Of a stretch of 59,459 nucleotides of DNA, positions 1 through 59,459 are shown one piece after another. The DNA is taken from positions 1 to 59,459 of the forward strand of contig JAZNUO010000108.1 of assembly GCA_045592305.1 (NCBI GenBank), in the 5' to 3' direction. A program made the translations under genes and the position numbers. The notes beneath the pieces are model-generated. The model made no database searches and had not been told where the DNA came from. It saw nothing but the letters and a program-made list of their open reading frames with translations. The number at the start of each line of letters is the position of its first letter. Within the stretch, counting starts at the first letter, position 1. This DNA comes from Eubacteriales bacterium. Lineage in GTDB: Bacteria > Bacillota > Clostridia > Oscillospirales > CAG-272.

Positions 1-147
1 CGCCACGGTACGCTGACCAATCGGAGAAAGATCATCGATCAGTACGTAAAAAGGGTGGTGGTGTATCCCGATCGGGTGGAGGTGGTGCTGAATTTCGTGG
101 AGGGGTTTGAGGTAAAGGAGGTACTGGAGAAAAAAAGAGAGAGTTAG
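1..147 (+). CDS. 3' end of a recombinase gene cut by the window edge (C-terminal tail resembling large serine recombinases)
   Basis: Frame 1 is open from base 1 to TAG at 145-147: ...RRKIIDQYVKRVVVYPDRVEVVLNFVEGFEVKEVLEKKRES*. The h-h-V-Y-x-D-x-h-E-h-h-h-x-F tail is what I recall from TnpX/TndX-type large serine recombinase C-termini. Only 48 codons are visible. Confidence 0.45.
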   Translation, partial: RHGTLTNRRKIIDQYVKRVVVYPDRVEVVLNFVEGFEVKEVLEKKRES

Positions 148-227
148 CCTGTTGTTTCATCAAAACCACATTCTCTAACTCTCTTCATCCAAAATCTTTT
201 TTCAAAATTTTATTCAATTGTACGGGA

Positions 228-265
228 AAACCAAGCCGCCGACACACAGATCAGCGGGTTGGTTT
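228..265 (+). terminator. Stem-loop downstream of the recombinase gene (possible terminator)
   Basis: AAACCAAGCCGC (228-239) pairs with GCGGGTTGGTTT (254-265): 12 positions with one mismatch and a 14-nt loop. Only a short T-run follows (TTT within the stem end), so it is weak as an intrinsic terminator. Confidence 0.3.
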
Positions 266-338
266 CATTCTACCATCAATATTTGTTTCTGTCAATACCG
301 TTTTTTCATTTTTGTGCAACCTGTCAAGTAAAATGCCG

Positions 339-396
339 TTATCGGCAAATTATCCTTACATTTATTTTGCTTTTTATATTGATATTTTGCCGATAA
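339..396. promoter_or_regulatory. 11-bp perfect inverted repeat bracketing or invading the fic promoter (candidate operator pair)
   Basis: TTATCGGCAAA at 339-349 and its exact reverse complement TTTGCCGATAA at 386-396. The second copy lies inside the -35/-10 spacer of the promoter at 379-407. Confidence 0.45.
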
Positions 397-407
397 TATG
401 ATATAAT
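379..407 (+). promoter_or_regulatory. Sigma-A/sigma-70 type promoter of the HTH-Fic gene
   Basis: TTGATA (379-384), a 17-nt spacer, then TATAAT (402-407). It sits about 30 nt upstream of the SD GAGGGAGG (423-430) and the ATG at 438. Confidence 0.6.
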
Positions 408-437
408 AATACCATGACGATTGAGGGAGGTATTCCT

Positions 438-1328
438 ATGAACTATATTTCGGTAAGCGCCGCGGCGAAGAAGTGGGGTCTGTCCGAACGCAGTGTCCGC
501 AATTACTGCGCGGAGGGGCGTGTGTCCGGCGCGATCCTGGTGGGCAAGACCTGGATGATCCCCGAGAATACCGAAAAGCCCATCCGCAAGACCCGCAGTG
601 ACGCCGCTCCCAAGACCCTATTGGACATCCTGCGCCGAGAGAAGAACACCGCTCTGTCGGGTGGCATCTACCACAAGGTGCAGATCGAACTGACCTACAA
701 CTCCAACCATATCGAGGGGAGCCGTCTGACCCACGACCAGACGCGGTATATTTTTGAGACCAACACCCTCGGCGTGACCCATGAAAGCATGAACGTGGAC
801 GATATTGTGGAGACCTCCAAACACTTCCGCTGTATCGATCTGGTTATTGAGAACGCCACGGGTATGCTGACCGAGGGCTTCATCAAGGAGCTGCACCGTA
901 TCCTCAAGAACGGCACCTCAGACAGCCGCCAGTCCTGGTTCGCGGTGGGGGATTACAAGAAGCTCCCCAACGAGGTCGGCGGTAGGGATACCACCCTCCC
1001 CGAGGACGTGGCCGCCGAAATGAAGGCCCTGCTGGCGGACTACAACGCCACGAAGAAAAAGACCCTTGAGGAGATCCTGGACTTCCACTACCGCTTTGAG
1101 CGGATCCACCCCTTCCAGGACGGCAACGGCCGTGTAGGGCGACTGATCCTGTTCAAGGAGTGTCTGTGCAACAACATCGTTCCCTTCATCATCGATGAGG
1201 AGCTGAAGATGTTCTACTACCGTGGGCTCGCCGAGTGGCCGCGGGAGCGAGGGTATCTGAGGGATACTTGTCTCGCGGCGCAGGATACGTTCAAGGGGTA
1301 TCTGGATTATTTCAAGATTGATTATTGA
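438..1328 (+). CDS. fic: Fic-family (AMPylase/filamentation induced by cAMP) protein with N-terminal HTH domain
   Basis: Fic core motif HPFQDGNGRVGRL (HxFx[D/E]GNGRxxR). The N-terminus NYISVSAAAKKWGLSERSVRNYCAEGRVSG looks like a MerR/excisionase-type HTH. SNHIEG fits the [S/T]xxxE[G/N] auto-inhibitory helix motif. I prefer the ATG at 438 with SD GAGGGAGG 7 nt upstream over the ORF-track start at 414. Confidence 0.9.
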   Translation: MNYISVSAAAKKWGLSERSVRNYCAEGRVSGAILVGKTWMIPENTEKPIRKTRSDAAPKTLLDILRREKNTALSGGIYHKVQIELTYNSNHIEGSRLTHDQTRYIFETNTLGVTHESMNVDDIVETSKHFRCIDLVIENATGMLTEGFIKELHRILKNGTSDSRQSWFAVGDYKKLPNEVGGRDTTLPEDVAAEMKALLADYNATKKKTLEEILDFHYRFERIHPFQDGNGRVGRLILFKECLCNNIVPFIIDEELKMFYYRGLAEWPRERGYLRDTCLAAQDTFKGYLDYFKIDY

Positions 1329-1628
1329 GCGAGGAAAGCTGTTTTATCGATTCTTTGATTGGGGAAATGTACCGAGGAATGCGATCAGCAGCAAATCATT
1401 TCTCTTATTTCTTTTACAGAACTTGTCTTCGATAATATAGCTTTCTCTATTTATGCTCAATTGCAATTGCTTCTCTCACTATATCGAGAATCTCTTGAAA
1501 AGTTGTCACACGCTATTTGGGCATGCAGCTCTCCACCAAGCTGCGTGCCTCTTTCTTTGTCTGTCCTGCTATGCTATCTGGAGATCAAAATTTTTATATA
1601 GATTCCTAACCTAAATGCAAAACAACCA

Positions 1629-2027
1629 TCATAGCAACGAATAGATTATTGCATACAAGACAACCCATCCGATAAACAAGCCCAGACCGATCTTGCACTT
1701 GTTCTTATGCTCGGGAGATTGATATGTACACAATCCAACAATGGACAACACTAAGCCCAGCCATCCGCCTAACGCTCCAAAAATAATTGCCAGCACGCCC
1801 AGTGTGGCAGACTCCTGCTTTGGAGCCTGATAGGTGTGTTGCTGATAAATATTTGTTTGTTGATAGGTCGGCTGAGGTTGCGCACCGACCGAACTGACGG
1901 GCTTGGTCGGTTGAATCTCAACCTTCTCAATCGGCTTCTTTTCTACGTACCCCTCATTGTTTTGGCCACAATTATTACAGTATCTTTCGTCTTCTCTGAC
2001 TTCGTTTCCACAACAAGAACAACGCAT
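1629..2027 (-). CDS. Zinc-ribbon protein with Q/P/T-rich linker and two C-terminal TM helices
   Basis: N-terminus MRCSCCGNEVREDERYCNNCGQ (CxxC...CxxC). The C-terminus has two hydrophobic helices (GVLAIIFGALGGWLGLVLSIVGL and IGLGLFIGWVVLYAIIYSLL). SD GGGGGTGAG lies 5 nt upstream. The gene starts 15 nt after the vWA gene stop. Confidence 0.75.
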   Translation of the reverse strand: MRCSCCGNEVREDERYCNNCGQNNEGYVEKKPIEKVEIQPTKPVSSVGAQPQPTYQQTNIYQQHTYQAPKQESATLGVLAIIFGALGGWLGLVLSIVGLCTYQSPEHKNKCKIGLGLFIGWVVLYAIIYSLL

Positions 2028-2042
2028 ACTCTCACCCCCTGA

Positions 2043-2726
2043 TCAAACTTCGTCGTTCAACCAATCAAACACGGTGTTGTCGGATTGGCTCATACTGACG
2101 CTCAACATTTCAAACAGTTTCACAAAGACATCCATATTGGTAATGCACTTAGCCTTAACTTTAGGAGAAAACATATCCAGAATGTCCAGCCTTGCGCTTT
2201 CCCCGATACCGATTGGAAGAACCTTCAATCCCTCCGTGTTTACCATATCAGAACACCTCTGAGCCGCATCATAAACAATGTTATCGGCTTCGGTGGGTTG
2301 TCCGTCTGACATGATCATCATAATGGGCTTGTAATGCTCAATACCCGCGTTTCTGTAATACTCTCGCCGCTTTTGCAGAAGGTCAAGCGCCAGTTCGACT
2401 GATGCCCCAAGCGGAGTTCTTCCGTATGCAGTTAAGGGCACAAAGTTGATTTTATCGACACTCGTGTAGCCGTTGATCACTTCCGGCTTTTCACCGCCGC
2501 ATCCAATGAGGCATACATCGCTCATCAATCTTGCATTAGAGTCATTTCGGATGGTTCTGAAAAGTTCCTGAATATTGTTATTGAGTTCATCGATTTTCAC
2601 GACCATGCCTCTGCTGCTCCGGACCTTCTCTGCCATGGAACCGCTCTTGTCCAAAATCAGACACACAGGCAGCTTAATGCCTCCGTTCATGGTAGGCTTG
2701 CTAAAGAAATTAAAACTACTGTCCAT
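2043..2726 (-). CDS. von Willebrand factor A (vWA) domain protein, TerY-like
   Basis: MIDAS motif in LPVCLILDKSGSMAE (DxSxS). The size (227 aa) and alternating hydrophobic-strand/helix pattern are typical of TerY-type vWA proteins. The start overlaps the kinase gene stop by 11 nt. Confidence 0.85.
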   Translation of the reverse strand: MDSSFNFFSKPTMNGGIKLPVCLILDKSGSMAEKVRSSRGMVVKIDELNNNIQELFRTIRNDSNARLMSDVCLIGCGGEKPEVINGYTSVDKINFVPLTAYGRTPLGASVELALDLLQKRREYYRNAGIEHYKPIMMIMSDGQPTEADNIVYDAAQRCSDMVNTEGLKVLPIGIGESARLDILDMFSPKVKAKCITNMDVFVKLFEMLSVSMSQSDNTVFDWLNDEV

Positions 2727-4095
2727 TGTTATTCATCTCCTTTTTGATTTTCTCCAAAAACAGTTGTAATTCCTTAACCCATTCAGACAGGTCTGTGATC
2801 TTTCCCTGCTTGAAATAGTAATAGAAATACTTTCTCATGGATGGCGTCAGAAACATCGCCCACAAAGCCATATCCTCGGACTTGACCTCAATGCCATCAA
2901 CATCAAGGGGATAAAAGAATTGGGATTTGTCCGTGTTTTCGATATCCATATGATCCGGGCTGTATGTATGGTTCTTCATGATCATAATTTCAAACGCCAT
3001 TTTGTTGATGGGATAATACTCGTCTTCCATTGTCCTCAACTGCTTTTTCAGTTCATCCTTTTTGAACACACGCTTAGTATATTCCGGATGGCAAACCGGG
3101 CAGGCATAGTCGTTGATCTGGTAACACCCACAATCAATGAAATAAACCTCACTTGGTGATTTGACCAACACGTTGTCCGGCTTCAAATCGCCGATCAGGA
3201 TTCCCTTGTCATGCAAGTATTTGATGTGCTTCAGAAAATTGTAGCAGATTTCAAATCTTTCAGGGTGCGTATACTCCGAAAAACTTTGTAAGCGGAGGCT
3301 CAGCAGAGTTTCCGCCCCCTTGACTTCGTCCATAACGTAGCCAACAAACACATCATTTACATAGACCAGATCCCGAGGCCAACAAATGAAGGGATTGTAC
3401 AGATTCATCTCTATCATTTCAGATAGCTTTTTGAAATTAACGTAGGTTATGTTTTCCTTTTTGAAAATCTTAACCATCATGTTGTTATATGTTCTGTAAA
3501 CGCTTCCCTCTCCACCGTTTATTTGCGAAGCTATGTTGAGTTTCAGATATCCATACTTGGGAGAATAAACATAGTCAATCCCTGTTGTATCAATTCGGTT
3601 CACATATTCATCTTCTTGCAAATAAAACGCATCTTTTGGAAGTGTAGTCTGTGCCTGATCCTGCCATTCTTCAAGCCCTTGTTCGGTTACAAAATAAAAC
3701 CTCAGTTTTGAGCTGGCGGCTGTTAATTCCTTAAAAACGCCATACACACTCTCACGCTGCACGATGATGCTACATTCCGCATCTTTCTTCTGCTTGGAAA
3801 ACATAGGTTCAAGCAGCGTATAGTCCAAATAACTGTTGGTTTCAATTCTCTGAAGCATTCCCTTCTGCTCGAGAATATCTATCAAACCTTCCAGCAAATA
3901 CGCTTCTTTGAATTTGAGATCCGCTTTATATTTTTCTATTCTTTCCTCAATGCCACTATCCACAAAGACAGTAAGATTCTGCCCATTGGCTTCAATAGAT
4001 TCAACGTAATCTTTCAGGAGCATATAGAAATTAGGGAAAATAAAAACGGTATCTTCAATAAAGACGTAATTGTCTTTCGATTTCTTTATCTCCAT
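2716..4095 (-). CDS. Eukaryote-like Ser/Thr protein kinase with an N-terminal extension of about 200 aa
   Basis: Gly-loop and Lys: INGGEGSVYRTYNNMMVKIF. Catalytic loop: HDKGILIGDLKPDNVLV. A DFG-equivalent FIDCGC follows. The gene overlaps the PP2C gene by 10 nt. Confidence 0.85.
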   Translation of the reverse strand: MEIKKSKDNYVFIEDTVFIFPNFYMLLKDYVESIEANGQNLTVFVDSGIEERIEKYKADLKFKEAYLLEGLIDILEQKGMLQRIETNSYLDYTLLEPMFSKQKKDAECSIIVQRESVYGVFKELTAASSKLRFYFVTEQGLEEWQDQAQTTLPKDAFYLQEDEYVNRIDTTGIDYVYSPKYGYLKLNIASQINGGEGSVYRTYNNMMVKIFKKENITYVNFKKLSEMIEMNLYNPFICWPRDLVYVNDVFVGYVMDEVKGAETLLSLRLQSFSEYTHPERFEICYNFLKHIKYLHDKGILIGDLKPDNVLVKSPSEVYFIDCGCYQINDYACPVCHPEYTKRVFKKDELKKQLRTMEDEYYPINKMAFEIMIMKNHTYSPDHMDIENTDKSQFFYPLDVDGIEVKSEDMALWAMFLTPSMRKYFYYYFKQGKITDLSEWVKELQLFLEKIKKEMNNNGQ

Positions 4096-5045
4096 TTCAT
4101 ATACTCCTTAACTTCGTCCACCCCCGTAAACTCTGCCTTTGCGGATATGGAAGGATCAACAAAATAGCAATACTGCGACTTGCGGATAATTTGTTTTGAG
4201 GATTTAATGCCCGCCAACAAATACTCTGCGTAATCTTCCGTAATCTTTCCTGTATCAGCATCTTCCAACGTCAAAATGTTCAAGCTCAAATCGTCAGTAG
4301 AATAGTTTGAAATGATCTCTCTTAAATATCTGGAAATGATTTTCTCATAGTCGTCCGGCTTATGATTCTGAAAATTTGAAAACAGTTTATAAACATTGTC
4401 GTCAACGGCAGTGCCATTGAACAGAACCGTCCCGGCTCCGTCCGAGGTCAGCAAAACTCCCTTTAAATTGTCAATGCTTCCAGCCTGTAAATGAAGATGT
4501 TCTGCTGCATTCGTATCGGGAATGAAGAATGTGATGTTACTTCTTTCTCCATTTTCGGGTTCCGAAATAACCTTGACCCGATACGCGTTGTTTTCGTTGT
4601 AGACGCCCGCAATGACACCATCTCCAATATGTCCCATAATGTAATGGTTGTCTTTGATGGCGAAAAACAGGAGCGTAGATGACAGCTCTTCCACGGAGAT
4701 ATTCAACTCCAAAGCCTTTGCTTTCAAAGTCGTCATAAGAGCCGTAACGATCACCTTGCTAAGACCGGCCATGTTCTTTTTATGCTTGGCTTGATTTGTC
4801 TTTTCCTCTTCAAAGCACAGAAGGTAATCAATAAACTTCTCTGAAAGCAAGTCACAGATTTTTTTGCATACGATCTCCGCTCCAATCTCCGATTTAGATT
4901 TGGATCCCGCACCGTCAGCAAGGGCAACGGCCTTCACTCCGTTGGCTTCGGCATAAAACGTTCTGTCCTGGCAGACCATACCGCGCGATATGTGCATTTT
5001 CCCGATCTCGTATGTTTGGACATTCTTCCACTTTTCAATGATCAT
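4086..5045 (-). CDS. PP2C-family Ser/Thr phosphatase
   Basis: PP2C-like acidic motifs ALADGAGS, GHIGDGVIAG and LLTSDGAG. The start at 5045 gives an ATGA overlap with the stop of the upstream vWA gene. Alternative in-frame starts are at 5057 and 5138. Confidence 0.8.
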   Translation of the reverse strand: MIIEKWKNVQTYEIGKMHISRGMVCQDRTFYAEANGVKAVALADGAGSKSKSEIGAEIVCKKICDLLSEKFIDYLLCFEEEKTNQAKHKKNMAGLSKVIVTALMTTLKAKALELNISVEELSSTLLFFAIKDNHYIMGHIGDGVIAGVYNENNAYRVKVISEPENGERSNITFFIPDTNAAEHLHLQAGSIDNLKGVLLTSDGAGTVLFNGTAVDDNVYKLFSNFQNHKPDDYEKIISRYLREIISNYSTDDLSLNILTLEDADTGKITEDYAEYLLAGIKSSKQIIRKSQYCYFVDPSISAKAEFTGVDEVKEYMKWR

Positions 5046-6109
5046 TTTACCGTCCATCCATCGTAAGAATTTGTGGGAATTCCAAAGGACTGATCTATAG
5101 GGGTTTCTACTCTTTTTTGCGCTATGATATAGATCCAATTGAATAAATCGTCATACATTGCATCTTTGATCGTTATAAACTTCTTGAGTTTGCGAAGTAG
5201 AACCAAGCTCCCATCGAATTCGCGATCCGACAGAGCAAACGGAAAATATGACAGCTTTCCTTCCCCTGCCATTTTCTTGATGATTTCAACCGAATTGCTC
5301 ATATCCCCAAAGTTTTCACCATTTGACAGCACAATCAGCCATGGCTTATAGTATGGGATCCCTTGCTTTTGAAGCTCACCGATTCTTTCTTCAAGCTTTT
5401 CCAGACTTTTGGAAATGGACAAATCCAGAAACGGAATCCCCCCGGCGAAGAATTTCTCCTTCACGATCGCAGTTTCATCAAACGGCTTTGCGACGGTACA
5501 GTTGAATCCGCTAAACAGCGTTGTCTCAAATTCAATTCGGTCAGTCAGGCCTTCGCTTTGAAGGCGCTCGTTGAAGGCAAACACCGCTTTCTTTAGACGA
5601 TCCATTTTTTCGCCCTTCATAGAAGCGCTATTATCTATGGATATACTGATTAAAAGTTTTGCTTTTTTTCCTTCTTCCGACATTTCTTCTACCTCTATTT
5701 CAACAGGAAAGCCCTTTTCGATTCTCCAAAAATTGACCTTCCCGTTGAATCCATTCTTTTTTATGACTTTTAGTTCCTTTTTGGCGTATTCCTTGTCCTC
5801 GGTAAAGATGCACATATTGCCGGCCGGCAATTCAGTAACAGATGATACTTCAATCACCAGGCCCATTTTCCGGTAATGCTCCAGAACAAACAAGCCGGCA
5901 AACGCGGCGTTTTCGCTCTCCGAAAACGAACAATACCTTTGCAGACACTCTCTCGCGGTCTTTTTTACGTACACCTTTTTGTGGCTCGCAATCAATGCGC
6001 CATACAGATCAAGCAGGAAAAAGTCCTTTTGCCCGGCCATAAGCGATGACACATCAATCAGTAATGAGGAGGCTGTAACAATGCTTTCCAGTGATGTTTT
6101 CATACGCAT
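5042..6109 (-). CDS. Second vWA-domain protein with an N-terminal extension of about 160 aa
   Basis: MIDAS motif in LLISISIDNSASMKGE. The C-terminal half reads vWA-like (YKPWLIVLSNGENFGD). The start is 6109, or 6103, which has better SD spacing from AAGGA. It lies 5 nt after the stop of the 593-aa gene. Confidence 0.8.
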   Translation of the reverse strand: MRMKTSLESIVTASSLLIDVSSLMAGQKDFFLLDLYGALIASHKKVYVKKTARECLQRYCSFSESENAAFAGLFVLEHYRKMGLVIEVSSVTELPAGNMCIFTEDKEYAKKELKVIKKNGFNGKVNFWRIEKGFPVEIEVEEMSEEGKKAKLLISISIDNSASMKGEKMDRLKKAVFAFNERLQSEGLTDRIEFETTLFSGFNCTVAKPFDETAIVKEKFFAGGIPFLDLSISKSLEKLEERIGELQKQGIPYYKPWLIVLSNGENFGDMSNSVEIIKKMAGEGKLSYFPFALSDREFDGSLVLLRKLKKFITIKDAMYDDLFNWIYIIAQKRVETPIDQSFGIPTNSYDGWTVK

Positions 6110-6114
6110 ATTCC

Positions 6115-7896
6115 TTACAAAGTTCTGAAAGCGTCCAGCATCAATCTGCTACTTTCCACATGCATGATCACGTTTCGCAAGACTGGGAGATTGTTGGCAG
6201 CATACAGATTTTCAATAATCTCTTTGCCGTAAAGAACAAGATTGCTTTTACTGCTTACGCTCATGGGATAGTATTCGAAGCTATCACACAACCTACCGCA
6301 TGATATCATGCTTTCACAAACAGTTTTGGCTTTAGCCTTATCCTTGATACTGACCAGCATCAGGCCATCAAGTAAGGCTGCCAAGCAAAGTAACCCTCTC
6401 GCGTTCAGGCACTTTTTGTATTCGACAAACAGCCACTTCACTTTTTCCGCAACCACCTGTGTCACACAGTCCTTCCCGTATACGAAATAGTAAAGCAAGG
6501 ACTTAAAGCATTTATCCAAAACAGGCTGCAGATCTGCCAAAGCCCGATTGTACATGGCATCCAAATGGACTTGATTCTCCAAATAGCTCTCTTGCTCAAT
6601 GATTCGATTCACGCTGTCGAGTGAGGTTTTATCTTTTGCATAGTAATTACGCAACGTAAGAGCGATACTCTCATAACGGGTAGATACATCGTTATATCCG
6701 CTGTCAAGCTGAAGCAAATGGTAGTATCCTTCAAACAACTCAGAGGTTTTATTGGAAACTGCCGCCAGATCAAGGGCTGTCCTGATGCCTTCACAATCCA
6801 CCTTGGTACAGAACACGAGATACTTGTTCGCCAATTTGTAATTGTCCTTCTTGATTATGATCGTAATGAACTCGATCATTTCTTTTTCCGAAACATACCT
6901 GTTTACTGAACGATCAAACAGGAAAATATACCCTTTATCCTCACAACGAAGTAGGACTTGATAGTTGACCAGGTTGTTATGATACAGATAGTTTACAACC
7001 TCATCCCGATTTGCTTCATGGGTGGCGATATACTCCAGAATCACTTGTGTGTACTTGGCGTCCTTGAACAAACCATGATTCCGTAGCATGTCCGCTACTC
7101 GAATGAGTGCTTGATTATCCTTGAACCGTGCTTTTTCAAAGACATGAACGATGTACGCGGAAAGTAGTCTTATCTTCTCCTCATGAATCTCGGTACAGAT
7201 CTTTTCCAATTCAATGCCGGTGATTGGATTGAAAAGATTGTATGTATGCGCACTAATGCTCCCGCTTTTCAAATAATCAATGAGTGACGTGGTAAAAAAG
7301 CTCGTCATTGTATTATCAAAGCTGTTTGCAATGCTTTCTTGCGCCACGATAATGTCCGATAACGGCTTATCAATTTCCTCCAGCCCATCGATTCCCTTGT
7401 AGTTCAAAACCAGCGTATCACAAGTGTCATGGATTTTCGTTACATCGCTCCTGATTTCATCCCGTCTTGCTTTTAAGACACGGATGAAATCAAGGAGCTT
7501 TTGTTTGTTGATGAAGCTGTTACTGATGCTCTCGTGTATGGAATCAAACTCCGATAGGTCTCGGTTATACCCCTTACTAAAGTAGTACAAAATGAGGCTT
7601 GTTCCGACCCATACAGTCATGGCGCCGAAAATAAACAGATAGATCTTCAAAACCTCGTTCCGGAGAATCAGAAACGAAACCACGATGGTCAGGGCCAAAT
7701 ACACGATGCCAAGAATCACAAGTGCTTTATGAGGCTCAAAGGTGAAATAACTGCGATAAACCATGTAATTCTCATAATTTATCGCCTTCCTTTTGTGCAG
7801 GATCACCTCGCGCGAGGAATACAGCACAACCATGACAATACCCGCGACAACAAAAAGTGCTGCCAAGATAATAAAGTATTGTTCTACGATTTCCAT
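6115..7896 (-). CDS. Membrane protein of unknown function (about 4 N-terminal TM helices plus a helical domain of about 470 aa)
   Basis: Hydrophobic segments IILAALFVVAGIVMVVL, ALVILGIVYLALTIVVSFLIL and IYLFIFGAMTVWVGTSLILYYF. I recognise no catalytic motif. The ATG is 1 nt after the TAA of the giant gene, with SD GAAGGAAGG inside that gene's end. Confidence 0.7.
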   Translation of the reverse strand: MEIVEQYFIILAALFVVAGIVMVVLYSSREVILHKRKAINYENYMVYRSYFTFEPHKALVILGIVYLALTIVVSFLILRNEVLKIYLFIFGAMTVWVGTSLILYYFSKGYNRDLSEFDSIHESISNSFINKQKLLDFIRVLKARRDEIRSDVTKIHDTCDTLVLNYKGIDGLEEIDKPLSDIIVAQESIANSFDNTMTSFFTTSLIDYLKSGSISAHTYNLFNPITGIELEKICTEIHEEKIRLLSAYIVHVFEKARFKDNQALIRVADMLRNHGLFKDAKYTQVILEYIATHEANRDEVVNYLYHNNLVNYQVLLRCEDKGYIFLFDRSVNRYVSEKEMIEFITIIIKKDNYKLANKYLVFCTKVDCEGIRTALDLAAVSNKTSELFEGYYHLLQLDSGYNDVSTRYESIALTLRNYYAKDKTSLDSVNRIIEQESYLENQVHLDAMYNRALADLQPVLDKCFKSLLYYFVYGKDCVTQVVAEKVKWLFVEYKKCLNARGLLCLAALLDGLMLVSIKDKAKAKTVCESMISCGRLCDSFEYYPMSVSSKSNLVLYGKEIIENLYAANNLPVLRNVIMHVESSRLMLDAFRTL

Positions 7897-7897
7897 A

Positions 7898-10800
7898 TTA
7901 CAGCACCTTCCTTCGCGAAATCATTATGACGACAAACGCGACAAGCATCAAGCCAACCACGACAGACATCATAATCACATACGAATAGTTGGGATTATTG
8001 TAGGTAAAGGATATCTCCTCAACGTAACCGTTTGCGCCTTCAATTCTCAGCGTGTGAGTTCCGTGCTTGTTTACGACCGTATCCTCACTGATGATCACTC
8101 CGTCAAGGTACATGGTAGCATCCAATTTCTCAATGGAAATTTTCTCATCCCTCTCTTCACCGTTTGCGACAGAAAGTGTGGGCGCAATGAAAATTTCAAT
8201 GGTTCGTTCATATCCGTTGGCGCCCTGTACCGTGATAACATTATTACCAATCGAGGTGATTTCCGTCATATTCTCGATCTTGGTCCCGTTCACAAAGAGC
8301 GTTGCATTCGGTATATCAATCAACGCGCTGTCCTGATACTTGTAATCAGCGTTTCCGCTATAGGTATGCTCAATCGTGAACTCAGCGCGCGAAACGTATC
8401 CGTTTGCTCCTCTGTATTCAACAGTATGATTGCCAACTTGATTGAACAATTCGCCATAGGTATATTTCATACCATCGACATACAGTTCGATTTCCGCATT
8501 GGCAAAATTGAAATTCTTCAGACTCTCGGCATATGCGGTCACGTCCACCGTGATGGTAAAAGAACAAATCTGCTCATAGTTGGGGCCGCTTACCTTAAGC
8601 GTATGGTGTCCGATTTCGGTGATCAAGGTTCCCGACACATACGGTTCGTCATCCAGATACCACTGGCCTATTGATGTGTTCGCCATTACGCTTCCGTTGT
8701 ATTCCTGACCGTCAGCAACGCCGGACAGCACAGCAACGACAGAAAATGAATATTCGTTCGAGTATCCGTTTGTTCCGAATACTGTCAGCGTGTAACTTCC
8801 TGGGGTCGTCAACTCATAGAGACCTGAAATTTCCAAATCATTCAAAACGGCAGAACAATCCGGGATATCGATGGTCATGGCTCTGTCATAAACATTCCCA
8901 TCGGTAATGTTCAGACTTTCCGTAACAGTGAAATCTATGGATGTCTGATATCCGTTCGCCCCCTCAATCACCATAGTATGATGGCCAATTTTTTGTGTGG
9001 ACGAATGGACATTGACCGAAGCTCCATCCAACGTTGCCGTACAATCTGCAGGAATGTCCCATGTTACAGAAGAGCTATACGAGCCACCTTCTTCTATACC
9101 CAAAACTTTTGGGGTCACGGTGAAGGTCATCGAATAGGTGTAATCCCCACTTCCCTTCATAGTCAGCGTGTGATTACCCACGGATTTAATTACATCTCCA
9201 GTCTTGTACGCCACACCATCGATATAGAATGTACCGTTGAGAGTTGTGACGGAAACCTGTTCGCCATAGATTCCATTGTGTTCCACACCATTCAGTTTTG
9301 GAATAACGGTTATCTCATAGGAATTGGTGTATCCATTCGAGCCAATTACTTGCAGCTCATGAATGCCGATTGCGTAGTATGCGGTATTGCTGGAATAGTT
9401 TTTACCGTCTATGAGAATGGAGAAGGTATCGGGATCAAATTCAAGCTTGAACGCTTCAGTGTACTGCACCGCAGAAATGGTCGAGCTGTCTTCCCGCAAG
9501 GTAAACTTAATCAGCTTTTCATACCCGTTTACGCCAATTATTCGCACCGTATGATGGCCAACCTTGGTATACAGAGCACCGTCAGTATACTCTTCGCCAT
9601 CAATAGTCAGCACCGCAGTAGGAGTCGCCTTAATAGAAACACCTCCGAAGACAACGGCATTATCCTCAATACCGTTAATGAGCGGATCAACTGTGATGGT
9701 GAACGCCTTCGTGTATCCACCGTGTCCATTAATAACAAGCTTATTGTTTCCCACGGTTTTGATCTCGGTGCCTTGAACGTACGGGCTACCGTTCAGCGTT
9801 ATAGTCATCTCTGAACCAAGAATTGTTGGTTGGAAGGATTGCGAATAACTATCTCGCAAGTTTTCAATGACCGGCTCAAGTGTAAACGAGATTGCGTGGA
9901 CATATCCGTTGGTTCCGTGAATAGTCAAGGTGTGGTTGCCAACGGCTGTAATAGGCACATTCAAGTCAATCTCCACACCGTTCAGTTTAACTGTTCCACC
10001 GTTGACAATAGGCGAAACACTGCCTTGATAGATCTGATCCTGGCTCAATCCGTTGACAACAGGTTCAACGGTGAATACATATTCCTTCGTGTACCCCCCA
10101 ACACCGATAATTCTCAATCTATGAACACCCACTTGACTCTCCAAAATGGGAGTGCCGGATGTAAATGTTTTTCCATCCAAAGTGGCTGTAGCATGGTTGA
10201 ACACAGGAATCACGTTGGTCACATATTGGCCGCCGTTTTCTACACCTTGAATATTTGCGTCAATTGTGAAAGTTATTTCGTGCGTATAGCCACCAACACC
10301 CTCAATTTTCAAGACATGATGGCCTACATTTGCCACCGAGGTTCCGGACACAAATGCCTCACCATTCAGATAGATGGTTTCCGCATTAATGACAGGAGCA
10401 ATAGACGAGTTGTAAATACCTTCATTGGTAACGTTCTTCAGATCCGGTCCAATGGTAAAGTGGTACTCATTGGTATACCCATTTGTGCCCTTGACTACGA
10501 GGGTATAGTTGCCAACAAGATAAACTCTCGTATGGTCGTCCACTTCCTGTCCGTTCAGAGCTACGGAAACCACATGATTGCAATCCAGTTGAAGGCTCGT
10601 ATACTCTTTTCCGTCCACAAGACCGGGAATTTTTTCGGTCAGGATAAAGGTATACTCCTTCTCGTACCCATTCTCACCCACGATGCGCAGATAATGCAAC
10701 CCGACCGTGTAATAATCGGTCCCACTTTCGTAAGCAATGTCATCAATAAACAAATCCGCATGAGGGATCGAAATATTGATCATATACTCGGTAGTAAATC

Positions 10801-13800
10801 CATCATCGAAGTTCTGATAGCCTGTGGTATCTTTTATGACAGGATCTTCGGCAACGGTAAAGCCAAAGGATTCCTCATAGCCATTCGTTCCCTCAATTTT
10901 GATGGTGTGATGCCCAAGAGAAACAATGCGTTCTCCATTGTACCGTTCACCGTTCAGATAAAGCGTGGCGTTTTCAATCAAACGAACCGCAATTTCTTTG
11001 CTGAACACTTTGTCTCTGTACTCTTCAACACCAGTAGGCGTAACGGTAAAGTCATAGCGCAAAATGTACCCGTTAACACCAACCATTTCGAGGGTGTGAT
11101 ATCCAACTGCACAGATTGGTGTTCCGCTCACATAGACCGCTCCGTCCAAAAGTGCTTCACAACGATCGAACTTCGGAGTCACAACTCCGACGTAGATTCC
11201 ATCATCTACAATGTCTGAAACATCGGGAATCACCGTGAATTTGAAGTCTTTCTCGTAACCGCCAACGCCCATGACCGTTAGTGTATGATAGCCTACCGTG
11301 TCAATGGTGGACTGGAAAACATAGGGCTGACCATCCAGCAGGACATAGGTGTTTTCGTCCTGATACGTGTTGGTATTATCAAGATAGATGTCAGGAACAA
11401 ACTTGGTTCCGCTTCCGTTGGATTTCAAATTCAACTTGAATTTGGCGCAATCGTCACCGCGGGAGGTAGACCCATCTTTTCGGTACGATATCGTCATCAC
11501 CTCGCCGGCGTTCAACGAAATTTCGCGTTCTGCCCACCCGGGGCTTCCCGACACATTAACGATTTCATTTCCGCCTTTCACGACAATGAGTTTATCGTAA
11601 TTTGCCTCAGACGAGACAAAATAATTCAAAGTGAGTTCAATATCAGTTTTTGCTGTTATAGTAAATACTGATGTAGAATTATTCGACTTATTCGTTGAAG
11701 TATAGACATCACCGCTCAAGGTAAATGGATAGGAACTGTCGTTCTTGATCGAAATATTTGAAGCATCAAGGAGCTTCTCAACAACGGGATCAATCACGAA
11801 TTCAATGGTTTCCACATAACCGTTTGCGCCATGAATTTCAAACTTATGATTCCCAACAACATAGCAATACGTATCGTTTGAAAACTCCCGACCGTCAAGG
11901 AAAATGCCTTCGTAATAGTCTTCAGACAAAACGCTGCTGCTGGTGCTGCTACTTCTCAGTCTCAGATAAACCCCATTTTTTGAAGTATAACTTGAACCAT
12001 TAGAAACACCGCTCCAATTTGCCTTGATGGTAAAATTCTTTTCTACCGTGTAGCCGTTCGCTCCTTCAATCGTCAGGGTGTGATAACCAATCGAATAGAC
12101 GGTTTTCGAACCGGTCAGAACCTCACCGTCAAGCTTTACCACGGTGCTGCTGAAATTGGAAAGATAATCCACGCTGACAGACTTCGAGTAGTTTACTTGC
12201 TCGCCATCAGTTATGCTCGTATTTTCCTTTCTCGTAAAAGATACGGTTTTGCTATAACCGTTTACGCCAATGATCTCAATCTCATGATTGCCAATATCAT
12301 AGATATATGATCCGGACGAGTAGGGATTGCCATTCAACTTCAAGGTTGCGTAATCACAGTAAAAACGAATATAGCTCGTGGTTTCCGTACCGTCATCCGC
12401 TCCTGAGAAGGAAGGGTTCACCGTGAATTCATAGGAATAAACATACCCATTTGTTCCGATAATCTCAACCTTATGGTATCCAACGTCATATACCCACGCG
12501 CCGGATGACCAGTTCGCTCCATTCAGCTTGATGGTTGCGTAGCTGCAGGAAATTCGGGTCTGTCCTGGTAAATACTCCTTCCCCGCTTCCGCGCCGGTGA
12601 TAGAAGGCAGAATGGTAAACTGATATTCGGAAACATATCCATTCACGCCCATAACCGTCAGGGTATGATAGCCAACGTCGTATATGGTGCTCCCGCTGGA
12701 GTAATCTTTTCCGTCCAGCATAAGCGAAGCGTTGGAAACAGATGGCTTTATACTTCCTGTGTACTCTTTACCGTTTTCAAGATTGCTGATCCTTTCTGTA
12801 ACGGTGAAGGTCAGTTCGTTTTCATATCCGTTCACACCCACGATTTTCATTGTGTGGTTGCCAACCTGATAAACAGTTGTTCCGCTTGAAAAGGCGTTGC
12901 CGTCGAGATAGAGGGTCCCGTTGCTTGTCTTAGGTACCACCGAATACTCATAGCGTCCGTTTGCCTCGATGTTCTCCCATATCTCTTTGACCGTAAAGGT
13001 GATCTCATAGTTGAACCCATTGAGATTGGCAACCGTAAGCGTGTGGTAGCCAACCTCTGTGATTGGGGATCCACTCACATACGCCTTGCCGTCCAAAAGA
13101 AGATTATTCCATTCAATTACAGGGGTTACAGAGCCTTCATATACCTGCCCGTTTTCAACTCCGCTTATGGAGGGAAAAATGTAGAATGTTACATCTGTTC
13201 TCTCCCCACCGTAAATGAACGAGAGCGTATTCTTTCCTATCGTGGTAATAGGGGCTCCCACCGTATATGCTTCACCATTGATCTCCATGTCGCAAACATT
13301 GTGAGTGATCGACATGGATTGCATATAGACGCCGTTTGCCTTGATTTCAAACTCGTCCGAAAGAACGACGAAATTGAGGGTTTGCTTATATCCCCCAATA
13401 CCGGTAACAACAAGCCTGTACACACCTTCTTCCGTAATTGCCGTTCCGGAAACATACTCTTTACCGTTCAAGGTCAACTCCCCTCCTCTTATGAGAGGCG
13501 TGACAGAACCGTAATAGACGGTCGCGTTGTGGATCCCTTGTATTTCGGGAACAATGTCAAAAGAGATCACTTCCTCATGACCGTTTTCTCCTTTGATCTT
13601 CAGCGTGTAGGTTCCCACATCGGAAAGAATCGTCCCGGAAGTAAATGCTTGACCGTTCAGCTCGATTATCCCACCAATAGCATTTACTGCCGTTCCGGAG
13701 GCGTACTTCCCGCCATTCTCCACATTGACTGTCGCGCAAATTGAGAAGCGGACCGTTTTTGTATAACCATTTTCTCCATCGACAGTCAAAACATAATCCC

Positions 13801-16738
13801 CAACTTTGGAGAGTGTGATTTCACCGGACACGTTCTCCCCATTGAGTGTCAGGGAGCAATTTTGGAAATCAATGACACACTCCGTGAGTCTTCCGTCAAA
13901 AATGGAATAATCGGGTTCAATAACAAAGTTATAGGTAAAGGTACTGTCTCCGTCCGTAAGCACGAGCTGATAATTGCCAACCTTCTCGATTACGGTATCC
14001 GGAAGAACCTCAACTCCGTTCAGGGTCGCGGTGCCCACAAATTTTAGAATTACCAAATCGTTGTAATGCGCTCCGTTCTCGATATTTGCACCTGTAACAA
14101 GCGTAAAAGTAATGGTTTCATAATAACCGTTTTCTCCGATGATCGTCAACGTGTATTCTCCCGACGTATTGATCACCGTGCCACTCGTATAGGGATTATT
14201 ATTCAGAACAAGAGTGCCGTTTGACACAGCGGGAATAATAGATTGATTGTAAGAACCTCCCTGAACAACGTTTACTTCATGAGGTCTGACCACAAAATGA
14301 ATATCCTCTCTGAACCCATCTGCGCCAAGGACCGTGATCGCGTAATAGCCGGGAATATCGATCGTTGTTCCACTAACAAAAGGCTGACCGTTCAGGGTTA
14401 TGATCCCACCAGAAATAACAGGAGTTACCTCACCAATGTAGGTTTTCCCTTGTTCTACATTCTCCACGCTCAGATTAACGGTAAACTGATACGTGACCGA
14501 ATAACCGTTTTCGCCGGTGATGACAAGGGCGTTGCGGCCAGGGGTGGTAATCAAGGTACCGCTCTCGTAGGCTTCGCCGTTTAAGGTTGCCGAACCCTTG
14601 GTGAAGGTAGGGGTCACTTCTTTCTCATAGATCCCGCCGTCGACAAGGTCTGAGACAACCGTTTCCACAACAAAATTCACGGTCTTTTGGTAACCGTTTG
14701 TTCCCGTAATCACAAGTGCATAGTTGCCGCAATTCTCGATTGGCTCGTTATGGTATGCGACGCCATTCAAGGTCATATTTTCGCCGTTTACAGCGGGGTA
14801 GAGGGTTTCATAGTATGTCCGGCCATCCTCAAGACCAACAATCGTAGTTTCAATCGTAAAGTTTATTGTTTCCTTAAAGCCATTTGCGCCTTTGATGATC
14901 AAAATATGATTGCCCTTGGTTGTGATGGGGGTCTCGCTCGTATAAGGATCACCGTCAAGCGTAATCTCCCCTCCGGAAACAGTTGGAACTACGGGCGTAT
15001 AATAAATGGTATCATTATCAACACCGTCAACTGTCAGCTCAATGGTGAAATTGATGGTCTTGGTATATCCGTTTTCTCCCGTGATAACCATTTTGCTGGC
15101 ACCGGGAATATTATACACGTCTCCGTAAGTGTAGTCCACTCCATTGATCTTTACAATTCCGCCTTCCACGTCGACTGCTTTGCTCCCGCTATAGGTTGCG
15201 CCATCTTCAAAAGTAGTGACGGGTTCAACAACTATGTTGCGGCCAATGTAATAAGTTTTGATGCCTTCATCGTCAACGGCAGTAAAGGTATAGTACGCCT
15301 GATAATTACCAGCTTGTGTTTTGTCAACCTGAGAATAATCGCACGTGAATGTTCCCAGAGATTTACCCGATGTATCATAGATTCCGACACCGTTGTAATA
15401 ATCAATCTCTTCATTTAGGTCGCAATGTAAGTCAAATGTATTTGCAAACAGCTTGATGCTGCTGATCTTTACTAATCCGCAGTAATAGTATGACGAATAA
15501 TACTGGCCGCAATAATACACGTTTCCATCATCGTCCAAATACAAATCCCTTGCAGTAAACGTCTCTTGTGTTTTTGTTTCTCCTACATATTCCAAATCAT
15601 CATTTAAGAAAACGATCGCTCGACCGTATTTTGCGACAACGTTTGTGCCGTTAACATAGATCTGCTGAATGGTACTTTCTCTATATGTAAAAGACTTTAC
15701 GATATTAAAATTACCGTCCATTTTATATATGGTTTTGCCATTGCAAAAATAGATGTGTTCGCCTTGACTCTCTTCAATGCAAGTGCTTAAAGTAAGACCG
15801 CTTTCGAAGGAAGATGTTTCCAGCGTTTCCATATCCATTCTATAAAATGTGCCAGTACTCTGTAGGGAAAATATACATCCATCTAAAACAAGCGGATTAT
15901 TGACAGGAAAACTTGTGGTTACTTGATCAGTAGACAGTTGTCTTGTGTCCGGATGATAATCCAAAACGAAAAAATTGCTCTCTCCGGACGCAAATAACGC
16001 ATATTGATTCTCATTTATTTTTTGAGTTTTAGTATATGGAGTAGTCCCCAGTGAACTATATGCAATCTTATCGCCATTGGTCCCGTCAATAATTGTAGCA
16101 TAATAGTAACCATAATAGCTGTCATAAGATAAAACTAAAAAATTACCGTCTGACAATTCCATGGCATCATACAAAGTGCTTGTCCCATAATAATAATAAA
16201 CATATTGAGAGTTTTCCCACTGCACTTCCATGTTAGAAGAATACTTGCAGAAAAACAATCGATAGTAAGACCCATTATACAACTGTCCTGCCAGTAAGAA
16301 TCCTCCATCTCTTGTGGGAACAATTCTCTCGTATCTATTACTTGAAGAACTGTAGCTGGAATACCGTTTTGTATATCTGTTCTCTTCGAGTATGTTCTCA
16401 AAAACAATGACTGTTCTGCTTGCTGTCGCCGTTTGATCCGCTCCGTTGGAAACACGATAAGACACCGTGTACGTACCCACCGCGTCTTTGTTCACCGTAT
16501 TATCAATAACGATTCGATCAGAGAGGTCCCCTTCAACCGAGTCATGTGCTATTGCACCGAATTCCTTGTATTCAGTCCCTTTCTGCAGATATATTGTCGT
16601 GTCGCCAATCAACGACAATGAAAGAGTGGATTCGTCTTCGGCAGCAGCTACCGAAACCCAGCCAATACCAATCACCATCAAGAAAGTGATAAAAAGTATT
16701 GAAGACACCAGAGTTTGTTTTTTGATTTGACGTTTCAT
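7898..16738 (-). CDS. Giant cell-surface repeat protein (about 2,946 aa): signal peptide, DUF5011-type Ig domain, Tyr-rich beta-propeller-like region, about 35 tandem ~70-aa repeats, C-terminal TM anchor
   Basis: Signal peptide MKRQIKKQTLVSSILFITFLMVIGIGWVSVAAAE. Ig domain TEYKEFGAIAHDSVEGDLSDRIVIDNTVNKDAVGTYTVSYRVSNGADQTATASRTVIV. The repeat consensus is roughly G-x-x-Y-x-x-x-V-T-P-x(5)-A-T-L-N-G-x-x-Y-x-S-G-T-x-I-x-x-x-G-x-H-T-L-x-I-x-G-x-N-G-Y-x-x-x-x-x-F-T-V. The C-terminal anchor is YVIMMSVVVGLMLVAFVVIMISRRKVL. I prefer the ATG at 16738 over the TTG at 16762. Confidence 0.85.
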   Translation of the reverse strand: MKRQIKKQTLVSSILFITFLMVIGIGWVSVAAAEDESTLSLSLIGDTTIYLQKGTEYKEFGAIAHDSVEGDLSDRIVIDNTVNKDAVGTYTVSYRVSNGADQTATASRTVIVFENILEENRYTKRYSSYSSSSNRYERIVPTRDGGFLLAGQLYNGSYYRLFFCKYSSNMEVQWENSQYVYYYYGTSTLYDAMELSDGNFLVLSYDSYYGYYYATIIDGTNGDKIAYSSLGTTPYTKTQKINENQYALFASGESNFFVLDYHPDTRQLSTDQVTTSFPVNNPLVLDGCIFSLQSTGTFYRMDMETLETSSFESGLTLSTCIEESQGEHIYFCNGKTIYKMDGNFNIVKSFTYRESTIQQIYVNGTNVVAKYGRAIVFLNDDLEYVGETKTQETFTARDLYLDDDGNVYYCGQYYSSYYYCGLVKISSIKLFANTFDLHCDLNEEIDYYNGVGIYDTSGKSLGTFTCDYSQVDKTQAGNYQAYYTFTAVDDEGIKTYYIGRNIVVEPVTTFEDGATYSGSKAVDVEGGIVKINGVDYTYGDVYNIPGASKMVITGENGYTKTINFTIELTVDGVDNDTIYYTPVVPTVSGGEITLDGDPYTSETPITTKGNHILIIKGANGFKETINFTIETTIVGLEDGRTYYETLYPAVNGENMTLNGVAYHNEPIENCGNYALVITGTNGYQKTVNFVVETVVSDLVDGGIYEKEVTPTFTKGSATLNGEAYESGTLITTPGRNALVITGENGYSVTYQFTVNLSVENVEQGKTYIGEVTPVISGGIITLNGQPFVSGTTIDIPGYYAITVLGADGFREDIHFVVRPHEVNVVQGGSYNQSIIPAVSNGTLVLNNNPYTSGTVINTSGEYTLTIIGENGYYETITFTLVTGANIENGAHYNDLVILKFVGTATLNGVEVLPDTVIEKVGNYQLVLTDGDSTFTYNFVIEPDYSIFDGRLTECVIDFQNCSLTLNGENVSGEITLSKVGDYVLTVDGENGYTKTVRFSICATVNVENGGKYASGTAVNAIGGIIELNGQAFTSGTILSDVGTYTLKIKGENGHEEVISFDIVPEIQGIHNATVYYGSVTPLIRGGELTLNGKEYVSGTAITEEGVYRLVVTGIGGYKQTLNFVVLSDEFEIKANGVYMQSMSITHNVCDMEINGEAYTVGAPITTIGKNTLSFIYGGERTDVTFYIFPSISGVENGQVYEGSVTPVIEWNNLLLDGKAYVSGSPITEVGYHTLTVANLNGFNYEITFTVKEIWENIEANGRYEYSVVPKTSNGTLYLDGNAFSSGTTVYQVGNHTMKIVGVNGYENELTFTVTERISNLENGKEYTGSIKPSVSNASLMLDGKDYSSGSTIYDVGYHTLTVMGVNGYVSEYQFTILPSITGAEAGKEYLPGQTRISCSYATIKLNGANWSSGAWVYDVGYHKVEIIGTNGYVYSYEFTVNPSFSGADDGTETTSYIRFYCDYATLKLNGNPYSSGSYIYDIGNHEIEIIGVNGYSKTVSFTRKENTSITDGEQVNYSKSVSVDYLSNFSSTVVKLDGEVLTGSKTVYSIGYHTLTIEGANGYTVEKNFTIKANWSGVSNGSSYTSKNGVYLRLRSSSTSSSVLSEDYYEGIFLDGREFSNDTYCYVVGNHKFEIHGANGYVETIEFVIDPVVEKLLDASNISIKNDSSYPFTLSGDVYTSTNKSNNSTSVFTITAKTDIELTLNYFVSSEANYDKLIVVKGGNEIVNVSGSPGWAEREISLNAGEVMTISYRKDGSTSRGDDCAKFKLNLKSNGSGTKFVPDIYLDNTNTYQDENTYVLLDGQPYVFQSTIDTVGYHTLTVMGVGGYEKDFKFTVIPDVSDIVDDGIYVGVVTPKFDRCEALLDGAVYVSGTPICAVGYHTLEMVGVNGYILRYDFTVTPTGVEEYRDKVFSKEIAVRLIENATLYLNGERYNGERIVSLGHHTIKIEGTNGYEESFGFTVAEDPVIKDTTGYQNFDDGFTTEYMINISIPHADLFIDDIAYESGTDYYTVGLHYLRIVGENGYEKEYTFILTEKIPGLVDGKEYTSLQLDCNHVVSVALNGQEVDDHTRVYLVGNYTLVVKGTNGYTNEYHFTIGPDLKNVTNEGIYNSSIAPVINAETIYLNGEAFVSGTSVANVGHHVLKIEGVGGYTHEITFTIDANIQGVENGGQYVTNVIPVFNHATATLDGKTFTSGTPILESQVGVHRLRIIGVGGYTKEYVFTVEPVVNGLSQDQIYQGSVSPIVNGGTVKLNGVEIDLNVPITAVGNHTLTIHGTNGYVHAISFTLEPVIENLRDSYSQSFQPTILGSEMTITLNGSPYVQGTEIKTVGNNKLVINGHGGYTKAFTITVDPLINGIEDNAVVFGGVSIKATPTAVLTIDGEEYTDGALYTKVGHHTVRIIGVNGYEKLIKFTLREDSSTISAVQYTEAFKLEFDPDTFSILIDGKNYSSNTAYYAIGIHELQVIGSNGYTNSYEITVIPKLNGVEHNGIYGEQVSVTTLNGTFYIDGVAYKTGDVIKSVGNHTLTMKGSGDYTYSMTFTVTPKVLGIEEGGSYSSSVTWDIPADCTATLDGASVNVHSSTQKIGHHTMVIEGANGYQTSIDFTVTESLNITDGNVYDRAMTIDIPDCSAVLNDLEISGLYELTTPGSYTLTVFGTNGYSNEYSFSVVAVLSGVADGQEYNGSVMANTSIGQWYLDDEPYVSGTLITEIGHHTLKVSGPNYEQICSFTITVDVTAYAESLKNFNFANAEIELYVDGMKYTYGELFNQVGNHTVEYRGANGYVSRAEFTIEHTYSGNADYKYQDSALIDIPNATLFVNGTKIENMTEITSIGNNVITVQGANGYERTIEIFIAPTLSVANGEERDEKISIEKLDATMYLDGVIISEDTVVNKHGTHTLRIEGANGYVEEISFTYNNPNYSYVIMMSVVVGLMLVAFVVIMISRRKVL
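8005..15250 (-). repeat. Coding tandem-repeat array (about 210-nt period, diverged copies) inside the giant surface gene
   Basis: A recurring ...NGY..x..F(T/V)(V/I) block terminus was counted about 36 times in the translation. DNA copies are diverged, with no long identical stretches seen. The array is interrupted at about 11390-11780 by a non-repeat domain. Confidence 0.75.
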
Positions 16739-16758
16739 GTCTGACCCTCGTTTCTTAA

Positions 16759-17481
16759 TCAAAGCTTCTTTCGAATCTGAGAAATGATCTCTTCTACCGA
16801 CAGCCCGCTATTATTCGCCAACAAAATGGAGATTGAGCCGCTGATTTCATCAATGGCTTTTTGCTCCTGATCAGTTGTGTATTTGGTAGGATTGGGTTTT
16901 TTATCAACTGCGGTTTCAAGTTTCAGATAATCCTCTTCTGAGTATGAAAAATCTTTTGCCTGTACCTTTTGATCAAAAATGAAAAGACTGATGGCCATCA
17001 TTTTTTCCGCCTCGTTCAGGTCGGTCAAGTGGACCTTATCTTTCCACAGCAGAAAATACTTGAAGATGCAGTGTAGAAGGCCGCTATCTTTCATCAACAG
17101 CTTCGCCAGTGTGTCATACTCGTCTTTTGTAAAGCGTTCCAAAATCAAATCCTCTCCGAGCACGTCCAATACCGCTTGTGCTCGATTGGCTCCATTCGTT
17201 TCGCCGGAAGACATCTGCGGCGCACTTTGAGAGTAGGATGACATGTCAGTTTTTTTGCCGTAGTTCTCAATCACATAGGCGTATCGTCTTTCGAAGTCCT
17301 CCTTCGTCATCTGCGCATCACCGAATAAGAAATCAAAAATCTTTTGAAACAAATTGTTTGAAAGTCTTACTCCGCTATCATAGTTTCGAATATAGGTATC
17401 AAGAGTAGGACGTGAAATATTCAGGCTGTCCGCAAATTCGGTCAATAAAATATTGTTTCTTTTCAATACCGCTTTGATCAT
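16759..17481 (-). CDS. HTH-domain transcriptional regulator (first gene of the island operon)
   Basis: N-terminus MIKAVLKRNNILLTEFADSLNISRPTLDTYIRNYDSG looks like an HTH. SD GAGGA lies 5 nt upstream of the ATG at 17481. The longer ORF-track start at 17667 would swallow the consensus promoter at 17566-17594. The stop overlaps the start region of the giant gene. Confidence 0.6.
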   Translation of the reverse strand: MIKAVLKRNNILLTEFADSLNISRPTLDTYIRNYDSGVRLSNNLFQKIFDFLFGDAQMTKEDFERRYAYVIENYGKKTDMSSYSQSAPQMSSGETNGANRAQAVLDVLGEDLILERFTKDEYDTLAKLLMKDSGLLHCIFKYFLLWKDKVHLTDLNEAEKMMAISLFIFDQKVQAKDFSYSEEDYLKLETAVDKKPNPTKYTTDQEQKAIDEISGSISILLANNSGLSVEEIISQIRKKL

Positions 17482-17565
17482 GTTTTCCTCGCATTCAAAC
17501 CGTTTTAGATGGTTTTTTGTAATATAATCTAAAATTGTAATATTTTTTACATTTTTTACACCATC

Positions 17566-17594
17566 ATTATATCGCAATATATACGGTTTGTCAA
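17566..17594 (-). promoter_or_regulatory. Perfect-consensus sigma-A promoter driving the island operon
   Basis: The minus strand reads TTGACA (17594-17589), a 17-nt spacer, then TATAAT (17571-17566). Confidence 0.65.
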
Positions 17595-17778
17595 GGGGTT
17601 TTGGAAGGTTCTTTGCTTTTTTTGTGTTATACATTGCCCCTGCTCTATCACATCTCCCCCCGCTCACATTATTTGTCCTGCGTTCTCCTCAATTGTCTTT
17701 TCACAGCATCATTCCGTTATTTCCTTTGCATTCGGCACCTCCCCTCTCCGTTCACAAAACATTTACAATTTTCTCCTC

Positions 17779-17803
17779 AAAAAAAGGACTCTCGTTAGAG
17801 TCC
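17779..17803 (-). terminator. Rho-independent terminator (minus strand)
   Basis: The minus strand reads GGACTCT-aacg-AGAGTCC followed by TTTTTTT (7-bp stem at 17786-17803, T-run at 17779-17785). Confidence 0.6.
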
Positions 17804-17978
17804 AATTATGAGAAAATTTCAGAATTTACAATTTATTCACACGTTTTTCGACCATTTTTGCCCCATTTTCGCTCTTTTTCGTCTCCGAGTCGGTTGGTGT
17901 CCCGTTGCCCGTCAAAACCGAACCTTCCCGTTTTGCCCTCGAAACGAACACCCAGACCCCCAAAAATCCATTGATAGC

Positions 17979-18012
17979 AAAAGAAAAAGTCCACAACATC
18001 GCTGTTGTGGAC
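17979..18012 (-). terminator. Rho-independent terminator immediately downstream of the tRNA 3' fragment
   Basis: Perfect 9-bp stem GTCCACAAC / GTTGTGGAC (17989-17997 and 18004-18012) with a 6-nt loop. On the minus strand it is followed by TTTTTCTTTT. Confidence 0.7.
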
Positions 18013-18017
18013 TTGAA

Positions 18018-18044
18018 TGGCGGAGATGGAGAGATTTGAACTCT
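18018..18044 (-). other. Orphan tRNA 3' fragment (T-loop plus 3' acceptor strand plus CCA): candidate attL core of the prophage
   Basis: The minus strand reads AGAG-TTCAAAT-CTCTC-CATCTCC-G-CCA. That is a T-loop consensus, a 7-nt acceptor 3' strand, discriminator G and an encoded CCA, with a GGAGA.../G73 flavour like Firmicute tRNA-Ser. The sequence 5' of it (AATAAAGGAAATGAAC) is not tRNA-like, so this is a fragment, not a gene. Confidence 0.6.
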
Positions 18045-18083
18045 GTTCATTTCCTTTATTGACAACGGATTTTTTGTGGTTGA

Positions 18084-19115
18084 CTACTTATTGACTCCGT
18101 GATTGTTCAGTATTTGGGCGGCCTCCGCTACGGCTTTCTCGCGGAAGTCGGTATAAATATCCATAGTGGTAGACAACTGCTTGTGTCCAAGTACCTCTTG
18201 GATGGTCTTCGCGGGGACCCCTGCCTCGAAGGCAACGGTGGCGAAACTGTGGCGTAATTGATGGAGGGTGCAGGTGGCTCCCGTGGACTCACGGAATTTT
18301 TTGTACATGGTGTCGTATCGTTTGGCGGTAAAGTACTTTCCCGGCGCGCCGTCTGCAAAAATAATATCTGTGTCCTTGGCGGCTCCGCGTATCTTAACCA
18401 GATGCTCCTTCAGCGGGGCGAGCAAGGGTACAATGCGGACTCCTGCCGCGGTCTTTGTGGTCTTGACAAAGGGCGTGTTTCCGTCATGGGCGAGTGATTT
18501 GGATACGTGTATCAGATTTCGGGCGAGGTCAATGTCCCCCCATGTGAGGGCAAGGATCTCGCCTTTTCGCATGCCGCTCATGAGGGCGAAGAATGGGAAC
18601 AGCCACTCGTCGGCATGATCCTTGACGATCTGCTCGTCGGCCTCGGAAGCTGCGTCCCGCTTGGTCTTGCCGGTTCCCTTGGGCGGTGATACGGAGGAGC
18701 AGGGATTGTAAACGATGTCATTTTGAAGGACGGCATGATCGCAAATCAGATTGATGACCATCCGCTGGTTGGAGAGGGTCTTCTGTGCGTATGCCGCCGC
18801 GAGGCTCTTTAAAAATAGGTTAATGTCTCGGGGTGTAATGTCCTTGATGCTGAACTCTCCGAAATGGACGACTGCACGATCCATTGCAGGCCTGTACGTG
18901 CTCACGGACTGGAGAGCAAGCCGTGGCTCGGTTTCTGACCACCATTCCTCCGCTATTTCGGCAAACGTCCTTCCCTTCTCGGCTTGACCTGTATATGCCA
19001 GAATCTTGCGGTTGATCTCCCGCTCGCTCTTGCCGTAGAAGCTCTTGGTTTTTCCTGTGCGGGGGTCGGTTATCTTCTTAACGTAGCGCCCGTCAGCGCG
19101 TTTTTTTAGAGGCAT
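18084..19115 (-). CDS. int: Tyrosine-type site-specific integrase
   Basis: Catalytic-region motifs ALMSGMRKGEILALTW (Arg), HQLRHSFATV (H-x-x-R), VLGHKQLSTTMDIYTD (His and Tyr nucleophile). The N-terminal SAM-like/core-binding region is typical of phage integrases. Confidence 0.95.
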   Translation of the reverse strand: MPLKKRADGRYVKKITDPRTGKTKSFYGKSEREINRKILAYTGQAEKGRTFAEIAEEWWSETEPRLALQSVSTYRPAMDRAVVHFGEFSIKDITPRDINLFLKSLAAAYAQKTLSNQRMVINLICDHAVLQNDIVYNPCSSVSPPKGTGKTKRDAASEADEQIVKDHADEWLFPFFALMSGMRKGEILALTWGDIDLARNLIHVSKSLAHDGNTPFVKTTKTAAGVRIVPLLAPLKEHLVKIRGAAKDTDIIFADGAPGKYFTAKRYDTMYKKFRESTGATCTLHQLRHSFATVAFEAGVPAKTIQEVLGHKQLSTTMDIYTDFREKAVAEAAQILNNHGVNK

Positions 19116-19130
19116 GTTAGTCCTCCTTCC

Positions 19131-19337
19131 TTAAAATTTGGGCAAATCTATTATTCCAAGCAAAACCATGGAGACGATTCCGAGAGACGTCACTATTATG
19201 TATACATAAACCCACTTGCGCCTCAGTTTCTCCTCCAGTTTCTCAACGGCCATGCAGAACGAAAATATTATATTAAATGAACCACCTACTGCAAATAAAA
19301 CCAGGATAAATTTGAATATTAACTCCACGATTTCCAT
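19131..19337 (-). CDS. Small two-TM membrane protein between int and repressor (moron; possible superinfection-exclusion function)
   Basis: MEIVELIFKFILVLFAVGGSFNIIFSFCMAV...WVYVYIIVTSLGIVSMVLLGII. The ATG at 19337 has GAGGA just upstream and lies 8 nt after the repressor stop. The function is a guess from position. Confidence 0.5.
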   Translation of the reverse strand: MEIVELIFKFILVLFAVGGSFNIIFSFCMAVEKLEEKLRRKWVYVYIIVTSLGIVSMVLLGIIDLPKF

Positions 19338-19344
19338 ATTATCC

Positions 19345-19812
19345 TCAAACATCGAGCAGTTTATCAACCGCCGCTTGCAAGTGCTCTTTTTCTCGATACT
19401 TGACAATCAGGTCAACCTCTTTGCCCGTGAGCTTGCCGATCATGATGCTTCCCTCGGGGGTAAGTTTGAATTCATGGTTGCTGTCCGCCGCCAAAGCGTT
19501 GACCTGCCTAACCACTTTGATTTGTTGGTCAATGTCCAGGGCGGCAAACGCGGTAAGTAGTTCGAGTTCCCAAGGGTTCTCGTTGTCCTCGGTAAGACTG
19601 CTTTCTTCTGACCATCCCATCAAATATGCGGGAGTTGTTCCGAGAGCTTGCGCCAGGGAAGCGATCTTATCGCGCCTCATGTTTTCAATCATGCCAGTTT
19701 CCCACTTGCGGACGGTACTCTTGCCAACACCAACGACATTCGCCACTTGCTCAAGCGTCAATCCCTGTTTCCTTCTCAATTCTCTGATCCTATAAGCCAT
19801 ATCCTTTGCCAT
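19345..19812 (-). CDS. XRE-family HTH repressor (CI-like)
   Basis: MAKDMAYRIRELRRKQGLTLEQVANVVGVGKSTVRKWETGMIENMRRDKIASLAQALGTTPAYLMGW is a classic XRE HTH. The ATG at 19812 has SD GGGAGGG. The gene is divergent from the Cro-like gene. No S24 peptidase motif is seen in the C-terminal half. Confidence 0.85.
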   Translation of the reverse strand: MAKDMAYRIRELRRKQGLTLEQVANVVGVGKSTVRKWETGMIENMRRDKIASLAQALGTTPAYLMGWSEESSLTEDNENPWELELLTAFAALDIDQQIKVVRQVNALAADSNHEFKLTPEGSIMIGKLTGKEVDLIVKYREKEHLQAAVDKLLDV

Positions 19813-19839
19813 TTGATGACCCTCCCTTTCTTCACCATC

Positions 19840-19868
19840 ATTATACCACAAAAGTGTCCGTAATGCAA
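19840..19868 (-). promoter_or_regulatory. Repressor promoter (extended -10)
   Basis: The minus strand reads TTGCAT, a 17-nt spacer, then TATAAT, with TGG immediately 5' of the -10 (TGnTATAAT). The spacer contains GACACTTTTG. Confidence 0.6.
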
Positions 19869-19917
19869 CGCCTTTTTCATAAAAAACAAAAAAGTTTCGT
19901 AAAAGACAAAAAAGGTA

Positions 19918-19946
19918 TTGACAAATACCATGTGATGTGGTATTAT
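19918..19946 (+). promoter_or_regulatory. Early rightward promoter (Cro-side)
   Basis: TTGACA (19918-19923), a 17-nt spacer, then TATTAT (19941-19946). The spacer carries the inverted repeat ATACCA...TGGTAT. The near-palindrome GTGTCTTTTAAGACAC (19951-19966) lies just downstream. Confidence 0.6.
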
Positions 19947-19988
19947 GTTGGTGTCTTTTAAGACACTTTTGAGAAAGGAGGTGCAATT

Positions 19989-20207
19989 ATGAACAAGTCG
20001 TTACTTGAGTACGAGATGTCCAAACGCAACATTAGCAAGGGCTATATGTGTCAGCGTTTGGACATGTCGCGCTCCGCTTTTTACCGCAAGTGTAATGGTT
20101 TGTCTGAGTTCACTCAGAGCGAGATTCAGACCATCATTTCGGTTCTTGACGAAGTGGAGAAGATCGAGAACCCCATGTCCATTTTTTTTGGGCAGGAAGT
20201 GTCCTAA
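19989..20207 (+). CDS. Cro-like small HTH protein
   Basis: 72 aa with an HTH-like segment KGYMCQRLDMSRSAFYRKCNG. Strong SD AAAGGAGG. It is the first gene of the rightward operon and is divergent from the repressor. Confidence 0.75.
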   Translation: MNKSLLEYEMSKRNISKGYMCQRLDMSRSAFYRKCNGLSEFTQSEIQTIISVLDEVEKIENPMSIFFGQEVS

Positions 20208-20241
20208 ACGACACTTTCAAAAAAAGAAAGGAGGTTTCAAA

Positions 20242-20460
20242 TTGGAGAAACCGAACTACCGCACCAACCTCGCTCTGATTCAGAGCCTTTACCCCGACAA
20301 AGCCACTTTGACAATTGACGATGTATGCCGCGTCCTCGGCTGCTCCCGCAACACCGTGTATGCCTACATTAGCCGAGTCAAGGACCCGCTACCCTGTAAG
20401 CATATGTCCAAGCGCAAGATTGTTGTTCCTGTCGCGTCCCTGGCCAATTGGCTGTCGTAG
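20242..20460 (+). CDS. Small HTH (excisionase/HTH_17-like) DNA-binding protein
   Basis: TTG start 7 nt after AAAGGAGG. TIDDVCRVLGCSRNTVYAYISRVKDPLP...IVVPVASLANWL resembles excisionase-type wHTH proteins. Confidence 0.55.
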   Translation: MEKPNYRTNLALIQSLYPDKATLTIDDVCRVLGCSRNTVYAYISRVKDPLPCKHMSKRKIVVPVASLANWLS

Positions 20461-20467
20461 GATCAAA

Positions 20468-21238
20468 ATGGGACAACATATCCTATCACTATCCTACGGC
20501 AAGGATTCCCTCGCCTGTCTCGGAGCCATCGAGGAGCTGGGCTGGCCGCTTGACCGCATCGTACACGCAGAGGTTTGGGCTACCGACACAATCCCCGCAG
20601 ATCTGCCGCCGATGGTAGAGTTCAAGGCCAAGGCGGACAGGATCATCAAGGAGCGGTATGGGATTGATGTGGAGCATGTGAGGAGCAAATGGACTTATGA
20701 GAAACACTTCTATCGTCAGAGAGGGGAAAAGGCGAAGTTTCACGGTGCAATCTACGGATTCCCAATGCAGCAGCGTAACTGGTGTGTCGGGGGGCTTAAG
20801 ACGGATATACTGGACAGCGTAGACAAACAGGGGGTCACGTACATTGGCATCGCCGCCGACGAGCCGAACCGCTTCCACAATCTCACCGAGACCAAACGAT
20901 CCCCGCTGGTCGAGGCAGGCTGGACGGAGGCCATGTGCCGCAAGTGGTGCGAGGAAAACGACCTGCTCTCCCCGATCTACACAACGGCGACTCGTGGCGG
21001 CTGTTGGTTCTGCCATAATCAGGGCGTGTATCAGCTCCGTCTGCTTCGCCGCAACTACCCCGAATACTGGGCGCTGCTCCTCAAATGGGACTTGGACAGT
21101 CCCGTGACCTTTAAGCCCGACGGCCACACCGTCCACGACTTTGACCGCCGATTTGCCCTTGAAGACGAGGGCATCATCAACCCCATACATCCCTTTCGTT
21201 GGGCTATGCTTGACGGGGATGTGCAACTACGATTTTAA
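20468..21238 (+). CDS. PAPS-reductase/PP-loop ATP-pyrophosphatase family protein
   Basis: The PP-loop-like motif LSLSYGKDSLA near the N-terminus (SGGKDS type), and the C-terminal Cys cluster GGCWFCHNQ, are both typical of phage PAPS-reductase-like proteins. The ATG at 20468 is internal to ORF 20315..21238. Confidence 0.8.
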   Translation: MGQHILSLSYGKDSLACLGAIEELGWPLDRIVHAEVWATDTIPADLPPMVEFKAKADRIIKERYGIDVEHVRSKWTYEKHFYRQRGEKAKFHGAIYGFPMQQRNWCVGGLKTDILDSVDKQGVTYIGIAADEPNRFHNLTETKRSPLVEAGWTEAMCRKWCEENDLLSPIYTTATRGGCWFCHNQGVYQLRLLRRNYPEYWALLLKWDLDSPVTFKPDGHTVHDFDRRFALEDEGIINPIHPFRWAMLDGDVQLRF

Positions 21239-21261
21239 TTTTATTATCAAGGAGTTTTCAA

Positions 21262-23199
21262 ATGAAAGAAATCAAAGTCAAGTCTCTCGGCCTTGAGAAC
21301 TTCAAGTGCCACCGTCGCCTGAACATCGACTTCAACGGCGACAACGTCTCGATCTACGGCGATAACGCCAGCGGTAAGACCACCGTATACGATGCCCTGA
21401 TGTGGGTCCTCTTCAGCAAGGACAGCCACGGCAACGGCGAGAAGAACTTCGAGGTCAAGCCCCTCAATGAGTTCGGCGAGGTTGCCGACCATGACGCCCT
21501 CACCTCCGTGACCGCTGTTCTGCTGGTTGACGGCGTGGAGGTCGAGCTGAAGCGCACCCTGCGTGAGATCTGGTCTACCAAGAGGGGTCACACCGAGGCT
21601 TCCTACGATGGCAATACCTCCGAGTATTTCATCAACGGTGTTCCGGTCAAGAAGTTCGCCTTCGCCGATGCGGTTGAGGATATGGTATCCGAGGATACCT
21701 TCAGGATGCTGACAAGCATTTCCCACTTCGCCGACGGCATCTCGTGGCAGGATCGCCGAGCAGTCCTGTTTGACTGTGCGGGCACTCTGGACGATGCCAC
21801 GATCATGGCCACCGACGAGCGGTTTATCCCTCTGGTGACCGCCATGGGTTCCCTCTCCCTCGCCGACTACAAGCGTAAGCTCCAGGCCGATAAGAAGACA
21901 TACGCACAGAATAAGGTCGAGATCCCCGCGAGAATCAGCGAGTGCGAGAAGACCATTGAGGACGTGGAGGCTCTGGACTTCTCCGCCTACCGAGCCGAGA
22001 TGACCGCCCTCACGGGCAAGAAGGACCGCATTGAGGCTGAGATCATCGCCCTCCAGCACAACACCGCCGCGGACGAGAAGCGTTTGCAGATCAAGGAGGC
22101 GCAGTTGGAGCGCAAGCAGATCGAGGAGTCCAACAGACTGTTCCGCAACTCGCAGATCTCCGGCACCACCGACGTCTCCGCTCTTCGTCGTGAGCTTGAC
22201 CGCTATCAGCGCGAGAAGAAGACCAAGGAGGTTTCCCTCTCCACCCGCAAGAAGGCGCTCGCAGACCTTGACAAGCGTATCGCCGAGCACCGTGACCGCT
22301 GGATCGCTGTGAACGCCGAGACCTTTACCGGGGACATCTGCCAGTCCTGCGGTCAGACGCTCCCTACTGAGCGCGTACAGGCCGCCAAAGACATCTTCGC
22401 CGCCAAGAAGCGCGAGAGACTCAATGACATCGAGAATGCCGCTAACGCCCTCAAGAAGACCAAGAAGGACACCGAGGCGTCCATCAGCACCCTGGAGGAC
22501 GAGATCGCTCTCGCGCAGACCTGCATCGAGGCCAAGGAGGCAGAGATCGCCAAGGCCGAGGAGTCCCGCGTTGACCTCGTTGATATGGAGGGCTACGCAG
22601 AGGCGGTCAAGATCGCCGACGATAAGATCGCCGCGCTGAACGTTGAACTCACCGACCTGCTCATGGATACCGCCGACAGCCGCTCCGAGCTTGAGCGACA
22701 GTTAGTCGCCGTCAAGCGTGAAATCAACACCTGCGCCGAGATGATCGGTAAGGAGTCCCTGCTCACCTACTCCCGTGAGCGCGTCGAGAAGTTGAGAGAG
22801 ACCGCTCGCATGTCTGCCGAGGCTTTGGATAGGATCGAGGGAATGCTGATTCTGATCGACGATTTCACCCGCTACAAGACCGGCTTCGTCGAGGACAGCA
22901 TCAACAGTCTGTTCCGCATCGCTCGTTTCCGTCTTTTCCGTGAGCAGGCCAACGGCGGTATTGAGGACCGCTGTGACGTCGTTCTGGACGGCGTGCCTTA
23001 CATCGGTCTGAATAATGGCGCAAAGATTAACGTAGGCATCGACATCATCAACACCCTCTCCCGTGTCTACGGCGTTCGTGTCCCACTGTTCATCGACAAC
23101 GCCGAGAGCGTGACCCATCTGGAGCAGTCCGACAGCCAGATCATCCGTCTGGTTGTATCCGAAAACGATAAGGAGGTTCGTATCGAACATGAAAATTAA
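21262..23199 (+). CDS. SMC/Rad50/SbcC-like ATPase with central coiled coil and CxxC zinc hook
   Basis: Walker A YGDNASGKTT. Long E/K/R/L-rich heptad-like arms. CQSC sits at the midpoint (22339-22350). Walker B/D-loop VPLFIDNAES lies near the C-terminus. Confidence 0.85.
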   Translation: MKEIKVKSLGLENFKCHRRLNIDFNGDNVSIYGDNASGKTTVYDALMWVLFSKDSHGNGEKNFEVKPLNEFGEVADHDALTSVTAVLLVDGVEVELKRTLREIWSTKRGHTEASYDGNTSEYFINGVPVKKFAFADAVEDMVSEDTFRMLTSISHFADGISWQDRRAVLFDCAGTLDDATIMATDERFIPLVTAMGSLSLADYKRKLQADKKTYAQNKVEIPARISECEKTIEDVEALDFSAYRAEMTALTGKKDRIEAEIIALQHNTAADEKRLQIKEAQLERKQIEESNRLFRNSQISGTTDVSALRRELDRYQREKKTKEVSLSTRKKALADLDKRIAEHRDRWIAVNAETFTGDICQSCGQTLPTERVQAAKDIFAAKKRERLNDIENAANALKKTKKDTEASISTLEDEIALAQTCIEAKEAEIAKAEESRVDLVDMEGYAEAVKIADDKIAALNVELTDLLMDTADSRSELERQLVAVKREINTCAEMIGKESLLTYSRERVEKLRETARMSAEALDRIEGMLILIDDFTRYKTGFVEDSINSLFRIARFRLFREQANGGIEDRCDVVLDGVPYIGLNNGAKINVGIDIINTLSRVYGVRVPLFIDNAESVTHLEQSDSQIIRLVVSENDKEVRIEHEN

Positions 23200-23788
23200 G
23201 GACAGAGCAAAGCCCAAGGCTCCTCCCGTAGAGCCTGGCGTATATATGGCCGTTTGTATCGGCTTCATCGACTGCGGCGAGCAGTATTCCGAGAAGTTCA
23301 AGAGCTACTCCTCCAAGGGGATGTACGTGTGGGAGCTCATCGGCGAGACCATTGAGGTTGACGGCGAGCAGAAGCCCCGCCAGCTTTCCAAAGAGTTCAC
23401 TATTTCGGGGTCCAGCAAAAGCAACCTACGGAAGTTTATTGAGTCCTGGAACAGTAAGACCTACTCCGACGATGAATTCATGGAGTTTGACCTGTTCGAC
23501 CAGATCGGCAAGCCATGCCAGATCAATGTAGTGCTCAACGAGTCCAAGGAATATTCCAATGTGGACAACATCATGCCCATCCCCAGAGGCTTCCCCGTTC
23601 CTACCACCGACACCCCGCAGATTCGGTGGGATATGGACAACTGGGTCGACAAAGTGTTCTCCGAGCTTCCGGAGTGGATTCAGGAGAAGATCAAGAAGTC
23701 TACCCAGTACCAGAAAGCCCACGCACCCGACACGGCCATTACGGTCGACACCGCCACGGGCGAGGTTGGAGGGGAGTGTCCGATATGA
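23189..23788 (+). CDS. DUF669-like phage protein (recombination/ssDNA-associated accessory; function uncertain)
   Basis: MKIKDRAKPKAPPVEPGVYMAVCIGFIDCGEQ... resembles my recollection of DUF669-family phage proteins found next to recombination ATPases. The start overlaps the upstream gene end. The call is from memory only. Confidence 0.5.
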   Translation: MKIKDRAKPKAPPVEPGVYMAVCIGFIDCGEQYSEKFKSYSSKGMYVWELIGETIEVDGEQKPRQLSKEFTISGSSKSNLRKFIESWNSKTYSDDEFMEFDLFDQIGKPCQINVVLNESKEYSNVDNIMPIPRGFPVPTTDTPQIRWDMDNWVDKVFSELPEWIQEKIKKSTQYQKAHAPDTAITVDTATGEVGGECPI

Positions 23789-24483
23789 TTTTCCACTCCC
23801 TTGCCTCGTCCTCGGCTGGGAATGCGTATGTGGTCAGCGACGGTGAGACCCGTGTTCTGCTTGAATGCGGTCTCCCGCCCAAGAAACTCATGAAGCTGGT
23901 CGGCGGTCCGCTGACCGACTTCAAGGCCGTCCTTGTGACTCACGAGCACAAGGACCATGCCAAGGCCGCTCTTGACCTGATCGCCAAGGGTATGGAGGTC
24001 TACATGAGCGCGGGTACTGCTGAGGCTCTTGAGACCGACCTGTCCAAGACAGTTGAGCACATGCGGCAGTTCAGCGTTGGCAGTCTTGACATCGTGCCTT
24101 TCACAACTTTCCATGACGCTTCCGAGCCGCTGGGCTTTCTCATTCGCAGTCGCGTGGATGGCGAAGTCCTCGCTTTCGCCACAGACACCGTGAACCTCCG
24201 CTACCGTTTCCCAGGTTTGAACATACTCGCCATTGAGGCCAACTACACCGCCGAAGTGCTTGACCGATGCGAGAAGCTCCCCGAAAAGGTACGACACCGT
24301 ATCACCAACACGCACATGGAGATCGACACCCTGTGCGATTACCTCAAGACTCTCGATCTTTCCCAATGCCGCGAAATCCATCTGCTTCACCTCTCCGATT
24401 CTACAAGCAGGGAGGAGGAGTTCCTGTATAAGGTCAGGATGGTCGTGCCCAGGGGGGTCGTGGTGAAGGCTTGTCCGAAGTGA
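23785..24483 (+). CDS. Metallo-beta-lactamase-fold hydrolase/nuclease
   Basis: HxHxDH motif in VLVTHEHKDHAKA. The N-terminus SLASSSAGNAYVV is typical of the MBL fold. There is an ATGA overlap with the upstream gene. Confidence 0.85.
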   Translation: MIFHSLASSSAGNAYVVSDGETRVLLECGLPPKKLMKLVGGPLTDFKAVLVTHEHKDHAKAALDLIAKGMEVYMSAGTAEALETDLSKTVEHMRQFSVGSLDIVPFTTFHDASEPLGFLIRSRVDGEVLAFATDTVNLRYRFPGLNILAIEANYTAEVLDRCEKLPEKVRHRITNTHMEIDTLCDYLKTLDLSQCREIHLLHLSDSTSREEEFLYKVRMVVPRGVVVKACPK

Positions 24484-24492
24484 GGTGGAGTC

Positions 24493-25308
24493 ATGTCAGA
24501 TCGTCGAATGTTCGCAAAGACAATCACTTCAAGCGACTCCTTTCTGTCCATGCCTTTTTCGGCGCAGGCCCTGTACATCCACATCTGCATGTTCGCGGAC
24601 GATGAGGGCTTCATCAATAATGCCAGAATGGTACAACGGATGGTTGGGGCTGATGACTCCGACCTCGCAGCCCTGGTCCGCAACAACTTTCTCATCTCCT
24701 TTACAAGCGGCGTTATCGTCGTTAAGCACTGGTTCATCCACAATCAGATTCGCAACGACCGTCGCAAGCCTACAGTCTATAAGACCGAGCGATCCATGCT
24801 ATCAATCAAGGACAACAAATCGTACACCCTTACCAATCAACCAACTGACAACCAAGAGGCGACCGTCTGTCAACCAACTGACAACCAAGAGGCGACCCAG
24901 TATAGTATAGGTAAGGATAGTATAGTAGAGGATAGTATAGGTAAGAGTAGATTAGATGAGGTGAGTAAAGAAGAGAGTATAAATAACTCCTTCTACGAGG
25001 TCAGCATTCCGATGCGTGGCGGTGGGGTGTGGGCCCCGAAGGAGGAGGATGTCCAATCATGGCGTTTGGCTTTTCCCCACATCTCGGTTGTGGGTGAACT
25101 GTTTAGGATCAAAGTGTGGTTTGACGCTAATCCTGATCGCCTCAAGCAGCCGAAGGAAATCAAAAGGTTTGTCGTTGGATGGCTCGATAGGACAGAGAGA
25201 GAGACCATCGAGAAGGTGAACGCCAGACAACAAGCACCCCAGGAACAGGAAGAGGAGTGCAGTAACCCGTTCCTTCAAATGCTTCTCGAAGAGAGGGAAA
25301 AGCAATGA
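24493..25308 (+). CDS. Phage replisome organizer (SPP1 G38P-like N-terminal domain)
   Basis: MSDRRMFAKTITSSDSFLSMPFSAQALYIHICMFADDEGFINN... matches my memory of the Phage_rep_org_N family. The gene contains iterons in its middle, as origin-binding organizers do. Confidence 0.75.
   Translation: MSDRRMFAKTITSSDSFLSMPFSAQALYIHICMFADDEGFINNARMVQRMVGADDSDLAALVRNNFLISFTSGVIVVKHWFIHNQIRNDRRKPTVYKTERSMLSIKDNKSYTLTNQPTDNQEATVCQPTDNQEATQYSIGKDSIVEDSIGKSRLDEVSKEESINNSFYEVSIPMRGGGVWAPKEEDVQSWRLAFPHISVVGELFRIKVWFDANPDRLKQPKEIKRFVVGWLDRTERETIEKVNARQQAPQEQEEECSNPFLQMLLEEREKQ
24837..24960 (+). repeat. Iteron cluster: candidate phage replication origin inside the organizer gene
   Basis: The 28-bp unit TCAACCAACTGACAACCAAGAGGCGACC occurs twice (24837-24864 and 24870-24897). 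It is followed by three 15-bp units (T/G)ATAGTATAG(G/T)(T/A)A(A/G)G at 24901-24945 and then an AT-rich stretch. Confidence 0.6.
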
Positions 25309-25907
25309 CAAGAGACGAGACCCTAACAGTACTGGCCGTTATCCGGGCAGCATATCCCGCCTTCTACGGCAAAGCTAACAAACAGGATATTGACATTTCC
25401 GTCAACCTGTGGTCTGAGATGTTTTCGGGCGATTCCTATCAGGTTGTCAATTATGCACTCAAGCAACTGATCGCCGAGAAGACAGGATACCCCCCCTGCA
25501 TCGCCGATCTCAAGCAAAAAATCCGCGAGGTCACAACAGCTGCCACCGGCGCTCCCACCCACGAGGAGCTTTGGCAAATGCTTCGTGCCGCCACCCGCAA
25601 CGGGCTTTACGGTTCCGAAGAGGAGTTTGCCAAGCTCCCCCCCGTGCTCAAGCGGTACCTCGGTGCACCGTCTGCCCTCCGCGCCATGGCAGTCATGGAT
25701 GAGGATGTGCTCAATTCCGTGGTTCATGGTCAATTTCTCAAGCAGATCTCGGCCATTGAGGACCGCGAGAGGTTCGACGAGGAGATGCCCGACGACATCA
25801 GGCAACTCGCCTGCGCCATGGCCCACAGGATCCCCGAAACACACCAGTTGACCGAAGGAGAGGTCAACGACCGCCGCAACCGTATTCTCGACAAGGTCGG
25901 CGGATAA
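25305..25907 (+). CDS. Putative helicase loader (SPP1 G39P-like)
   Basis: It lies immediately after the organizer with an ATGA overlap. The N-terminus TLTVLAVIRAAYPAFYGK...VNLWSEMF resembles G39P-type loaders as I recall them. No helicase gene is seen in the window. Confidence 0.5.
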   Translation: MTRDETLTVLAVIRAAYPAFYGKANKQDIDISVNLWSEMFSGDSYQVVNYALKQLIAEKTGYPPCIADLKQKIREVTTAATGAPTHEELWQMLRAATRNGLYGSEEEFAKLPPVLKRYLGAPSALRAMAVMDEDVLNSVVHGQFLKQISAIEDRERFDEEMPDDIRQLACAMAHRIPETHQLTEGEVNDRRNRILDKVGG

Positions 25908-25934
25908 TATTAAATTAACAAGGAGTAATTAAAA

Positions 25935-26444
25935 ATGGCTAACAACCCTACTTACCAGCTTCACGACAAGGTCCGCGTCAAGGCTCTGAAGGACATCCCT
26001 GTCGAGCTCCGCAACACCAACGAAACCTGCAACCCCGATGCTATCTTCCCCGCCAAGTCCAAGATGTGCGGCAAGGTTGGCGAGATCGTTGACGTTCTCA
26101 CCAGCGCCTACTACGGCAAGGTCATCTACCGTATCCACTTCGACGACCATGACACCGAGTGCCCCTTTGACTTCGGCGAGGCGCTCCTGGTCGGCGTTGG
26201 CGAACACGTCGAGTATTCCATCCGCACCGAGGTCTCTGACGGCAAGGTGACCGTCATCCTCTGCAAGATCTGCGGCGACACTGCGGGCGAGGTAGAGAGA
26301 GCCTTCGGCTTCATCAAGGGCAACGATGATGTTGATGTGGCCAATGCGTTGAGTTACGCTTCCAGACTGCTCTTTACCAAGATGGGGGGGCAGATTCCCG
26401 TCAGAGCGCCTGCCAAAGGCAAGAATGTCAAGACCAACAAGTGA
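25935..26444 (+). CDS. Hypothetical phage protein
   Basis: 169-aa ORF with SD AAGGAG upstream and GC3-rich codon usage like its neighbours. No motif recognised. Confidence 0.65.
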   Translation: MANNPTYQLHDKVRVKALKDIPVELRNTNETCNPDAIFPAKSKMCGKVGEIVDVLTSAYYGKVIYRIHFDDHDTECPFDFGEALLVGVGEHVEYSIRTEVSDGKVTVILCKICGDTAGEVERAFGFIKGNDDVDVANALSYASRLLFTKMGGQIPVRAPAKGKNVKTNK

Positions 26445-26459
26445 AAGGAGATAAAAGAA

Positions 26460-26747
26460 ATGCTTAATCAGAAGGTAATCGTAAGAGGTGACAGATCGGG
26501 TGTATTCTTCGGCACCCTGGAGAAGAAAGAAGGTCATGAGGTCACTCTGACCAACTGCCGCCGCCTGTGGAGCTGGGCTGGAGCTGCATCCATTTCCCAG
26601 CTTGCCGTGGATGGCACTATGAGACCAGATTCCTGCAAGTTCACCGTCACGGTGGCCGAGATCACGATCCTGGACACCATCGAGATCATCCCTTGTACCG
26701 ACAAGGCGATCACGAGCATCGAGGGAGTACGGGAATGGAAAATGTGA
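26460..26747 (+). CDS. Hypothetical phage protein (DUF6948-like by recollection)
   Basis: 95 aa with SD AAAGGAG. The pattern ...SGVFFGTL...L.NCRRLWSWAGAASISQLA..G......CKF...........IEIIPC is a widespread phage family as I remember it. Confidence 0.6.
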   Translation: MLNQKVIVRGDRSGVFFGTLEKKEGHEVTLTNCRRLWSWAGAASISQLAVDGTMRPDSCKFTVTVAEITILDTIEIIPCTDKAITSIEGVREWKM

Positions 26748-27412
26748 GAGAATGGTTGACCGTTCCCGTTAATGCCGGCGACGGCTCCGGCTACGGCTCC
26801 GGCTACGGCTACGGCTACGGCTCCGGCGACGGCTCCGGCTCCGGCTCCGGCTCCGGCTACGGCTCCGGCTACGGCTCCGGCTCCGGCTACGGCGACGGCT
26901 CCGGCTCCGGCTCCGGCTACGGCTCCGGCTCCGGCTACGGCTCCGGCGACGGCCTATCGGCCTTGAATGGACAGGCCGTTTACTTGATTGACAAGGTGCC
27001 CACCATCATCGTGTCTATCCACTTGTCCCTTGCCAAAGGCTATATCCTCAATTCTGACCTGACTCTCAATCCCTGTTACGTGGTCAAGGGCAACGGACTG
27101 TTCGCCCACGGCGAGACCCCGCAGGCGGCACAGGAAGCTTTGCGCCGCAAGATCTTCGAGAACATGGACACCGAGGAGGCGATTGAGAAATTCTGCGAGA
27201 CCTTTAAGCGGGGTGAGATGTATTCCGGCCATGACTTCTTCGAGTGGCATCATTATCTCACGGGCTCCTGCGAGATGGGACGGAAGACATTCGTCAAGAA
27301 TCACAATATAAATCTGGATGCTCTCTATACCGTTGAGGAGTTTATCGAGTTGACAAAGGATGATTACAACGGGGAGGTTATCCAAAGGTTGAAGGAGATT
27401 TGGGAAGAATGA
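26735..27412 (+). CDS. Phage protein with N-terminal (Gly-Ser/Tyr/Asp)n low-complexity array
   Basis: MENVREWLTVPVNA, then about 59 residues of strict G-x dipeptides (GDGSGYGSGYGYGYGSGDGSGSGSGSGYGSGYGSGSGYGDGSGSGSGYGSGSGYGSGDG), then a globular C-terminal part of about 150 aa. The ATG at 26735 overlaps the upstream gene end. Confidence 0.7.
   Translation: MENVREWLTVPVNAGDGSGYGSGYGYGYGSGDGSGSGSGSGYGSGYGSGSGYGDGSGSGSGYGSGSGYGSGDGLSALNGQAVYLIDKVPTIIVSIHLSLAKGYILNSDLTLNPCYVVKGNGLFAHGETPQAAQEALRRKIFENMDTEEAIEKFCETFKRGEMYSGHDFFEWHHYLTGSCEMGRKTFVKNHNINLDALYTVEEFIELTKDDYNGEVIQRLKEIWEE
26777..26953 (+). repeat. Imperfect hexanucleotide tandem array (GGCTCC / GGCTAC / GGCGAC)
   Basis: Read directly from the sequence: about 29 six-nt units, in frame, encoding the G-S/Y/D array. 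Confidence 0.9.
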
Positions 27413-29238
27413 ATCAGTACAGTATCTTTGATGACTGTTTCGTGGACAGCTTCGCCGGTGGCGGCGGGGCTTCCACGGGAATTGAGATGGCTACGGGTCA
27501 TCCTGTAGACATAGCCATTAACCACGACCAGAGTGCGATCATGATGCACCGACGCAATCATCCATTCACCGAGCATTACATCGAAGATATATGGCAGGTA
27601 GACCCCAAGACTGCGGTGCGCGGACGTCACGTGCGTCTTGCCTGGTTCTCTCCTGACTGTAAGCACTTTTCGAGGGCAAAGGGAGCGGCCTTGGTAAACA
27701 AGAAAATACGCGGCCTTGCCTGGGTGGTTCTTCGTTGGGCGGCAGAAGTCAAGCCCGATGTCATCATGCTGGAGAATGTCCCCGAGTTTGTAACTTGGGG
27801 ACCCGTCCGCAAGGGTAAGCCCGTCAAGAGCAAAGCTGGACAAACCTACCGCAAGTGGTTAAAGCAGTTGCATGAGCTGGGCTATGTCATCGAGACCCGC
27901 AAGATCTGTGCCGCCGATTACGGAGCACCAACCATCCGCACACGCTTCCATCTGATCGCCCGCCGAGACGGTAGACCGATCTGGCCAGAAAGAACACACG
28001 CACCGAGAGATTCTTCCGAAGTCTCAAGCGGTAAATATCTCCCTTGGAGATCTGCGGCGGAAATCATAAACTGGGACTTGCCGTGCCCTTCTATTTTTGA
28101 CACCAAGGAGGACATCAAGAAGCAATACGGCATCACGGCTGTTCGCCCTTTGAAGGATAATACCCTTCGCCGTATTGCCAGAGGGCTGGATAAGTTCGTA
28201 ATCCAAAGCCAGGAGCCTTTCATTGTCCCGATCGGTTACGGTGAGAACAAAGGGCAGAAGCCGAGAGTACATGATTCGAAGGATCCATTGTCCACCGTGG
28301 TAAGTAGCGTTAAACAGTATGTATGCAATCCCGTTATGACACCTTATTTAGGGCAACACAAATTCAATAACGCTGCGCAGGATGCTCGGAACCCTTTGAG
28401 CACAGTAACGTCCGTAGGATCACATGAAATCTTTTCACCGAAACTTGCGCCGTATGTCATGTGCAACAACGCCAACAACGCTCCGCATGAGATGTGTGCC
28501 CCTGTGCCGACCATCACGACAGGCAACAGGAACTTCCTCGTATCCCCCACGCTCATCCAGTACCACACCGAACAGAGCGTAAAGGAAGTGAGAGGTCAGA
28601 AGATTAACGAGCCGATCAGAACGGTTGACGCGGCGAATCGGTACGGATTGAGCGCGGCGTATATGACCGAGTATTACGGCAACGCGCACGATGGCATCGA
28701 GGCCAGAGACCCGATGCATACAATAACCGCCAGAGACCGGGAGGGGGTGACACTTGCCCACCTTGCCCATTTCAAGGGGCAGGATAAGGGGCAATCTCCG
28801 CTGGATCCCCTCATGACGGTGACCGCCCGTGACGGTCAGTTCGCTGATGTGCGGTCGATCCTTGTGAAATGGGATGGCTGTACTGATCTGCATCGTTGGG
28901 GAGAGGTGCGCAAGTTGCTCAATACCTACTGTGACCACAACATAGCAGAGGACGAGGTTCTTCTTCTGAACATCTGCGGCTGTTGGTATTTCATTTCCGA
29001 CATCGGACTGCGAATGCTGACCCCTCGCGAGCTGTATGATGCCATGGGTTTCCCACACGACTACATCATAGACCGAGACATTAACGGAAACCCGATCAGC
29101 CGTTCCGACCAGGTAGCAAGGTGTGGGAACGCCGTGTGCCCTGCGGTCGCGGAAGCTCTGGTAAGGGCCAATCTGCCAGAGCTATGCACAATGAAAATCA
29201 ACACTATGGAACAGCTTCACGATGCTATGACATCATGA
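27409..29238 (+). CDS. DNA (cytosine-5)-methyltransferase, orphan (no adjacent restriction gene)
   Basis: Motif I DSFAGGGGAS. Motif IV FSPDCKHFS (PC). Motif VI ENVPEF. Motif VIII-like PTIRTRFHLIA. Motif IX-like MLTPRELYDAMGFPHDY. Motif X CGNAVCP. The ATG at 27409 makes an ATGA overlap with the upstream gene. Confidence 0.9.
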   Translation: MNQYSIFDDCFVDSFAGGGGASTGIEMATGHPVDIAINHDQSAIMMHRRNHPFTEHYIEDIWQVDPKTAVRGRHVRLAWFSPDCKHFSRAKGAALVNKKIRGLAWVVLRWAAEVKPDVIMLENVPEFVTWGPVRKGKPVKSKAGQTYRKWLKQLHELGYVIETRKICAADYGAPTIRTRFHLIARRDGRPIWPERTHAPRDSSEVSSGKYLPWRSAAEIINWDLPCPSIFDTKEDIKKQYGITAVRPLKDNTLRRIARGLDKFVIQSQEPFIVPIGYGENKGQKPRVHDSKDPLSTVVSSVKQYVCNPVMTPYLGQHKFNNAAQDARNPLSTVTSVGSHEIFSPKLAPYVMCNNANNAPHEMCAPVPTITTGNRNFLVSPTLIQYHTEQSVKEVRGQKINEPIRTVDAANRYGLSAAYMTEYYGNAHDGIEARDPMHTITARDREGVTLAHLAHFKGQDKGQSPLDPLMTVTARDGQFADVRSILVKWDGCTDLHRWGEVRKLLNTYCDHNIAEDEVLLLNICGCWYFISDIGLRMLTPRELYDAMGFPHDYIIDRDINGNPISRSDQVARCGNAVCPAVAEALVRANLPELCTMKINTMEQLHDAMTS

Positions 29239-29250
29239 AAGGAGATTAAC

Positions 29251-29589
29251 ATGATCGATATTCAAACCATATTCGACTCGGATGAGGCCGAAAAGAGAGC
29301 CATCGATGAGATGGCGAGACATATCCCAGCAAGAATATTCGCTTATGATGTGAGCGAGAACTCGGCGAATTTGGATGAAAAGCACCGAGAAATTGTAGCA
29401 CTTCATCTTTACAGAGCAGGCTACCGCAAGGAGAAAACCGCCCAGTGGGTAACCACCGCCGAGACCGAGAGCGGCGTGATCGTGAGGTACACTTACCGTT
29501 GCACCGATTGCAACTATTTCTACAAGACCGTCTGCCCCCGTGGGGATGACTATTGCCACAAGTGTGGGGCGAAAATGAAAGGAGTATGA
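29251..29589 (+). CDS. Hypothetical phage protein with C-terminal zinc ribbon
   Basis: YRCTDCNYF...CHKCGAKM (CxxC...CxxC). SD AAAGGAG. Confidence 0.65.
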   Translation: MIDIQTIFDSDEAEKRAIDEMARHIPARIFAYDVSENSANLDEKHREIVALHLYRAGYRKEKTAQWVTTAETESGVIVRYTYRCTDCNYFYKTVCPRGDDYCHKCGAKMKGV

Positions 29590-29590
29590 C

Positions 29591-30013
29591 ATGAAAGGAA
29601 AACTATCCGCAATGTTAATATTTGTATCGATGCTCGCGTTGCTGGCATCATGCTGTCTGCTCGGTTGTACGCGCCAGAACACCGAGACCGATACAGATAC
29701 CGAGACCGAATCGGCCACAGTCGGCACGGCCGAAGCAGTTGTGTGGCTGTATTTCCCGGACTTATCAGAAAAACCGCACGAAAGCATCGTCCTTATGGGC
29801 GACGATTTGGAAAAGGCACTCCGATACCTTAACGGCATAGTAGAGATAGCGGATGCCAACGGCTACCCCGAAGAACCGCTGACAGAGATGTACCTATCGA
29901 TAGATGCAGTCCGAGGATACACAGTGACCTACATTGTGGACAGCGTTGGACAGGTATGGGTATACATCGACGAGGACTGTCTTTGGGTTGGCGTCCACCA
30001 AGGAGGTGAGTGA
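29591..30013 (+). CDS. Prophage-encoded lipoprotein
   Basis: Signal peptide with lipobox: MKGKLSAMLIFVSMLALLASCCLLGC. An acidic T/E/D linker follows, then a small globular domain. Confidence 0.7.
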   Translation: MKGKLSAMLIFVSMLALLASCCLLGCTRQNTETDTDTETESATVGTAEAVVWLYFPDLSEKPHESIVLMGDDLEKALRYLNGIVEIADANGYPEEPLTEMYLSIDAVRGYTVTYIVDSVGQVWVYIDEDCLWVGVHQGGE

Positions 30014-30014
30014 T

Positions 30015-30407
30015 ATGGACGAGTATATCAAGCGTAGAGATGTGATAGGTCTCATCGAGGATAAGCTCAAGCGATGCGAGACCATGCCTGAAGCGATTGT
30101 TTGCGCCAGGTTGCGAACCGCGGTTATGGGCTTGCACTCCGCCGACGTCGCACCGAGGGCGGAGTGGATCAGCGTTGAGGAGAGGTTGCCCAAAAACGAT
30201 TGGGGCAATCACTGGAAAGATCGGAAATACTATCTTGTTTTTACCAAACCGAGCGGTTTAATGAATGTTGCGGTCTATGGATATAAAGAACATGATTGGT
30301 GGATCGACAGGAATTCTTGTGTGCTTGATAAAAAGAATTACAAAGAAGTCACCCATTGGATGCCCCTGCCCGAGCCGCCGAAAGGAGAGAAGCATGACCC
30401 CGCTTGA
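30015..30407 (+). CDS. DUF551-domain phage protein
   Basis: C-terminal WISVEERLP...KEVTHWMPLPEPP is the DUF551 signature as I recall it. SD AGGAGG lies 8 nt upstream of the ATG at 30015. Confidence 0.75.
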   Translation: MDEYIKRRDVIGLIEDKLKRCETMPEAIVCARLRTAVMGLHSADVAPRAEWISVEERLPKNDWGNHWKDRKYYLVFTKPSGLMNVAVYGYKEHDWWIDRNSCVLDKKNYKEVTHWMPLPEPPKGEKHDPA

Positions 30408-30579
30408 GAAAGCCCGTCTCCGAGCCAAAGAACCACCCGCCTGTAAGGACTGCCCAGATTCGGAGCGGGTGGGAAATGTCCTATACTGTAGAATATCTGG
30501 AAAAATGATACTGCCTAGGTTTGAGCATATCAGCCTCTGCCGAGGCGAGAGACTGAAAGAAAGAGAGGGAAGACAATGA
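30394..30579 (+). CDS. Small Cys-containing hypothetical protein
   Basis: 61 aa, MTPLEKARLRAKEPPACKDCPDSE...CR...C. SD AAAGGAGAG. It overlaps both neighbours by a few nt. Confidence 0.45.
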   Translation: MTPLEKARLRAKEPPACKDCPDSERVGNVLYCRISGKMILPRFEHISLCRGERLKEREGRQ

Positions 30580-31205
30580 GTGATAATGCCAACATCGAAA
30601 AAACCAAAGTCATTACTGCATGTTTCAAGGAGACCCAGGGTGCCGAGGATCTGTTTATTATGACTTCGGGCACTCGCAGAAAGGTCTATTGCCGGCAGAG
30701 GTGTGACCAAACGCATATCCGGTGGCTTTCCACGAGCAAGTGGACGGGAGGCTATGAAGCCGATTGCCCGATCCGCGAGGGAATCCAGTTCCTGATCGTT
30801 GGCGCGGAGGGTGAGCCGCTGTACCGTGAGACTGTTGTAAAGGAGATTGGGTACAGCGACACCGTGGCTGTCAAGGAGTTTGACTTCTTCGACGATTGGA
30901 TCAAGAAACTCCAGCAAGAAATAGCCGAAAAAAACTGTCTACTATCCCATGCTAATTGGCGAGCCTACCTCTGTTCATTCCGCGGGACTAACAACCGCGA
31001 GTACCTGGATAACTGGCTGTACTGTAATTCGGTTGAAACCGACGTTGAACTGAAGGATCAATCATCCTACCTCGGCAACAACGTCAGCCTCATTCGCAGG
31101 AGTTATTTACACACGCCAACAGGCAGGCGATACAGCAGATATAATCTGGAGTCCTCCGATCTGGTCTCCTGCTATGCGATCTGCGGGTATCAGTTGGGAG
31201 GATGA
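30576..31205 (+). CDS. Hypothetical phage protein
   Basis: 209-aa ORF with an ATGA overlap with the upstream gene. No motif recognised. Confidence 0.6.
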   Translation: MSDNANIEKTKVITACFKETQGAEDLFIMTSGTRRKVYCRQRCDQTHIRWLSTSKWTGGYEADCPIREGIQFLIVGAEGEPLYRETVVKEIGYSDTVAVKEFDFFDDWIKKLQQEIAEKNCLLSHANWRAYLCSFRGTNNREYLDNWLYCNSVETDVELKDQSSYLGNNVSLIRRSYLHTPTGRRYSRYNLESSDLVSCYAICGYQLGG

Positions 31206-31211
31206 TATGCC

Positions 31212-31445
31212 ATGTCATCAAAAAGTAGTTATGTATCGAAATACGTGGTCTGCCCTTTCTACAAGCGACACAACGGCAACCGCATCTGCTGCGAGGGAGT
31301 GACCGACGCTTGCACCAACAACGCCGTGTTCGAGGATCCCAAGGAGCTTAAGGACTATACCACTATATACTGCGAGGACATCCACAACTATGAGAACTGC
31401 CGTATATGCGCCATGCTTAACGGCAAGTACGAAAAGAAGAAATAA
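31212..31445 (+). CDS. Small Cys-rich hypothetical protein preceding the packaging module
   Basis: 77 aa with 8 Cys (CPFY...ICCEG...C...YCEDIHNYENCRIC). A strong terminator follows. Confidence 0.55.
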   Translation: MSSKSSYVSKYVVCPFYKRHNGNRICCEGVTDACTNNAVFEDPKELKDYTTIYCEDIHNYENCRICAMLNGKYEKKK

Positions 31446-31453
31446 TCCCTACT

Positions 31454-31482
31454 GGAGGGGCGTTTAGGCGCCTCTCCTTTTT
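31454..31482 (+). terminator. Rho-independent terminator separating the early/middle and late (packaging) regions
   Basis: GGAGGGGCG (31454-31462) pairs with CGCCTCTCC (31469-31477): 9 bp including one G-U, with a 6-nt loop, followed by TTTTT. Confidence 0.7.
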
Positions 31483-31560
31483 GTGTAGGGGGGTGTGTTT
31501 AGAAAACAACACCTCATGTTGTATCATAAGCGTATAAGCAGCGCAGGAAGGAGGCCGCGA

Positions 31561-32163
31561 ATGATTGATATTGATTGGGACAAGATCCGCGAAGAGTATA
31601 TCGCGGACGAGTCGACGTCTTACCGCAAGCTCGCGGCTAAATATGGCGTGAAGGATTATGTAATCTATCGTCGAGGTCACGCTGAAGGATGGCCTGCCCT
31701 ACGCAAGCAATGTGTAGACGAGACCATAGCAAAAGCGGTTGAAAAAATCTCCCAAAACAGGGCCAATAAGCTCGATAGCGTCATGGATGCCGCCGATCAA
31801 CTGATTAAAAAGGTAATGGACGCGATTAAAGAGCTTGACAAAAAGACGGTTAAAAAAGTCACAAGGACCAAGAAGGTCGAATACGACAATGCCAACTGTC
31901 CAGACAAGCCCACCGGGGAGACCATCACCGAGACCGAGGAGTACGAGACCATCGACGCGCTGCTTGACAGGCAGGGTATCAAGGCCCTTACCTCCGCGCT
32001 CCGTGACCTCAAGGAGGTCCTCTCCGAGCCTACCGACCTTGATAAGCGCGAGCAGGCCGCTCGGATCGCCAACCTCGAGAAGCAAGTCAACAAGGGCGAC
32101 GATGATAACGTCCGCGAGGTAGTCGTTACCTTCGCCGCGGGAAACGATGAGTGGAATGAGTAA
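31561..32163 (+). CDS. terS: Terminase small subunit
   Basis: N-terminal HTH-like IREEYIADESTSYRKLAAKYGVKDYVIYRRGHAEGW. It lies directly upstream of and overlaps the large terminase gene. SD GGAAGGAGG. Confidence 0.7.
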   Translation: MIDIDWDKIREEYIADESTSYRKLAAKYGVKDYVIYRRGHAEGWPALRKQCVDETIAKAVEKISQNRANKLDSVMDAADQLIKKVMDAIKELDKKTVKKVTRTKKVEYDNANCPDKPTGETITETEEYETIDALLDRQGIKALTSALRDLKEVLSEPTDLDKREQAARIANLEKQVNKGDDDNVREVVVTFAAGNDEWNE

Positions 32164-33577
32164 TCTTATCCTGCAACCGCCGAACGAGCGTCAGAAGCTT
32201 TTCTTGGCGGCTAAATCCAAGCATGTAGCCTACGGCGGTGCCCGAGGCGGCGGAAAATCCTGGGCAGTCAGAAACAAGGCTACGCGGCTCGCATTGCGGT
32301 ACGCTGGCATCAAGATCCTGATCGTCCGCCGCACTTACCCCGAGCTCGTCAACAACCACATCAACTTCCTGCGTGTGGATCTGCTTGGCGTTGCCAGGTA
32401 TAACACTTCCGAGAAGGTCTTCCGCTTCGTCAATGGCTCCACGATCAAGTTCGGCTACTGCAACAACGACCGCGACCTTGACCAGTATCAGGGTGCCGAG
32501 TACGATGTCATCTTCTTGGACGAGGCTACACAGCTTCAGGAGGAGTGGGTTAAGAAAATAGTGGTCTGTGTGCGTGGTGTCAACCGCTTCCCGAAGCGAA
32601 TTTATTACACAATGAACCCAGGCGGCGTATCTCACGGATACTTCAAGCGGCTGTTCATCGACCGTAAGTTTCTCGCCGGCGAGAACCCCGATGACTATGA
32701 GTTCATTCAAGCCCTCGTAACGGACAATACAGCGCTCATGGAGAGCCAACCAGAGTACAAGCAACAACTGGAGGCTCTCCCCCCGAAACTGCGCCAGGCG
32801 TGGCTGTACGGGCGATGGGACGTGTACGAGGGGCAATTCTTCGAGGACTTCCGAGAGACCCCCGATCTCGATCTGTGTGCCGCCGCCGGTATTACCCCCG
32901 AGGAGGCCTTGGAGCAGCGGAGATTCACCCACGTTATCGAGCCTTTTGACCTCAACCGAGGCCCCGCCAGAGGCTGGAACATCATGCGATCCTATGACTT
33001 CGGGTACGGCAAGCCCTTCTCGCTCGGCTATTGGGCGGTGGACTATGATGGTATCCTGTACCGCATCATGGAGATCTACGGATGTACCGAGACCCCTAAC
33101 GAGGGCGTTAAGTGGACTACTGACGAGCAATTCAGGCGTGCGGTACAGCTTGAGCGAGAGCACCCGTGGTTGCGGGGACGCAAGATCGTTGACAGCGTAG
33201 CCGATCCGTCTATCTGGGACACCTCCAGAGGAGAAAGCACGGCGGAGGTGGCGGAAAAATACCATATATACTTCTCTCCTGGCGATAACAAGCGCATTCC
33301 CGGGTGGATGCAGGTGCATTACCGCTTCCAGTTCGACGATAACGGTTACCCCCGCATGTACTTCTTCTCCAACTGCAAGGCGGCCATCCGCACCGTGCCC
33401 TTGATGAGGTACAGCGAGACGATCCCAGAGGATCTGGATACCAAGATGGAGGACCACGTGTGCGACGAGATCCGCTACATGTGCATGTCAAGGCCAGTAG
33501 TCCCCATAGCAAGTAGCACTAAAAAAATCGCTCTATCCGACCCGCTTGACCAGTTCAAAGGGCGGAAGCGAAGATAG
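32147..33577 (+). CDS. terL: Terminase large subunit
   Basis: Walker A YGGARGGGKSWA. Walker B DVIFLDEAT. C-terminal nuclease-like acidic motifs (SYDFGYGKP...DHVCDEIRY). Confidence 0.9.
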   Translation: MSGMSNLILQPPNERQKLFLAAKSKHVAYGGARGGGKSWAVRNKATRLALRYAGIKILIVRRTYPELVNNHINFLRVDLLGVARYNTSEKVFRFVNGSTIKFGYCNNDRDLDQYQGAEYDVIFLDEATQLQEEWVKKIVVCVRGVNRFPKRIYYTMNPGGVSHGYFKRLFIDRKFLAGENPDDYEFIQALVTDNTALMESQPEYKQQLEALPPKLRQAWLYGRWDVYEGQFFEDFRETPDLDLCAAAGITPEEALEQRRFTHVIEPFDLNRGPARGWNIMRSYDFGYGKPFSLGYWAVDYDGILYRIMEIYGCTETPNEGVKWTTDEQFRRAVQLEREHPWLRGRKIVDSVADPSIWDTSRGESTAEVAEKYHIYFSPGDNKRIPGWMQVHYRFQFDDNGYPRMYFFSNCKAAIRTVPLMRYSETIPEDLDTKMEDHVCDEIRYMCMSRPVVPIASSTKKIALSDPLDQFKGRKRR

Positions 33578-33586
33578 GAGTAGAAC

Positions 33587-35452
33587 ATGGACGATATCAC
33601 CAGCGCGGAGTTCTCGCCGCCTCAAGAGCCTCCCGTAGGCGCAACACGGGTCAAGGCCTTTACCCGCGTACTCCAGCAATATAAGTCGGCCAGAAGCAAG
33701 ACCGAGCGCCGCATTATCGAATCCGAGAGTTGGTGGAAGCTCCGCAACAGCGAGTTGGAGGCCGAGGTGCTCGGCAGCGGGAAAGGATTCAAAAGTTCCT
33801 CCGCGTGGATGCACAACGTCATTGCCTCCAAGCATGCCGATGTGATGGATGCTATTCCCGAGGCGACCATGCTCCCCGTAGAGGAGGGCGACAAGGCTGA
33901 GGCCGAACTCCTTACGGACATCATGCCCGTTGTCCTCGAATATAACGACTTCGAGGAGATGTACTCCACCAATGCGTGGCGCAAGCTCAAGACCGGCACC
34001 GCTTGCTATAAGGTGGTGTGGGATCAGAGCAAACTCAACGGCCTTGGTGACATACATATCACCAGCGTCAACCTGCTTGACCTGTACTGGGAGCCGGGCG
34101 TCACCAACATCAACGACTCGCGGTACATCTTCCATTGCGAGTTGATCGATAAGGACATCCTGGAGGAGCGTTACCCCCAACTGGCTGGTAATCTCAAGGT
34201 CAACACGACCACCACGGCCAAGTTCTTGTACGACGATAATGTCATTACCTCCCACAAGTGTACCGTGATAGACGTCTACTACCGCCGCGTGGTCAACGGC
34301 AAGACCGTTCTGCACTACGCCAAGTACGTGGGCGATACTGTGCTGTACGCCACGGAAAACGATCCTGAATACGCCACGAGAGGCCTATACGATCACGGCG
34401 AGTACCCGTATGTGTTCGATGCGCTCTATCCAATCGAGGGATCCCCCTGTGGCTATGGCTTCGTGGACATCTGCCGCAACCCTCAGATTGCTATTGACCT
34501 GATTCAGACCGCCGCCGTCAAGAGCGCCATGGTAGGCGCAATTCCCCGACACATCGTGAGTAATCAGGCCAAGATCAACGAGGAGGAGTTTCTCGATCTG
34601 GACGAGCCTCTTATCCACGTGGAGGGTAGCATCAACGACACGCAGTTCCGCCCGGTAGAGCACAAGTCCTTTGACCCTGTGTACAACAACATCAAGGACG
34701 GCTTAATTGCCGAGATGCGCGAGACAAGCGGCAATACCGAGACGAGTACAGGCACCACCAATTCGGGCGTGACCGCCGCCTCCGCCATCGCGGCCCTTCA
34801 GGAGGCAAGCGGCAAAGGCTCTCGTGATGCTATTGGCACCTCGTACAGAGCGTTCCGCAAGGTCGTGTCGCTGGCTATCGAGATCATTCGTCAGTTCTAC
34901 GACGCCCCCCGCCACTTCAGGATCACGGGTCAGGACGGTGTCCATAAGTTCGTCACGTACACCAATCACATGTTGCAGGAGCGGTCTCTTGGCTCGGGAT
35001 TTGGCGTGGACTTTGGCACTTACAAACCCGTGTTTGATGTCAAGGTCAAGGCCCACAAGAAGACCGCCTACTCCCGCGTTGCCCAGAACGAGCTCGCCAT
35101 CCAACTCTATGACAAGGGCATGCTCAACCCCATGATGGTGGATCAGAGCATCCTGTGCCTCAGCATGATGGACTTTGACGGTCGTGACGAGCTCATCCAG
35201 AAGCTCATGGCCAACGGCACCATGCTTCAGAAGCTGATGACTTACCTTCCCTTCGTGGTCATGTACGCCCAGGCGAACGGCGATCCCATGCTCGCGCAGG
35301 CCGCCATGCAGGACTATGAGATGTATTCGGGCGGACAAGCCCTTGCATTACCTGCTGGCGGCGGTCAGACGAGTGGCGACCCTAACCCCGAAGAGCATGG
35401 TACCGTGACCAAGGCGCGTGAGCAGTCCCGCAACGCCACGCAACCCGCATAG
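33587..35452 (+). CDS. Portal protein
   Basis: 621 aa, immediately after terL and before the protease/scaffold/capsid genes. The call rests on size and synteny. No diagnostic motif was checked. Confidence 0.8.
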   Translation: MDDITSAEFSPPQEPPVGATRVKAFTRVLQQYKSARSKTERRIIESESWWKLRNSELEAEVLGSGKGFKSSSAWMHNVIASKHADVMDAIPEATMLPVEEGDKAEAELLTDIMPVVLEYNDFEEMYSTNAWRKLKTGTACYKVVWDQSKLNGLGDIHITSVNLLDLYWEPGVTNINDSRYIFHCELIDKDILEERYPQLAGNLKVNTTTTAKFLYDDNVITSHKCTVIDVYYRRVVNGKTVLHYAKYVGDTVLYATENDPEYATRGLYDHGEYPYVFDALYPIEGSPCGYGFVDICRNPQIAIDLIQTAAVKSAMVGAIPRHIVSNQAKINEEEFLDLDEPLIHVEGSINDTQFRPVEHKSFDPVYNNIKDGLIAEMRETSGNTETSTGTTNSGVTAASAIAALQEASGKGSRDAIGTSYRAFRKVVSLAIEIIRQFYDAPRHFRITGQDGVHKFVTYTNHMLQERSLGSGFGVDFGTYKPVFDVKVKAHKKTAYSRVAQNELAIQLYDKGMLNPMMVDQSILCLSMMDFDGRDELIQKLMANGTMLQKLMTYLPFVVMYAQANGDPMLAQAAMQDYEMYSGGQALALPAGGGQTSGDPNPEEHGTVTKAREQSRNATQPA

Positions 35453-35460
35453 GAGGATAT

Positions 35461-35775
35461 ATGATCAACGTCAAGTATAACCGCAAAGACCTTCATATCA
35501 CGGTGACGGGACACGCCTACAGTGGCGAGCCTGGGCACGATCTGATCTGCGCCGCCGCCTCTATTCTGGCGCACACAATCGCGGATATTGTGGCATCCGC
35601 GGAGGGCGAGGGACTCTGCAATTCGGCCTCTGTCCGCTTGGATAAGGGTGACGCAGAGATCTCTTGCTCCCCCGATGACACCATCCTTATCGCCATGGAC
35701 AGCGTCATGACCGGCTTCGCAATTCTCGCGAGCAATTACCCCGAGTGCGTGTCGTTCATCTGCGACGATATTTAG
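35461..35775 (+). CDS. prp: Prp-like cysteine protease (ribosomal-processing protease family, DUF464)
   Basis: ...ITVTGHAYSGEPGHDLICAAASILAHT...LASNYPECVSF contains the GHA...G-x-D-h-h-CAA-x-S His/Cys signature of Prp/YsxB. The size (104 aa) fits the family. Confidence 0.8.
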   Translation: MINVKYNRKDLHITVTGHAYSGEPGHDLICAAASILAHTIADIVASAEGEGLCNSASVRLDKGDAEISCSPDDTILIAMDSVMTGFAILASNYPECVSFICDDI

Positions 35776-35844
35776 CCGCAAGGCTTGATATATAAAGGGA
35801 CTCGCCGCCCCTATAGCGGCAGAATACAACGGAGGATATACCTC

Positions 35845-36861
35845 ATGCTTATCAGCAAAGAGCGGCTTGACCTCCAGCTCTTCGGTGCACCGGGTGACGG
35901 TGGCGACGGAGCGGGTGAGGGTGCCGCAACCAACACGGTCGCAACTCCTGCCGACGACGGGCAGCAGAAACTTCGGGACCTGGGTGTGCCCGAGGATGTT
36001 CTGCGGAGACGCAAGGCGCGCAAGGCTACCCCCAAGATCTCTCATGGCGACGAGGACGATGCTACTCCCGCCGACACCAAGCAGAGCAAGGGCAAAGCCA
36101 CCAGTCAGCCTACCGCCGCTGACACCACGACTCCCGCACCCACGGAAGCAACCCCGTCCGCCCCCTCCACAGCCACATGGGATGAATTCATGGCGATCCC
36201 CGAGAACAATCAACGCATGCAGAGCATTGTTCAAAAGCGCCTCGGATCGTCCAAGGCCGCGGAGGAATCGCTCGCTAAACTGGCCCCCGCTCTGGAGGCA
36301 CTTGCCGGGCGATATGGCATGGATCCCGCCAAACTGGACTACGATGCCCTCACGCAGGCGATCACCGATGACGACGGCAACTACGAGGAGCTTGCCCTGA
36401 AAATGGGCACGACTGTAGACCGAGCGCGTGAGATCTCCAAACAGGAGATGCAGAACCGCCGAGAGACCGCCGCCAATCATCTCCGCGAACTGGAGCAGCA
36501 GGGCGAGGCCTTGAAGAAGACCTTCCCGACATTTGATCTTCAGAGCGAGCTCCAGAATCCCATTTTCGCAAGGTTGACCGCACCCGATTCGGGCATCTCT
36601 GTGGAGGACGCCTACTTCGCCGTCCACCGACAGGACATTCTGACCGCCTCCATGGCGGCGGCTGCCAATCAGTCCGCAGAACGATTGTCCGCATCCATCC
36701 AGTCGGGTTCCAGACGCCCCATTGAGAGCGGATCGAAGGGTAGTGCTCCCACCAACACCAATTTCAGCTACCGCAACGCCAGCCGCGAGGAGAGAGCCGC
36801 TCTCAAGGCTCGAATCTTTGACGCGGCGGCAAGAGGAGAAAAGGTGTACCCCGGAGGATAA
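35845..36861 (+). CDS. Scaffolding protein with L27-like N-terminal propeptide
   Basis: MLISKERLDLQLF|GAPGDGG..., followed by a highly charged, Ala/Glu/Lys/Pro-rich helical sequence. It lies between the protease and the major capsid gene. I prefer the ATG at 35845 (SD GGAGGA) over the ORF-track start. Confidence 0.75.
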   Translation: MLISKERLDLQLFGAPGDGGDGAGEGAATNTVATPADDGQQKLRDLGVPEDVLRRRKARKATPKISHGDEDDATPADTKQSKGKATSQPTAADTTTPAPTEATPSAPSTATWDEFMAIPENNQRMQSIVQKRLGSSKAAEESLAKLAPALEALAGRYGMDPAKLDYDALTQAITDDDGNYEELALKMGTTVDRAREISKQEMQNRRETAANHLRELEQQGEALKKTFPTFDLQSELQNPIFARLTAPDSGISVEDAYFAVHRQDILTASMAAAANQSAERLSASIQSGSRRPIESGSKGSAPTNTNFSYRNASREERAALKARIFDAAARGEKVYPGG

Positions 36862-36908
36862 GCCCGTCGTGCATCTCTCCTCTGCACTACACACAAGGAG
36901 GAGAAACC

Positions 36909-38123
36909 ATGAAATCCGTTATTCCCATCATCACCACCATTTCCTTCATCAGCCACCTCGACCTCCAGCTTTTTGCAGAGGCAGGCGATGTCGTCAACAC
37001 CACCGCAGGCTATGTCAATGCCTACAACGGCAACAAGGAGAATTTCACCGCTTCCCAGACCCTCGACCCCACCATCAAGGAGTTCTACGACACCGAGCTT
37101 CTGGAGAACGCCCGCATGGAGATGTTCTTCACGCAGTTCGCGTTCAAGAAGCGTCTTCCCGCCAATTCCGGTCGGAGCATGGAGTTCCGTAAGTGGAATA
37201 CCTTTGCTCGCGCAGGCAAGCTTCAGGAGGGTGTCATTCCCACCGGACAGAAGTTCGGCATGAGCTCCAAGATGTGCTCCATCGATCAGTACGGTACCTA
37301 CGCAACCATCTCCGATGTTCTGGAACTGCACGCCTACGACCCCGTGATTCTCGGCGCCACCGAGGAGATGGGAGCATCCGCCGCCGAAACTCAGGAGGTG
37401 CTGACTCGTGACGCGCTTCTGACCAACCCCTGTGTTCTGTACTGCGACAACATCAATGTGGAGACCAACGCCAAGGTCGGCGATACACCCGTCAACTGCG
37501 CCGAGATGGAGGCCACCTCTTCTGTCAGGTCCATTCTGACCGACCGTATGGTAAACCGTGCCGCCACCTATCTCAAGAAGCATAAGGTGCCCAAGATCAA
37601 CGGTCGCTACTACGCCATTATCCATCCTTCCGTCTCCGAGGATCTTCGCAATTGCCCCGGCTGGCGCGAGGCTCATGTGTATGCCAGTCCCGAGGAGATT
37701 TTCCTGGGTGAGATCGGCGAACTGCACAAGGTTCGTTTCATCGAGGACACTGACGCGCCTGTTCTGGGAGGCACGAGATACCAGAACAAAGCCGGAACCG
37801 TCACCTACGCCACCTACTTCTTCGGTAAGGACGCTTATGGTGTCCCCGACCCCGAGGGTGGCAATCTGGAGATGATCGTCAAGACCAAGGAGCAGGTTGG
37901 CGGTCCTCTGAACCAGTTCAGCACGGTGGGCTATAAGTTCGAGACCGGTTGCATCATTCTGTACTCCGAGAGACTGCTTCGTGTCATGTCCTGCTCCGAG
38001 TACAGCGACATCGACGAGGCCACCTATTCGGCGTCTGCCGCTACCACCGAGACTCCCGATCCCGATCCCGAGACTCCCGATCCCGAGACTCCCGATTCCG
38101 AGACTCCCGATTCCGAGGAATAA
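36909..38123 (+). CDS. Major capsid protein (HK97-fold, N4-gp56-like family by recollection) with L27-like propeptide and repetitive acidic C-terminal tail
   Basis: MKSVIPIITTISFISHLDLQLF|AEAGD.... The core ...FRKWNTFARAGKLQEGVIPTGQ...QYGTYATISDV... resembles that capsid family. Strong SD AAGGAGGAG. The position after the scaffold gene fits. Confidence 0.85.
   Translation: MKSVIPIITTISFISHLDLQLFAEAGDVVNTTAGYVNAYNGNKENFTASQTLDPTIKEFYDTELLENARMEMFFTQFAFKKRLPANSGRSMEFRKWNTFARAGKLQEGVIPTGQKFGMSSKMCSIDQYGTYATISDVLELHAYDPVILGATEEMGASAAETQEVLTRDALLTNPCVLYCDNINVETNAKVGDTPVNCAEMEATSSVRSILTDRMVNRAATYLKKHKVPKINGRYYAIIHPSVSEDLRNCPGWREAHVYASPEEIFLGEIGELHKVRFIEDTDAPVLGGTRYQNKAGTVTYATYFFGKDAYGVPDPEGGNLEMIVKTKEQVGGPLNQFSTVGYKFETGCIILYSERLLRVMSCSEYSDIDEATYSASAATTETPDPDPETPDPETPDSETPDSEE
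38049..38114 (+). repeat. 15-bp tandem repeats at the 3' end of the capsid gene
   Basis: GAGACTCCCGAT(C/T)CC occurs 4 times (the first copy carries an extra CCCGAT). It encodes ETPDPDPETPDPETPDSETPDSEE. Confidence 0.9.
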
Positions 38124-38182
38124 TGTTAACCCCCAAGCGGGGGCATTGAGTCCCCCGCTCCCCACAGAAAGGAGGCCTTAAT

Positions 38183-38455
38183 ATGGCCAAGAAGTCCAAC
38201 AATGTCGCTTCTTCCAACGTAAGAGACAAGAAACGCGAGCTTGTTCCTTACACCCCTCCCCGCGCCAGAGCGGGAGAAGACCCGAACCTGTATGCCTCTG
38301 TCAACGGTAAGTCCTATCTTCTCCCCCGCGGCAAGGTGTCCATGATTCCCCGCTTCGTGTATGACGAAATCAAACGCGCAGAGGAAGCCGAGGAAATCAT
38401 GGCCGTTCACGAGGCGGAGCTTTCCGAGAAGTCCCGACAGACTCGAAACGAGTAA
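38183..38455 (+). CDS. Hypothetical virion-module protein
   Basis: 90 aa, basic N-terminus, SD AAAGGAGG. A strong terminator follows. Confidence 0.55.
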   Translation: MAKKSNNVASSNVRDKKRELVPYTPPRARAGEDPNLYASVNGKSYLLPRGKVSMIPRFVYDEIKRAEEAEEIMAVHEAELSEKSRQTRNE

Positions 38456-38467
38456 CGCACCCAGTCA

Positions 38468-38494
38468 AGAAGGAGCCCCGCGCTCCTTCTTTTT
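38468..38494 (+). terminator. Rho-independent terminator inside the late region
   Basis: AGAAGGAGC (38468-38476) pairs with GCTCCTTCT (38482-38490): a perfect 9-bp stem with a 5-nt loop, then TTTT. Confidence 0.7.
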
Positions 38495-38511
38495 GATAAG
38501 GAGGAACCACC

Positions 38512-38886
38512 ATGACCATCAACGAAGCAATTCAGCGGGTCGATTCTCTCGTCCCGAACACGTTTGCGGAGCTGGATAAGGTCTACTGGCTGTCCACTCT
38601 TGACGCCAGGATCAAGCTCGAAGTCATAGACATACACGAGGGCGGTGACGATGTTCCCTTCTCCGAGTATGACGAGAGCACAGACACCTGCACCTCTTTG
38701 CTGGCACCGTCTGCGTATTCCGAGCTTTATATCCACTTCCTCGAATCCAAGATCCACTACTACAACAAAGAGACCGACTCCTATAACAACGCTATCATCA
38801 TGTTCAACCATGTGTTTGAGGCGTACAAGGAGTGGTATCACCGCACCCATAGGCCCCTTCGGCCCAAGCGCGGATTCCACCACTGA
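38512..38886 (+). CDS. Putative head-tail adaptor/head-completion protein
   Basis: 124 aa, SD AAGGAGG. The call rests on its position after the capsid gene. The N-terminus INEAIQRVDSLVPNTF...KVYWLSTLD is of the kind seen in small connector proteins. Weak call. Confidence 0.45.
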   Translation: MTINEAIQRVDSLVPNTFAELDKVYWLSTLDARIKLEVIDIHEGGDDVPFSEYDESTDTCTSLLAPSAYSELYIHFLESKIHYYNKETDSYNNAIIMFNHVFEAYKEWYHRTHRPLRPKRGFHH

Positions 38887-38898
38887 GGAGGCGAGCCT

Positions 38899-40641
38899 AT
38901 GTCTTATCCGATCATCAACTCGACACTCGATACGGTCGACATGATCGACATCTTCCGTGGCTATAACCATAATCTTCGCATCGGCAGCGGGGAATTCTAC
39001 GACATGAAGAATCTTTCGTCGGACGAGTTCCCTGTCCTGTCCCCGAGAAAAGGGCGTAGCGTCCTGACAGCCGGCATGCTCCGTTGTCAAGGGCTGATTG
39101 CCAAGGAGTCCCTCTGCTACGTGTATGGCGGGGAATTCTACATCGACGGCAATTATATCCCCTTGAATCTTGACACAGTAACGCAGAAAACCATGGTATC
39201 CATGGGAGCCTACGTGCTCATTTTCCCCGACAAGAAGTACGTCAACACCAAAAATCTGGAGGACTACGGCGATATTGAGGCATCGGTCGAGGTCAAAAGT
39301 GTTGTCACTATTACACCGAGTAGCCTTGACGGTACTGCTCTCTACCCAGTCAAACAGTATCTCGCCCCCGAAGACCCCAGCCACGGCACCGTGTGGTACA
39401 ACACGTCCGAAAGAAAACTTTTGCAGTACGACGCAAATGAGGCCGTATGGGTACCGATAGCAACCACATATATACGAATCTCATCCCCGGGCATTGGCTC
39501 ACCCTTCGCCGAGATGGATAGCGTAAAAATCTCTGGAATACCCGGCGGTATATTGACTGACCTCAACGGGCAGTCCATTATTTGGGCGCGCGGTGACGAT
39601 TACATCGTCGTTGAGGGACTTCTCCCCTACTCAGTCAGGAGGGAGATCGCGCTGACGGTGACCAGAGAAATCCCCGACATGGACTTCGTTATCGAGGCGG
39701 GGAACCGCGTTTGGGGTTGCCGATACGGAGAATCCCGCGACGGCAAGTTTGTCAATGAAATTTACGCCTCTAAACTGGGCGATTTCCGCAACTGGCACTT
39801 CTTCGCTGGAGTAAGTACGGATGCATACACGGCTTCTGTTGGCAGTGACGGTGCTTTTACCGGCGCAGTTAACTACATGGGATCTCCCCTGTTTTTTAAG
39901 GAGACCTGTATGCACAAGATCTTCGGTACTTATCCGTCCAACTACCAGATTCAGGACACTCCTTGCAGAGGCGTTCAGAGCGGCTGCTCACGCAGTCTCG
40001 CCGTGGTCGACGAGGTTCTGTACTACAAGTCCAGATCTGGCGTGTGCGCCTACGATGGTTCCATGCCGATTGAAGTGTCCGCGGCTCTTGGAGACATCCC
40101 GTACAGTCAAGCTGTGGCGGGTAGCCTTGGCCACAAATATTACATCTCCATGCTGGACGGCAGCGGTGTACCCTACATGTTCGTGTACGACACCCAGCGC
40201 GGTCTCTGGCACAAGGAGGACAACGCGAGAGCCTATGAGTTCTGCTCCTTCGGGGACTGCCTGTACTATCTGGACGCGGGTCCCGATACCGCCTCCCGCC
40301 GTATCATGACCATCAACAGTCACGGCGGCGGCGACGAGAAGGTATCGTGGATGGCAGAGACTGGAGTCATTGGCACCGACTCTCCCTACCGTAACTACAT
40401 CAAGCGCATTGACGTCCGCATGTCTCTGGAGTTTGACTCGAATGTGTCCTTTTACATTCAATACGACTCCTGCGGTGACTGGGAGCACGTCTACACGGCG
40501 AGCTACCGCCCCCTGTCCAGTTTCTCCGTCCCTATTCGCCCTCACCGTTGCGATCACCTCCGTATTCGCATTATCGGAAGCGGCGAGGCAAAAATCTATT
40601 CTATTGTGAAGCATATCGGAAAGGGGAGCAACCTGTCATGA
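38899..40641 (+). CDS. Virion structural protein (580 aa; possible tail/nozzle component)
   Basis: A large ORF in the tail-gene position with SD GAGGAGG. The sequence is beta-rich with repeated G/Y/W-containing strands. No motif recognised. Confidence 0.55.
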   Translation: MSYPIINSTLDTVDMIDIFRGYNHNLRIGSGEFYDMKNLSSDEFPVLSPRKGRSVLTAGMLRCQGLIAKESLCYVYGGEFYIDGNYIPLNLDTVTQKTMVSMGAYVLIFPDKKYVNTKNLEDYGDIEASVEVKSVVTITPSSLDGTALYPVKQYLAPEDPSHGTVWYNTSERKLLQYDANEAVWVPIATTYIRISSPGIGSPFAEMDSVKISGIPGGILTDLNGQSIIWARGDDYIVVEGLLPYSVRREIALTVTREIPDMDFVIEAGNRVWGCRYGESRDGKFVNEIYASKLGDFRNWHFFAGVSTDAYTASVGSDGAFTGAVNYMGSPLFFKETCMHKIFGTYPSNYQIQDTPCRGVQSGCSRSLAVVDEVLYYKSRSGVCAYDGSMPIEVSAALGDIPYSQAVAGSLGHKYYISMLDGSGVPYMFVYDTQRGLWHKEDNARAYEFCSFGDCLYYLDAGPDTASRRIMTINSHGGGDEKVSWMAETGVIGTDSPYRNYIKRIDVRMSLEFDSNVSFYIQYDSCGDWEHVYTASYRPLSSFSVPIRPHRCDHLRIRIIGSGEAKIYSIVKHIGKGSNLS

Positions 40642-41210
40642 TACAAATTCCAAAGCCCCCGCCCTTATCGGGCAAAAACACCACCGAGCAATTGGAGACG
40701 ATCCGCACCTATCTGACAATAGTTGTGGAGCAGATCAACTGGGCACTCAGTCATATCGAGGCCTCCTTGGAGTCCGTCAAGGGCAACACCGATAAGCCCT
40801 CTGTCGTACAGTCAACGCCCCCGAAGTATATCGCTCAAGTCGCACAGGTTGATGGGTGGGACATTGCATTATACCTTGATAACACGTGTGAAATGGAGAC
40901 CACGGTCAGCGTGACCCCCGAGAGCGGTTCGTCAAACAACATAAATGGCGTTCTCACATACATTTCCGAGCCTTTTGAGGAGGCATTGCCTGTTAAACTG
41001 TCACATGGAGTCGTTACAGGAGAGGATCTCACTGAGAATCGTCCTGTTTTCGGATTCACGAACGATGAAGGAAATAACATAATCTATGTGCTCAAAAGCC
41101 AGAGAATGTATTCGGGAACAAAACTGCACGAGGTGCGCCTGAAAGTGTCCGGCAATATCGCAAGTCTTGCGGAGATACCATCCGCGTTAGGAGGTGAAAC
41201 GAATGAATGA
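40638..41210 (+). CDS. Hypothetical virion-module protein
   Basis: 190 aa, ATGA overlap with the upstream gene, SD GGGGAG. Confidence 0.55.
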   Translation: MIQIPKPPPLSGKNTTEQLETIRTYLTIVVEQINWALSHIEASLESVKGNTDKPSVVQSTPPKYIAQVAQVDGWDIALYLDNTCEMETTVSVTPESGSSNNINGVLTYISEPFEEALPVKLSHGVVTGEDLTENRPVFGFTNDEGNNIIYVLKSQRMYSGTKLHEVRLKVSGNIASLAEIPSALGGETNE

Positions 41211-42081
41211 CAAGAAATATCAGGCTTACTACAGTTACTTTGACGATAAGACCATCACGGGGTCTGTAGGACCCGGTGGAATTCTCAGGCTTACAAATGA
41301 GCATAAACGTCCTGATGGAGTCCCCAGGATTCCAACCAAGCCCAAAGGTACTCCCTCTGTCAATGCCTTTGTCAGCAACGCCAAGCAGAGCCAGAAGACA
41401 ATGGAGCGCCTGCTGGGCGGCCCCGTCCCGAGCTTACCGAGCAAGCCAAGCACCCAGAACAGTCATGTGTTCTCGCATTCGCCCGAGCTTGGCATGAAAA
41501 GGATCAATCAGACGCTCAACCCCATGCTCAATCCTTCCCCGCCTCCCCCATTTCTCCCCGTTATGGGAGAGGATCAGCAGGTCGGCAACCCCTCCATACA
41601 GGTTGACGAGGTAGCGCTGTTCGATCAATACGCTGATTACTACAAGCGTCAAGGCAAGCTCGCCATGGAGGACACTATCGGCAGGGCTGCGGCCTTGACG
41701 GGTGGCTATGGCAATTCCTACGCTGAGGTTGCGGGTAATCAAGTGTATGACTCTCATATCGCCGATTATCTCAAGGTAATCAACGGGACTTCCAAGTCCG
41801 TCGGCAACGGAGCGACCGGCAGTTGGTTGGACGACCTGATTGGAGACCAGACCAGCACAGGGTTCACAGGCACTACCGCACAGGAGGCGCAAGCCTACGT
41901 ACAGTCCCAAGGACTCCCCGCCGATTCCCTCGCAGACCTTATGTCTGATGCCGAGTGGAGACGGCAGAAGGCACTTCATCTCCGCCACGGTGGCGGTGGT
42001 GTTGAAGTGACCGAATACGATACATACGCCGAATATCTCGCCGCTTTCGTGGCCTATGTTACGGAAGTGTACAACGGCTAA
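41203..42081 (+). CDS. Hypothetical virion-module protein (Pro-rich middle)
   Basis: 292 aa. The ATG at 41203 lies 8 nt after GGAGG. It overlaps the upstream gene by 8 nt and ends 13 nt before the giant gene start. Confidence 0.55.
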   Translation: MNDKKYQAYYSYFDDKTITGSVGPGGILRLTNEHKRPDGVPRIPTKPKGTPSVNAFVSNAKQSQKTMERLLGGPVPSLPSKPSTQNSHVFSHSPELGMKRINQTLNPMLNPSPPPPFLPVMGEDQQVGNPSIQVDEVALFDQYADYYKRQGKLAMEDTIGRAAALTGGYGNSYAEVAGNQVYDSHIADYLKVINGTSKSVGNGATGSWLDDLIGDQTSTGFTGTTAQEAQAYVQSQGLPADSLADLMSDAEWRRQKALHLRHGGGGVEVTEYDTYAEYLAAFVAYVTEVYNG

Positions 42082-42094
42082 AGGAGGTAATCTC

Positions 42095-45000
42095 ATGGCA
42101 TTTTCCGAATGGCAAAAGAAAAAGAAACAGCAGGAGCAGGGCGTAGCGCCGTCCTCTCCCACAACCGATCCGCAGGCTAATACCGCTACCCAGCGTCCCT
42201 CGTTTGCAGAATGGCACTCCAAAAAGAAGGAGACCTCGTCTGCACAGGGGTGGCTGGACAGCGTGAACAGTTTCCTCGGCGACGTCAATAATCGTTACAA
42301 GGGCTGGAACAACAGTTCGGACGATTACAACAGCATTTTCAACCGATCCCAAGAACTCCTCCTCGCCGCCGATGGTTGGCGTAAGCAGTACGCTGGGGAT
42401 CCGAATGCGGTCAACGCCATCAATCAGGCTGTGGACTCCCTGGGCAGAGCGCAGGAGTATTCCAAGGCTTACTACGACTTCTATTCCCAGTTTGGGAGCG
42501 CAGACGAGTACGACACATGGACTCGCAAGCAGGACTTTATTCAGCGGTATGTTGAGGATCCTGATATGGCACTCGTTAAGGGTGGGTATGAGCCTGGGTG
42601 GGTCGAAGAAGCGGAATACTCGAAGAAATACAGCAGTCATGCCACTAATCCCGATGGGAAAATGGGTTGGGAAAAGTACCTTTCCGACCAGCAGAAACCC
42701 GAGGAGGAAGAAACTTGGCTTGATGCCATTGGTCGCTACCTTGGCAATGGCGGCATAGTGGATACAACTCTTCCTAATGCAGGAGTAACTCAAACCATAC
42801 ACGACCTTCGCGCCGATGACAGTTGGAAGCATCCGCAAGCCGATTGGAATCAGGAGCAGAAGAACATCTATGGTTCGCTGTATCTGGACTCCCCCTATGA
42901 GGCCGAGCAATTTGCGATCTACACTAACAGAAGGAACAAGGAAATCGCAGAGGCAGATAAAATGCAGAAGATTAGGGAAAGTGCTACCGATAATTTCGGG
43001 ATGGGACTTCTCCACTCTCTCGGGTCTATAGCCACGTCCACCATGGGCATGGCGGATTTTCTTGCCAATCTCGCGGAGGCAAATGCCAGAGGCACCATGA
43101 CTGATGACGGTCAAGTCTCTCCGTTTGAGTATTCACAGGCTGTCCAGGGCGGCATATCCGAGCACTTGAACCAAAAGAGCGGAACCATTGACGAAAAAGT
43201 CCCGATCTTTGGCGGAAAGGGTGCAGGGGACTTGTATAGCCTTGGTATGAGTGTTCTGGAGAGCACCGCTTCCATGGCTTTAGGACCTGGTGGCACCCTC
43301 GTTACATTCTTTGGTTCTGCTGGAGCATCAGCCATGGAGGACGCATTGAACAGAGGTGCAGAGGACTGGCAGGCAGCTCTTTATGGACTTGCCGCAGGTG
43401 TATTTGAAGGTCTCGCTGAGCAGATTGGTATTGACAACCTGTTCAGATTGGGCGGTTCTACTACCGTTAGGGAGACCATCAAGAACATTCTGAAGCAAGC
43501 TGGGGCAGAGGGCGCCGAAGAGGGGCTTACTGCTTTGTTCACTAACATCGCGGATAACGTCATTCTTCAAGAAAAGAGCAACTATTACGAGTTGGTTAGC
43601 CAGTACCAGCTGGAAGGTATGGACTATAACCAGGCCAGAGCAAAAGCGTGGTTGGAGTCTGTTGAGGGTGTTGCATATGACACCATCACCGGCGCCGTAT
43701 CTGGTGCAGTGCATGCGGCTCCTGTTATGACTGGACAGTATGTCAGTAATAGAAACCACACCGCCAACAGAATCTACGGTGATAACGCCGCCGATCTCGT
43801 AGCCGAAGCCCTTGAAATCGACCCGTCCAACACTTATGCCCAGAAATTGAAAAGAAAACTGGACAGCGGCAAGACTCTGTCGGGTGCTGAACTCAACAGA
43901 CTCATCAAGCAGAACGAGAAGCGCATCAAGGACGCCGAAACGGACACCGCTACCGAAGACACCGAAGAAACGCCTCCGTATCCCTCCGAGGCTTCCACGC
44001 CGCAGACGGAGACCGCTTCCCCGACCGAGAGTGCCCCCCCGCACGAAAACGCCTCAGAGAGCGAATACGAGGCTTCTGAGGGCACGACTCCCAAGACCGT
44101 TGCAGACACCACCGCCACCAGGCAGACCGCCCTGAACGAGGCCGCCAAGAAGTATGGTGCGCAGGCGGGTGCCATGGACGCCATCTATAAGGATGGGCAG
44201 GACATGGATTCCTTTGACCGCGGTATCAAGATCGCATTCGACATGGGCCGCGCCGGTGTTTCCCTTTCCTACGCCATGACCAGCGACTCTACTGCCTATC
44301 TTACCGAGAAGCAGAGGGAGTTGGCTCATGGTATTGGCGTTGACTCTTCCAATAGCGAGGCAAGCGAGCGATCCGAAGACAACAAGAAGAAGGCCAATGG
44401 CAAAACGGGGCGCAGGATCGGCACCGTTAAGGGCGAAGGCGTAACCATTAGAGATCTCCGCAAGACCTTCAACGACACACAAGGCGTAGCCTATAAGGTG
44501 CTTACCACTTACGCCGAGGCAACGGGCATTGACATTGTCCTGTTCAAGTCTGAGGCAAACGAGGAGGGCAGATTCGACGGAGCGCAGGGTCGTTTTGTCT
44601 GGAAAGAGGACACGATCTACATTGACATCAACGCAGGTCTTGCCAATGTCAAAAGCGTGGAGGATCTGGCCAAGTACACGATGCTTCGCACGTTTGCCCA
44701 CGAGTTCACTCACTTCATCGAAAAGTGGAACCCCATTCAATACAACGAGTTCCGGCGTGTTGTGTTTGACGCAATGACCGCCCGCGGAGAAAACGTTCAT
44801 GATCTCATCGAGCTTAAACAGGCTCAAACCAGCGGAATGTCCTATGACAAGGCAAGCCGCGAGGTTATGGCCGAGGCTATGGCCGACATTCTCCCTGATT
44901 CGAGTTTTGTGCAGACCCTTGCCGAGAATCACAAGAGCATTTTCAATAAACTCCTTGAGAAACTGAAGGAGTTTGTTGCGGATCTCAAAGCCTATTTCCG

Positions 45001-48000
45001 AACCATCGGCAGCACGTCATCCCGTGAAGCCCGCGCCCTTAAGGAGCAGGTAGGTGAGTCCTTGAAGTATGTGGAGAACATTGTATCCATGTTTGACAGG
45101 ATCGCCGTGGAGGCCGTAGAATCCTACCAGTTGACCGTAGCGACCGACGAGGCTGTTGTAGAGACTCCCATTCCTGTTGAGAAACCCGCACCCGCTAACG
45201 TGCACGATACGCCCAAAAATGCAGATAACCCCGCCGTAAAGCCCAATGTTGCCGCTGATGCAACCACGGATGGTGATAACGGGGACGCATTTTCGATCAC
45301 CGTCAACGCCGAATACGGTACGTTGGAAGTCAAGTTTGACGGGAAGCCCTCCGAGACTGTACGAAACGCACTCAAGGCCCATAAGTTCCGTTGGCATGGC
45401 AAGAAGAGCGTTTGGTACGGAAAGGGCGAGCGGTCTGATATTGTCAGAGTTCTGCGGGATGCGTATAAGGTTGAGGAAGCCACTCCTTCGGTAGCAACAT
45501 CGGATGAGTCCAATAATAAAACCTCCTTGATTGAGAGAGCTTATCAGATAGGCAAAAAGGAAGCCGAGGCACAAAGAACTATTGTTCCCGCAGCCAAGAG
45601 CAAGGACATGAACGATTTGATGAAAGAAGCCGGCAATAATCTTCTCCCTATCATTGAATCGTTTGACAAAGGCGTTGCGGATGAAATCAATCGCCAAACG
45701 GTTTCGGAATTGGATCCTTCTAAAGATTTTGATGCCACTTCCACCTCCCGTAGCCCTTCCAACACGCTTGAATCTATTCGCAACAGGTATCCCGGTAAAT
45801 TCATCATTTACCAAAACGAGGACGGGAGCTACAGCATTCCTGATCTCAATGTTTCCTATCCGTCAAATTGGGATGTATCAAAGGCTATTGATGCTGTAGC
45901 CAAGAGCAGAGACGTTGTGCTTGTACAGGGTGACAAGATTACTGAATATCCCGCCCGTAAGGTTTCCGATTCTGCTGATTCGGACACATCTACGACACAA
46001 AATGGTGCTATAATGGCAGAAGAGGCGGCAGAAGTCGTTGAGACCAGTAATGAGACCGAAGTCGTCAAGGAGGAACGGCCCGTAGCGATTTCCGAGGAAG
46101 ATTTGATCCAGGAGAAAAAGGCGTTCGACAAGAAGTTTGGCGCTATCGACAAGTCCAAATGGATGGTTACGGATTTTGCTCCTCCCAAAAAGGGACAGTT
46201 TATCCTTGATGGATCCCTCGCTATACGAGCTTCCGACCGTGAGCTTGTTGTCGCAAGGGCGGAATATGGAAGAAAACACAATCTTCCCTCTTTCGGCTTT
46301 ATTCCCGAGCATCTGTCCGAGGTTTTGAAAAAGGCAACGACCCTTGTCACCGAGCCGCCTGTTGTTATCGGCGGCCATCCCAAACCCTTGTTCGTTTTTA
46401 CGTTTGACGGAAAATCGCATTTCTGGGACAAAAAGCGTCTTTCGGCTCTGGATGGGAATACTTTCTACGTGGGAGATTTCCAAGGAAAATATAAAATCCT
46501 GAAAGCTGTCGATGAAAACGGAGAGATTGCCGGATTTGTTCTTCCTGTAAATCCGCGTAATCTCACAATCACCGACCCGACGCCTTCTAAACTCAAAACC
46601 TTTTCTAAAAAGAAGCAAGCAACCACAAAAACCACCGAGGAGGTAACCGCAAATGCTGATAACCAAGGATCAGTACTACAGTCTGACAGTGATCGGGAAG
46701 GAGATTCACGACTACTGGATGAAGTCGAAGCCCGAGATGTACATGGAGATGTACGAGCAGGGGACGCTGTGGGAGACCCTGTACAGAGAGGACAAGAGAC
46801 TGGACGATCTGGCCTGCGATCTGATAGCAGTACAGGGGATGTCGGTGGACATGGCGATGGAGGTCGTGAGAGCGCAGATCTACGACGAGATGGCGGATTA
46901 ACCGAAGAATCTTCAGAGCCTGCGACCGACACAAATGTCGGTGACACCGCTGATAGCGCGTCCGCCGAGGTGCTTCATGAGGATGTCGCCGAGGAGATTG
47001 CGCGGAAGTCTACTGAAAAGCCGAAGGGCAGAAACTTCGTGATTGGAGACAGTCTGAATCTTCCCAACGGCGACAAGGCACGATACAAGGCTAATGTAGA
47101 AGCCATTCGACTTGTCAAGCAGTTGGAGTCAGAAGGCCGCTACGCTACGGAAGATGAGCAGGTGATCCTGTCCAAGTATGTAGGCTGGGGTGGTCTTGCG
47201 AACGCCTTTGATTCCCGCAAGGCTGAATGGGCAAGAGAATACGCAGAACTGGCCGAACTCCTGACCAAGGAGGAGTACGAATCTGCCAGAGGATCCACTT
47301 TGAACGCTCACTACACCGATATTTCTGTCATTAAGGCTATGTACGACGGTCTGGCCGGTCTGGGCTTTGACGGCGGTATGATGCTGGAGCCCTCGGCGGG
47401 CGTTGGCAATTTTGTCGGTGCTATGCCCTCTGCCATGAGTGCGAAGGTCAGAGGATGGACAATGGTGGAGCTTGACGGTATCACCGGCTTGATTGCCAAG
47501 TATCTCTATCCCAACGCTAACGTGCAGATCCAAGGATTTGAGAGCACCGTCATTCCTGATAACTTCATGGACGTGGCGATCTCCAATGTTCCTTTTGGAA
47601 ACTACCCCGTAACCGATAAGGCATACCCCAAGAAGATCACAAGTGCGATCCACAACTATTTCTTCGCAAAAGCGTTGGATAAGGTTCGCCCTGGCGGAAT
47701 TGTGATGTTCATCACTTCTGCCTACACCATGAATGCCAGAGAAACCACCGTCCGAAACTACATCATGCAGAAAGCCGACCTTCTCGGTGCCATCCGTCTG
47801 CCTGATTCTGCCTTTAAGAGCAACGCCGGAACCGAAGTTGTCACCGACATTCTGATTCTCAAGAAGCGCCCCCCTCACACTCCCTATGCGGGCGTTGACT
47901 TTCTGGAAGCCCCGTTTACCACTCTTTCCAACGAAAGCTACAACGGTGCTTATATCAACACATACTTTACCGAGCACCCTGAAATGGTGTTGGGTACTCC

Positions 48001-51000
48001 GTCTTTGACGGGAAGCATGTACCGTGGCGATTCTCTTACCTACAAAGCGTTCACCGACCGTGGCAGCCTTGCCGATCAGATCCGCGAGGCGTTTACCCAC
48101 ATCGAGGGCAAGATGGATTACCCGCAGTCCCTTTCCAAGGAGCGGACGAACTTCGCGGTCGAGCGAGCAAGCAAGAAGACCAAGAAGAACGGCTACGAGG
48201 TCAAGGACGGAAAGATTTATCGGAACCAAGACGGTGAACTCGTGGAGCAGCAGATCCCAGAGAAAACCGCCGAACGCATCAAGGGACTGTTGGGTATTCG
48301 TGATGCCCATCGAACTCTTGTGACCTGCCAGCAGCAGGGCGTGAACGATGCCGAGATCAAGAAGGCAAGAGCCGCCCTGAATAAGCTATACGACGATTTC
48401 GTCAAGCGATACGGGTTCATCAATGCCCCCGCCAATCGTAACGCTTTCCGAGATGACCCTGACCGTCACACTCTGATTTCACTTGAGATCTACGATCCTG
48501 ACACTAAAACCGCCAAGAAGTCGGATGTTTTCAGGGTCAATACGATCACACCTAACCGCACGATCACTTCCGCTGCTACCGTATCCGAGGGATTGATTAT
48601 TTCCCGCAACGAGACGGGTTCCGTTGACATCGGTATGATCGCAAAACTCACCGGCAAGAGCGAAGTGGATGTGACACGCGAGCTTTTGGAATCCCGCCTT
48701 GTCTATAAGACCAAGGACGGCAATCTGGAAGCGGCGGAAACCTACCTGTCCGGCAACGTCCGGGCGAAATTGCGCGATGCAGAAGCTATGCTTCCCTTCG
48801 ATGCGGATTATGCCATGAACATCGAGGCCCTGAAAGCCGTTGTTCCCAAGGATGTGGCTTGCGAGGACATTTTTGTAAATCCCGGTACTCCGTGGATCCC
48901 CAACTCTGTGTATTCCGACTTCGCCGCGTATATTCTCGGTGGCAGAAACTATGAGTTTAATCCCGCTGTTATTGTCACCCGCAATCGTGATACCGGCAAC
49001 TTCACGGTCGATGTCAGAGGCAAGTACCTGAAAAACACGGTCGCCAATCTCCAAAAGTGGGGCACTTCGAGACGTACATTCCTGGATATTTTCGATGCTC
49101 TGTTGAACAGTCGCAGCATCGTTGTTAAAAACAAGCTCGATGACGGTTCCTTTGTAGTGGACGCTGATGCTACAGCGGCCGCCAACGAGAAGATGGAGGC
49201 AATTGGGAAGGAGTTCCAGGATTGGCTGTGGCGCGACGAAGCGAGACGCGATGAGTTGACCCGCCTTTATAACGAGACGTTCAACGCCCTTGTTACACCC
49301 AAGTACAACGGCGACAATCTGACCGTGAACGGAGCCAATGCCGCAAAGCCCCTCCGCCCCCATCAGCGCGACGCTGTACAGCGGGTCATTGCTTCCGGCG
49401 GTAATACTTTGCTCGCTCACAAGGTCGGTGCCGGTAAGACTTATGAGATGGCCGCCGCCGCTATGAAACTGAAGCAATTGGGACTTGTCAAAAAGCCCAT
49501 GTTTGCGGTCCCGAAGTCCCTTGTGGCTCAATGGGGCAACGAATTCATGGATTTCTTCCCCACCGCAAAACTCCTGGTTGCTGATGAAAACGATTTCACC
49601 CCCGCTAATCGTAGGGTGTTTATCAACCGAATCGCTAACGGAGACTATGACGCTGTCATTCTCTCCTATGAGCAGTTTGAGAAGATCCCTGTATCTGATG
49701 ACTTCGCAAAAGATCTGTATCAGGAGCAGATCGATAGCGTTATTGCCGCCATCGAGGAGGCAAGAGCCAATCAGGGCGAAAAGGCGTTGTCTATAAAGGA
49801 TCTGGAGAAAAAGCGTAAAACCCTTCAAGCCAAGATCGACAGGCTTACTTCCAAGCCCAAGGACGATGACAACATCCTGTTTGAACAGTTGGGTGTTGAC
49901 AGTCTGTTTGTTGATGAGGCTCATAACTTCAAGAATCTTTTCTACACCACTTCCATGACGAACGTGGCCGGTCTTGGTAATAAGGACGGTGCCGAAAGGG
50001 CATTTGACCTCTATACCAAGGTGCGATACCTGCAACGTCTGAATGGCGGTCGCGGCATTGTGTTCGCCACGGCGACTCCTGTCATGAACAGTATGTCCGA
50101 GATGTACATCATACAGAAGTATCTCCAACCCGACCTGCTGGAGCAGTTGGGCCTTACGTCCTTTGACGCCTGGGCAAAACAGTTTGGCGAGGTAGTCAAC
50201 GGCGTGGAGATCAAGCCCAGCGGCCAGGGATACCGCGTTAAGCAGAGTTTTTCCCGCTTCAAGAATCTGAGTGAGCTTCAACTGCTGTTCCGTAATTTTG
50301 CGGATGTTTTGACCGAAATCCCCGGTTTGAAGATTCCTAAAATGAAGGGCGGCAAGGTAAACGTGGTCGTCTGCGAGCCGAGTGAATTCCAGCAGGACTA
50401 CATGAAACTGTTGGAGGAACGCGCCGAACACATCAAGAATGTGGATCCCAGCGTGGATAACATGCTGAAGATCACGAGCGATGGTCGCAAGATCTCCTAC
50501 ACTCAGCGCATGATCGATCCCTCTCTTCCCTACGAGGAGGGGTGTAAGATTTTCCGCTGTGCGGATAATGTCGTTGCTACCTACAAGGAAAGCGCGAAAA
50601 TCAAGGGGACTCAGCTTATCTTCTGCGACATGGCTACCCCCAAGGGCAAGAGCAAGGCCCAATCCTCTGCTACGGACGAATCCGAAATGGATATGGAGAG
50701 CGCTCACTTGTACGAGGATATCCGAGCCAGACTGATTGAAAAAGGCATTCCCGCAAAGGAAATTGCTTTTATCCATGATGCCGACACGGATTCCAAGAAG
50801 AAAAAACTGTTCGCGGATGTAAACGAAGGGAAAGTCCGTGTTCTGATCGGGTCCACCGCCAAAATGGGCGTAGGCATGAATGCTCAAAAGCGTGTCGTGG
50901 CTATCCACCATCTTGACGCTCCCTGGAGACCCGGAGACGTGGAACAGCGAAACGGTCGCGCCTTCCGCCAAGGTAACATCAACGATGAGGTCGAGTGCTT

Positions 51001-54000
51001 CACTTACGTTACAGAGGGGAGCTTTGATGCCCGTCTTTGGGACATTTTGGAGCGCAAGCAGAATTTCATCGACCAGATCATGAACGGTGAGGATGTAGGC
51101 CGAGAGGCTGAGGACACGGGAGAGGTCACTCTTTCCGCCGCCGAGGTCAAGGCTCTTGCATCCGGCAGTCCATGGATCATGGAGCAGGTGCAGATCGAGA
51201 GCGATATTAAAAAACTGGAAAGCCTGTACCGAGCTCATACGGCATCCATTCGTGAAGCCCGCATCCGACTTTCTCGTAGCATCGGCGATGTCGCCATGTA
51301 TGAAAAATCACTTGCGGCTGTTCGGGAAGATCTGAAAGCACGCAAGGACACCTATTCGGAGGAAAACTTCTCAATCACCATCGGGAACAAGAACTATACG
51401 GTTAAAAAGGATGCTGGCGTTGCCTTTATCAGGGAGGCTGTCGCCAAGGCCAAGGAATCTGATTATGTTACTATTGCGACTTTTGCGGGTTTTGAATTGA
51501 AAGTAATCAAGACTCCCGAGGGCGTGAAGGGCATGATGTTCGGAAAGCAGAGCTATCCTTTCAACGTGTATCCCGGAAACTCCTCCTATCAGATTACAGG
51601 TCTGGTCAATCTTGTATCCGGTCTTGATGCCCGCGTGAATATGTTGGAGAGTGATCTTGCAGCAGCCCGCAACAACATCGCAGAGCAGGAGAAGATCATC
51701 AACACGCCCTTTGCAAAACAAGCAGAGCTTGACAAGAAGAGAGCGCGGTTGAAGGAACTTATGGCTTTGCTGAATCCCAAGGAGGAGCAGCAGATTGCTT
51801 CTATGGATGAGGATACGGTGCAGGAGCAGAGTCGGGCGTATTTGGATGACTTCACTGACAACGTTCCTGTCAAGGTCGACGAGATTGGCGAAAACTATGG
51901 CCTCACCCTCCGAGAGTACTCCTTGCAGGAAATTTCCAACATATTCTACCGTGGCAGAAGCATTGGCGTTGAATACGACATGCTGTTTGACCGTGTATAT
52001 GATTTCTGCAAGAACGCAGGCATTACGTTTGAGGTGCTGCCCACCATCAAGAACGATAAGGGCGAAGTTGTTCCTGGTGTCAGCTCTGGTGATCGCGTTT
52101 CTTTGAATCAGGAATCGTTCAATGAAGAAAATCTTTCAAACGAAAGAAAATCTATGGTAATCCTGCACGAGATGATTCATGCGGCAACAACGTATGCAAT
52201 AAAAGCTTATTTAAGGATAAGGAAGGGGGATGTAACCGTTAAAATGCCGAAAGATATTTATGATAGTTGTGTCCAAATCGTGCGTGTATTCCAATCGATT
52301 AAATCCGACCCCAATTTCGAAAACCAGTATGGAATAGAAAAAATCACGGAAATGATCGCTGAACTGTCAAACCCCGAATTCGTGACTCTGCTGAAGATGT
52401 CTTATCCGAGCATGTGGCATGAATTTTTGGATTTTGTGTGCAGATTGTTCGGCATCAACAAGAGATTTACCAATTACGCCACTTTGAAAAAAGCCGTTGA
52501 CGAAATCCTGTCTCACCCAGATTACGGACTTGCCAGTCGTTATTACGAACAGTTCTGGTTGCATAATCCTCGCTTTTATTTGGATGAGTCGCAGTTCTAC
52601 GATGCCAACGAACAGAATCAGCAGCGTACCAATACCCTTACCGACCGCGAAGTGCTTTCTATGGCGGCAGAACGACTGGAAGGGTATCCCGACCTCACGG
52701 ACGGGGAGCGGGACGCGCTCCGCATCTTCAAGGATCACCTGAACACGCTTCATCTCTTGCAGGAGGAGCGAGCCCAGCAAGGCAGGCTTTACAAGGAGCA
52801 GCAGTTTGGAGCCAAGGTTGACAAGGCCGCCGCCACCGAGACCCTAAACCGTATGCACGTACTGGACGATCGGATCCGAGCGACCAATGATGCGCTTCTC
52901 TCGGTAGAGAATAAAGAAGTTTTGCGTCGGGTGCTGGTCAAGGCGCGCAAGGTCGTTGAGGAGCAGGAGCAACAGCATGGCAAGGAAATCCTTGACCGCT
53001 GGCGTGAACGCACCAAGAACGCCGCCGCTATCAAGAAGTACCGCGAGCGAATCCAGTCGGATGTTAACGATTTGTACAATTGGATCACTAAGCCCGACAA
53101 CAAGGACATCGTAAAGCATGTACCCGATGTACTGAAGAACGCGGTGATCCCCTTCCTAACCTCCATCGACTTTACGAGCAAGCAGCAGTTGAGAGGGGGA
53201 GAGGCTACCAAGGGCGATAAGGAATTTGTCGCAAAATTGGACAGACTCAAGAAGGCCTTGAAAGAGGACATTGATATGGACGGTATGTACTCCGGCTATA
53301 CCGATCTTCCTGTGGACTTCATGGATGAGCTTCAGGAATTCATCGACGCCGTTCAGGAAATTTTGGATGATGGCGCGGATGAGTTCGTCATCAACCGTAT
53401 GACCGGCGACGAACTGAAGGAACTCTCCAAACTTGTGCGGACCCTGAAAAAGTTCATTACTCAGATCAATCGTTTCCACGTCAATGCCATGTTCCAACAC
53501 GTCTATGAAGCTGGAGACAGCACCATCAATGATCTTTCGCACATGGCAAGCGACAACGGTCGGGCTAACGGCGTATCTAACTTTGTTTTCTGGCAACAAC
53601 TGCGGCCCGCATACGCATTCGAGCGATTTGGAAACGGCGGCTTGTCAATTTATGATGGTTTGCGCCGTGGGCAAGCCCAGCTTGCTTTCAACACCCAGAA
53701 GATCGTCAAGTTTTCAAGAGAGGCATATACCGAGAAGGAAGTTAAGGAATGGGAAGATAGTGTCGTGGAAGTCAAACTGGACAGCGGCACCGTTAAAATG
53801 AAGGTGTCTCACATGATGTCCTTCTACGAGCTTTCCAAGCAGCCCGATTCCTTGCGGCATATACTCACGGGCGGTATTCGTGTTGCTACTTTCAAGGACG
53901 GCGAGAAGATAGCCGACCGCGGACATAAGATTTCGGAGGATGATGTCAAAACCATCATTGGGACATTGACTCCCAGGCAGAAGAAGGTTGCGGATGATCT

Positions 54001-56566
54001 CCAATGGTTCATGGCCAAGCAGGGCGGCGCGTGGGGTAACTATGTGTCGGTTGCGCGATTTGGAGAGGAGCAGTTCACGAACGAATTGTATTTCCCCATC
54101 AATTCCGACGGACGTCACCTGAAGTCCATGGCTGACGAGAATCCGAGTGCCGCAAGCCTGTATGCTCTTCTCAATATGAGCTTCACAAAGTCCCGTAACG
54201 AGAAGGCGAACAATCGCATTATCCTCTACAGTATTTTCGATGTATTCTCCAACCATATGGCAAGCATGGCACAGTATAACGCCATGGCTCTTCCTGTGCT
54301 GGATGCTATCAAGTGGTTCAATTACCAGCAAAAAGTAGACGGCGTGAATGGAGAGCGCATCATTAAGGACAGCGTTCGTGAGCAGATGGCGCGTGTGTAT
54401 GGTTCCCCCGAGGAAACGAGACCCGGAAGCGGCCGTCAGGGATATGCAGAGGCATTTATACTGAATATCCTGAAAGCGTTCAACGGGACCGAAGCCCAGG
54501 GCATTCCGTCCGACTCGCTCGGCACGAATACCCTTCGCCGATACAATATGGCACAGATCGCCTATAATACCCGCGTTGTCATCCAACAGCCGTTGGCCAT
54601 TACGAGAGCGGCGCTTTTGATAGACTACAAGTCGATCATTCGAGGTCTCGCCGGTAATACGACTGCACTCAAACAGAATATTGCCGAGATGCAGCAGCAT
54701 AGCGGTATCGCGGCCTGGAAATCCCTCGGCTTCTACGATGTCAACATATCCAGAGGACTGACCGATCTCATTAAGCACAAATCCACCGTTATGGATAAGA
54801 TCGGTGATGTGGGTATGTGGGGGGCTGAAATGGCTGACCTGTTTACTTGGGCTGGCATTTGGAGTGCCTGCAAGTCGGAGGTTATCAAGAAGCAGCGTAT
54901 TACTCCTGACCATGACGGATTCTACGAGGCTGTTACTTCGCTGTTTGAGGAAATCATTTATAAGACGCAGGTAGTCGACAGTATCCTGACTAAAAACGAG
55001 TACATGCGAAGCAAGGGATTCTTTGCAAGAGCAACCAGTTCGTTCATGTCGGAGCCTTGCGCGACCGCAAGTATGGCACTGGATGCCTACTACAAATACG
55101 ACACGGACATTAAAAACGGCATGACTCGCCAGCAGTCGTGGAAGAAGAACGGGAAGCTGATCGGCAGAACCATCTGTGTATATGCCGTGTCCCAAGCCAT
55201 GTTGGCAGCATTCCAGGCTATTTCCGATGCCTTCCGTGACGATGATGAATACGAGAGTTATCTCGAAAAATGGTTGGACGCATTCGGCGGTAACCTTGTG
55301 GATGAGCTTATGCCGCTCAACAAACTTCCGATCCTTTCTGATTTTTACGATCTTGCAAAGGAACTGCTTTCTATCCTCGGCGTGGATACCTACGGAAATC
55401 CTCCGCAATCGGTATTTATGCAATGGTACGACAGTTTAATAAAGGGTGTCAGTATCATCTATGACAAAATCATGGGCGAAGACACAAATTACAAGTGGTA
55501 TGGCGGCATTTACAAACTGCTACAGGCTGTATCTGGCATGACCGGTCTTCCTATGGCGGCGGTTACTCGTGAGATCGCAACCATTTGGAACAATACGGTT
55601 GGCGGTTTCGTACCGAGTCTTAAAATCAAGGATTATGAGCCTTCCGAACTGAACCAAATCAAATTCGCCTATCAGGACGGCTTCCTCACCGCTGAGGAAG
55701 CGCGTGAAGCCCTGCTGGAGAACGGTTTGGCGGACGATGATGATGAGGTTTATTGGATCCTGCAAGGCTGGGATGCGGGGGACAAATATTCCCGCTATGA
55801 CTCTCTTAATCAGGCTATGCTCAACGGTCAGTCTATTGACTCGGCAATGAGCGAGCTTATGGAGCATGGATACACCGAGAAAGAGGTTATTTCTCATGTG
55901 AGGAGTCAGATCGGTACATGGTATAAAGAGGGAGACATAACCAGAGAGCAGGCTGAAAAGTTGCTTTTGAAGTATGGGGAACTCAATACCCAGGAAATCA
56001 AGTCCATGGTCGATAAGTGGAGTTGCAAGATCGTCACCGGCATCAACTACGATGACATCAAGCACGAGTACCTGATCGGCAGTATCACCGAAGCCAGGGC
56101 CATTGAAATGAGACGGCTCTACGGCAATGAGACCCGCGAAAAGGCCGCTGAGACGGTCACCAAGTGGAAGTGCGAGAAGGAGGTCGGCATTGCGTATGAC
56201 GATATTCCCGACCGCATTATCAACGGTACTCTGTCGGCAGATGACGCCAAGGAGCTTTATGTCACATACGGCGGCTATACCAAGCAGGATGCCACCGAAA
56301 AGGTCGTGGCTCTTGACTTCGTCCGCCAGCATCCCGAGTGCAGAGGTATCTCGTATGCCGCTGTTAAGAGCTACAGGCAATACTGCGAAAAGGCAGGAGT
56401 CTCCGCTGAAGTTTTCTACGACGTTTGGAAGAAGCGCACCGAACTCAAGAAGAACGGTACAATGGCATACATCAACCGTCTGAATATTACCAGAATGCAG
56501 AAGGACAGCCTGTATCTGGCTATGGGATGGTCCTATAGCACTATCGCTGAAGCGCCCTGGCGTTAA
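42095..56566 (+). CDS. Giant polyvalent virion protein (4,823 aa): Gly/Ala-rich hydrophobic N-region, zincin module, DarB-like N6-adenine DNA methyltransferase plus SNF2/DEAH helicase, second zincin module, C-terminal region of about 1,100 aa
   Basis: A single stop-free frame. The ATG at 42095 follows AAAGGAGG. Motifs: FAHEFTHF (HExxH, 44699-44713); MTase motif I LEPSAGVGNF (47384-47413) and motif IV DVAISNVPFGNYPV (NVPF at 47585-47596); helicase Walker A GAGKT (49427-49441), DEAH (49913-49924) and motif VI QRNGRAFRQGN; second HExxH VILHEMIHAAT (52166-52180). Confidence 0.85.
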   Translation: MAFSEWQKKKKQQEQGVAPSSPTTDPQANTATQRPSFAEWHSKKKETSSAQGWLDSVNSFLGDVNNRYKGWNNSSDDYNSIFNRSQELLLAADGWRKQYAGDPNAVNAINQAVDSLGRAQEYSKAYYDFYSQFGSADEYDTWTRKQDFIQRYVEDPDMALVKGGYEPGWVEEAEYSKKYSSHATNPDGKMGWEKYLSDQQKPEEEETWLDAIGRYLGNGGIVDTTLPNAGVTQTIHDLRADDSWKHPQADWNQEQKNIYGSLYLDSPYEAEQFAIYTNRRNKEIAEADKMQKIRESATDNFGMGLLHSLGSIATSTMGMADFLANLAEANARGTMTDDGQVSPFEYSQAVQGGISEHLNQKSGTIDEKVPIFGGKGAGDLYSLGMSVLESTASMALGPGGTLVTFFGSAGASAMEDALNRGAEDWQAALYGLAAGVFEGLAEQIGIDNLFRLGGSTTVRETIKNILKQAGAEGAEEGLTALFTNIADNVILQEKSNYYELVSQYQLEGMDYNQARAKAWLESVEGVAYDTITGAVSGAVHAAPVMTGQYVSNRNHTANRIYGDNAADLVAEALEIDPSNTYAQKLKRKLDSGKTLSGAELNRLIKQNEKRIKDAETDTATEDTEETPPYPSEASTPQTETASPTESAPPHENASESEYEASEGTTPKTVADTTATRQTALNEAAKKYGAQAGAMDAIYKDGQDMDSFDRGIKIAFDMGRAGVSLSYAMTSDSTAYLTEKQRELAHGIGVDSSNSEASERSEDNKKKANGKTGRRIGTVKGEGVTIRDLRKTFNDTQGVAYKVLTTYAEATGIDIVLFKSEANEEGRFDGAQGRFVWKEDTIYIDINAGLANVKSVEDLAKYTMLRTFAHEFTHFIEKWNPIQYNEFRRVVFDAMTARGENVHDLIELKQAQTSGMSYDKASREVMAEAMADILPDSSFVQTLAENHKSIFNKLLEKLKEFVADLKAYFRTIGSTSSREARALKEQVGESLKYVENIVSMFDRIAVEAVESYQLTVATDEAVVETPIPVEKPAPANVHDTPKNADNPAVKPNVAADATTDGDNGDAFSITVNAEYGTLEVKFDGKPSETVRNALKAHKFRWHGKKSVWYGKGERSDIVRVLRDAYKVEEATPSVATSDESNNKTSLIERAYQIGKKEAEAQRTIVPAAKSKDMNDLMKEAGNNLLPIIESFDKGVADEINRQTVSELDPSKDFDATSTSRSPSNTLESIRNRYPGKFIIYQNEDGSYSIPDLNVSYPSNWDVSKAIDAVAKSRDVVLVQGDKITEYPARKVSDSADSDTSTTQNGAIMAEEAAEVVETSNETEVVKEERPVAISEEDLIQEKKAFDKKFGAIDKSKWMVTDFAPPKKGQFILDGSLAIRASDRELVVARAEYGRKHNLPSFGFIPEHLSEVLKKATTLVTEPPVVIGGHPKPLFVFTFDGKSHFWDKKRLSALDGNTFYVGDFQGKYKILKAVDENGEIAGFVLPVNPRNLTITDPTPSKLKTFSKKKQATTKTTEEVTANADNQGSVLQSDSDREGDSRLLDEVEARDVHGDVRAGDAVGDPVQRGQETGRSGLRSDSSTGDVGGHGDGGRESADLRRDGGLTEESSEPATDTNVGDTADSASAEVLHEDVAEEIARKSTEKPKGRNFVIGDSLNLPNGDKARYKANVEAIRLVKQLESEGRYATEDEQVILSKYVGWGGLANAFDSRKAEWAREYAELAELLTKEEYESARGSTLNAHYTDISVIKAMYDGLAGLGFDGGMMLEPSAGVGNFVGAMPSAMSAKVRGWTMVELDGITGLIAKYLYPNANVQIQGFESTVIPDNFMDVAISNVPFGNYPVTDKAYPKKITSAIHNYFFAKALDKVRPGGIVMFITSAYTMNARETTVRNYIMQKADLLGAIRLPDSAFKSNAGTEVVTDILILKKRPPHTPYAGVDFLEAPFTTLSNESYNGAYINTYFTEHPEMVLGTPSLTGSMYRGDSLTYKAFTDRGSLADQIREAFTHIEGKMDYPQSLSKERTNFAVERASKKTKKNGYEVKDGKIYRNQDGELVEQQIPEKTAERIKGLLGIRDAHRTLVTCQQQGVNDAEIKKARAALNKLYDDFVKRYGFINAPANRNAFRDDPDRHTLISLEIYDPDTKTAKKSDVFRVNTITPNRTITSAATVSEGLIISRNETGSVDIGMIAKLTGKSEVDVTRELLESRLVYKTKDGNLEAAETYLSGNVRAKLRDAEAMLPFDADYAMNIEALKAVVPKDVACEDIFVNPGTPWIPNSVYSDFAAYILGGRNYEFNPAVIVTRNRDTGNFTVDVRGKYLKNTVANLQKWGTSRRTFLDIFDALLNSRSIVVKNKLDDGSFVVDADATAAANEKMEAIGKEFQDWLWRDEARRDELTRLYNETFNALVTPKYNGDNLTVNGANAAKPLRPHQRDAVQRVIASGGNTLLAHKVGAGKTYEMAAAAMKLKQLGLVKKPMFAVPKSLVAQWGNEFMDFFPTAKLLVADENDFTPANRRVFINRIANGDYDAVILSYEQFEKIPVSDDFAKDLYQEQIDSVIAAIEEARANQGEKALSIKDLEKKRKTLQAKIDRLTSKPKDDDNILFEQLGVDSLFVDEAHNFKNLFYTTSMTNVAGLGNKDGAERAFDLYTKVRYLQRLNGGRGIVFATATPVMNSMSEMYIIQKYLQPDLLEQLGLTSFDAWAKQFGEVVNGVEIKPSGQGYRVKQSFSRFKNLSELQLLFRNFADVLTEIPGLKIPKMKGGKVNVVVCEPSEFQQDYMKLLEERAEHIKNVDPSVDNMLKITSDGRKISYTQRMIDPSLPYEEGCKIFRCADNVVATYKESAKIKGTQLIFCDMATPKGKSKAQSSATDESEMDMESAHLYEDIRARLIEKGIPAKEIAFIHDADTDSKKKKLFADVNEGKVRVLIGSTAKMGVGMNAQKRVVAIHHLDAPWRPGDVEQRNGRAFRQGNINDEVECFTYVTEGSFDARLWDILERKQNFIDQIMNGEDVGREAEDTGEVTLSAAEVKALASGSPWIMEQVQIESDIKKLESLYRAHTASIREARIRLSRSIGDVAMYEKSLAAVREDLKARKDTYSEENFSITIGNKNYTVKKDAGVAFIREAVAKAKESDYVTIATFAGFELKVIKTPEGVKGMMFGKQSYPFNVYPGNSSYQITGLVNLVSGLDARVNMLESDLAAARNNIAEQEKIINTPFAKQAELDKKRARLKELMALLNPKEEQQIASMDEDTVQEQSRAYLDDFTDNVPVKVDEIGENYGLTLREYSLQEISNIFYRGRSIGVEYDMLFDRVYDFCKNAGITFEVLPTIKNDKGEVVPGVSSGDRVSLNQESFNEENLSNERKSMVILHEMIHAATTYAIKAYLRIRKGDVTVKMPKDIYDSCVQIVRVFQSIKSDPNFENQYGIEKITEMIAELSNPEFVTLLKMSYPSMWHEFLDFVCRLFGINKRFTNYATLKKAVDEILSHPDYGLASRYYEQFWLHNPRFYLDESQFYDANEQNQQRTNTLTDREVLSMAAERLEGYPDLTDGERDALRIFKDHLNTLHLLQEERAQQGRLYKEQQFGAKVDKAAATETLNRMHVLDDRIRATNDALLSVENKEVLRRVLVKARKVVEEQEQQHGKEILDRWRERTKNAAAIKKYRERIQSDVNDLYNWITKPDNKDIVKHVPDVLKNAVIPFLTSIDFTSKQQLRGGEATKGDKEFVAKLDRLKKALKEDIDMDGMYSGYTDLPVDFMDELQEFIDAVQEILDDGADEFVINRMTGDELKELSKLVRTLKKFITQINRFHVNAMFQHVYEAGDSTINDLSHMASDNGRANGVSNFVFWQQLRPAYAFERFGNGGLSIYDGLRRGQAQLAFNTQKIVKFSREAYTEKEVKEWEDSVVEVKLDSGTVKMKVSHMMSFYELSKQPDSLRHILTGGIRVATFKDGEKIADRGHKISEDDVKTIIGTLTPRQKKVADDLQWFMAKQGGAWGNYVSVARFGEEQFTNELYFPINSDGRHLKSMADENPSAASLYALLNMSFTKSRNEKANNRIILYSIFDVFSNHMASMAQYNAMALPVLDAIKWFNYQQKVDGVNGERIIKDSVREQMARVYGSPEETRPGSGRQGYAEAFILNILKAFNGTEAQGIPSDSLGTNTLRRYNMAQIAYNTRVVIQQPLAITRAALLIDYKSIIRGLAGNTTALKQNIAEMQQHSGIAAWKSLGFYDVNISRGLTDLIKHKSTVMDKIGDVGMWGAEMADLFTWAGIWSACKSEVIKKQRITPDHDGFYEAVTSLFEEIIYKTQVVDSILTKNEYMRSKGFFARATSSFMSEPCATASMALDAYYKYDTDIKNGMTRQQSWKKNGKLIGRTICVYAVSQAMLAAFQAISDAFRDDDEYESYLEKWLDAFGGNLVDELMPLNKLPILSDFYDLAKELLSILGVDTYGNPPQSVFMQWYDSLIKGVSIIYDKIMGEDTNYKWYGGIYKLLQAVSGMTGLPMAAVTREIATIWNNTVGGFVPSLKIKDYEPSELNQIKFAYQDGFLTAEEAREALLENGLADDDDEVYWILQGWDAGDKYSRYDSLNQAMLNGQSIDSAMSELMEHGYTEKEVISHVRSQIGTWYKEGDITREQAEKLLLKYGELNTQEIKSMVDKWSCKIVTGINYDDIKHEYLIGSITEARAIEMRRLYGNETREKAAETVTKWKCEKEVGIAYDDIPDRIINGTLSADDAKELYVTYGGYTKQDATEKVVALDFVRQHPECRGISYAAVKSYRQYCEKAGVSAEVFYDVWKKRTELKKNGTMAYINRLNITRMQKDSLYLAMGWSYSTIAEAPWR
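44400..44900 (+). other. Domain: zincin-like metallopeptidase module 1 of the polyvalent protein
   Basis: The HExxH motif in TMLRTFAHEFTHFIEKW is preceded by a beta-rich segment (IDIVLFKSE...GRFVWKEDTIYIDINAG). Boundaries are approximate. Confidence 0.55.
46653..46901 (+). CDS. Embedded +1-frame gene inside the giant gene: small helical protein, TnpV-like by pattern
   Basis: Strong SD GAGGAGGT (46637-46644) lies 8 nt before the ATG. An in-frame TAA (46644-46646) precedes it, so the ORF is self-contained. The 82 codons have G/C-ending codon usage like genuine genes of this phage. MLITKDQYYSLTVIGKEIHDYWMKSKPEMYMEMYEQGTLWETL...GMSVDMAMEVVRAQIYDEMAD. Confidence 0.45.
   Translation: MLITKDQYYSLTVIGKEIHDYWMKSKPEMYMEMYEQGTLWETLYREDKRLDDLACDLIAVQGMSVDMAMEVVRAQIYDEMAD
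47030..47900 (+). other. Domain: N6-adenine DNA methyltransferase (gamma-class order, motif I before motif IV)
   Basis: NFVIGDS...KYVGWGGLANAFD lead-in, LEPSAGVGNF, NVPFG. This layout is what I recall for P1 DarB-like and ICE MTase-helicase fusion proteins. Confidence 0.75.
49350..51000 (+). other. Domain: SNF2/DEAH-box helicase (both RecA lobes)
   Basis: RPHQRDAV, LLAHKVGAGKTYEM, FVDEAHNFKN, ATATPVMNS, STAKMGVGMNAQ, HLDAPWRPGDVEQRNGRAFRQGN. Confidence 0.8.
52090..52480 (+). other. Domain: second zincin-like module, in a locally AT-rich patch
   Basis: KSMVILHEMIHAATTYAIKAY. Hand count gives about 33% GC for 52201-52260 and about 42% for 52261-52320, against mid-50s or higher around it. Confidence 0.55.
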
Positions 56567-56578
56567 TCATTTCCCTGT

Positions 56579-56609
56579 GGGGGTAGGTTTAAAACCTGCC
56601 CCCTTTTTT
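56579..56609 (+). terminator. Rho-independent terminator after the giant gene
   Basis: GGGGGTAGGTT (56579-56589) pairs with AACCTGCCCCC (56593-56603): 11 positions with one G-U and a 3-nt loop, followed by TTTTTT. Confidence 0.7.
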
Positions 56610-56617
56610 GCTATAAT
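56609..56617 (+). promoter_or_regulatory. Extended -10 element (TGcTATAAT) upstream of the tail-fibre gene
   Basis: TG at 56609-56610, C, then TATAAT at 56612-56617. I found no convincing -35. It lies 27 nt upstream of the ATG at 56644, which has SD AAAGGAGG. Confidence 0.4.
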
Positions 56618-56643
56618 CATAGCATACAGAAAGGAGGTCGGAC

Positions 56644-59454
56644 ATGACTTCGGTTTTCAGAATTTCACTTGACATCCACCAGACGCAGTCTCAGGTATCG
56701 ATTCCCGCAAGCATGGGAGCCGATAATGTGCGCCTGATTATCCGACTGACTGAGAAAGGAAATCCGTTTGAGATCGACGACGGAAGCTACGCTATTTTCT
56801 CGGCAGTCAAACCCGATGGGAATCCCCTTTACAATGACTGTGCCATCTACCGCAACAGTACTATTGTGTACGACTTTACCAAGCAGACGACCGCAGTGGA
56901 GGGTATCACTAAGTGCCAGATCCACTTGTACGACCCCTATGGTCACAAACTGCACTCGCCTCGTTTCCAGATCGTAGTTCACCCCGAGATTTACGGCAAG
57001 GAGATCGAATCCACCACAGAGTATAGCGCATTGGAAGCGTTTATCCAGGCCAAGGGTGATATGGAACTGGACATTGCCGCCAACGCCTCCGCTATCACCG
57101 CGCTGAAGGAGAAGGTCACGACCGCAGGCTCCGTCACCATCCCCGTAAGCCAGTGGGAGGACGATTCTCCTACAACTGCATCTTTTACGATTGAGGGCTT
57201 AGGAAACGGCATGACAGCCCTGCTCTATCCCATCGACAAAAAATCGAAGGACGAGGCGATCAGAGTTAAAATGTCCGCAAATCCTATGCTTCGGTACGTT
57301 GAGGGAGATACTATTGTGGAGGCAATTATCCCGAGCGCAGATAATGTGCCGACCATCCCGATAGATCTCAACTACATTATCATCAAGTCGGATAACTCTG
57401 ACGAGTGGGCGCGCGCAGTCATTATTGGCGTAGATGCCTACGGAGGCGTGGATGAGGAGGCGGTCAGAAAAATCATCGAGGAAAACGCAGACCCCAAGGG
57501 AACCGCAAAAGATTTGACCGATGCTCTCAAGGCGGAGGTAGATAAAAAAATTGAGAACTTTACCACGGGAACTGAAGTAAACAAAAAAATCGGCGAGCAT
57601 AACGTCTCGACAAATTCGCACGGTGATATTCGGAATGCCATCGCAGAAAACTATAGGTTGATCCAAAATCTGTTAGGAGCAGACGAGGAAACGGTGGCGA
57701 CGTTGCAGGAGCTCCTGAAAAATCTGGAGGAGCACAAGACCGACGCAGTGACCGTCTTAGCCGGCAAGGTAGACAAGTCTAACATCGTAATGTCAAGCGA
57801 GGCCCTCCAGGACGGAGGCACCGATAAGGTAGTGAGCGCGGCTGTAGGCTTGCAGATCTGGAATTTGATCAAGGATCTGGAGGAGGGTAAGGCGACCCCC
57901 GAGCAGGTGTCCGAAGCCATATCCAACGCCCTGAAAGAGTACATCAAGACCGCCGATGCGGATAAAAGGTACGCTGACAAGACATCAACCGAAACCACGC
58001 TGACCGAGCACGGCGGAAAAATCGCCGATCTGGAAAAGGCGTTAGAGGGATCGACGGTAGAGAGTGCTGAGTCTTTAGAATGGCTCGAGCAGTACGGCGA
58101 CAAAAGCAAGACGTACGTCCTACCCGACGGCTATAAATATACTTACAGAGCAGAAACGGTAGAAGTAATTTATAACGCCAACACAGCCGAGGGCGAACAC
58201 CCGAGACTTGTAGACAAGTTTCCCGGAGGTACGTACGGCGACGGCTATCCGGCCTCAGTAAGCGGTGTCCTGACATCTGCTCTTATCCCTATTGACCCGA
58301 CAAAAGTGTCTCCCGATGCAACCAATAGAGACGAGTCTCTGGTTGAGGTCAGATGGACAGAGATTGAGGGCGACGACACTAAGGAGGAAGATATATTTTT
58401 ATATCCTCTGTATAAGGAGCCGTCTAAATCGTCAATCTGGACGGACTATTACAACGCGAGCGGCACCCGAATTATGGCTAACAAAGGGTCGGTTATGACC
58501 GGAATTGGCACGGACGCAGAAATAAACCTGCCGTTGTCATATCAGCTTTGCAACCCCGCACATTTTGCAGCAAGCAACTGGGCCGATGTGGCTGGCGTAA
58601 GAATCTCTATCGGCGTTAATCCTAATGGAGACGTTACTGAGGAGCAGCTTGATCGTATAAAAATTCTGGCAACTTTTTTGAAGGAAACGAAAGAGGTTTA
58701 CGGATGGTATTCAACTGGCGAACTTAACTCCGATGACCCCGCCGTCCAAGAGAACGCCAAGAACATTGCCGATCTGCAAGAGAGAATGGCCGCCGTCGAG
58801 GAGGAGTTGGAGCAGAGCGGAGTGAGCACAGAGCCTCTTTTTGCGAAACTCGGCCTCATCGGCGATAGCCTCACCAACCAGACCACGCAGGGCTGGCAGG
58901 AGCTGGCGGTGTCTATGCTCGGCGGTCCCGAGTGGCATAAAAACGCCGTTACGGGATCGTCCGTCGCTAACTACGGCGACGGGAGAGAGAGCGGCTACAC
59001 GCCCTTCGTGGAGCGCTATCTCAACACCCCCTCCGACTGCGACTGCATCGTAATCATGGGCGGCAGTAATGACGCGACATACCAATACAATTACGAGCTG
59101 GGCACGGTAGGCGTGCTGGCGAACAACACCTATAAAGGCGCGTACTGCACCATCATCGAGGGGCTGCTTGAGCGCAACCCAGCGACCCGCATCATGCTCA
59201 TGACCCCTCCCAGACTGTATACCGCCCAGAAAGTTCTGAGTACCCACATCCAAAAGTATGTAGAAGCCACCAAGGAGATCGCCAAATACTATGGCTTGCC
59301 CTGCCTTGACCTTTATTACACCCTCGGCTGGAACGATAAGACCGCCGCGTGGTGCTCGGCGAATTTTGCCGGAGACGATCCCGTCCACTTTAGCAAGGCA
59401 ATCGGGCCCCGCGTAGGTCGGATGGTAGCCAATTTTATCAGACGATACTATTGA
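56644..59454 (+). CDS. Tail fibre/receptor-binding protein: BppU_N-like N-terminus, coiled-coil shaft, C-terminal SGNH/GDSL esterase domain
   Basis: The N-terminus FRISLDIHQTQSQVSIPASMGADNVRLIIRLTEKGNPFEIDDGSYAIFSAVKPDG is like the baseplate upper protein N-domain. The C-terminus has SGNH blocks: LIGDSLTNQ (GDS), IVIMGGSNDA (GxND), DDPVHF (DxxH). Confidence 0.8.
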   Translation: MTSVFRISLDIHQTQSQVSIPASMGADNVRLIIRLTEKGNPFEIDDGSYAIFSAVKPDGNPLYNDCAIYRNSTIVYDFTKQTTAVEGITKCQIHLYDPYGHKLHSPRFQIVVHPEIYGKEIESTTEYSALEAFIQAKGDMELDIAANASAITALKEKVTTAGSVTIPVSQWEDDSPTTASFTIEGLGNGMTALLYPIDKKSKDEAIRVKMSANPMLRYVEGDTIVEAIIPSADNVPTIPIDLNYIIIKSDNSDEWARAVIIGVDAYGGVDEEAVRKIIEENADPKGTAKDLTDALKAEVDKKIENFTTGTEVNKKIGEHNVSTNSHGDIRNAIAENYRLIQNLLGADEETVATLQELLKNLEEHKTDAVTVLAGKVDKSNIVMSSEALQDGGTDKVVSAAVGLQIWNLIKDLEEGKATPEQVSEAISNALKEYIKTADADKRYADKTSTETTLTEHGGKIADLEKALEGSTVESAESLEWLEQYGDKSKTYVLPDGYKYTYRAETVEVIYNANTAEGEHPRLVDKFPGGTYGDGYPASVSGVLTSALIPIDPTKVSPDATNRDESLVEVRWTEIEGDDTKEEDIFLYPLYKEPSKSSIWTDYYNASGTRIMANKGSVMTGIGTDAEINLPLSYQLCNPAHFAASNWADVAGVRISIGVNPNGDVTEEQLDRIKILATFLKETKEVYGWYSTGELNSDDPAVQENAKNIADLQERMAAVEEELEQSGVSTEPLFAKLGLIGDSLTNQTTQGWQELAVSMLGGPEWHKNAVTGSSVANYGDGRESGYTPFVERYLNTPSDCDCIVIMGGSNDATYQYNYELGTVGVLANNTYKGAYCTIIEGLLERNPATRIMLMTPPRLYTAQKVLSTHIQKYVEATKEIAKYYGLPCLDLYYTLGWNDKTAAWCSANFAGDDPVHFSKAIGPRVGRMVANFIRRYY

Positions 59455-59459
59455 GGAGG

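What the first reader, a model, noticed from the sequence alone, without database searches (positions are those of the whole stretch)
1629..7896. TerY-P-type vWA/PP2C/kinase triad expanded to six translationally coupled genes with two membrane proteins
These points are seen in the sequence. The genes are, in transcription order, vWA(DNSASM) 5042-6109, PP2C (ALADGAGS, LLTSDGAG) 4086-5045, Ser/Thr kinase (GGEGSVY..VKIF, HDKGILIGDLKPDNVLV) 2716-4095, and vWA(DKSGSM) 2043-2726. They overlap by 4, 10 and 11 nt. Directly upstream, after a 5-nt gap, is a 593-aa protein with about 4 TM helices and a large unassignable helical domain. Directly downstream, after a 15-nt gap and with its own SD, is a Zn-ribbon protein with two TM helices. 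From established knowledge, vWA plus PP2C plus STK is the TerY-P triad defined by Anantharaman, Iyer and Aravind (2012), and Gao et al. (2020) reported it as an anti-phage system. Its mechanism, sensor and effector are unknown. By inference, the duplicated vWA, the extra domains on the kinase and on vWA-2, and the two dedicated membrane partners suggest a membrane-anchored phospho-switch, with the flanking genes as candidate sensor and effector. I know of no description of this architecture, or of its linkage to a giant surface protein.
Basis: partly seen in the sequence, partly recalled or inferred. Interest (0 to 1): 0.72.

Follow-up and report, generated by a model that had tools for sequence, protein, structure and literature searches.

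The report
Surface-anchored kinase–phosphatase–vWA signalling operon
A gut Clostridia bacterium has an eight-gene operon that ties a giant cell-surface protein, through a new kind of membrane protein, to a kinase/phosphatase/vWA switch related to a known anti-phage module; the arrangement is conserved and appears undescribed, and it may let bacteria sense threats at the cell surface.

Summary
All six genes are present at the stated coordinates, and the domain calls hold: two vWA, a PP2C and an active-looking Ser/Thr kinase. The unit is larger than reported. A consensus promoter at 17594-17566 drives eight co-directional genes. These are an HTH-like protein, a 2954-aa Ig-repeat surface protein with a C-terminal TM anchor, the 593-aa protein (3 TM plus a novel helical domain), vWA1, PP2C, kinase, vWA2 and a Zn-ribbon/2TM protein. 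In all 17 independent loci with enough upstream DNA, the order anchor-p593-vWA1-PP2C-kinase-vWA2 is invariant (kinase identity down to 31%). The surface protein ranges from 391 to 3277 aa. The Zn-ribbon protein is present in most lineages but not all. The extra domains are PIN-like. One is the N-terminus of every kinase in the family. A second copy sits on vWA1 in the window's clade. The closest outgroup kinases lie in classical TerY-P-type triads, but PADLOC would not call TerY-P here. The cassette lies outside the adjacent prophage. The best reading is a membrane-spanning surveillance switch, probably a conflict or defence system. Function is untested. I class it as a new variant of a known kind.

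The parts
17566..17594 (-). Consensus sigma-70-type promoter (TTGACA-17-TATAAT, 12/12) heading the operon
   Evidence: It lies about 85 nt upstream of the HTH-like gene's ATG at 17481. Two terminator-like hairpins lie further upstream, at 17786-17803 and 17987-18014.
16759..17481 (-). 240-aa protein with a conserved N-terminal HTH-like segment (LSEFADSLNISRPTLDTYIRNY); probable operon regulator
   Evidence: It is found upstream of the surface-protein gene in WIN, L001, L003, L005, L006, L007, L016 and L039. The HTH is inferred from the sequence pattern only. Profile searches are not significant.
7898..16762 (-). Giant type-I membrane surface protein of 2954 aa. It has a signal peptide, a Bact_surface_Ig-like domain, a Tyr-rich region, about 36 tandem 63-aa Ig-like repeats (residues 509-2921, nt 8000-15238) interrupted at 1657-1799, and a conserved F-[TS]-[FY]-x-N-P-N juxtamembrane motif followed by a TM helix (nt 7919-7975) and an RRKVL tail.
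   Evidence: The likely true start is the ATG at 16738, which has a GAGGG SD. Homologues of 391-3277 aa sit immediately upstream of p593 in 16 other loci.
6115..7896 (-). p593, a novel membrane protein. It has three N-terminal TM helices (nt 7588-7878), a juxtamembrane coiled-coil-like segment (residues ~113-215) and an all-alpha cytoplasmic domain with a conserved C-terminal RIExxRLxLD motif.
   Evidence: AF2 model pLDDT 74.5. No Foldseek, PDB or Pfam relatives. The family has 77 clusters at 50% identity among 1.84e9 representatives, almost all 585-600 aa long. It is always directly upstream of vWA1.
5042..6109 (-). vWA1. It has an N-terminal PIN-like domain (nt 5675-6109; motifs LIDVSSL and FTEDKE) and a vWA domain (nt 5087-5668) with DNSAS but an incomplete MIDAS (LSNGE).
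   Evidence: The vWA domain matches vWA2 in hhalign at 98% probability, E 1e-13. The N-extension is homologous to the kinase N-domain: hhalign E 0.004, and HMM scores of 25.7 and 20.3 bits against the L001 and L039 copies. The extension is present only in WIN, L001, L005-7, L039, L042 and L043.
4086..5045 (-). PP2C-family Ser/Thr phosphatase (319 aa)
   Evidence: PF13672 PP2C_2, E 6e-37. Conserved position in all loci.
2716..4095 (-). Ser/Thr kinase (459 aa). It has an N-terminal PIN-like domain (nt 3625-4095) and a kinase domain with a distinctive helical C-lobe (nt 2719-3570).
   Evidence: Pkinase 34.1 bits, and the catalytic residues are invariant. The AF2 model of the N-domain has pLDDT 91, and its top Foldseek hits are PIN domains (1o4w, Utp24, SMG6; TM 0.45-0.63). 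It aligns collinearly with the PIN_4 domain of the F. vincentii PIN_4-kinase-ZnR protein.
2043..2726 (-). vWA2, a TerY-like single-domain vWA protein (227 aa) with a complete, invariant MIDAS
   Evidence: Pfam VWA 24.3 bits and PADLOC TerY E 0.003. MIDAS residues are invariant. tblastn against the IncHI2 'TerY-C metal binding domain-containing protein' gives 23% identity over 90% of the query, E 5e-4.
1629..2027 (-). Zn-ribbon, Q/P-rich linker and two Gly-rich TM helices (132 aa); an accessory component and a candidate membrane effector or anchor
   Evidence: Zn_Ribbon_1 E 1.5e-4. TM helices at 78-96 and 113-131. Homologues lie directly after vWA2 in WIN, L001, L003-7, L013, L014, L016, L031, L035, L044 and L050. 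It is absent in L008, L010, L027, L039 and L040.

Best explanation
The locus is one eight-gene operon that encodes a membrane-spanning signalling assembly.

Shown:
- A signal-peptide-bearing Ig-repeat surface protein, held by a single C-terminal TM helix with a 5-8 residue cytoplasmic tail, is always encoded immediately before p593.
- p593 has three TM helices and a large cytoplasmic all-alpha domain.
- p593 is always followed by four proteins without signal peptides or TM segments, so presumably cytoplasmic: vWA1, PP2C, PIN-like kinase and vWA2.
- The kinase has all catalytic residues, and vWA2 has an intact MIDAS.
- The surface and membrane parts diverge much faster than the enzymes.

Inferred:
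- The surface protein and p593 form a TM-TM complex that reports events at the cell surface, such as phage adsorption, contact or envelope damage.
- p593's cytoplasmic domain docks the vWA proteins. Its invariant acidic C-terminal motif is a candidate MIDAS ligand.
- The docked vWA proteins position the kinase and the opposing PP2C as an on/off phospho-switch derived from the TerY-P triad.
- In the window's clade the output would be the PIN-like (RNase-type) domain on vWA1 and/or the Zn-ribbon/2TM protein. In other lineages the same core is followed by SPFH-AAA-TIR or BrxL modules.
- The most likely biological role is conflict surveillance, meaning anti-phage or anti-invader abortive or growth-arrest signalling.
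For: Synteny:
- anchor-p593-vWA1-PP2C-STK-vWA2 is invariant in 17/17 loci with enough upstream DNA.
- p593 is also present in 8 further truncated loci.
- This holds over kinase identities of 31-98% and host GC of 26-57%.

Operon structure: tight coupling, an SD before each gene and a single consensus promoter.

Topology:
- All anchors have a signal peptide and share the NPN-TM-RR[KR]V[LI] end.
- p593 has 3 TM helices plus helices.

Divergence gradient, as % identity to the window for giant/p593/vWA1/PP2C/STK/vWA2:
- L005: 64/76/77/85/89/93
- L001: 34/41/40/63/60/66
- L010: -/20/28/40/38/42

Relation to TerY-P: and PMC11090510 for the definition and for the Gao 2020 defence result.

PIN-like domains. 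PIN_4-kinase fusions exist in classical triads.

Conflict-type neighbours:
- Fic = PADLOC PDC-S04, E 1e-109, next to the cassette in the window.
- BrxL, TIR-Sel1 and AAA in L014 and L050.
- TIR-TPR, SPFH and AAA in L039.
- SLFN_AlbA_2 and type I R-M in L016.
- A second triad in L008.
- SNF2 and IMS in L001.

Against: - No experiment exists, and no component other than the marginal TerY hit matches a PADLOC defence model.
- A giant surface protein is not a known part of any defence system.
- In one clade (L025, L027, L040) the cassette sits between ruvX and rpsB-tsf-pyrH, with no effector-like gene after vWA2.
- Cassette GC tracks the flanks, which suggests long residence rather than frequent transfer.
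- The kinase-borne PIN-like domain has TQ[KR]E in place of the PIN_4 TQDND motif, so it may be inactive. No Pfam PIN model matches either copy.
- Physical interaction between the anchor, p593 and the vWA proteins is inferred from gene order only.
Confidence: 0.4

Rival explanations
1. This is a regulated adhesin or colonisation operon. The Ig-repeat protein is a host-, fibre- or cell-binding adhesin. p593 with the vWA/PP2C/kinase set is a contact-sensing or inside-out regulatory module controlling adhesion, biofilm or the operon's own expression through the HTH-like protein. It has no role in phage defence.
For: The surface protein looks like gut-bacterial Ig-repeat adhesins (Bact_surface_Ig-like and BiPBP_C-like repeats). 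An HTH-like gene heads the operon. The L025/L027/L040 clade has the core in a housekeeping neighbourhood without effector-like genes. Cassette GC matches the flanks.
Against: The triad's closest relatives are TerY-P-type modules linked to defence. PIN-like domains, and downstream TIR, BrxL and AAA modules in three divergent lineages, are not expected for an adhesin regulator. The family is very patchy, with 77 clusters in 1.84e9 representatives.
Confidence: 0.25
2. This is a dedicated biogenesis or quality-control system for the giant protein. p593 and the cytoplasmic proteins would assist or gate export, membrane insertion or turnover of the very long surface protein. The phospho-switch would couple synthesis to envelope state.
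For: The giant-protein and p593 genes are coupled with a 1-nt gap, and the anchor end is conserved. TerY-like vWA pairs are reported flanking secretion-type ATPases in CoCoNuT extensions (PMC11090510).
Against: The same core serves surface proteins of only 391-767 aa, which need no special export help. The core contains no ATPase, translocase or protease. p593 has no similarity to any known export factor.
Confidence: 0.1
3. This is a prophage-borne moron or superinfection-exclusion cassette belonging to the adjacent prophage.
For: The integrase and cI-like repressor lie about 400 bp from the operon's promoter. The cassette's GC is lower (0.43) than the prophage's (0.53).
Against: A tRNA 3' fragment with its terminator, the att-type junction, lies between the integrase and the cassette at 17987-18043. 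No relative of the kinase is found in 2.9 M IMG/VR viral contigs, and only one weak partial hit is found in 50,697 phage records. Other loci have no phage genes nearby.
Confidence: 0.03
4. This is a plain TerY-P triad that merely sits next to unrelated membrane and surface genes.
For: Domain content matches vWA + PP2C + STK.
Against: Gene order, coupling and co-occurrence with p593 and the anchor protein are invariant across 17-25 independent loci down to 31% kinase identity. The kinase architecture and gene order differ from classical triads.
Confidence: 0.02

Closest known systems
TerY-P (TerY-phosphorylation) triad: TerY-like vWA + PP2C + Ser/Thr kinase (Anantharaman, Iyer & Aravind 2012; anti-phage activity reported by Gao et al. 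2020, as summarised in PMC11090510)
   Same: It has the same three enzyme or adaptor types. vWA2 is TerY-like with an intact MIDAS. The nearest outgroup kinases (P0120, P0122, F. vincentii) sit in such triads.
   Different: Gene order here is vWA-PP2C-STK-vWA, against STK-vWA-PP2C in the classical triads. There are two vWA paralogues. The kinase has no C-terminal zinc ribbon or OB fold and instead has an N-terminal PIN-like domain. Partnership with a 3-TM protein (p593) and a TM-anchored surface protein is obligatory. PADLOC profiles do not recognise the PP2C or the kinase.
PIN_4-kinase-(zf_Tbcl) triads, e.g. Fusobacterium vincentii NZ_CP084075.1 415.8-419.9 kb and Paenarthrobacter plasmid NZ_CP136443.1 (WP_316963961.1 'PIN domain-containing protein' + VWA + PP2C)
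   Same: An N-terminal PIN-type domain is fused to a kinase whose kinase domain is 32% identical to the window's. An HTH gene lies upstream, with vWA and PP2C adjacent.
   Different: These are three-gene STK-vWA-PP2C units with a Pfam-recognisable PIN_4 and a C-terminal treble-clef domain. They have no p593, no surface protein and no second vWA.
CoCoNuT type III-A extensions in which paired TerY-like vWA genes flank ATPases, next to a glycine-zipper membrane protein (PMC11090510)
   Same: The theme of two TerY-like vWA genes bracketing other components is shared, as is association with a small Gly-rich membrane protein and, in L008, L014 and L039, with a SpoVK-like AAA ATPase.
   Different: There is no McrBC/CnuH/HEPN core here. 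The bracketed genes are PP2C and kinase. The membrane sensor pair is absent from CoCoNuTs.
Type VI secretion threonine-phosphorylation pathway (PpkA kinase with a vWA domain, PppA PP2C, TagQRST envelope sensors); recalled from my own knowledge, not tested here
   Same: It works alike in principle. An envelope-located sensor set switches a Hanks-type kinase/PP2C pair, and a vWA domain takes part.
   Different: No homology was shown. It is Gram-negative and periplasmic, its output is T6SS assembly through an FHA protein, and it has no giant surface protein.
Giant TM-anchored repeat adhesins of Firmicutes (e.g. S. aureus Ebh); recalled from my own knowledge
   Same: It is a very long repeat ectodomain held by a C-terminal TM helix with a short basic tail instead of an LPXTG sortase signal.
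   Different: Such adhesins are not known to be operonically coupled to a kinase/phosphatase/vWA module or to a p593-like protein.

Membership tests
TerY-P triad | TerY-like vWA protein with a metal-binding MIDAS | tested here: met
   vWA2 scores Pfam VWA 24.3 bits (GA 23.8) and PADLOC TerY E 0.003 (partial). MIDAS residues D26/S28/S30/T104/D141 are invariant. tblastn to IncHI2 TerY-C proteins gives E 5e-4 at 90% coverage. The similarity is distant.
TerY-P triad | Adjacent PP2C-family phosphatase | tested here: met
   PP2C_2, E 6e-37. However, there is no PADLOC hit at E<=0.1.
TerY-P triad | Adjacent catalytically competent Ser/Thr kinase | tested here: met
   Pkinase 34.1 bits. GGEG, K209, D303, N308 and D321 are invariant.
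TerY-P triad | Kinase fused at its C-terminus to a zinc ribbon (CoCoNuT-linked form) or OB fold (Gao 2020 form), per PMC11090510 | tested here: not met
   The kinase ends at residue 459 with a helical C-lobe and has no zf_Tbcl or OB hit. The outgroup kinases P0120, P0122 and F. vincentii do have these domains.
TerY-P triad | Self-contained three-gene module recognised by defence-system profiles | tested here: not met
   The invariant core has six genes including p593 and a surface protein. In PADLOC, only TerY is marginal, the best kinase hits are MkoA, mad6 and PD-T4-6, and the PP2C has none.
TerY-P triad | Confers phage resistance | not testable with these tools
   This needs heterologous expression and phage challenge.
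von Willebrand A domain (for the 355-aa protein) | Profile-level similarity to vWA and a DxSxS motif | tested here: met
   hhalign against the vWA2 family gives 98% probability, E 1e-13, over 191 columns. DNSAS is conserved in most members. The remaining MIDAS positions are degenerate (LSNGE; DNGVS and DNSYV in distant members). There is no direct Pfam hit.
PIN-like nuclease domain (kinase N-domain and vWA1 N-extension) | PIN alpha/beta/alpha fold | tested here: met
   The AF2 model has pLDDT 91.2. The top Foldseek hits in PDB are PIN domains (1o4w TMt 0.63, probability 1.0; Utp24, SMG6, SMG5, Nmd4), but E is only about 1e-3 and CARF/Rossmann-like folds follow.
PIN-like nuclease domain (kinase N-domain and vWA1 N-extension) | Match to a curated PIN sequence model | tested here: not met
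   No Pfam PIN family matches at E<=5 for 22 kinase N-domains or 5 vWA1 N-extensions. There is only a weak collinear HMM alignment (8.9 bits) to the F. vincentii PIN_4 region.
PIN-like nuclease domain (kinase N-domain and vWA1 N-extension) | Conserved acidic catalytic residues | tested here: inconclusive
   vWA1-N keeps IDxSS and T-E-D-K-[DE]. The kinase-N has FIE[ED]S and TQ[KR]E, where PIN_4 has IDT and TQDND. Activity cannot be judged from sequence.
Prophage cargo (moron) | Located inside the prophage att boundaries | tested here: not met
   A tRNA 3' fragment at 18018-18043 and a terminator at 17987-18014 separate the integrase from the cassette. There are no relatives in IMG/VR.

The most novel reading that the evidence does not exclude
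The cassette is an outside-in immune receptor. A rapidly diversifying Ig-repeat filament on the cell surface detects phage or competitor contact before or at DNA entry. It transmits this through the novel p593 transducer to a TerY-P-derived kinase/phosphatase/vWA switch. The switch then fires interchangeable effectors: PIN on vWA1, the Zn-ribbon/2TM protein, or SPFH-AAA-TIR in other lineages. This would be the first bacterial defence system with a dedicated extracellular sensor, and it would give the TerY-P class a sensor and an effector.
Probability: 0.2. Interest if true: 0.9.

Novelty: new variant of a known kind. Interest (0 to 1): 0.7.

Why it matters
The sensor, substrate and effector of TerY-P modules are still undefined. 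Here a TerY-P-derived switch is hard-wired, across dozens of divergent Clostridia lineages, to an identifiable membrane pair: a surface protein of 391-3277 aa, and a previously unknown 3-TM protein family. It is also wired to candidate outputs, namely PIN-like domains, a Zn-ribbon/2TM protein and TIR modules. That gives concrete partners to test and short natural variants of about 6.6 kb (L010-type) that can be cloned. If the role is defence, it would show bacteria sensing invaders from outside the membrane. If the role is adhesion control, it would be a new integrin-like, phospho-regulated surface system in gut anaerobes. Either way, p593 and the PIN-like kinase define new protein families absent from Pfam, NCBIfam and PADLOC.

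Tried and rejected
- Exact-sequence look-ups of the window's p593 and HTH-like proteins found nothing. As a result, an empty prophage site could not be examined.
- p593 has no relatives in any library: Pfam, NCBIfam and PADLOC, Foldseek against PDB (best E 0.5), a profile against PDB sequences (only coiled-coil noise), and Pfam on 40 family members.
- A profile of vWA1 against PDB sequences gave only sub-threshold vWA hits. It was settled by hhalign instead.
- The kinase N-domain profile found nothing significant in PDB sequences or in Pfam. The profile against the Paenarthrobacter PIN_4 domain also failed.
- I considered the four-Cys cluster DCGC...CPVC in the kinase activation segment as a zinc site. 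Only C332 is conserved, so I rejected it.
- ARAGORN finds no intact tRNA, and the only Rfam hit is sub-threshold (ctRNA). The att assignment rests on the tRNA 3'-end sequence and its terminator.
- The giant gene has no DNA-level tandem repeats, so recent repeat expansion is not supported.
- A scan of viral contigs for the kinase found nothing.
- The genome-contig scan used narrow patterns and found only 3 close relatives. It therefore says nothing about distant members.
- The Anantharaman 2012 paper is not held. The TerY-P definitions are taken from PMC11090510 and PMC4978471.
- L036 carries a solo 298-aa kinase-domain relative among housekeeping genes. It is an orphan and not a counter-example to the synteny.

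Full report
**1. Observation**

The junctions are also as stated, with overlaps of 4, 10 and 11 nt and gaps of 5 and 15 nt. Each start has a Shine-Dalgarno-like sequence.

Profile searches give the following:
- PP2C is confirmed (PP2C_2, E 6e-37).
- The kinase is confirmed (Pkinase, 34.1 bits).
- vWA2 is confirmed (VWA, 24.3 bits, just over the cut-off).
- The Zn ribbon is weakly supported (E 1.5e-4).
- The 355-aa 'vWA1' and the 593-aa protein have no hit in Pfam, NCBIfam or PADLOC.

vWA1 is nevertheless a genuine vWA paralogue. Its residues 148-341 match the vWA2 family profile at 98% probability, E 1e-13.

In an alignment of 26 family kinases, the G-loop GGEG, K209, D303/K305/N308 and D321xG are invariant. 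The enzyme therefore looks active.

The vWA2 MIDAS (D26, S28, S30, T104, D141) is invariant. vWA1 keeps DNSAS but has LSNGE at the last MIDAS position, and the motif decays in distant members.

p593 has three N-terminal TM helices. A fourth hydrophobic helix lies inside its soluble domain.

**2. The unit is bigger than reported**

The p593 family is tiny when searched by words: 19 clusters in 5.8e9 proteins. Every contig that carries it shows the same neighbours. These are a roughly 240-aa protein, a giant Bact_surface_Ig-like protein, p593, vWA1, PP2C, kinase, vWA2 and a small Zn-ribbon protein.

The kinase family is broader. It has about 100 clusters, 33-98% identical, all about 450 aa with the same N-terminal domain.

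I fetched contexts of distant kinases and 37 metagenome loci. I then mapped all components with jackhmmer. The results are:
- In 17 of 17 independent loci with enough upstream DNA, the order is [TM-anchored surface protein]-p593-vWA1-PP2C-kinase-vWA2.
- Eight further truncated loci still show p593 directly before vWA1.
- p593 homologues are full-length (585-613 aa) even at 20% identity.
- An exhaustive profile search finds 77 clusters at 50% identity in 1.84e9 representatives. Almost all are 585-600 aa, and none is fused to another domain.

The surface protein ranges over 391, 498, 640, 767, 996, 1168, 1678, 1946, 2657, 2930, 2954, 3021 and 3277 aa. It always has a signal peptide and the same end: a last Ig-like repeat, F-[TS]-[FY]-x-N-P-[NH], one TM helix and an RR[KR]V[LI] tail. 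The L008 copy is a degenerate 177-aa remnant.

In the window, the surface protein carries about 36 diverged 63-aa repeats. It has no DNA-level repeats.

The accessory genes are less constant. The Zn-ribbon/2TM gene follows vWA2 in 14 of the 19 lineages that could be checked and is absent from the other five. The HTH-like gene precedes the surface-protein gene in eight lineages.

A perfect TTGACA-17-TATAAT promoter sits at 17594-17566, upstream of the HTH-like gene. The window therefore holds one operon of about 16 kb and eight genes.

**3. The extra domains**

The kinase's first 157 residues fold confidently (pLDDT 91). Their best structural matches are PIN domains: AF0591, Utp24, SMG6, SMG5 and Nmd4, with TM scores of 0.45-0.63 and probability about 1. 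The E-values are only about 1e-3, and Rossmann/CARF-like folds follow.

No Pfam PIN model matches by sequence. However, the closest kinases outside the family are PIN_4-kinase-treble-clef fusions in classical STK-vWA-PP2C triads:
- In Fusobacterium vincentii, PIN_4 scores 27.3 bits and the kinase domain is 32% identical.
- On a Paenarthrobacter plasmid, NCBI annotates the protein as 'PIN domain-containing protein'.

The family's N-domain HMM aligns collinearly with the F. vincentii PIN_4 region. FIEES aligns with FIDTCS, and TQKES aligns with TQDND.

The 145-aa N-extension of vWA1 is homologous to the kinase N-domain (hhalign E 0.004; HMM 25.7 and 20.3 bits). It is present only in the window's clade and in L001, L039, L042 and L043. 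It keeps more PIN-like motifs (IDxSS, TEDK). I read the kinase copy as probably non-catalytic and the vWA1 copy as a possible RNase. Neither can be decided from sequence.

p593 is all-alpha (pLDDT 74.5) and has no structural or sequence relatives.

**4. Context**

Window positions 18-59 kb are a prophage. Its genes include:
- integrase and cI-like repressor
- SbcC-like protein, DnaD-like protein and a methyltransferase
- terminase, portal, major head protein and internal virion protein
- a 4836-aa SNF2-type protein
- tail fibre

Between the integrase and the cassette lies the 3' end of a tRNA gene (GAGTTCAAATCTCTCCATCTCCGCCA, 18018-18043) followed by its terminator. This is the integration junction, so the cassette is on the host side.

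No family kinase occurs in IMG/VR. GenBank phages give only one weak partial match.

On the other side is a Fic/DOC protein that matches PADLOC candidate PDC-S04 at E 1e-109.

Elsewhere the cassette neighbours differ by locus:
- L014 and L050: BrxL-like, TIR-Sel1 and AAA genes.
- L039: SPFH-double-Zn-ribbon, AAA and TIR-TPR.
- L008: SPFH, AAA and a second triad.
- L016: SLFN_AlbA_2 and type I R-M.
- L001: SNF2 helicase and a Y-family polymerase.
- L010: integrases.

In the L025/L027/L040 clade, however, the cassette lies between ruvX and rpsB-tsf-pyrH. Cassette GC follows flank GC from 26% to 57%, which argues for long residence in each lineage.

**5. Mechanism**

Shown: the gene order, the coupling, the topology signals, the catalytic and MIDAS conservation, and a divergence gradient. 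In that gradient the ectodomain, p593 and the Zn-ribbon protein evolve fastest, and vWA2 and the kinase evolve slowest.

Inferred:
- The surface protein's only cytoplasmic part is a 5-8 residue basic tail, so any signal must pass through a TM partner. p593 is the obvious candidate.
- p593's cytoplasmic domain would recruit the two vWA adaptors. Its invariant C-terminal RIExxRLxLD is a candidate MIDAS ligand.
- The recruited vWA adaptors would position the kinase/PP2C pair as a reversible switch.
- Outputs are modular: PIN-vWA1 and the Zn-ribbon/2TM protein here, and SPFH-AAA-TIR or BrxL elsewhere.

I favour a conflict or defence surveillance role (confidence 0.4) over a regulated adhesin (0.25), a biogenesis aid (0.1), prophage cargo (0.03) or chance adjacency (0.02).

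**6. Comparison with known systems**

PMC11090510 defines TerY-P as a TerY-like vWA, a PP2C and an STK fused C-terminally to a zinc ribbon. In the Gao 2020 defence systems the fusion is to an OB fold instead.

This cassette shares the three activities and is phylogenetically adjacent. It fails the kinase-fusion feature, the three-gene organisation and recognition by PADLOC profiles.

It resembles the paired-vWA extensions of type III-A CoCoNuTs in theme only. Functionally it recalls the T6SS PpkA/PppA envelope-sensing pathway and TM-anchored giant adhesins. Both of those comparisons come from my own knowledge and were not tested here.

Literature searches for TerY-P, and for vWA + PP2C + kinase combinations, found no description of this architecture.

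**7. Verdict**

It is incomplete because it misses the giant protein, the HTH-like gene, the PIN-like domains and the accessory status of the Zn-ribbon protein.

I class it as a new variant of a known kind, containing at least one new protein family (p593). Interest is 0.7. Function remains untested.

Noticed in passing
window 18050-59459: A prophage cut off by the window end. It carries an integrase (18084-19115, -), a cI-like repressor (19345-19986, -), an SbcC-like ATPase, a DnaD-like loader, a DNA methyltransferase, terminase, portal, major head protein, internal virion protein and a tail fibre. Its GC is 0.53, against 0.43 for the cassette.
   Followed up: partly
window 17987-18043 (-): The 3' end of a tRNA gene (T-arm, acceptor and CCA) is followed directly by a strong terminator hairpin and abuts the integrase. 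ARAGORN finds no whole tRNA, so this looks like the displaced tRNA fragment at the prophage attachment site. There is only one copy in the window.
   Followed up: partly
window 42056-56566 (+): A single 4836-aa ORF lies inside the prophage's structural region. It has SNF2/ResIII/Helicase_C domains (residues ~2430-2970) and a weak Eco57I-type methylase signal. This is an unusually large phage protein, possibly an injected anti-restriction or polyvalent protein.
   Followed up: no
window 414-1328 (+): An HTH_17 + Fic/DOC protein matches PADLOC candidate defence family PDC-S04 at E 1e-109. It is convergent with the cassette's last gene.
   Followed up: no
L014:7123-16392, L050:4426-13663, L039:12011-17964, L008:12304-16737: In three divergent lineages the core cassette is followed, co-directionally and tightly spaced, by an SPFH (Band_7_1) protein that sometimes carries a double zinc ribbon, two proteins of about 200 aa, a SpoVK-like AAA ATPase, and then TIR-TPR or BrxL-like plus TIR-Sel1 proteins. 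This may be an alternative effector module.
   Followed up: partly
L057:7916-12974 (F. vincentii NZ_CP084075.1) and L058:4643-8986 (Paenarthrobacter plasmid NZ_CP136443.1): These loci show an HTH protein, a PIN_4-kinase(-treble-clef) protein, a vWA protein and a PP2C. This is a PIN-bearing variant of the TerY-P triad, which I did not find named in the searched literature.
   Followed up: partly
L008:16760-21079: A second, classical kinase-PP2C-vWA triad followed by an RCC1-repeat protein lies 5 kb downstream of the cassette on the same contig.
   Followed up: no
L007:15870-16737: Two tandem Zn-ribbon/2TM paralogues with different TM modules follow vWA2. Across the family, the Zn ribbon is conserved while the 2-TM part comes in at least three unrelated-looking types.
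   Followed up: no
L036:9995-10891: A solo 298-aa kinase-domain-only relative (46% identical, no PIN-like domain) lies among housekeeping genes (serS, acyltransferase, MatE) with no cassette partners.
   Followed up: yes

Follow-up and report, generated by a model that had tools for sequence, protein, structure and literature searches.

A giant propeller-tipped surface protein as the probable sensor arm of a mobile eight-gene signalling operon in Clostridia

In this study, we followed up a giant surface-protein gene in a window of 59,459 nucleotides (the whole stretch of DNA analysed, contig JAZNUO010000108.1 of an Eubacteriales gut bacterium). We consider it somewhat probable that its product is the extracellular sensor arm of a mobile, self-regulated and membrane-spanning signalling system of eight genes; the sensing function is suggested by the architecture of the protein, the hypervariability of its head, the defence-island context and analogy. 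A comparison of loci strongly supports the view that this rod and the adjoining vWA/kinase/phosphatase cassette form one unit, probably co-expressed, whose adjacency is not due to chance.

Domain layout of the giant protein

The giant gene is intact, as a single stop-free frame of 2,954 codons covers positions 7898..16762 of the minus strand. Its longest open reading frame begins at TTG 16762 and would give 2,954 aa, but relatives and the database entry (P0002, 2,946 aa) both use ATG 16738, which is preceded by a GAGGG Shine-Dalgarno sequence and lies 20 nt after the regulator stop. An overlap of the regulator stop with the giant gene start, as proposed in the earlier note, exists for the TTG of the longest frame only and not for the conserved ATG. 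The protein has the following parts.

7898..16738, minus strand: giant sensor gene, starting at ATG 16738, 2,946 aa
16643..16738, minus strand: Sec-type signal peptide of about 32 aa with a hydrophobic core, read from the sequence (MKRQIKK...VAAA/EDE)
16403..16615, minus strand: first Ig-like domain (DUF5011 / Bact_surface_Ig-like; Pfam PF16403, E=1.4e-15)
15461..16387, minus strand: seven-bladed beta-propeller head, residues 118-426 (AlphaFold, Foldseek and orthologue comparison)
15224..15451, minus strand: second Ig-like domain at the propeller/stalk junction (model strands 430-505; conserved in orthologues)
7988..15193, minus strand: stalk of 36 diverged repeats of about 63 aa (iterated HMM search)
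11402..11788, minus strand: 129-aa non-repeat insert in mid-stalk, which breaks the repeat period as unit 19 and is conserved in orthologues
7898..8002, minus strand: conserved anchor with FTYNNPN juxtamembrane motif, TM helix, RRKVL tail and stop (orthologue comparison)

The order is thus Sec signal, Ig, propeller, second Ig, 36 repeats with one insert and C-terminal anchor, and about 25 full-length orthologues have 2,642-3,277 aa. The signal peptide that had been noted earlier can be read directly, with a hydropathy peak at residues 14-32 and low pLDDT at residues 1-35 of the model. The DUF5011-type Ig domain is borne out by the Pfam match, has beta strands at residues 39-113 of the AlphaFold model, is 79-99% conserved in the closest orthologue pairs and flanks a propeller segment that is swapped between them. 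The earlier reading is also confirmed in that the only TM helix is C-terminal and an LPXTG-like motif is lacking. Since the protein is exported by Sec and has only this one helix at its C terminus, the N-terminal Ig/propeller/Ig head would form the far tip of the stalk. The anchor is the only part kept in every relative regardless of stalk length, and NNPN motif, TM helix and basic tail are present even in a 381-aa version (locus L014).

The stalk repeats follow the consensus YxxSVxPxxxxGxxxLNGxxYxSGTxIxxxGxHTLxIxGxNGYxxxxxFTV and share 31% mean pairwise identity. Because they are diverged and Tandem Repeats Finder detected no DNA-level tandem array in the giant gene, the repeat region is not an assembly artefact. 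Individual repeats are conserved position by position in orthologues (65-80%). The only Pfam matches in the stalk are weak ones to Ig families, namely BiPBP_C (summed 56.5 bits), Big_11 and Y_Y_Y, and the repeats are probably Ig-like; the insert has no Pfam match. The repeats are diverged as first described, whereas the estimate of about 35 units of ~70 aa is replaced by 36 units of ~63 aa plus the insert.

A variable propeller head

The region that had been recognized as Tyr-rich contains 12% Tyr, compared with 7.5% in the whole giant protein, and the structure prediction suggested for it yields a seven-bladed propeller. In the AlphaFold model (pLDDT 85 and pTM 0.80 for the head), 28 strands form seven four-stranded blades, mostly with pLDDT >90, and Foldseek matches them to the WD40, BamB and Vps18 propellers at E~1e-10. 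Compared with its orthologues, the window copy is 30-50% identical in the propeller, 65-80% in the stalk and 68-93% in the cytoplasmic genes. Over 253 pairs, propellers have a median identity of 32% and stalks one of 76%, and the two values are uncorrelated (r = 0.13), which suggests that the propeller evolves separately from the stalk. The clearest case is that of loci L001 and L008, which have ~100% nucleotide identity save for nt ~290-1340 of the gene, with sharp breakpoints; at the protein level the stalk is 98%, the anchor 100% and the propeller 36% identical. The propeller is <50% identical in 11 of the 13 pairs with a stalk identity of >=90%, and some pairs with 89-93% identical stalks have propellers that are 98-99% identical. 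More distant relatives bear other heads, as seen with a Glug motif in L017, or no head at all (L014). From these comparisons the propeller appears to be a recognition-type module that is swapped by recombination between otherwise near-identical genes. Hypervariable heads are also compatible with kin recognition and with adhesins under immune or phage pressure.

Discrete propeller alleles shuffled over near-identical stalks are the pattern of polymorphic recognition loci, and it could be argued that heads of the same allele on adjacent cells bind each other, so that the switch reports 'sister cell' versus 'stranger' and steers social behaviour. We give this kin or self recognition only a slim chance, as the operon has no toxin/immunity pair and the system is a rare, accessory one: a search of 40 related genomes did not detect it, and a pattern scan recovered it from just 3 of 185,579 species genomes, which is a poor basis for recognition across a population.

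Promoter, regulator and gene junctions

The giant gene lies in an operon with these upstream and downstream control elements.

17566..17594, minus strand: sigma-70 consensus promoter TTGACA-17-TATAAT
17536..17551, no strand assigned: operator-like palindrome TGTAAAAAATATTACA, just downstream of the -10 box
16759..17481, minus strand: 240-aa putative DNA-binding regulator, ATG 17481 with Shine-Dalgarno GAGGAAAA
1519..1550, no strand assigned: 12-bp GC-rich hairpin in the gap separating the operon from the convergent Fic gene, a possible terminator for both directions

The perfect promoter reported earlier (17594..17566) is confirmed as the unique 12/12 match in 19.5 kb, and a 12/12 or 11/12 promoter is found at the equivalent site 5' of the regulator in L001, L002, L004, L006 and L011. 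Further half-sites (TGTAAAA / TTACAAAA) flank the palindrome on both sides (~17510-17560). A palindrome of the TGTAAA-N4-TTTACA type adjoins the promoter in all loci with upstream sequence; in the distant loci L006, L015 and L017 it precedes the -35 box. We infer that the regulator binds this palindrome. In the regulator, an S/T-rich linker joins a conserved N-terminal part (~75 aa, with an HTH-like pattern) to a C-terminal domain that is variable. Orthologues of the close family share 70-86% identity, and L015 and L017 retain ~55% over the N-terminal 80 aa. Its assignment as an HTH regulator is in keeping with this pattern, the conserved N-terminal 75 residues and the palindrome conserved beside the promoter, but finds no support in Pfam, NCBIfam or PDB sequences, where the protein has zero matches.

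As had been stated, no strong terminator-like hairpin is present on the minus strand from 17560 to 1629. The stems found are 5-6 bp long, apart from one AT-rich stem of 13 bp, and hairpins occur at chance frequency (23, compared with 17.2 +/- 4.5 in shuffled sequences). The hairpin at 1519..1550 was scored on the plus strand, and on the minus strand no T-run follows the stem. The junction of the giant gene with the next gene is also as described before: the TAA (7900-7898) is followed after 1 nt by the ATG of the membrane partner (7896), whose Shine-Dalgarno sequence GAAGGAAGGTG (7914-7904) lies within the last (Arg/Lys) codons of the giant gene. This arrangement indicates that the membrane-partner gene is translationally coupled to the giant gene.

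Membrane partner and cytoplasmic cassette

6115..7896, minus strand: 593-aa membrane partner ('TM590') with 3 TM helices, a coiled coil and a cytoplasmic all-alpha solenoid
5042..6109, minus strand: vWA protein 1, N-terminal ~150-aa extension and vWA-like domain with DxSxS motif (DNSAS, residue 159)
4086..5057, minus strand: PP2C phosphatase, 323 aa from the conserved ATG (Pfam PP2C_2, E=8e-37)
2716..4095, minus strand: Ser/Thr kinase with ~190-aa N-terminal extension (Pfam Pkinase, E=2.4e-8)
2043..2726, minus strand: vWA protein 2, TerY-like, 227 aa (Pfam VWA, E=4e-5; MIDAS motif DKSGS)
1629..2027, minus strand: zinc-ribbon protein with Q/P-rich linker, last gene of the operon (Pfam Zn_Ribbon_1)

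Instead of the four TM helices previously assigned to the membrane partner, hydropathy and the AlphaFold model give three, all N-terminal; the fourth hydrophobic helix (497-519) lies inside the soluble helical domain. TM590 has no match in Pfam, PADLOC, NCBIfam or PDB sequences, and Foldseek found no PDB match for its model (pLDDT 74). It appears to represent a new protein family, which comprises 77 clusters at 50% identity among 1.84 billion proteins, and whose members (19 word-search and 77 profile homologues) are uniform in length, at ~574-615 aa. The distant L014 homologue aligns over 554 columns with an hhalign probability of 98.7%. A repeat protein is encoded upstream of a TM590 homologue in every context examined, and the large cytoplasmic helical domain seems to be restricted to this system.

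The window copy of vWA protein 1 has no Pfam match and its L013 orthologue has a weak VWA match; its position is conserved across loci with a gap of 5-14 nt. The PP2C gene overlaps the upstream gene by 16 nt in all loci, and the kinase gene has a conserved overlap of 10 nt. The kinase contains a DLKPDN catalytic loop and DCG in place of DFG. vWA protein 2 is the most conserved protein of the set (88-93%). The zinc-ribbon protein has two glycine-rich TM helices (78-96 and 113-131), and its gene occurs as two paralogues in relatives; the window has a single copy, which belongs to the second type and occupies the position of the first.

One unit across loci

In 14 of 15 independent loci (the window, L001, L002, L004, L006, L008, L010, L011, L012, L014, L015, L016, L017 and L022), the gene immediately before those for the ~590-aa TM protein and the vWA/PP2C/kinase/vWA set encodes a repeat protein with the same anchor. 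The common order is regulator, repeat protein, ~590-aa TM protein, vWA, PP2C, kinase, vWA and Zn-TM, and it persists even where kinase identity has fallen to 33%. The repeat protein varies in size, with 381 to 3,277 aa and 3 to ~40 repeats. Junction spacings are constant (1 nt, then -16, -10 and -11), and at all loci the upstream tail codons contain the Shine-Dalgarno sequence for the TM protein, with a 1-nt spacer or an ATGA-type overlap. The flanking genes are wholly different from locus to locus, which indicates that the block moves as a unit. Islands do gather unrelated genes, and this is all that could be said for an unrelated surface protein and signalling cassette having come to share one island; with the same order, junctions and anchor recurring between unrelated flanks, the comparative data contradict a fortuitous adjacency, which we regard as extremely improbable. 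The co-occurrence search proposed in the earlier note has in this way shown that homologous cassettes do neighbour repeat proteins, and its claim that rod and cassette belong together stands.

In the fifteenth locus (L013) the cassette is retained and the sensor is a one-repeat remnant, so that either the cassette is able to persist without a sensor or this is a decaying copy. This locus would fit a system of two layers, in which the rods passively mask receptors or absorb phage, as a shield or decoy, and the vWA/PP2C/kinase proteins are an ordinary intracellular TerY-P-like defence, co-inherited on an island that both protect. Defence genes cluster without any need for interaction, and TerY-P-like modules have been reported to be stand-alone anti-phage systems (PMC11090510). 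Nevertheless, we consider two such layers distinctly unlikely, because junction, tail-codon Shine-Dalgarno and anchor motif persist at kinase identities as low as 33% despite completely changing flanks, the TM protein was never seen without its neighbour pair in the contexts examined, and a conserved TM helix and tail beside a dedicated TM partner would be superfluous for a shield.

Across loci, the operon is flanked by mobile-element and defence genes: a BrxL match (E=3.6e-156) and an IetA-like ATPase in L016, PDC-S37/Hhe (4e-227) in L017, PDC-S31 in L002, PDC-S01 in L004, a DrmD-like helicase in L006 and Fic/PDC-S04 (1e-109) in the window. Many of these 'defence' neighbours are PADLOC candidate families only, and such genes are enriched in any mobile island. 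The window island has a low GC content (0.39-0.47, compared with 0.50-0.56) and adjoins an integrase. L001 adjoins conjugation genes (MobL, TraG-like) and is the only conjugative locus. A search of IMG/VR viral contigs did not recover the system, which is neutral for the sensing reading.

Relation to known systems and proposed mechanism

A preprint of September 2026 showed experimentally that EsrA of the Esr system of Actinomycetes senses epibionts and triggers signalling via kinase, phosphatase and vWA proteins; this protein carries a Sec signal and a sequence-divergent WD40 propeller at the N terminus, followed by 14 Ig-like repeats, and lacks LPXTG (bioRxiv 10.64898/2026.09.08.750141). The Clostridial system resembles Esr in having an exported Ig-repeat filament with an N-terminal propeller and kinase, phosphatase and vWA proteins. 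However, the Esr components MoxR, FHA and transglutaminase are absent from the Clostridial operon, which has other connecting parts and is outside the scope of the Esr preprint. The earlier statement that such a coupling is undescribed can accordingly be upheld only in part. The cassette is also related to TerY-P through its kinase/phosphatase/vWA switch, but PADLOC does not recognize it as such (TerY at E=0.003 only, no match for PP2C, and other kinase models for the kinase). The operon is a member of neither Esr nor TerY-P, although it would be Esr-like in its working and is TerY-P-related.

Ig repeats with a distal binding head are also the layout of many giant adhesins, allelic head variation is known in adhesins under phage or immune pressure, and a mating adhesin would suit L001 with its conjugation genes. 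The giant protein could then bind a host, a food particle or a partner cell, with the cassette acting inside-out, so that display, clustering or shedding of the protein is governed at its anchor by phosphorylation and vWA binding, or attachment is reported in this way. We think such a regulated adhesin rather unlikely, since the protein lacks an LPXTG motif or wall anchor, the headless 381-aa relative (3-5 repeats) could hardly pass the wall and yet keeps anchor and cassette, the neighbours are mainly of the defence type with a single conjugative locus, and the look-alike studied experimentally, EsrA, is a sensor.

According to the sensor reading that we favour, the anchor would pair with the 3-TM protein inside the membrane, and the propeller would be engaged beyond the wall by a phage particle, an epibiont or a competing cell. 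This engagement would be relayed to the cytoplasmic scaffold of the 3-TM protein and would shift the kinase/phosphatase balance on the vWA proteins, a switch of the TerY-P type. The output may then act through the regulator with its S/T-rich linker on the operon's consensus promoter and/or through the glycine-rich zinc-ribbon membrane proteins. Provided that the repeats are Ig-like domains, each 3.5-4 nm in length, the stalk would measure ~130 nm and project well past a Gram-positive wall; the system would most likely serve as an alarm for outside contact with the cell.

Conservation of the operon across loci

We examined the adjacency of the giant surface protein gene and the signalling cassette in every locus context that could be retrieved. 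At all of the loci tabulated here, a protein with a signal peptide, made of the same 63-aa unit as the giant protein, is encoded directly upstream of a TM protein of ~590 aa, the counterpart of the 593-aa product encoded downstream of the giant gene in the window.

Table. Loci with a repeat protein next to the cassette: kinase identity to the window; repeat protein
L001, L002, L004, L008, L010, L011, L022 (close relatives): 75-89%; 2,642-3,277 aa (cut off by the contig end in L022)
L006: 61%; 1,946 aa, 23 repeats
L012: 56%; 3,028 aa
L017: 45%; 1,035 aa, 11 repeats
L015: 43%; 1,678 aa, 20 repeats
L014: 38%; 381 aa, 3-5 repeats
L016: 33%; at least 555 aa, ending at the contig edge

These repeat proteins share a C-terminus made up of an F/Y-x-x-N-N/P-N motif, a TM helix and a basic tail (RRKVL, RRRIV, KRRQIK, RKWRIR, KRRRVI or MRRRVI). 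The junction between the repeat protein gene and the TM protein gene is everywhere either 1 nt or an ATGA-type overlap, and the Arg/Lys codons of the tail form the Shine-Dalgarno sequence of the next gene. L013 (kinase 45% identical) alone has a one-repeat remnant without a TM helix. A conserved operon with translational-coupling signals is established in this way, as is an anchor that is conserved whereas the length of the stalk varies. The flanks are different in each locus, with conjugation genes, housekeeping genes, recombinases or helicases, which indicates that the eight genes move as a block.

In the earlier note it had been reasoned that an adjacency arising by chance would leave homologous cassettes in other genomes without such neighbours; the outcome is the opposite, and homologous cassettes adjoin such repeat proteins. 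Fortuitous adjacency was rejected on the basis of this conserved neighbourhood of repeat protein and TM protein across loci with differing flanks. Since homologous cassettes neighbour repeat proteins across loci, the repeat protein is an ancestral core component, and the genes represent a real conserved system and not chance neighbours. We consider it highly probable that the giant gene and the cassette form one functional unit. A less likely rival explanation is that the giant protein is a passive shield and that the cassette acts independently of it; against an independent cassette stand the coupled gene junction and the joint movement of the eight genes.

Operon layout, promoter and regulator

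On the minus strand of the window, a single open frame extends from 16762 to 7898 (2,954 codons counted from TTG), and the start that the giant gene has in common with its relatives and with its public database entry P0002 (2,946 aa) is the ATG at 16738, with GAGGG 6 nt before it. The stop codon of the 240-aa regulator gene lies 20 nt upstream of this ATG. At the other end, 1 nt separates the TAA of the giant gene from the ATG of the 593-aa gene, which is followed after a 5-nt gap by the 355-aa vWA-like gene; the PP2C, kinase and second vWA (vWA2) genes are then entered in turn through overlaps of 16, 10 and 11 nt, and a 15-nt gap separates the vWA2 gene from that of a zinc-ribbon membrane protein. 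The GC content of the block from ~1,600 to 17,600 is 39-47%, compared with 50-56% on both flanks. Upstream of the regulator gene lie the following features:

17594-17566, minus strand: sigma-70 promoter TTGACA-17-TATAAT, the sole 12/12 consensus within 19.5 kb
18014-17987 and 17803-17786, upstream of the promoter: terminator-like hairpins, which close off the integrase gene
18084-19115: integrase gene (Pfam Phage_integrase)

The perfect promoter that the earlier note had placed before the regulator is thus confirmed, and its statement that the operon is free of terminators also held, as no strong terminator-like hairpin was found within the operon stretch and weak ones do not exceed their frequency in shuffled sequence. 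Immediately adjoining the integrase gene, 17979-18083 contains a tRNA-like 3' end with CCA and a terminator; ARAGORN found no complete tRNA in the window, so that this is a fragment at most, possibly the remnant of an attachment site. In two relatives (L002, 8770-9039; L004, 4683-4958) the gene in front of the regulator is a small DUF6809 gene; the window lacks it and has terminator-like hairpins in that space.

A promoter with a 12/12 or 11/12 consensus is also present upstream of the regulator in L001, L002, L004, L006 and L011. The regulator promoter is always accompanied by a TGTAAA-N4-TTTACA-type palindrome with extra half-sites, which is located just 3' of the -10 box in the close family (17536-17551 in the window) and just 5' of the -35 box in L006, L015 and L017. 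Promoter and regulator belong to the block too, and the combination of a perfect consensus promoter with an operator across the start site suggests that the operon may be tightly autorepressed. Within the giant gene, two more copies of TGTAAA-N4-TTTACA, each with one mismatch, were noted at 10160-10175 and 15686-15701, and the three operator-type palindromes observed in the window compare with 0.05 expected from shuffles; the intragenic copies could be auxiliary operator sites or chance occurrences within AT-rich coding DNA. No enrichment of the palindrome was found genome-wide (5 sites versus 3 for a control pattern), and hence no wider regulon can be claimed.

The conserved part of the putative DNA-binding regulator is confined to its first 75 residues. 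The 240-aa protein has no match in Pfam or NCBIfam, and a search of PDB sequences with a regulator profile gave nothing useful. The N-terminal domain is followed at residues ~76-100 by an S/T-rich linker, KKTDMSSYSQSAPQMSSGETNG, which is found in all relatives, including distant ones, and is probably disordered. By analogy with the phosphorylated disordered region of EsrG, it is plausible that this linker is a candidate phosphorylation region.

Architecture of the giant protein

The giant protein begins with a Sec-type signal peptide, and a Bact_surface_Ig-like (DUF5011) domain was detected at residues 50-120 (Pfam, E=1.4e-15). An AlphaFold model of the head (residues 1-522, from 23 orthologues; mean pLDDT 85, pTM 0.80) contains an Ig domain (39-113), 28 strands arranged as seven four-stranded blades (118-426) and a second Ig domain (430-505). 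In Foldseek searches the head matched WD40, BamB and Vps18-type propellers (E ~1e-10); against the PDB and a viral library these were generic propellers only, with nothing more specific and no functional clue. Using an iterated HMM search, we found that the stalk consists of 36 copies of a ~63-aa unit (residues 524-2925), and that it contains one insert:

11402-11788 (residues 1659-1787): 129-aa non-repeat insert halfway along the stalk, conserved in orthologues, with no Pfam match

Mean identity among the repeat copies is 31%, and Tandem Repeats Finder detected no repeat at the DNA level in the stalk region. An assembly artefact was rejected as the origin of the array, given this lack of a DNA-level repeat and the collinearity of the orthologues. 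Single repeats gave weak matches only, to Ig-type Pfam families, and searches of PDB sequences with the repeat profile and with the giant protein yielded nothing useful; from its sequence the repeat is likely to have an Ig-like fold.

At its C-terminal end the protein reads ...FTYNNPNYSY, followed by a 21-residue hydrophobic helix and SRRKVL, and an LPXTG-type sorting signal ([LN]P.[TSA][GNA]) is absent from the entire protein. It follows from the signal peptide and the C-terminal hydrophobic helix that the C-terminus is membrane-embedded, leaving a tail of five residues in the cytoplasm, and that the propeller head is the distal end. We regard this architecture and topology as established.

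Evolution of head and stalk

When orthologues were compared with the window, the head was 41-50% identical and the stalk 65-80%; the corresponding values were 68-76% for the TM partner, 65-77% for vWA protein 1, 77-93% for PP2C, kinase and vWA2, and 70-86% for the regulator. The segment of low identity is the modelled propeller. Each stalk repeat is retained position for position among the orthologues, so that the array is old and stable in the close family; over the wider family the number of repeats varies ten-fold.

The most direct comparison is that of L001 with L008. Their nucleotide sequences are ~100% identical across the regulator, the signal peptide and the first Ig domain, fall to 45-55% between nt ~290 and 1340 of the giant gene, and are 97-100% identical thereafter; in the encoded proteins, identity is 98% for the stalk and 100% for the anchor, as against 36% for the propeller. 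Among 23 orthologues (253 pairs), propeller identity (median 32%) and stalk identity (median 76%) are uncorrelated (r=0.13). In 11 of the 13 pairs with a stalk at least 90% identical the propeller is less than 50% identical, and in three proteins sharing 89-93% stalk identity the propellers are 98-99% identical. In an attempt to determine dN/dS, synonymous sites in the propeller were found to be saturated. Selection on point mutations was rejected as the source of the propeller divergence, the difference between L001 and L008 being a segment swap. A swapped hypervariable propeller is thereby established: discrete head alleles are exchanged by recombination between the conserved Ig domains. Such an exchange is what marks a module for recognition that is engaged in an arms race, or else a recognition polymorphism. 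Kin recognition is a less likely rival to the sensing of threats at this point; a recognition polymorphism would be in keeping with it, and the defence-type surroundings described below lie on the side of threat sensing.

Where the DUF5011-propeller head would be, the 1,035-aa relative of the sensor at L017 (3018-6125) has a different head region, in which Pfam finds a GLUG motif (E=3e-6); this indicates that in the wider family heads have been swapped between domain types, besides alleles.

The membrane partner and the cassette proteins

The 593-aa protein has three N-terminal TM helices, a coiled coil (~131-211) and a predicted cytoplasmic all-helical domain (~227-531). No match was found in Pfam, NCBIfam, PADLOC or PDB sequences, nor in a Foldseek search with its model (best E=0.26), and the modelled structure represents a new or a generic helical fold. 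A profile search of 1.84 billion representative proteins returned 77 relatives, nearly all of 574-615 aa, and between the family of the window and the distant L014 TM protein the alignment spans 554 columns (hhalign probability 98.7%).

The PP2C protein matches Pfam PP2C_2 (E=8.1e-37) and no PADLOC model. In the 459-aa kinase protein, Pfam recognizes a kinase domain only (Pkinase, residues 194-325; E=2.4e-8, 34.1 bits versus a cut-off of 31.7), and in PADLOC it matches the kinase portions of MkoA, mad6 and PD-T4-6 and no TerY-P kinase model. The catalytic loop of the kinase (gene at 2716-4095) is GDLKPDN (non-RD), and at residues ~321-340 DCG replaces DFG and is followed by a Cys cluster, DCGCYQINDYACPVCH (CxC-x9-CxxC), which could be a zinc site inside the activation segment. 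The 227-aa vWA2 protein has a DKSGS motif and is narrowly over the Pfam VWA cut-off (E=4.3e-5; 24.3 bits versus 23.8); it matches the PADLOC TerY model with E=0.0033 only, with no single stretch passing alone.

The zinc ribbon is located on a separate 132-aa membrane protein, two genes after the kinase. Relatives such as L001 (25048-25913) encode two zinc-ribbon membrane paralogues with near-identical N-terminal halves, one of 145 aa with about 3-4 TM helices and one of 132 aa with 2 glycine-rich TM helices. The single gene of the window (1629-2027) occupies the place of the first paralogue and has a C-terminal half of the second type (72% versus 51% identity), which looks like a recombinational deletion between paralogues.

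Distribution and genomic neighbourhood

Neither 24 congeneric nor 16 other related genomes yielded the TM partner. In scans with short peptide patterns, whose counts are lower bounds, at least 3 of 185,579 GTDB species genomes carry the system, all three being uncultured Clostridia/Eubacteriales (from yak caecum, rabbit and another gut sample); a scan of JGI metagenomes added one further locus, and no relative was found among IMG/VR viral contigs. By these counts the system is accessory and rare. At several loci, neighbouring genes match models of defence systems or of candidates for such systems:

Table. Neighbours of the system that match defence-type models
L016: BrxL (E=3.6e-156), IetA-like ATPase, TIR protein
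L017: PDC-S37/Hhe (4e-227)
L013: IetA-like ATPase and a second kinase/PP2C/vWA set
L002: PDC-S31
L004: PDC-S01
L006: DrmD-like helicase
L015: Schlafen/AlbA-type protein, HsdR fragments
Window, 414-1328, plus strand: HTH-Fic protein, convergent with the operon (PADLOC candidate PDC-S04, E=1.2e-109; SoFic, 1e-19)

Downstream of the sensor-less cassette of L013, the stretch 12304-21079 encodes a second and different set of proteins, made up of Band_7 proteins, the IetA-like AAA ATPase, a kinase, a PP2C, a vWA and an RCC1-repeat protein. Rarity, mobility and defence-type neighbourhoods are established features of the family, and by association only they support a conflict-related role.

Comparison with known systems

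The closest functional analogue is the recently described Esr (epibiont sensing and response) pathway of Actinomycetes. In Schaalia odontolytica, EsrA1 combines a Sec signal, an N-terminal WD40 propeller and 14 Ig-like repeats without LPXTG, and EsrA is fixed to the surface by the transglutaminase EsrD. EsrA1 is required when the bacterium reacts to an epibiont of the Saccharibacteria, a reaction in which an FHA protein becomes phosphorylated on threonine. Besides the sensor, the cluster codes for MoxR, vWA, transglutaminase, kinases and phosphatase, and its divergent part is the propeller (Wang et al., bioRxiv 10.64898/2026.09.08.750141, Sept 2026). The system was found to be 'effectively confined' to Actinomycetes in a search that demanded the full Esr1 orthologue set (bioRxiv 10.64898/2026.09.08.750141). 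The sensor of the window likewise combines a Sec signal, an N-terminal propeller and Ig-like repeats without LPXTG, although this is an architectural match only. In both systems the propeller is the most divergent part (here 32%, versus 76% for the stalk and 68-93% for the cytoplasmic genes), both clusters encode vWA protein(s), a Ser/Thr kinase and a phosphatase, and both can be read as outside-in threat sensing.

However, the MoxR ATPase, the transglutaminase and the FHA output protein of Esr are all absent from the window operon: there is no Pfam match to MoxR/AAA in any of its eight proteins, the close loci likewise lacking an ATPase, none to an FHA domain in any operon protein and none to a transglutaminase, in place of which the sensor has its own TM helix. 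What the window operon has instead is this TM anchor, a dedicated partner from a new 3-TM/alpha-solenoid family, vWA proteins that may be TerY-like, membrane proteins with a zinc ribbon, and a putative DNA-binding regulator; its stalk has 36 repeats versus 14 in EsrA, and its host belongs to the Clostridia and not to the Actinomycetes. As MoxR, FHA and transglutaminase are missing, the operon, on present evidence, would work like Esr, yet by the parts that define that pathway it does not belong to it. The earlier note knew of no description of such a coupling; the Esr precedent lowers the claim of complete novelty, while it stands that the Clostridial operon is built differently, and this operon may be seen as a variation on a design that has only just been described experimentally.

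As summarized in PMC11090510, TerY-P comprises a TerY-like vWA, a PP2C and a kinase that carries a fused zinc ribbon (Anantharaman, Iyer & Aravind, 2012), and TerY-P-like versions with an OB fold are stand-alone anti-phage systems (Gao et al., 2020). The window operon resembles these in uniting a vWA, which may be TerY-like, a PP2C and a Ser/Thr kinase, in an associated zinc ribbon and in its defence neighbourhoods. It differs in that no C-terminal zinc ribbon or OB fold was detected in its kinase, the zinc ribbon being on separate membrane proteins, in having a second vWA protein with an N-terminal extension, and in being linked as a whole with a membrane partner and a sensor outside the cell, neither of which belongs to the triads as described. 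PADLOC did not recognize the cassette as TerY-P. Because the kinase fusion was not found and the PADLOC models miss it, we take the cassette to be probably a relative of TerY-P in kind and not a demonstrated member.

MoxR-vWA-centred ternary conflict systems also have variable sensor domains including beta-propellers, which are fused to the vWA protein and intracellular; their core is MoxR and vWA with a third VMAP, iSTAND, FtsH or propeller-vWA component (Kaur, Burroughs, Iyer & Aravind, 2020, PMC7159879). In common with them, the window operon joins a variable sensing module to a vWA and signalling enzymes, but it has no MoxR or other AAA+, VMAP or iSTAND, and its propeller is on a surface filament.

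A further comparison is with adhesins. Giant Gram-positive Ig-repeat adhesins (sortase-anchored MSCRAMMs, SasG and Ebh-type rods) have a signal peptide, a rod of diverged small beta-domains and a distal binding head, and the giant protein shares the signal peptide, the long diverged array of small, probably beta-type domains and the distal head. These likenesses speak for regulated adhesion as a less likely rival explanation. Unlike the adhesins, the giant protein has no LPXTG or sortase signal, its TM anchor is conserved with a dedicated signalling operon, and in its family the stalk varies ten-fold in length while the anchor is constant.

Proposed mechanism and significance

We think it reasonably likely that the giant protein is the sensor arm of a membrane-spanning signalling system. 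In such a system, the anchor of the sensor would pair with the 3-TM protein; when a phage, an epibiont or a competitor engages the propeller beyond the wall, this would be relayed to the cytoplasmic helical scaffold, and the action of the kinase and phosphatase on the vWA proteins would shift, with the regulator and/or the glycine-rich zinc-ribbon membrane proteins as output. More tentatively, and with rather less confidence than in the sensor arm itself, the family may constitute a previously unrecognized class of extracellular threat receptor of Firmicutes carried on mobile elements: an adjustable tripwire filament (3 to ~40 repeats, up to ~130 nm) with a swappable propeller tip, which would detect phage, epibiont or competitor prior to entry and fire a TerY-P-type switch through a new 3-TM/alpha-solenoid transducer, and whose likeness to Esr would reflect either convergence or a very distant relationship. 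If this is true, TerY-P-like modules gain their first defined input.

To our knowledge, the defence systems described in bacteria nearly all detect an infection from within the cell. A surface filament with a propeller tip that senses from the outside in has been demonstrated in Actinobacteria only, in 2026 (bioRxiv 10.64898/2026.09.08.750141). That gut Clostridia have this design too, joined up by different parts (an anchor of its own, a new transducer and no MoxR or FHA), suggests a general principle. We know of no trigger for the TerY-P-type switch, and the window family is a concrete candidate input for it. Swapped propeller alleles on identical stalks, and 3 to ~40 repeats on one anchor, provide natural variants in specificity and length, and the propeller alleles could serve as markers of the phages or epibionts that a gut strain has met.

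Follow-up and report, generated by a model that had tools for sequence, protein, structure and literature searches.

Prp has been studied on two counts, as a target for narrow-spectrum antibiotics and for its part as host factor in capsid maturation of phage 80alpha. Wall et al. (2015) reportedly described how the host enzyme processes the capsid (CP) and scaffold (SP) of this phage. As the first-pass annotation of our locus had stated, host Prp cuts both 80alpha proteins, and the cut falls between F and A; assembly requires the scaffold leader but not its removal, and the phage is viable without cleavage of CP and SP (Kizziah et al. 2017, PMC5744158). The phage that we describe resembles 80alpha in that its scaffold and capsid begin with a short leader that mimics the N terminus of ribosomal protein L27 and ends in LQxF/A (the slash marking the cut), in using an enzyme of the Prp type (MEROPS C108), and in the absence of a classical prohead protease. 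The two differ in that 80alpha lacks a protease gene of its own and relies on an essential host enzyme, whereas our phage encodes a Prp between its portal and scaffold genes, and in that our capsid is of the N4-gp56 type, a different family, in a phage that is apparently short-tailed.

Among enzymes encoded by phages themselves, the nearest precedent is gp13 (orf13) of Streptococcus phage Cp-1, which also has 104 amino acids and falls in the same MEROPS family. Martin, Lopez and Garcia (1998, J Virol 72:3491) are said to have shown experimentally that gp13 removes the N-terminal propeptide of the major head protein. MEROPS lists gp13 in C108 as a phage protease that takes 48 residues off its capsid protein (PMC12445089), and in our comparisons it aligned over its full length with the phage Prp profile (90.8% in hhalign) and matched PF04327 with an E of 0.0024, while an identical orthologue from SOCP matched the fold of our Prp model with a TM score of 0.71. 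Nevertheless, gp13 is very divergent and lies under the Pfam cut-off, its 48-residue propeptide ends in ...ARINH/ATVPY without an L27-like LQxF tag, and its gene does not adjoin the scaffold and capsid genes; Cp-1 itself is phi29-like and has a capsid protein of the Phi29_MCP type.

Two further groups of enzymes frame the comparison. The Firmicute Prp (YsxB) that acts on pre-L27 shares its fold, catalytic dyad, hinge glycines and substrate logic with the phage enzyme, from which it differs in its rplU-prp-rpmA context, its equivalog scores and its placement in a separate clade. The classical prohead proteases (HK97 gp4/S78, T4 gp21/S77, the ClpP-like S14 and lambda C/S49) likewise have their genes between those of the portal and of the scaffold or capsid and trim the N termini of capsid and scaffold, as is predicted for phage Prp; however, they are serine proteases of the herpesvirus-protease fold, unrelated in fold and chemistry to the small Cys/His phage Prp, which is predicted to cut one defined tag rather than to degrade the scaffold. 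Our literature search found no paper on a phage-encoded Prp with L27-like tags. The case for such an enzyme and its matching tags at this locus is well supported, but it adds a further member to a kind of which 80alpha and Cp-1 are the earlier examples.

The Prp gene of the head operon

We analysed a 59,459-base stretch of DNA (hereafter the window), which holds a prophage extending from an integrase gene at 18084-19115 to at least the end of the contig. The phage is temperate, resides in a gut Firmicute and carries its own copy of Prp; it seems to be short-tailed. Its head genes and the two leaders discussed below are as follows.

32147-33577, + strand: large terminase subunit, start of the head/packaging operon (Pfam Terminase_6N, 58 bits, and Terminase_3; phrog_979, phrog_2)
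33587-35452, + strand: portal protein, P22-like (PF16510, 110.6 bits; phrog_156, 241.7 bits)
35461-35775, + strand: phage-encoded Prp-family cysteine protease, 104 aa (PF04327, phrog_4478, PDB chain alignment, AF2 model)
35845-36861, + strand: scaffolding protein, 338 aa from ATG 35845, between the Prp and capsid genes (phrog_13908, 146.6 bits)
35845-35883, + strand: scaffold leader MLISKERLDLQLF, 13 aa, with LDLQLF at 35866-35883; predicted cut after F13, before GAPG
36909-38123, + strand: major capsid protein of the N4-gp56 family, 404 aa, with a C-terminal tail of ETPDP repeats (TIGR04387; phrog_1357, 205 bits)
36909-36974, + strand: capsid leader MKSVIPIITTISFISHLDLQLF, 22 aa, with LDLQLF at 36957-36974; cut predicted between F22 and AEAG

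The Prp gene has the ribosome-binding site AGGAGGA, placed 9 nt past the portal stop, and the capsid gene begins at ATG 36909 behind AAGGAGGAG. For the scaffold, the reading frame also offers a TTG further upstream, at 35785, whose use is unlikely; the start is ATG 35845, which has GGAGGA ahead of it. The capsid scored 180.9 bits against TIGR04387, the N4-gp56 equivalog model (cut-off 60, residues 47-360). The first-pass annotation had placed Prp here in the stead of a classical prohead protease, and the head module fits that description: the families S78, S77, S14, S49, U9 and U35 gave no Pfam match among the 17 long ORFs, other than the giant one, scanned within 21262-59454 and no PHROG match among the seven head-module ORFs scanned.

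The ORF at 35461-35775, which includes ...TVTGHAYSGEPGHDLICAAASIL..., belongs to the Prp family (Pfam PF04327, MEROPS C108) by HMM, conserved residues and predicted fold, which bears out the His/Cys signature initially noticed in it. PF04327 matched with 45.5 bits (cut-off 27), residues 1-97 covering profile positions 1-89 of 90, the 'peptidase' profile phrog_4478 scored 59 bits in a PHROG profile search, and the protein aligned to the Prp chains 2G0I, 2IDL, 4PEO and 7KLD. In S. aureus Prp, H22 and C34 form the dyad, G29 is the hinge and mutants of G21, D31 and S38 are inactive (PMC9405229); the phage residues G17, H18, G25, D27, C30 and S34 reproduce all six positions with identical spacing, the His/Cys dyad lying 12 residues apart and accompanied by the equivalents of Gly21, Gly29, Asp31 and Ser38. 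All six, S34 included, were invariant in a first alignment of 11 sequences, and across 54 diverse phage and host Prps G17, H18 and C30 were invariant and G25 and D27 at least 90% conserved. The AF2 model (pLDDT 93.5) has the family topology bbabbab (E E H E E H E); its best 12 PDB fold matches, which come from entries 2G0J, 2G0I, 2IDL, 7KLD, 7JVS and 1S12, were all Prp structures (TM 0.60-0.76), and no non-Prp structure matched at E <= 0.001. The phage protein is not the ribosomal Prp equivalog, scoring 18-29 bits against NCBIfam Prp models with cut-offs of 122-201 (best 29.3 versus 166), and its gene sits between portal and scaffold genes rather than in the L21/L27 (rplU-prp-rpmA) context.

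Leaders on scaffold and capsid

Both motif positions given by the first-pass annotation do encode LDLQLF, which places the scaffold site at L8 D L Q L F13/G and the capsid site at L17 D L Q L F22/A. Each leader follows the pattern of known Prp substrates, with Phe at P1, Gln at P3, Leu at both P4 and P6 and a small residue (G or A) at P1', and with 13 and 22 residues both fall within the length of about 9 to 25 that is usual for L27-type leaders; these positions are also the ones whose contacts have been described in the complex of Prp with Ac-KLNLQFF (7KLD). The hexapeptide occurs at these two sites only in six frames of the window, and the pattern L[DSN]LQ[LF]F[AG] likewise has exactly two matches there, both at the scaffold and capsid N termini. 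A looser pattern sought near the starts of long ORFs in the whole 2.2-Mb assembly returned nine matches, including scaffold, capsid and ribosomal protein L27; the remaining six had no convincing N-terminal tag. The giant polyvalent protein, which had been put forward as a further Prp substrate, must be dropped as a candidate, as even the most permissive of our patterns matched nowhere in its 4,836 residues.

The host assignment rests on the binning of one contig, which has a lower GC content than any other large contig, and a search of 28 genomes of the same genus found no close relative of the prophage. In the binned host, a canonical rplU-prp-rpmA locus (prp adjoining the L27 gene on contig C246) encodes an L27 that begins MLKLSLQFF/AHKKG, so that the related extension and the host prp gene for which the first-pass annotation had proposed looking are both present. 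The extension of B. subtilis L27 was also given correctly there, as MLRLDLQFF (PMC9405229). The host tag LSLQFF/A differs from the phage tags at P5 and P2 only, and P2 Leu is not a phage-specific trait, as streptococcal L27s naturally end in NLQLF. Nor does P2 preference follow any simple rule at the equivalent of S. aureus Prp Phe42, which is His in our phage Prp, Tyr in its relatives and Met in the host enzyme, although the host L27 has Phe at P2.

Enzyme and tags in related phages

The arrangement first noticed here recurs in many related phages: more than 100 phage or prophage loci with a Prp gene have the tag on scaffold, capsid and sometimes a tail-tube-sized protein. In thirteen IMG/VR loci with a Prp of only 41-45% identity to ours, the scaffold retains ...LNLQLF/AGEG, and in the 10 of the 13 with a capsid gene present and in frame the capsid retains ...LNLQLF/ADAG; scaffold homologues L005-L017 (45-48% identity) have the same leader, reading ...WLNLQLF/AGEG. 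In 80 Prp-bearing viral loci the tag was N-terminal 86 times and internal 9 times on the Prp strand, as against 10 N-terminal occurrences on the other strand, and additional Prp copies in related genomes lay upstream of a tagged capsid-size ORF in 23 of 28 cases. Leaders range from 9 to 26 residues and vary in sequence, while the P6-P1' boundary is sharply conserved. A word-indexed protein search found 4 relatives and an exhaustive search, which carries no genomic context, 1,247 clusters at E <= 0.001, and tblastn of the GenBank phage set with a phage or host Prp query matched only unannotated human-gut 'Bacteriophage sp.' records.

Enzyme and tags are inherited together and vary together. Rare tag variants are common to the substrates of one phage (NLQLH on three proteins, LQMY on three, and PQLF, LQRF and MLQAF on two each). 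Among 35 non-redundant phages the agreement between scaffold and capsid was 97% at P1 and 83% at P2, versus 79% and 58% for shuffled pairings, and 0 of 10,000 shuffles matched the observed agreement, a test that overstates independence because the phages are related and the search pattern restricts P1 beforehand. In a tree of 48 phage and 14 host Prps a single branch with support 100/99 separated the two, and phage Prps are an old clade of their own, apart from the sampled host Prps. These comparisons strongly support the view that enzyme and tags would form a cognate protease-substrate pair.

Sister phages with a close capsid homologue and no Prp in the record have leaders ending in FQFF/A or QVFF/A, or degenerate ones; Prp was found in 0 of 12 such records, half of which (six) have a completeness of at least 92%. 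The QFF of their FQFF/A leaders corresponds to P3-P1 of the host L27. The capsid homologues L189-L202 carry the leader MFKSKVGFQFF/ADAG without a Prp gene, and their N termini rule out that they are leaderless (the pattern match FYDTQLL is internal); they also rule out a simple rule by which the presence of Prp would go with the presence of a leader. The phages thus follow two strategies, one with their own Prp and one with no Prp and an FQFF/A leader. The capsids of the cultured phages Pascal and API480, both without Prp, begin just past the predicted cut point.

Candidate roles of the phage enzyme

We consider it likely, on the evidence of sequence and predicted structure, that phage Prp is a private head-maturation protease which processes the leaders of scaffold and capsid and so stands in for a classical prohead protease. 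Prp is the third gene of a head operon ordered terminase, portal, Prp, scaffold and capsid, and scaffold and capsid would be made as precursors with leaders of 13 and 22 residues ending in L-D-L-Q-L-F. The enzyme, with its putative His18/Cys30 dyad and probably a dimer like S. aureus Prp, would bind P6-P1 of each leader and cut after Phe, to yield mature products predicted to begin GAPG... (scaffold) and AEAG... (capsid). That cleavage takes place at all, that the phage rather than the host enzyme is the cutter, and what the cleavage would be for are our inferences.

The host enzyme could cut the phage tags and leave the phage copy redundant, because the host tag LSLQFF/A is similar and streptococcal L27s carry the same P2 Leu. 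In such an 80alpha-style scheme host Prp would process both leaders, and the phage gene would be superfluous, a late booster of dosage, or insurance against a differing host Prp. The complete rplU-prp-rpmA locus and tagged L27 of the host fit this scheme, as do the adherence of the phage tags to general bacterial Prp rules and the close relatives that lack a Prp gene and retain L27-like leaders, which must depend on another enzyme. Yet the phage gene is intact, conserved and syntenic in well over 100 loci, phage Prps form an old separate clade, and the LQLH and LQMY variants that accompany them do not resemble the L27 tags in the 30 sampled host genomes; we therefore regard processing by the host enzyme as unlikely. 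Because cleavage is dispensable for 80alpha, phage Prp may nonetheless matter less than its position suggests.

We give very little credence to the idea that phage Prp acts mainly on host proteins, whether pre-L27 or other tagged proteins of the host or its mobile elements, tuning ribosome maturation or countering defence while the phage leaders are incidental. It draws on the resemblance between the host L27 tag and the phage tags; against it, the gene lies within the head operon with portal and scaffold as neighbours, co-varies with the leaders of neighbouring genes, and finds its only convincing N-terminal matches in its own genome, among the nine, in L27 and the two phage proteins. Equally improbable is that in this phage the leaders stay in place as signals for assembly or folding, beside an inactive or chaperone-like Prp homologue. 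Such a role would recall the 80alpha scaffold leader, which is required for assembly although its cleavage is not (PMC5744158), but all catalytic and hinge residues of phage Prp are kept under evident selection, and sharp P6-P1' conservation beside variable leaders is the signature of a cleavage site, not of a folding signal.

Returning to a private maturation protease, we tentatively entertain, at somewhat less than even odds, the further idea that phage Prps and their tags are co-evolving pairs freed from the specificity that L27 imposes on the host enzyme. This freedom may allow P1 and P2 to drift to His, Tyr, Met and Arg and the tag to spread to tail-tube-sized proteins, and lineages within one capsid family may switch between an own-Prp strategy (mostly LQLF/LQMF) and a host-Prp strategy (the L27-like FQFF/A). 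In that case, the range of hosts in which a phage without Prp can mature could depend on the tag-enzyme pair, and phage Prps would provide a set of naturally orthogonal small proteases, each specific for its tag. These enzymes of about 100 aa, with their natural P1/P2 variants, might serve as tools, and maturation of such prophages could also be hit by Prp inhibitors. For annotation, the ORF at 35461-35775 can be named as the predicted head-maturation protease, the scaffold start set at 35845 and mature N termini predicted. This locus and its many relatives delineate a large group of gut Firmicute phages with their own Prp and matching tags on virion proteins, and, as a sister lineage to the bacterial enzymes, phage Prps bear on the origin of the 'phage-related' protease and of the L27 extension itself.

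A Prp-family gene in the prophage head operon

The head operon of the prophage contains the following genes:

33587–35452, portal gene (PF16510, 110.6 bits)
35461–35775, Prp-family ORF of 104 codons, between the portal and capsid genes
35845 (ATG), start of the scaffold gene, 338 amino acids (phrog_13908, 146.6 bits)
36909–38123, major capsid protein gene, N4-gp56 family (TIGR04387, 180.9 bits, cut-off 60; phrog_1357)

The Prp-family ORF starts 9 nt past the portal stop codon, with AGGAGGA ahead of its start, and its translation contains ...HITVTGHAYSGEPGHDLICAAASIL.... The first-pass annotation had taken this 104-amino-acid ORF for a Prp-family protease, an identification borne out by its score against the Pfam Peptidase_Prp model (45.5 bits, threshold 27), its key residues and its predicted fold. 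The window Prp could be aligned to Prps of known structure from S. mutans, S. pneumoniae and S. aureus. The S. aureus enzyme has the dyad H22/C34 and hinge glycines G21 and G29, and its D31 and S38 also matter, mutants being inactive (PMC9405229); the window equivalents, with identical spacing, are G17, H18, G25, D27, C30 and S34. Among 54 diverse phage and host Prps, G17, H18 and C30 were invariant and G25 and D27 at least 90% conserved. The AF2 model has a pLDDT of 93.5 and the element order bbabbab, and a fold search of the PDB with it returned 12 significant matches, all of them Prp structures (TM 0.60–0.76), and no non-Prp match under E 0.1. We also considered the ORF as a ribosomal Prp equivalog and rejected this assignment, because the best NCBIfam Prp score was 29 bits, where the cut-offs start at 122, and the gene sits in a phage head operon.

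The scaffold ORF as listed begins at TTG 35785; ATG 35845 has GGAGGA before it, and from there the N terminus reads MLISKERLDLQLF/GAPGDGGDG... (a slash marks the predicted cut site). The capsid N terminus reads MKSVIPIITTISFISHLDLQLF/AEAGDVVNTTAG.... The LDLQLF motif previously reported on both proteins is indeed encoded, by bases 35866–35883 in the scaffold gene and 36957–36974 in the capsid gene, and both leaders follow the pattern L(P6)-D-L(P4)-Q(P3)-L-F(P1), then G or A. When S. aureus Prp is complexed with Ac-KLNLQFF, the P1 Phe is stacked on His22, the P3 Gln holds a flexible loop and the dimer interface takes the P4 and P6 Leu; the enzyme requires a small P1′ residue (PMC9405229). The P2 Leu of the window tags is not exotic, since streptococcal L27 leaders end in NLQLF (PMC9405229). 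At its other end (38049–38123), the capsid protein carries tandem ETPDP/ETPDS repeats present in none of the aligned homologues (alignment A2).

The pattern L[DSN]LQ[LF]F[AG] matched the six-frame translation of the window twice, at the scaffold and capsid N termini, and looser patterns added matches in short or antisense frames only. Across the 2.2-Mb assembly, a loose pattern restricted to long ORFs and to within 60 residues of the upstream stop gave nine matches, among which the convincing N-terminal tags were those of scaffold, capsid and ribosomal protein L27. Sequence comparison supports a phage Prp that would cut its own tagged scaffold and capsid, and this enzyme may act independently of host Prp; the further suggestion that it processes the giant polyvalent protein fell away, as that 4,836-codon ORF had no match even to the looser patterns.

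Prp genes of the host assembly

The assembly holds three Prp-family genes. The host copy, on contig C246, is flanked by the L21 and L27 genes, and the L27 N terminus reads MLKLSLQFF/AHKKGVGSTKNG, so that the related host extension on which the earlier reading depended is present. Other sampled genomes of the genus likewise have an M(M)LKLSLQFF leader on L27. The third copy (123 amino acids, dyad intact) belongs to another prophage of the assembly, located on contig C363 (L002:1–3219, minus strand) and ordered portal-Prp-scaffold-capsid; there only the capsid is tagged, as MNSNIADNTFLQHF/ASGT, and the scaffold is untagged. This same capsid family, with the tag FLQHF/A[SA]GT and its own Prp, occurs in most same-genus genomes. 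Overall, 22 of 24 same-genus genomes carry Prp beyond the ribosomal locus, and 23 of the 28 non-ribosomal copies examined are followed downstream by a tagged capsid-size ORF, the tag being mostly ...FLQHF/A[SA]GT.

The link between the window prophage and this host rests on binning, because the window, a whole contig, has a GC content of 50.2% versus 57.7% for the genome (the lowest among large contigs), an island of 43.8% GC lies left of the integrase (18084–19115) and repressor genes, and a search of 28 same-genus genomes found no close relative of the prophage. With a GC content so far under that of the genome, the integration flank (1–18000) looks like a foreign island; it encodes a Fic-domain protein, a VWA/protein kinase/PP2C phosphatase gene set and a 2,953-amino-acid Ig-like surface protein.

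Tagged relatives and the origin of the phage Prp

Thirteen IMG/VR loci encode a Prp 41–45% identical to that of the window, all in the order terminase-portal-Prp-scaffold-capsid. Their scaffolds read ...WLNLQLF/AGEG and their capsids, where the gene is present and in frame, ...LNLQLF/ADAG; farther loci have the leaders MLEFLLNKLNLQLF/AEGG and MKSFFKLFLQLF/AWTA. The P6–P1′ boundary is kept across relatives while the leader varies in sequence and length (9 to 26 residues). A profile scan yielded 80 Prp-bearing viral loci, in which we counted the pattern [LIVMF][QH]xF[AGS]. Within 75 residues of ORF starts there were 86 matches on the Prp strand and 10 on the opposite strand, and internal positions on the Prp strand gave 9. 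Many loci have a third tagged ORF of ~155–180 residues, which lies ~3.5 kb further on and so matches a tail-tube gene in size and position (for example, MLDLQLF/GNEAVQGKK and YGLQLF/AEAVAGK). In five IMG/VR loci with LQFF or LQYF tags (L161, L167, L168, L170 and L181), the Prp gene lies elsewhere on the contig rather than between portal and scaffold; in L161 it precedes the capsid gene by ~13 kb.

Unusual tag variants were common to all tagged proteins of a given phage.

Variant tags in viral comparison loci
L045, L050: INLQLH/S, INLQLH/A (INLQLC/A in L045), LNLQLH/A
L056: MNLQMY/A, LLQMY/D, MNLQMY/A
L071, L086, L088: xQIF
L048: PQLF, twice
L204: LQRF, twice
L134: MLQAF, twice

L045, L050, L056, L071 and L086–L088 are siphovirus-like and have a Prp, and their scaffold, capsid and ~175-amino-acid tail-tube-sized protein share the non-canonical tag; such tags suggest Prps of altered P1/P2 specificity. 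In a set of 35 phages filtered for redundancy at 70% Prp identity, the scaffold and capsid tags agreed at P1 in 97% (79% when shuffled) and at P2 in 83% (58% when shuffled), figures inflated by phage relatedness. None of 10,000 shuffled pairings attained the observed values, a result that relatedness likewise inflates. Protease and tag may form private, co-evolving pairs.

In an unrooted maximum-likelihood tree of 62 Prps, with host copies from one bacterial order, a single branch (100/99 support) parted 48 phage or prophage copies from 14 ribosomal-locus copies, and the window Prp grouped in a phage clade of 13 members with good support. The tree shows the phage prp as no recent capture from the hosts sampled, all of that one order, and, being unrooted, is silent on the relative age of the two lineages.

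Phage-encoded and probably borrowed proteases

Scanning with a capsid profile yielded 80 close homologues; where the upstream sequence was long enough, most had both a tag and a Prp gene within 3.5 kb. For seven tagged loci with no Prp nearby we searched the whole records, finding one elsewhere in six; the seventh record is 31% complete. Close homologues (~50% identity) also occur in L185, with FQFF/A on the scaffold and QVFF/A on the capsid, and in the tight group L189–L202, whose capsid leader is MFKSKVGFQFF/ADAG. No Prp was found in L185 or, using the Pfam model and the phage profile, in any of seven L189–L202 records tested, five of them at least 92% complete. For want of a Prp gene, L189–L202 and L185 probably depend on host Prp, as does S. 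aureus phage 80alpha. Their P3–P1 residues, QFF, are also those of 27 of 30 sampled host L27s, as would be expected if they borrow the host enzyme. Searches likewise found no Prp in L186–L188 and L225, which have degenerate leaders (MQVCH/APDAG, LMHGCC/APDAG), and neither Prp nor leader in the cultured, farther relatives Bacillus phage Pascal and Paenibacillus phage API480.

In 80alpha, host Prp cuts the capsid and scaffold proteins, and assembly needs the scaffold leader yet can dispense with cleavage itself (PMC5744158). Our literature search found no description of a phage-encoded Prp with L27-like tags. A viral-model fold search with the window Prp hit gut-phage proteins annotated as 'Cysteine protease' or 'YsxB-like protein', as well as an uncharacterised Streptococcus phage SOCP protein that is 100% identical to Cp-1 orf13 (PMC4334900). 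Cp-1 orf13 (L228:8805–9119; 104 amino acids), still labelled 'hypothetical protein' in RefSeq, matched PF04327 over its full length (E 0.0024; 18.5 bits, under the Pfam Prp threshold) and reached 90.8% probability against the phage Prp profile. A 2025 MEROPS review places the Cp-1 endopeptidase in family C108 and, citing Martin et al. (1998), describes it as trimming 48 residues from the N terminus of the major head protein (PMC12445089). The 1998 study is reported to have shown that orf13 is this capsid-processing protease. A phage-encoded, capsid-trimming C108 protease is therefore of an experimentally known kind. If cut after residue 48, the Cp-1 site is ...ARINH/ATVPY, with a P1 His as in the LQLH phages but, unlike that of the window phage, without an L27-like tag; such a tag on scaffold and capsid is what the window phage shares with 80alpha. 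By these comparisons, the window locus is one that unites a predicted phage-encoded C108 protease of the Cp-1 type with tags of the 80alpha type on scaffold and capsid. The interest now lies in the apparently co-evolving private protease–tag pairs, and in how a single capsid family seems to have switched between relying on its own Prp and on that of the host.
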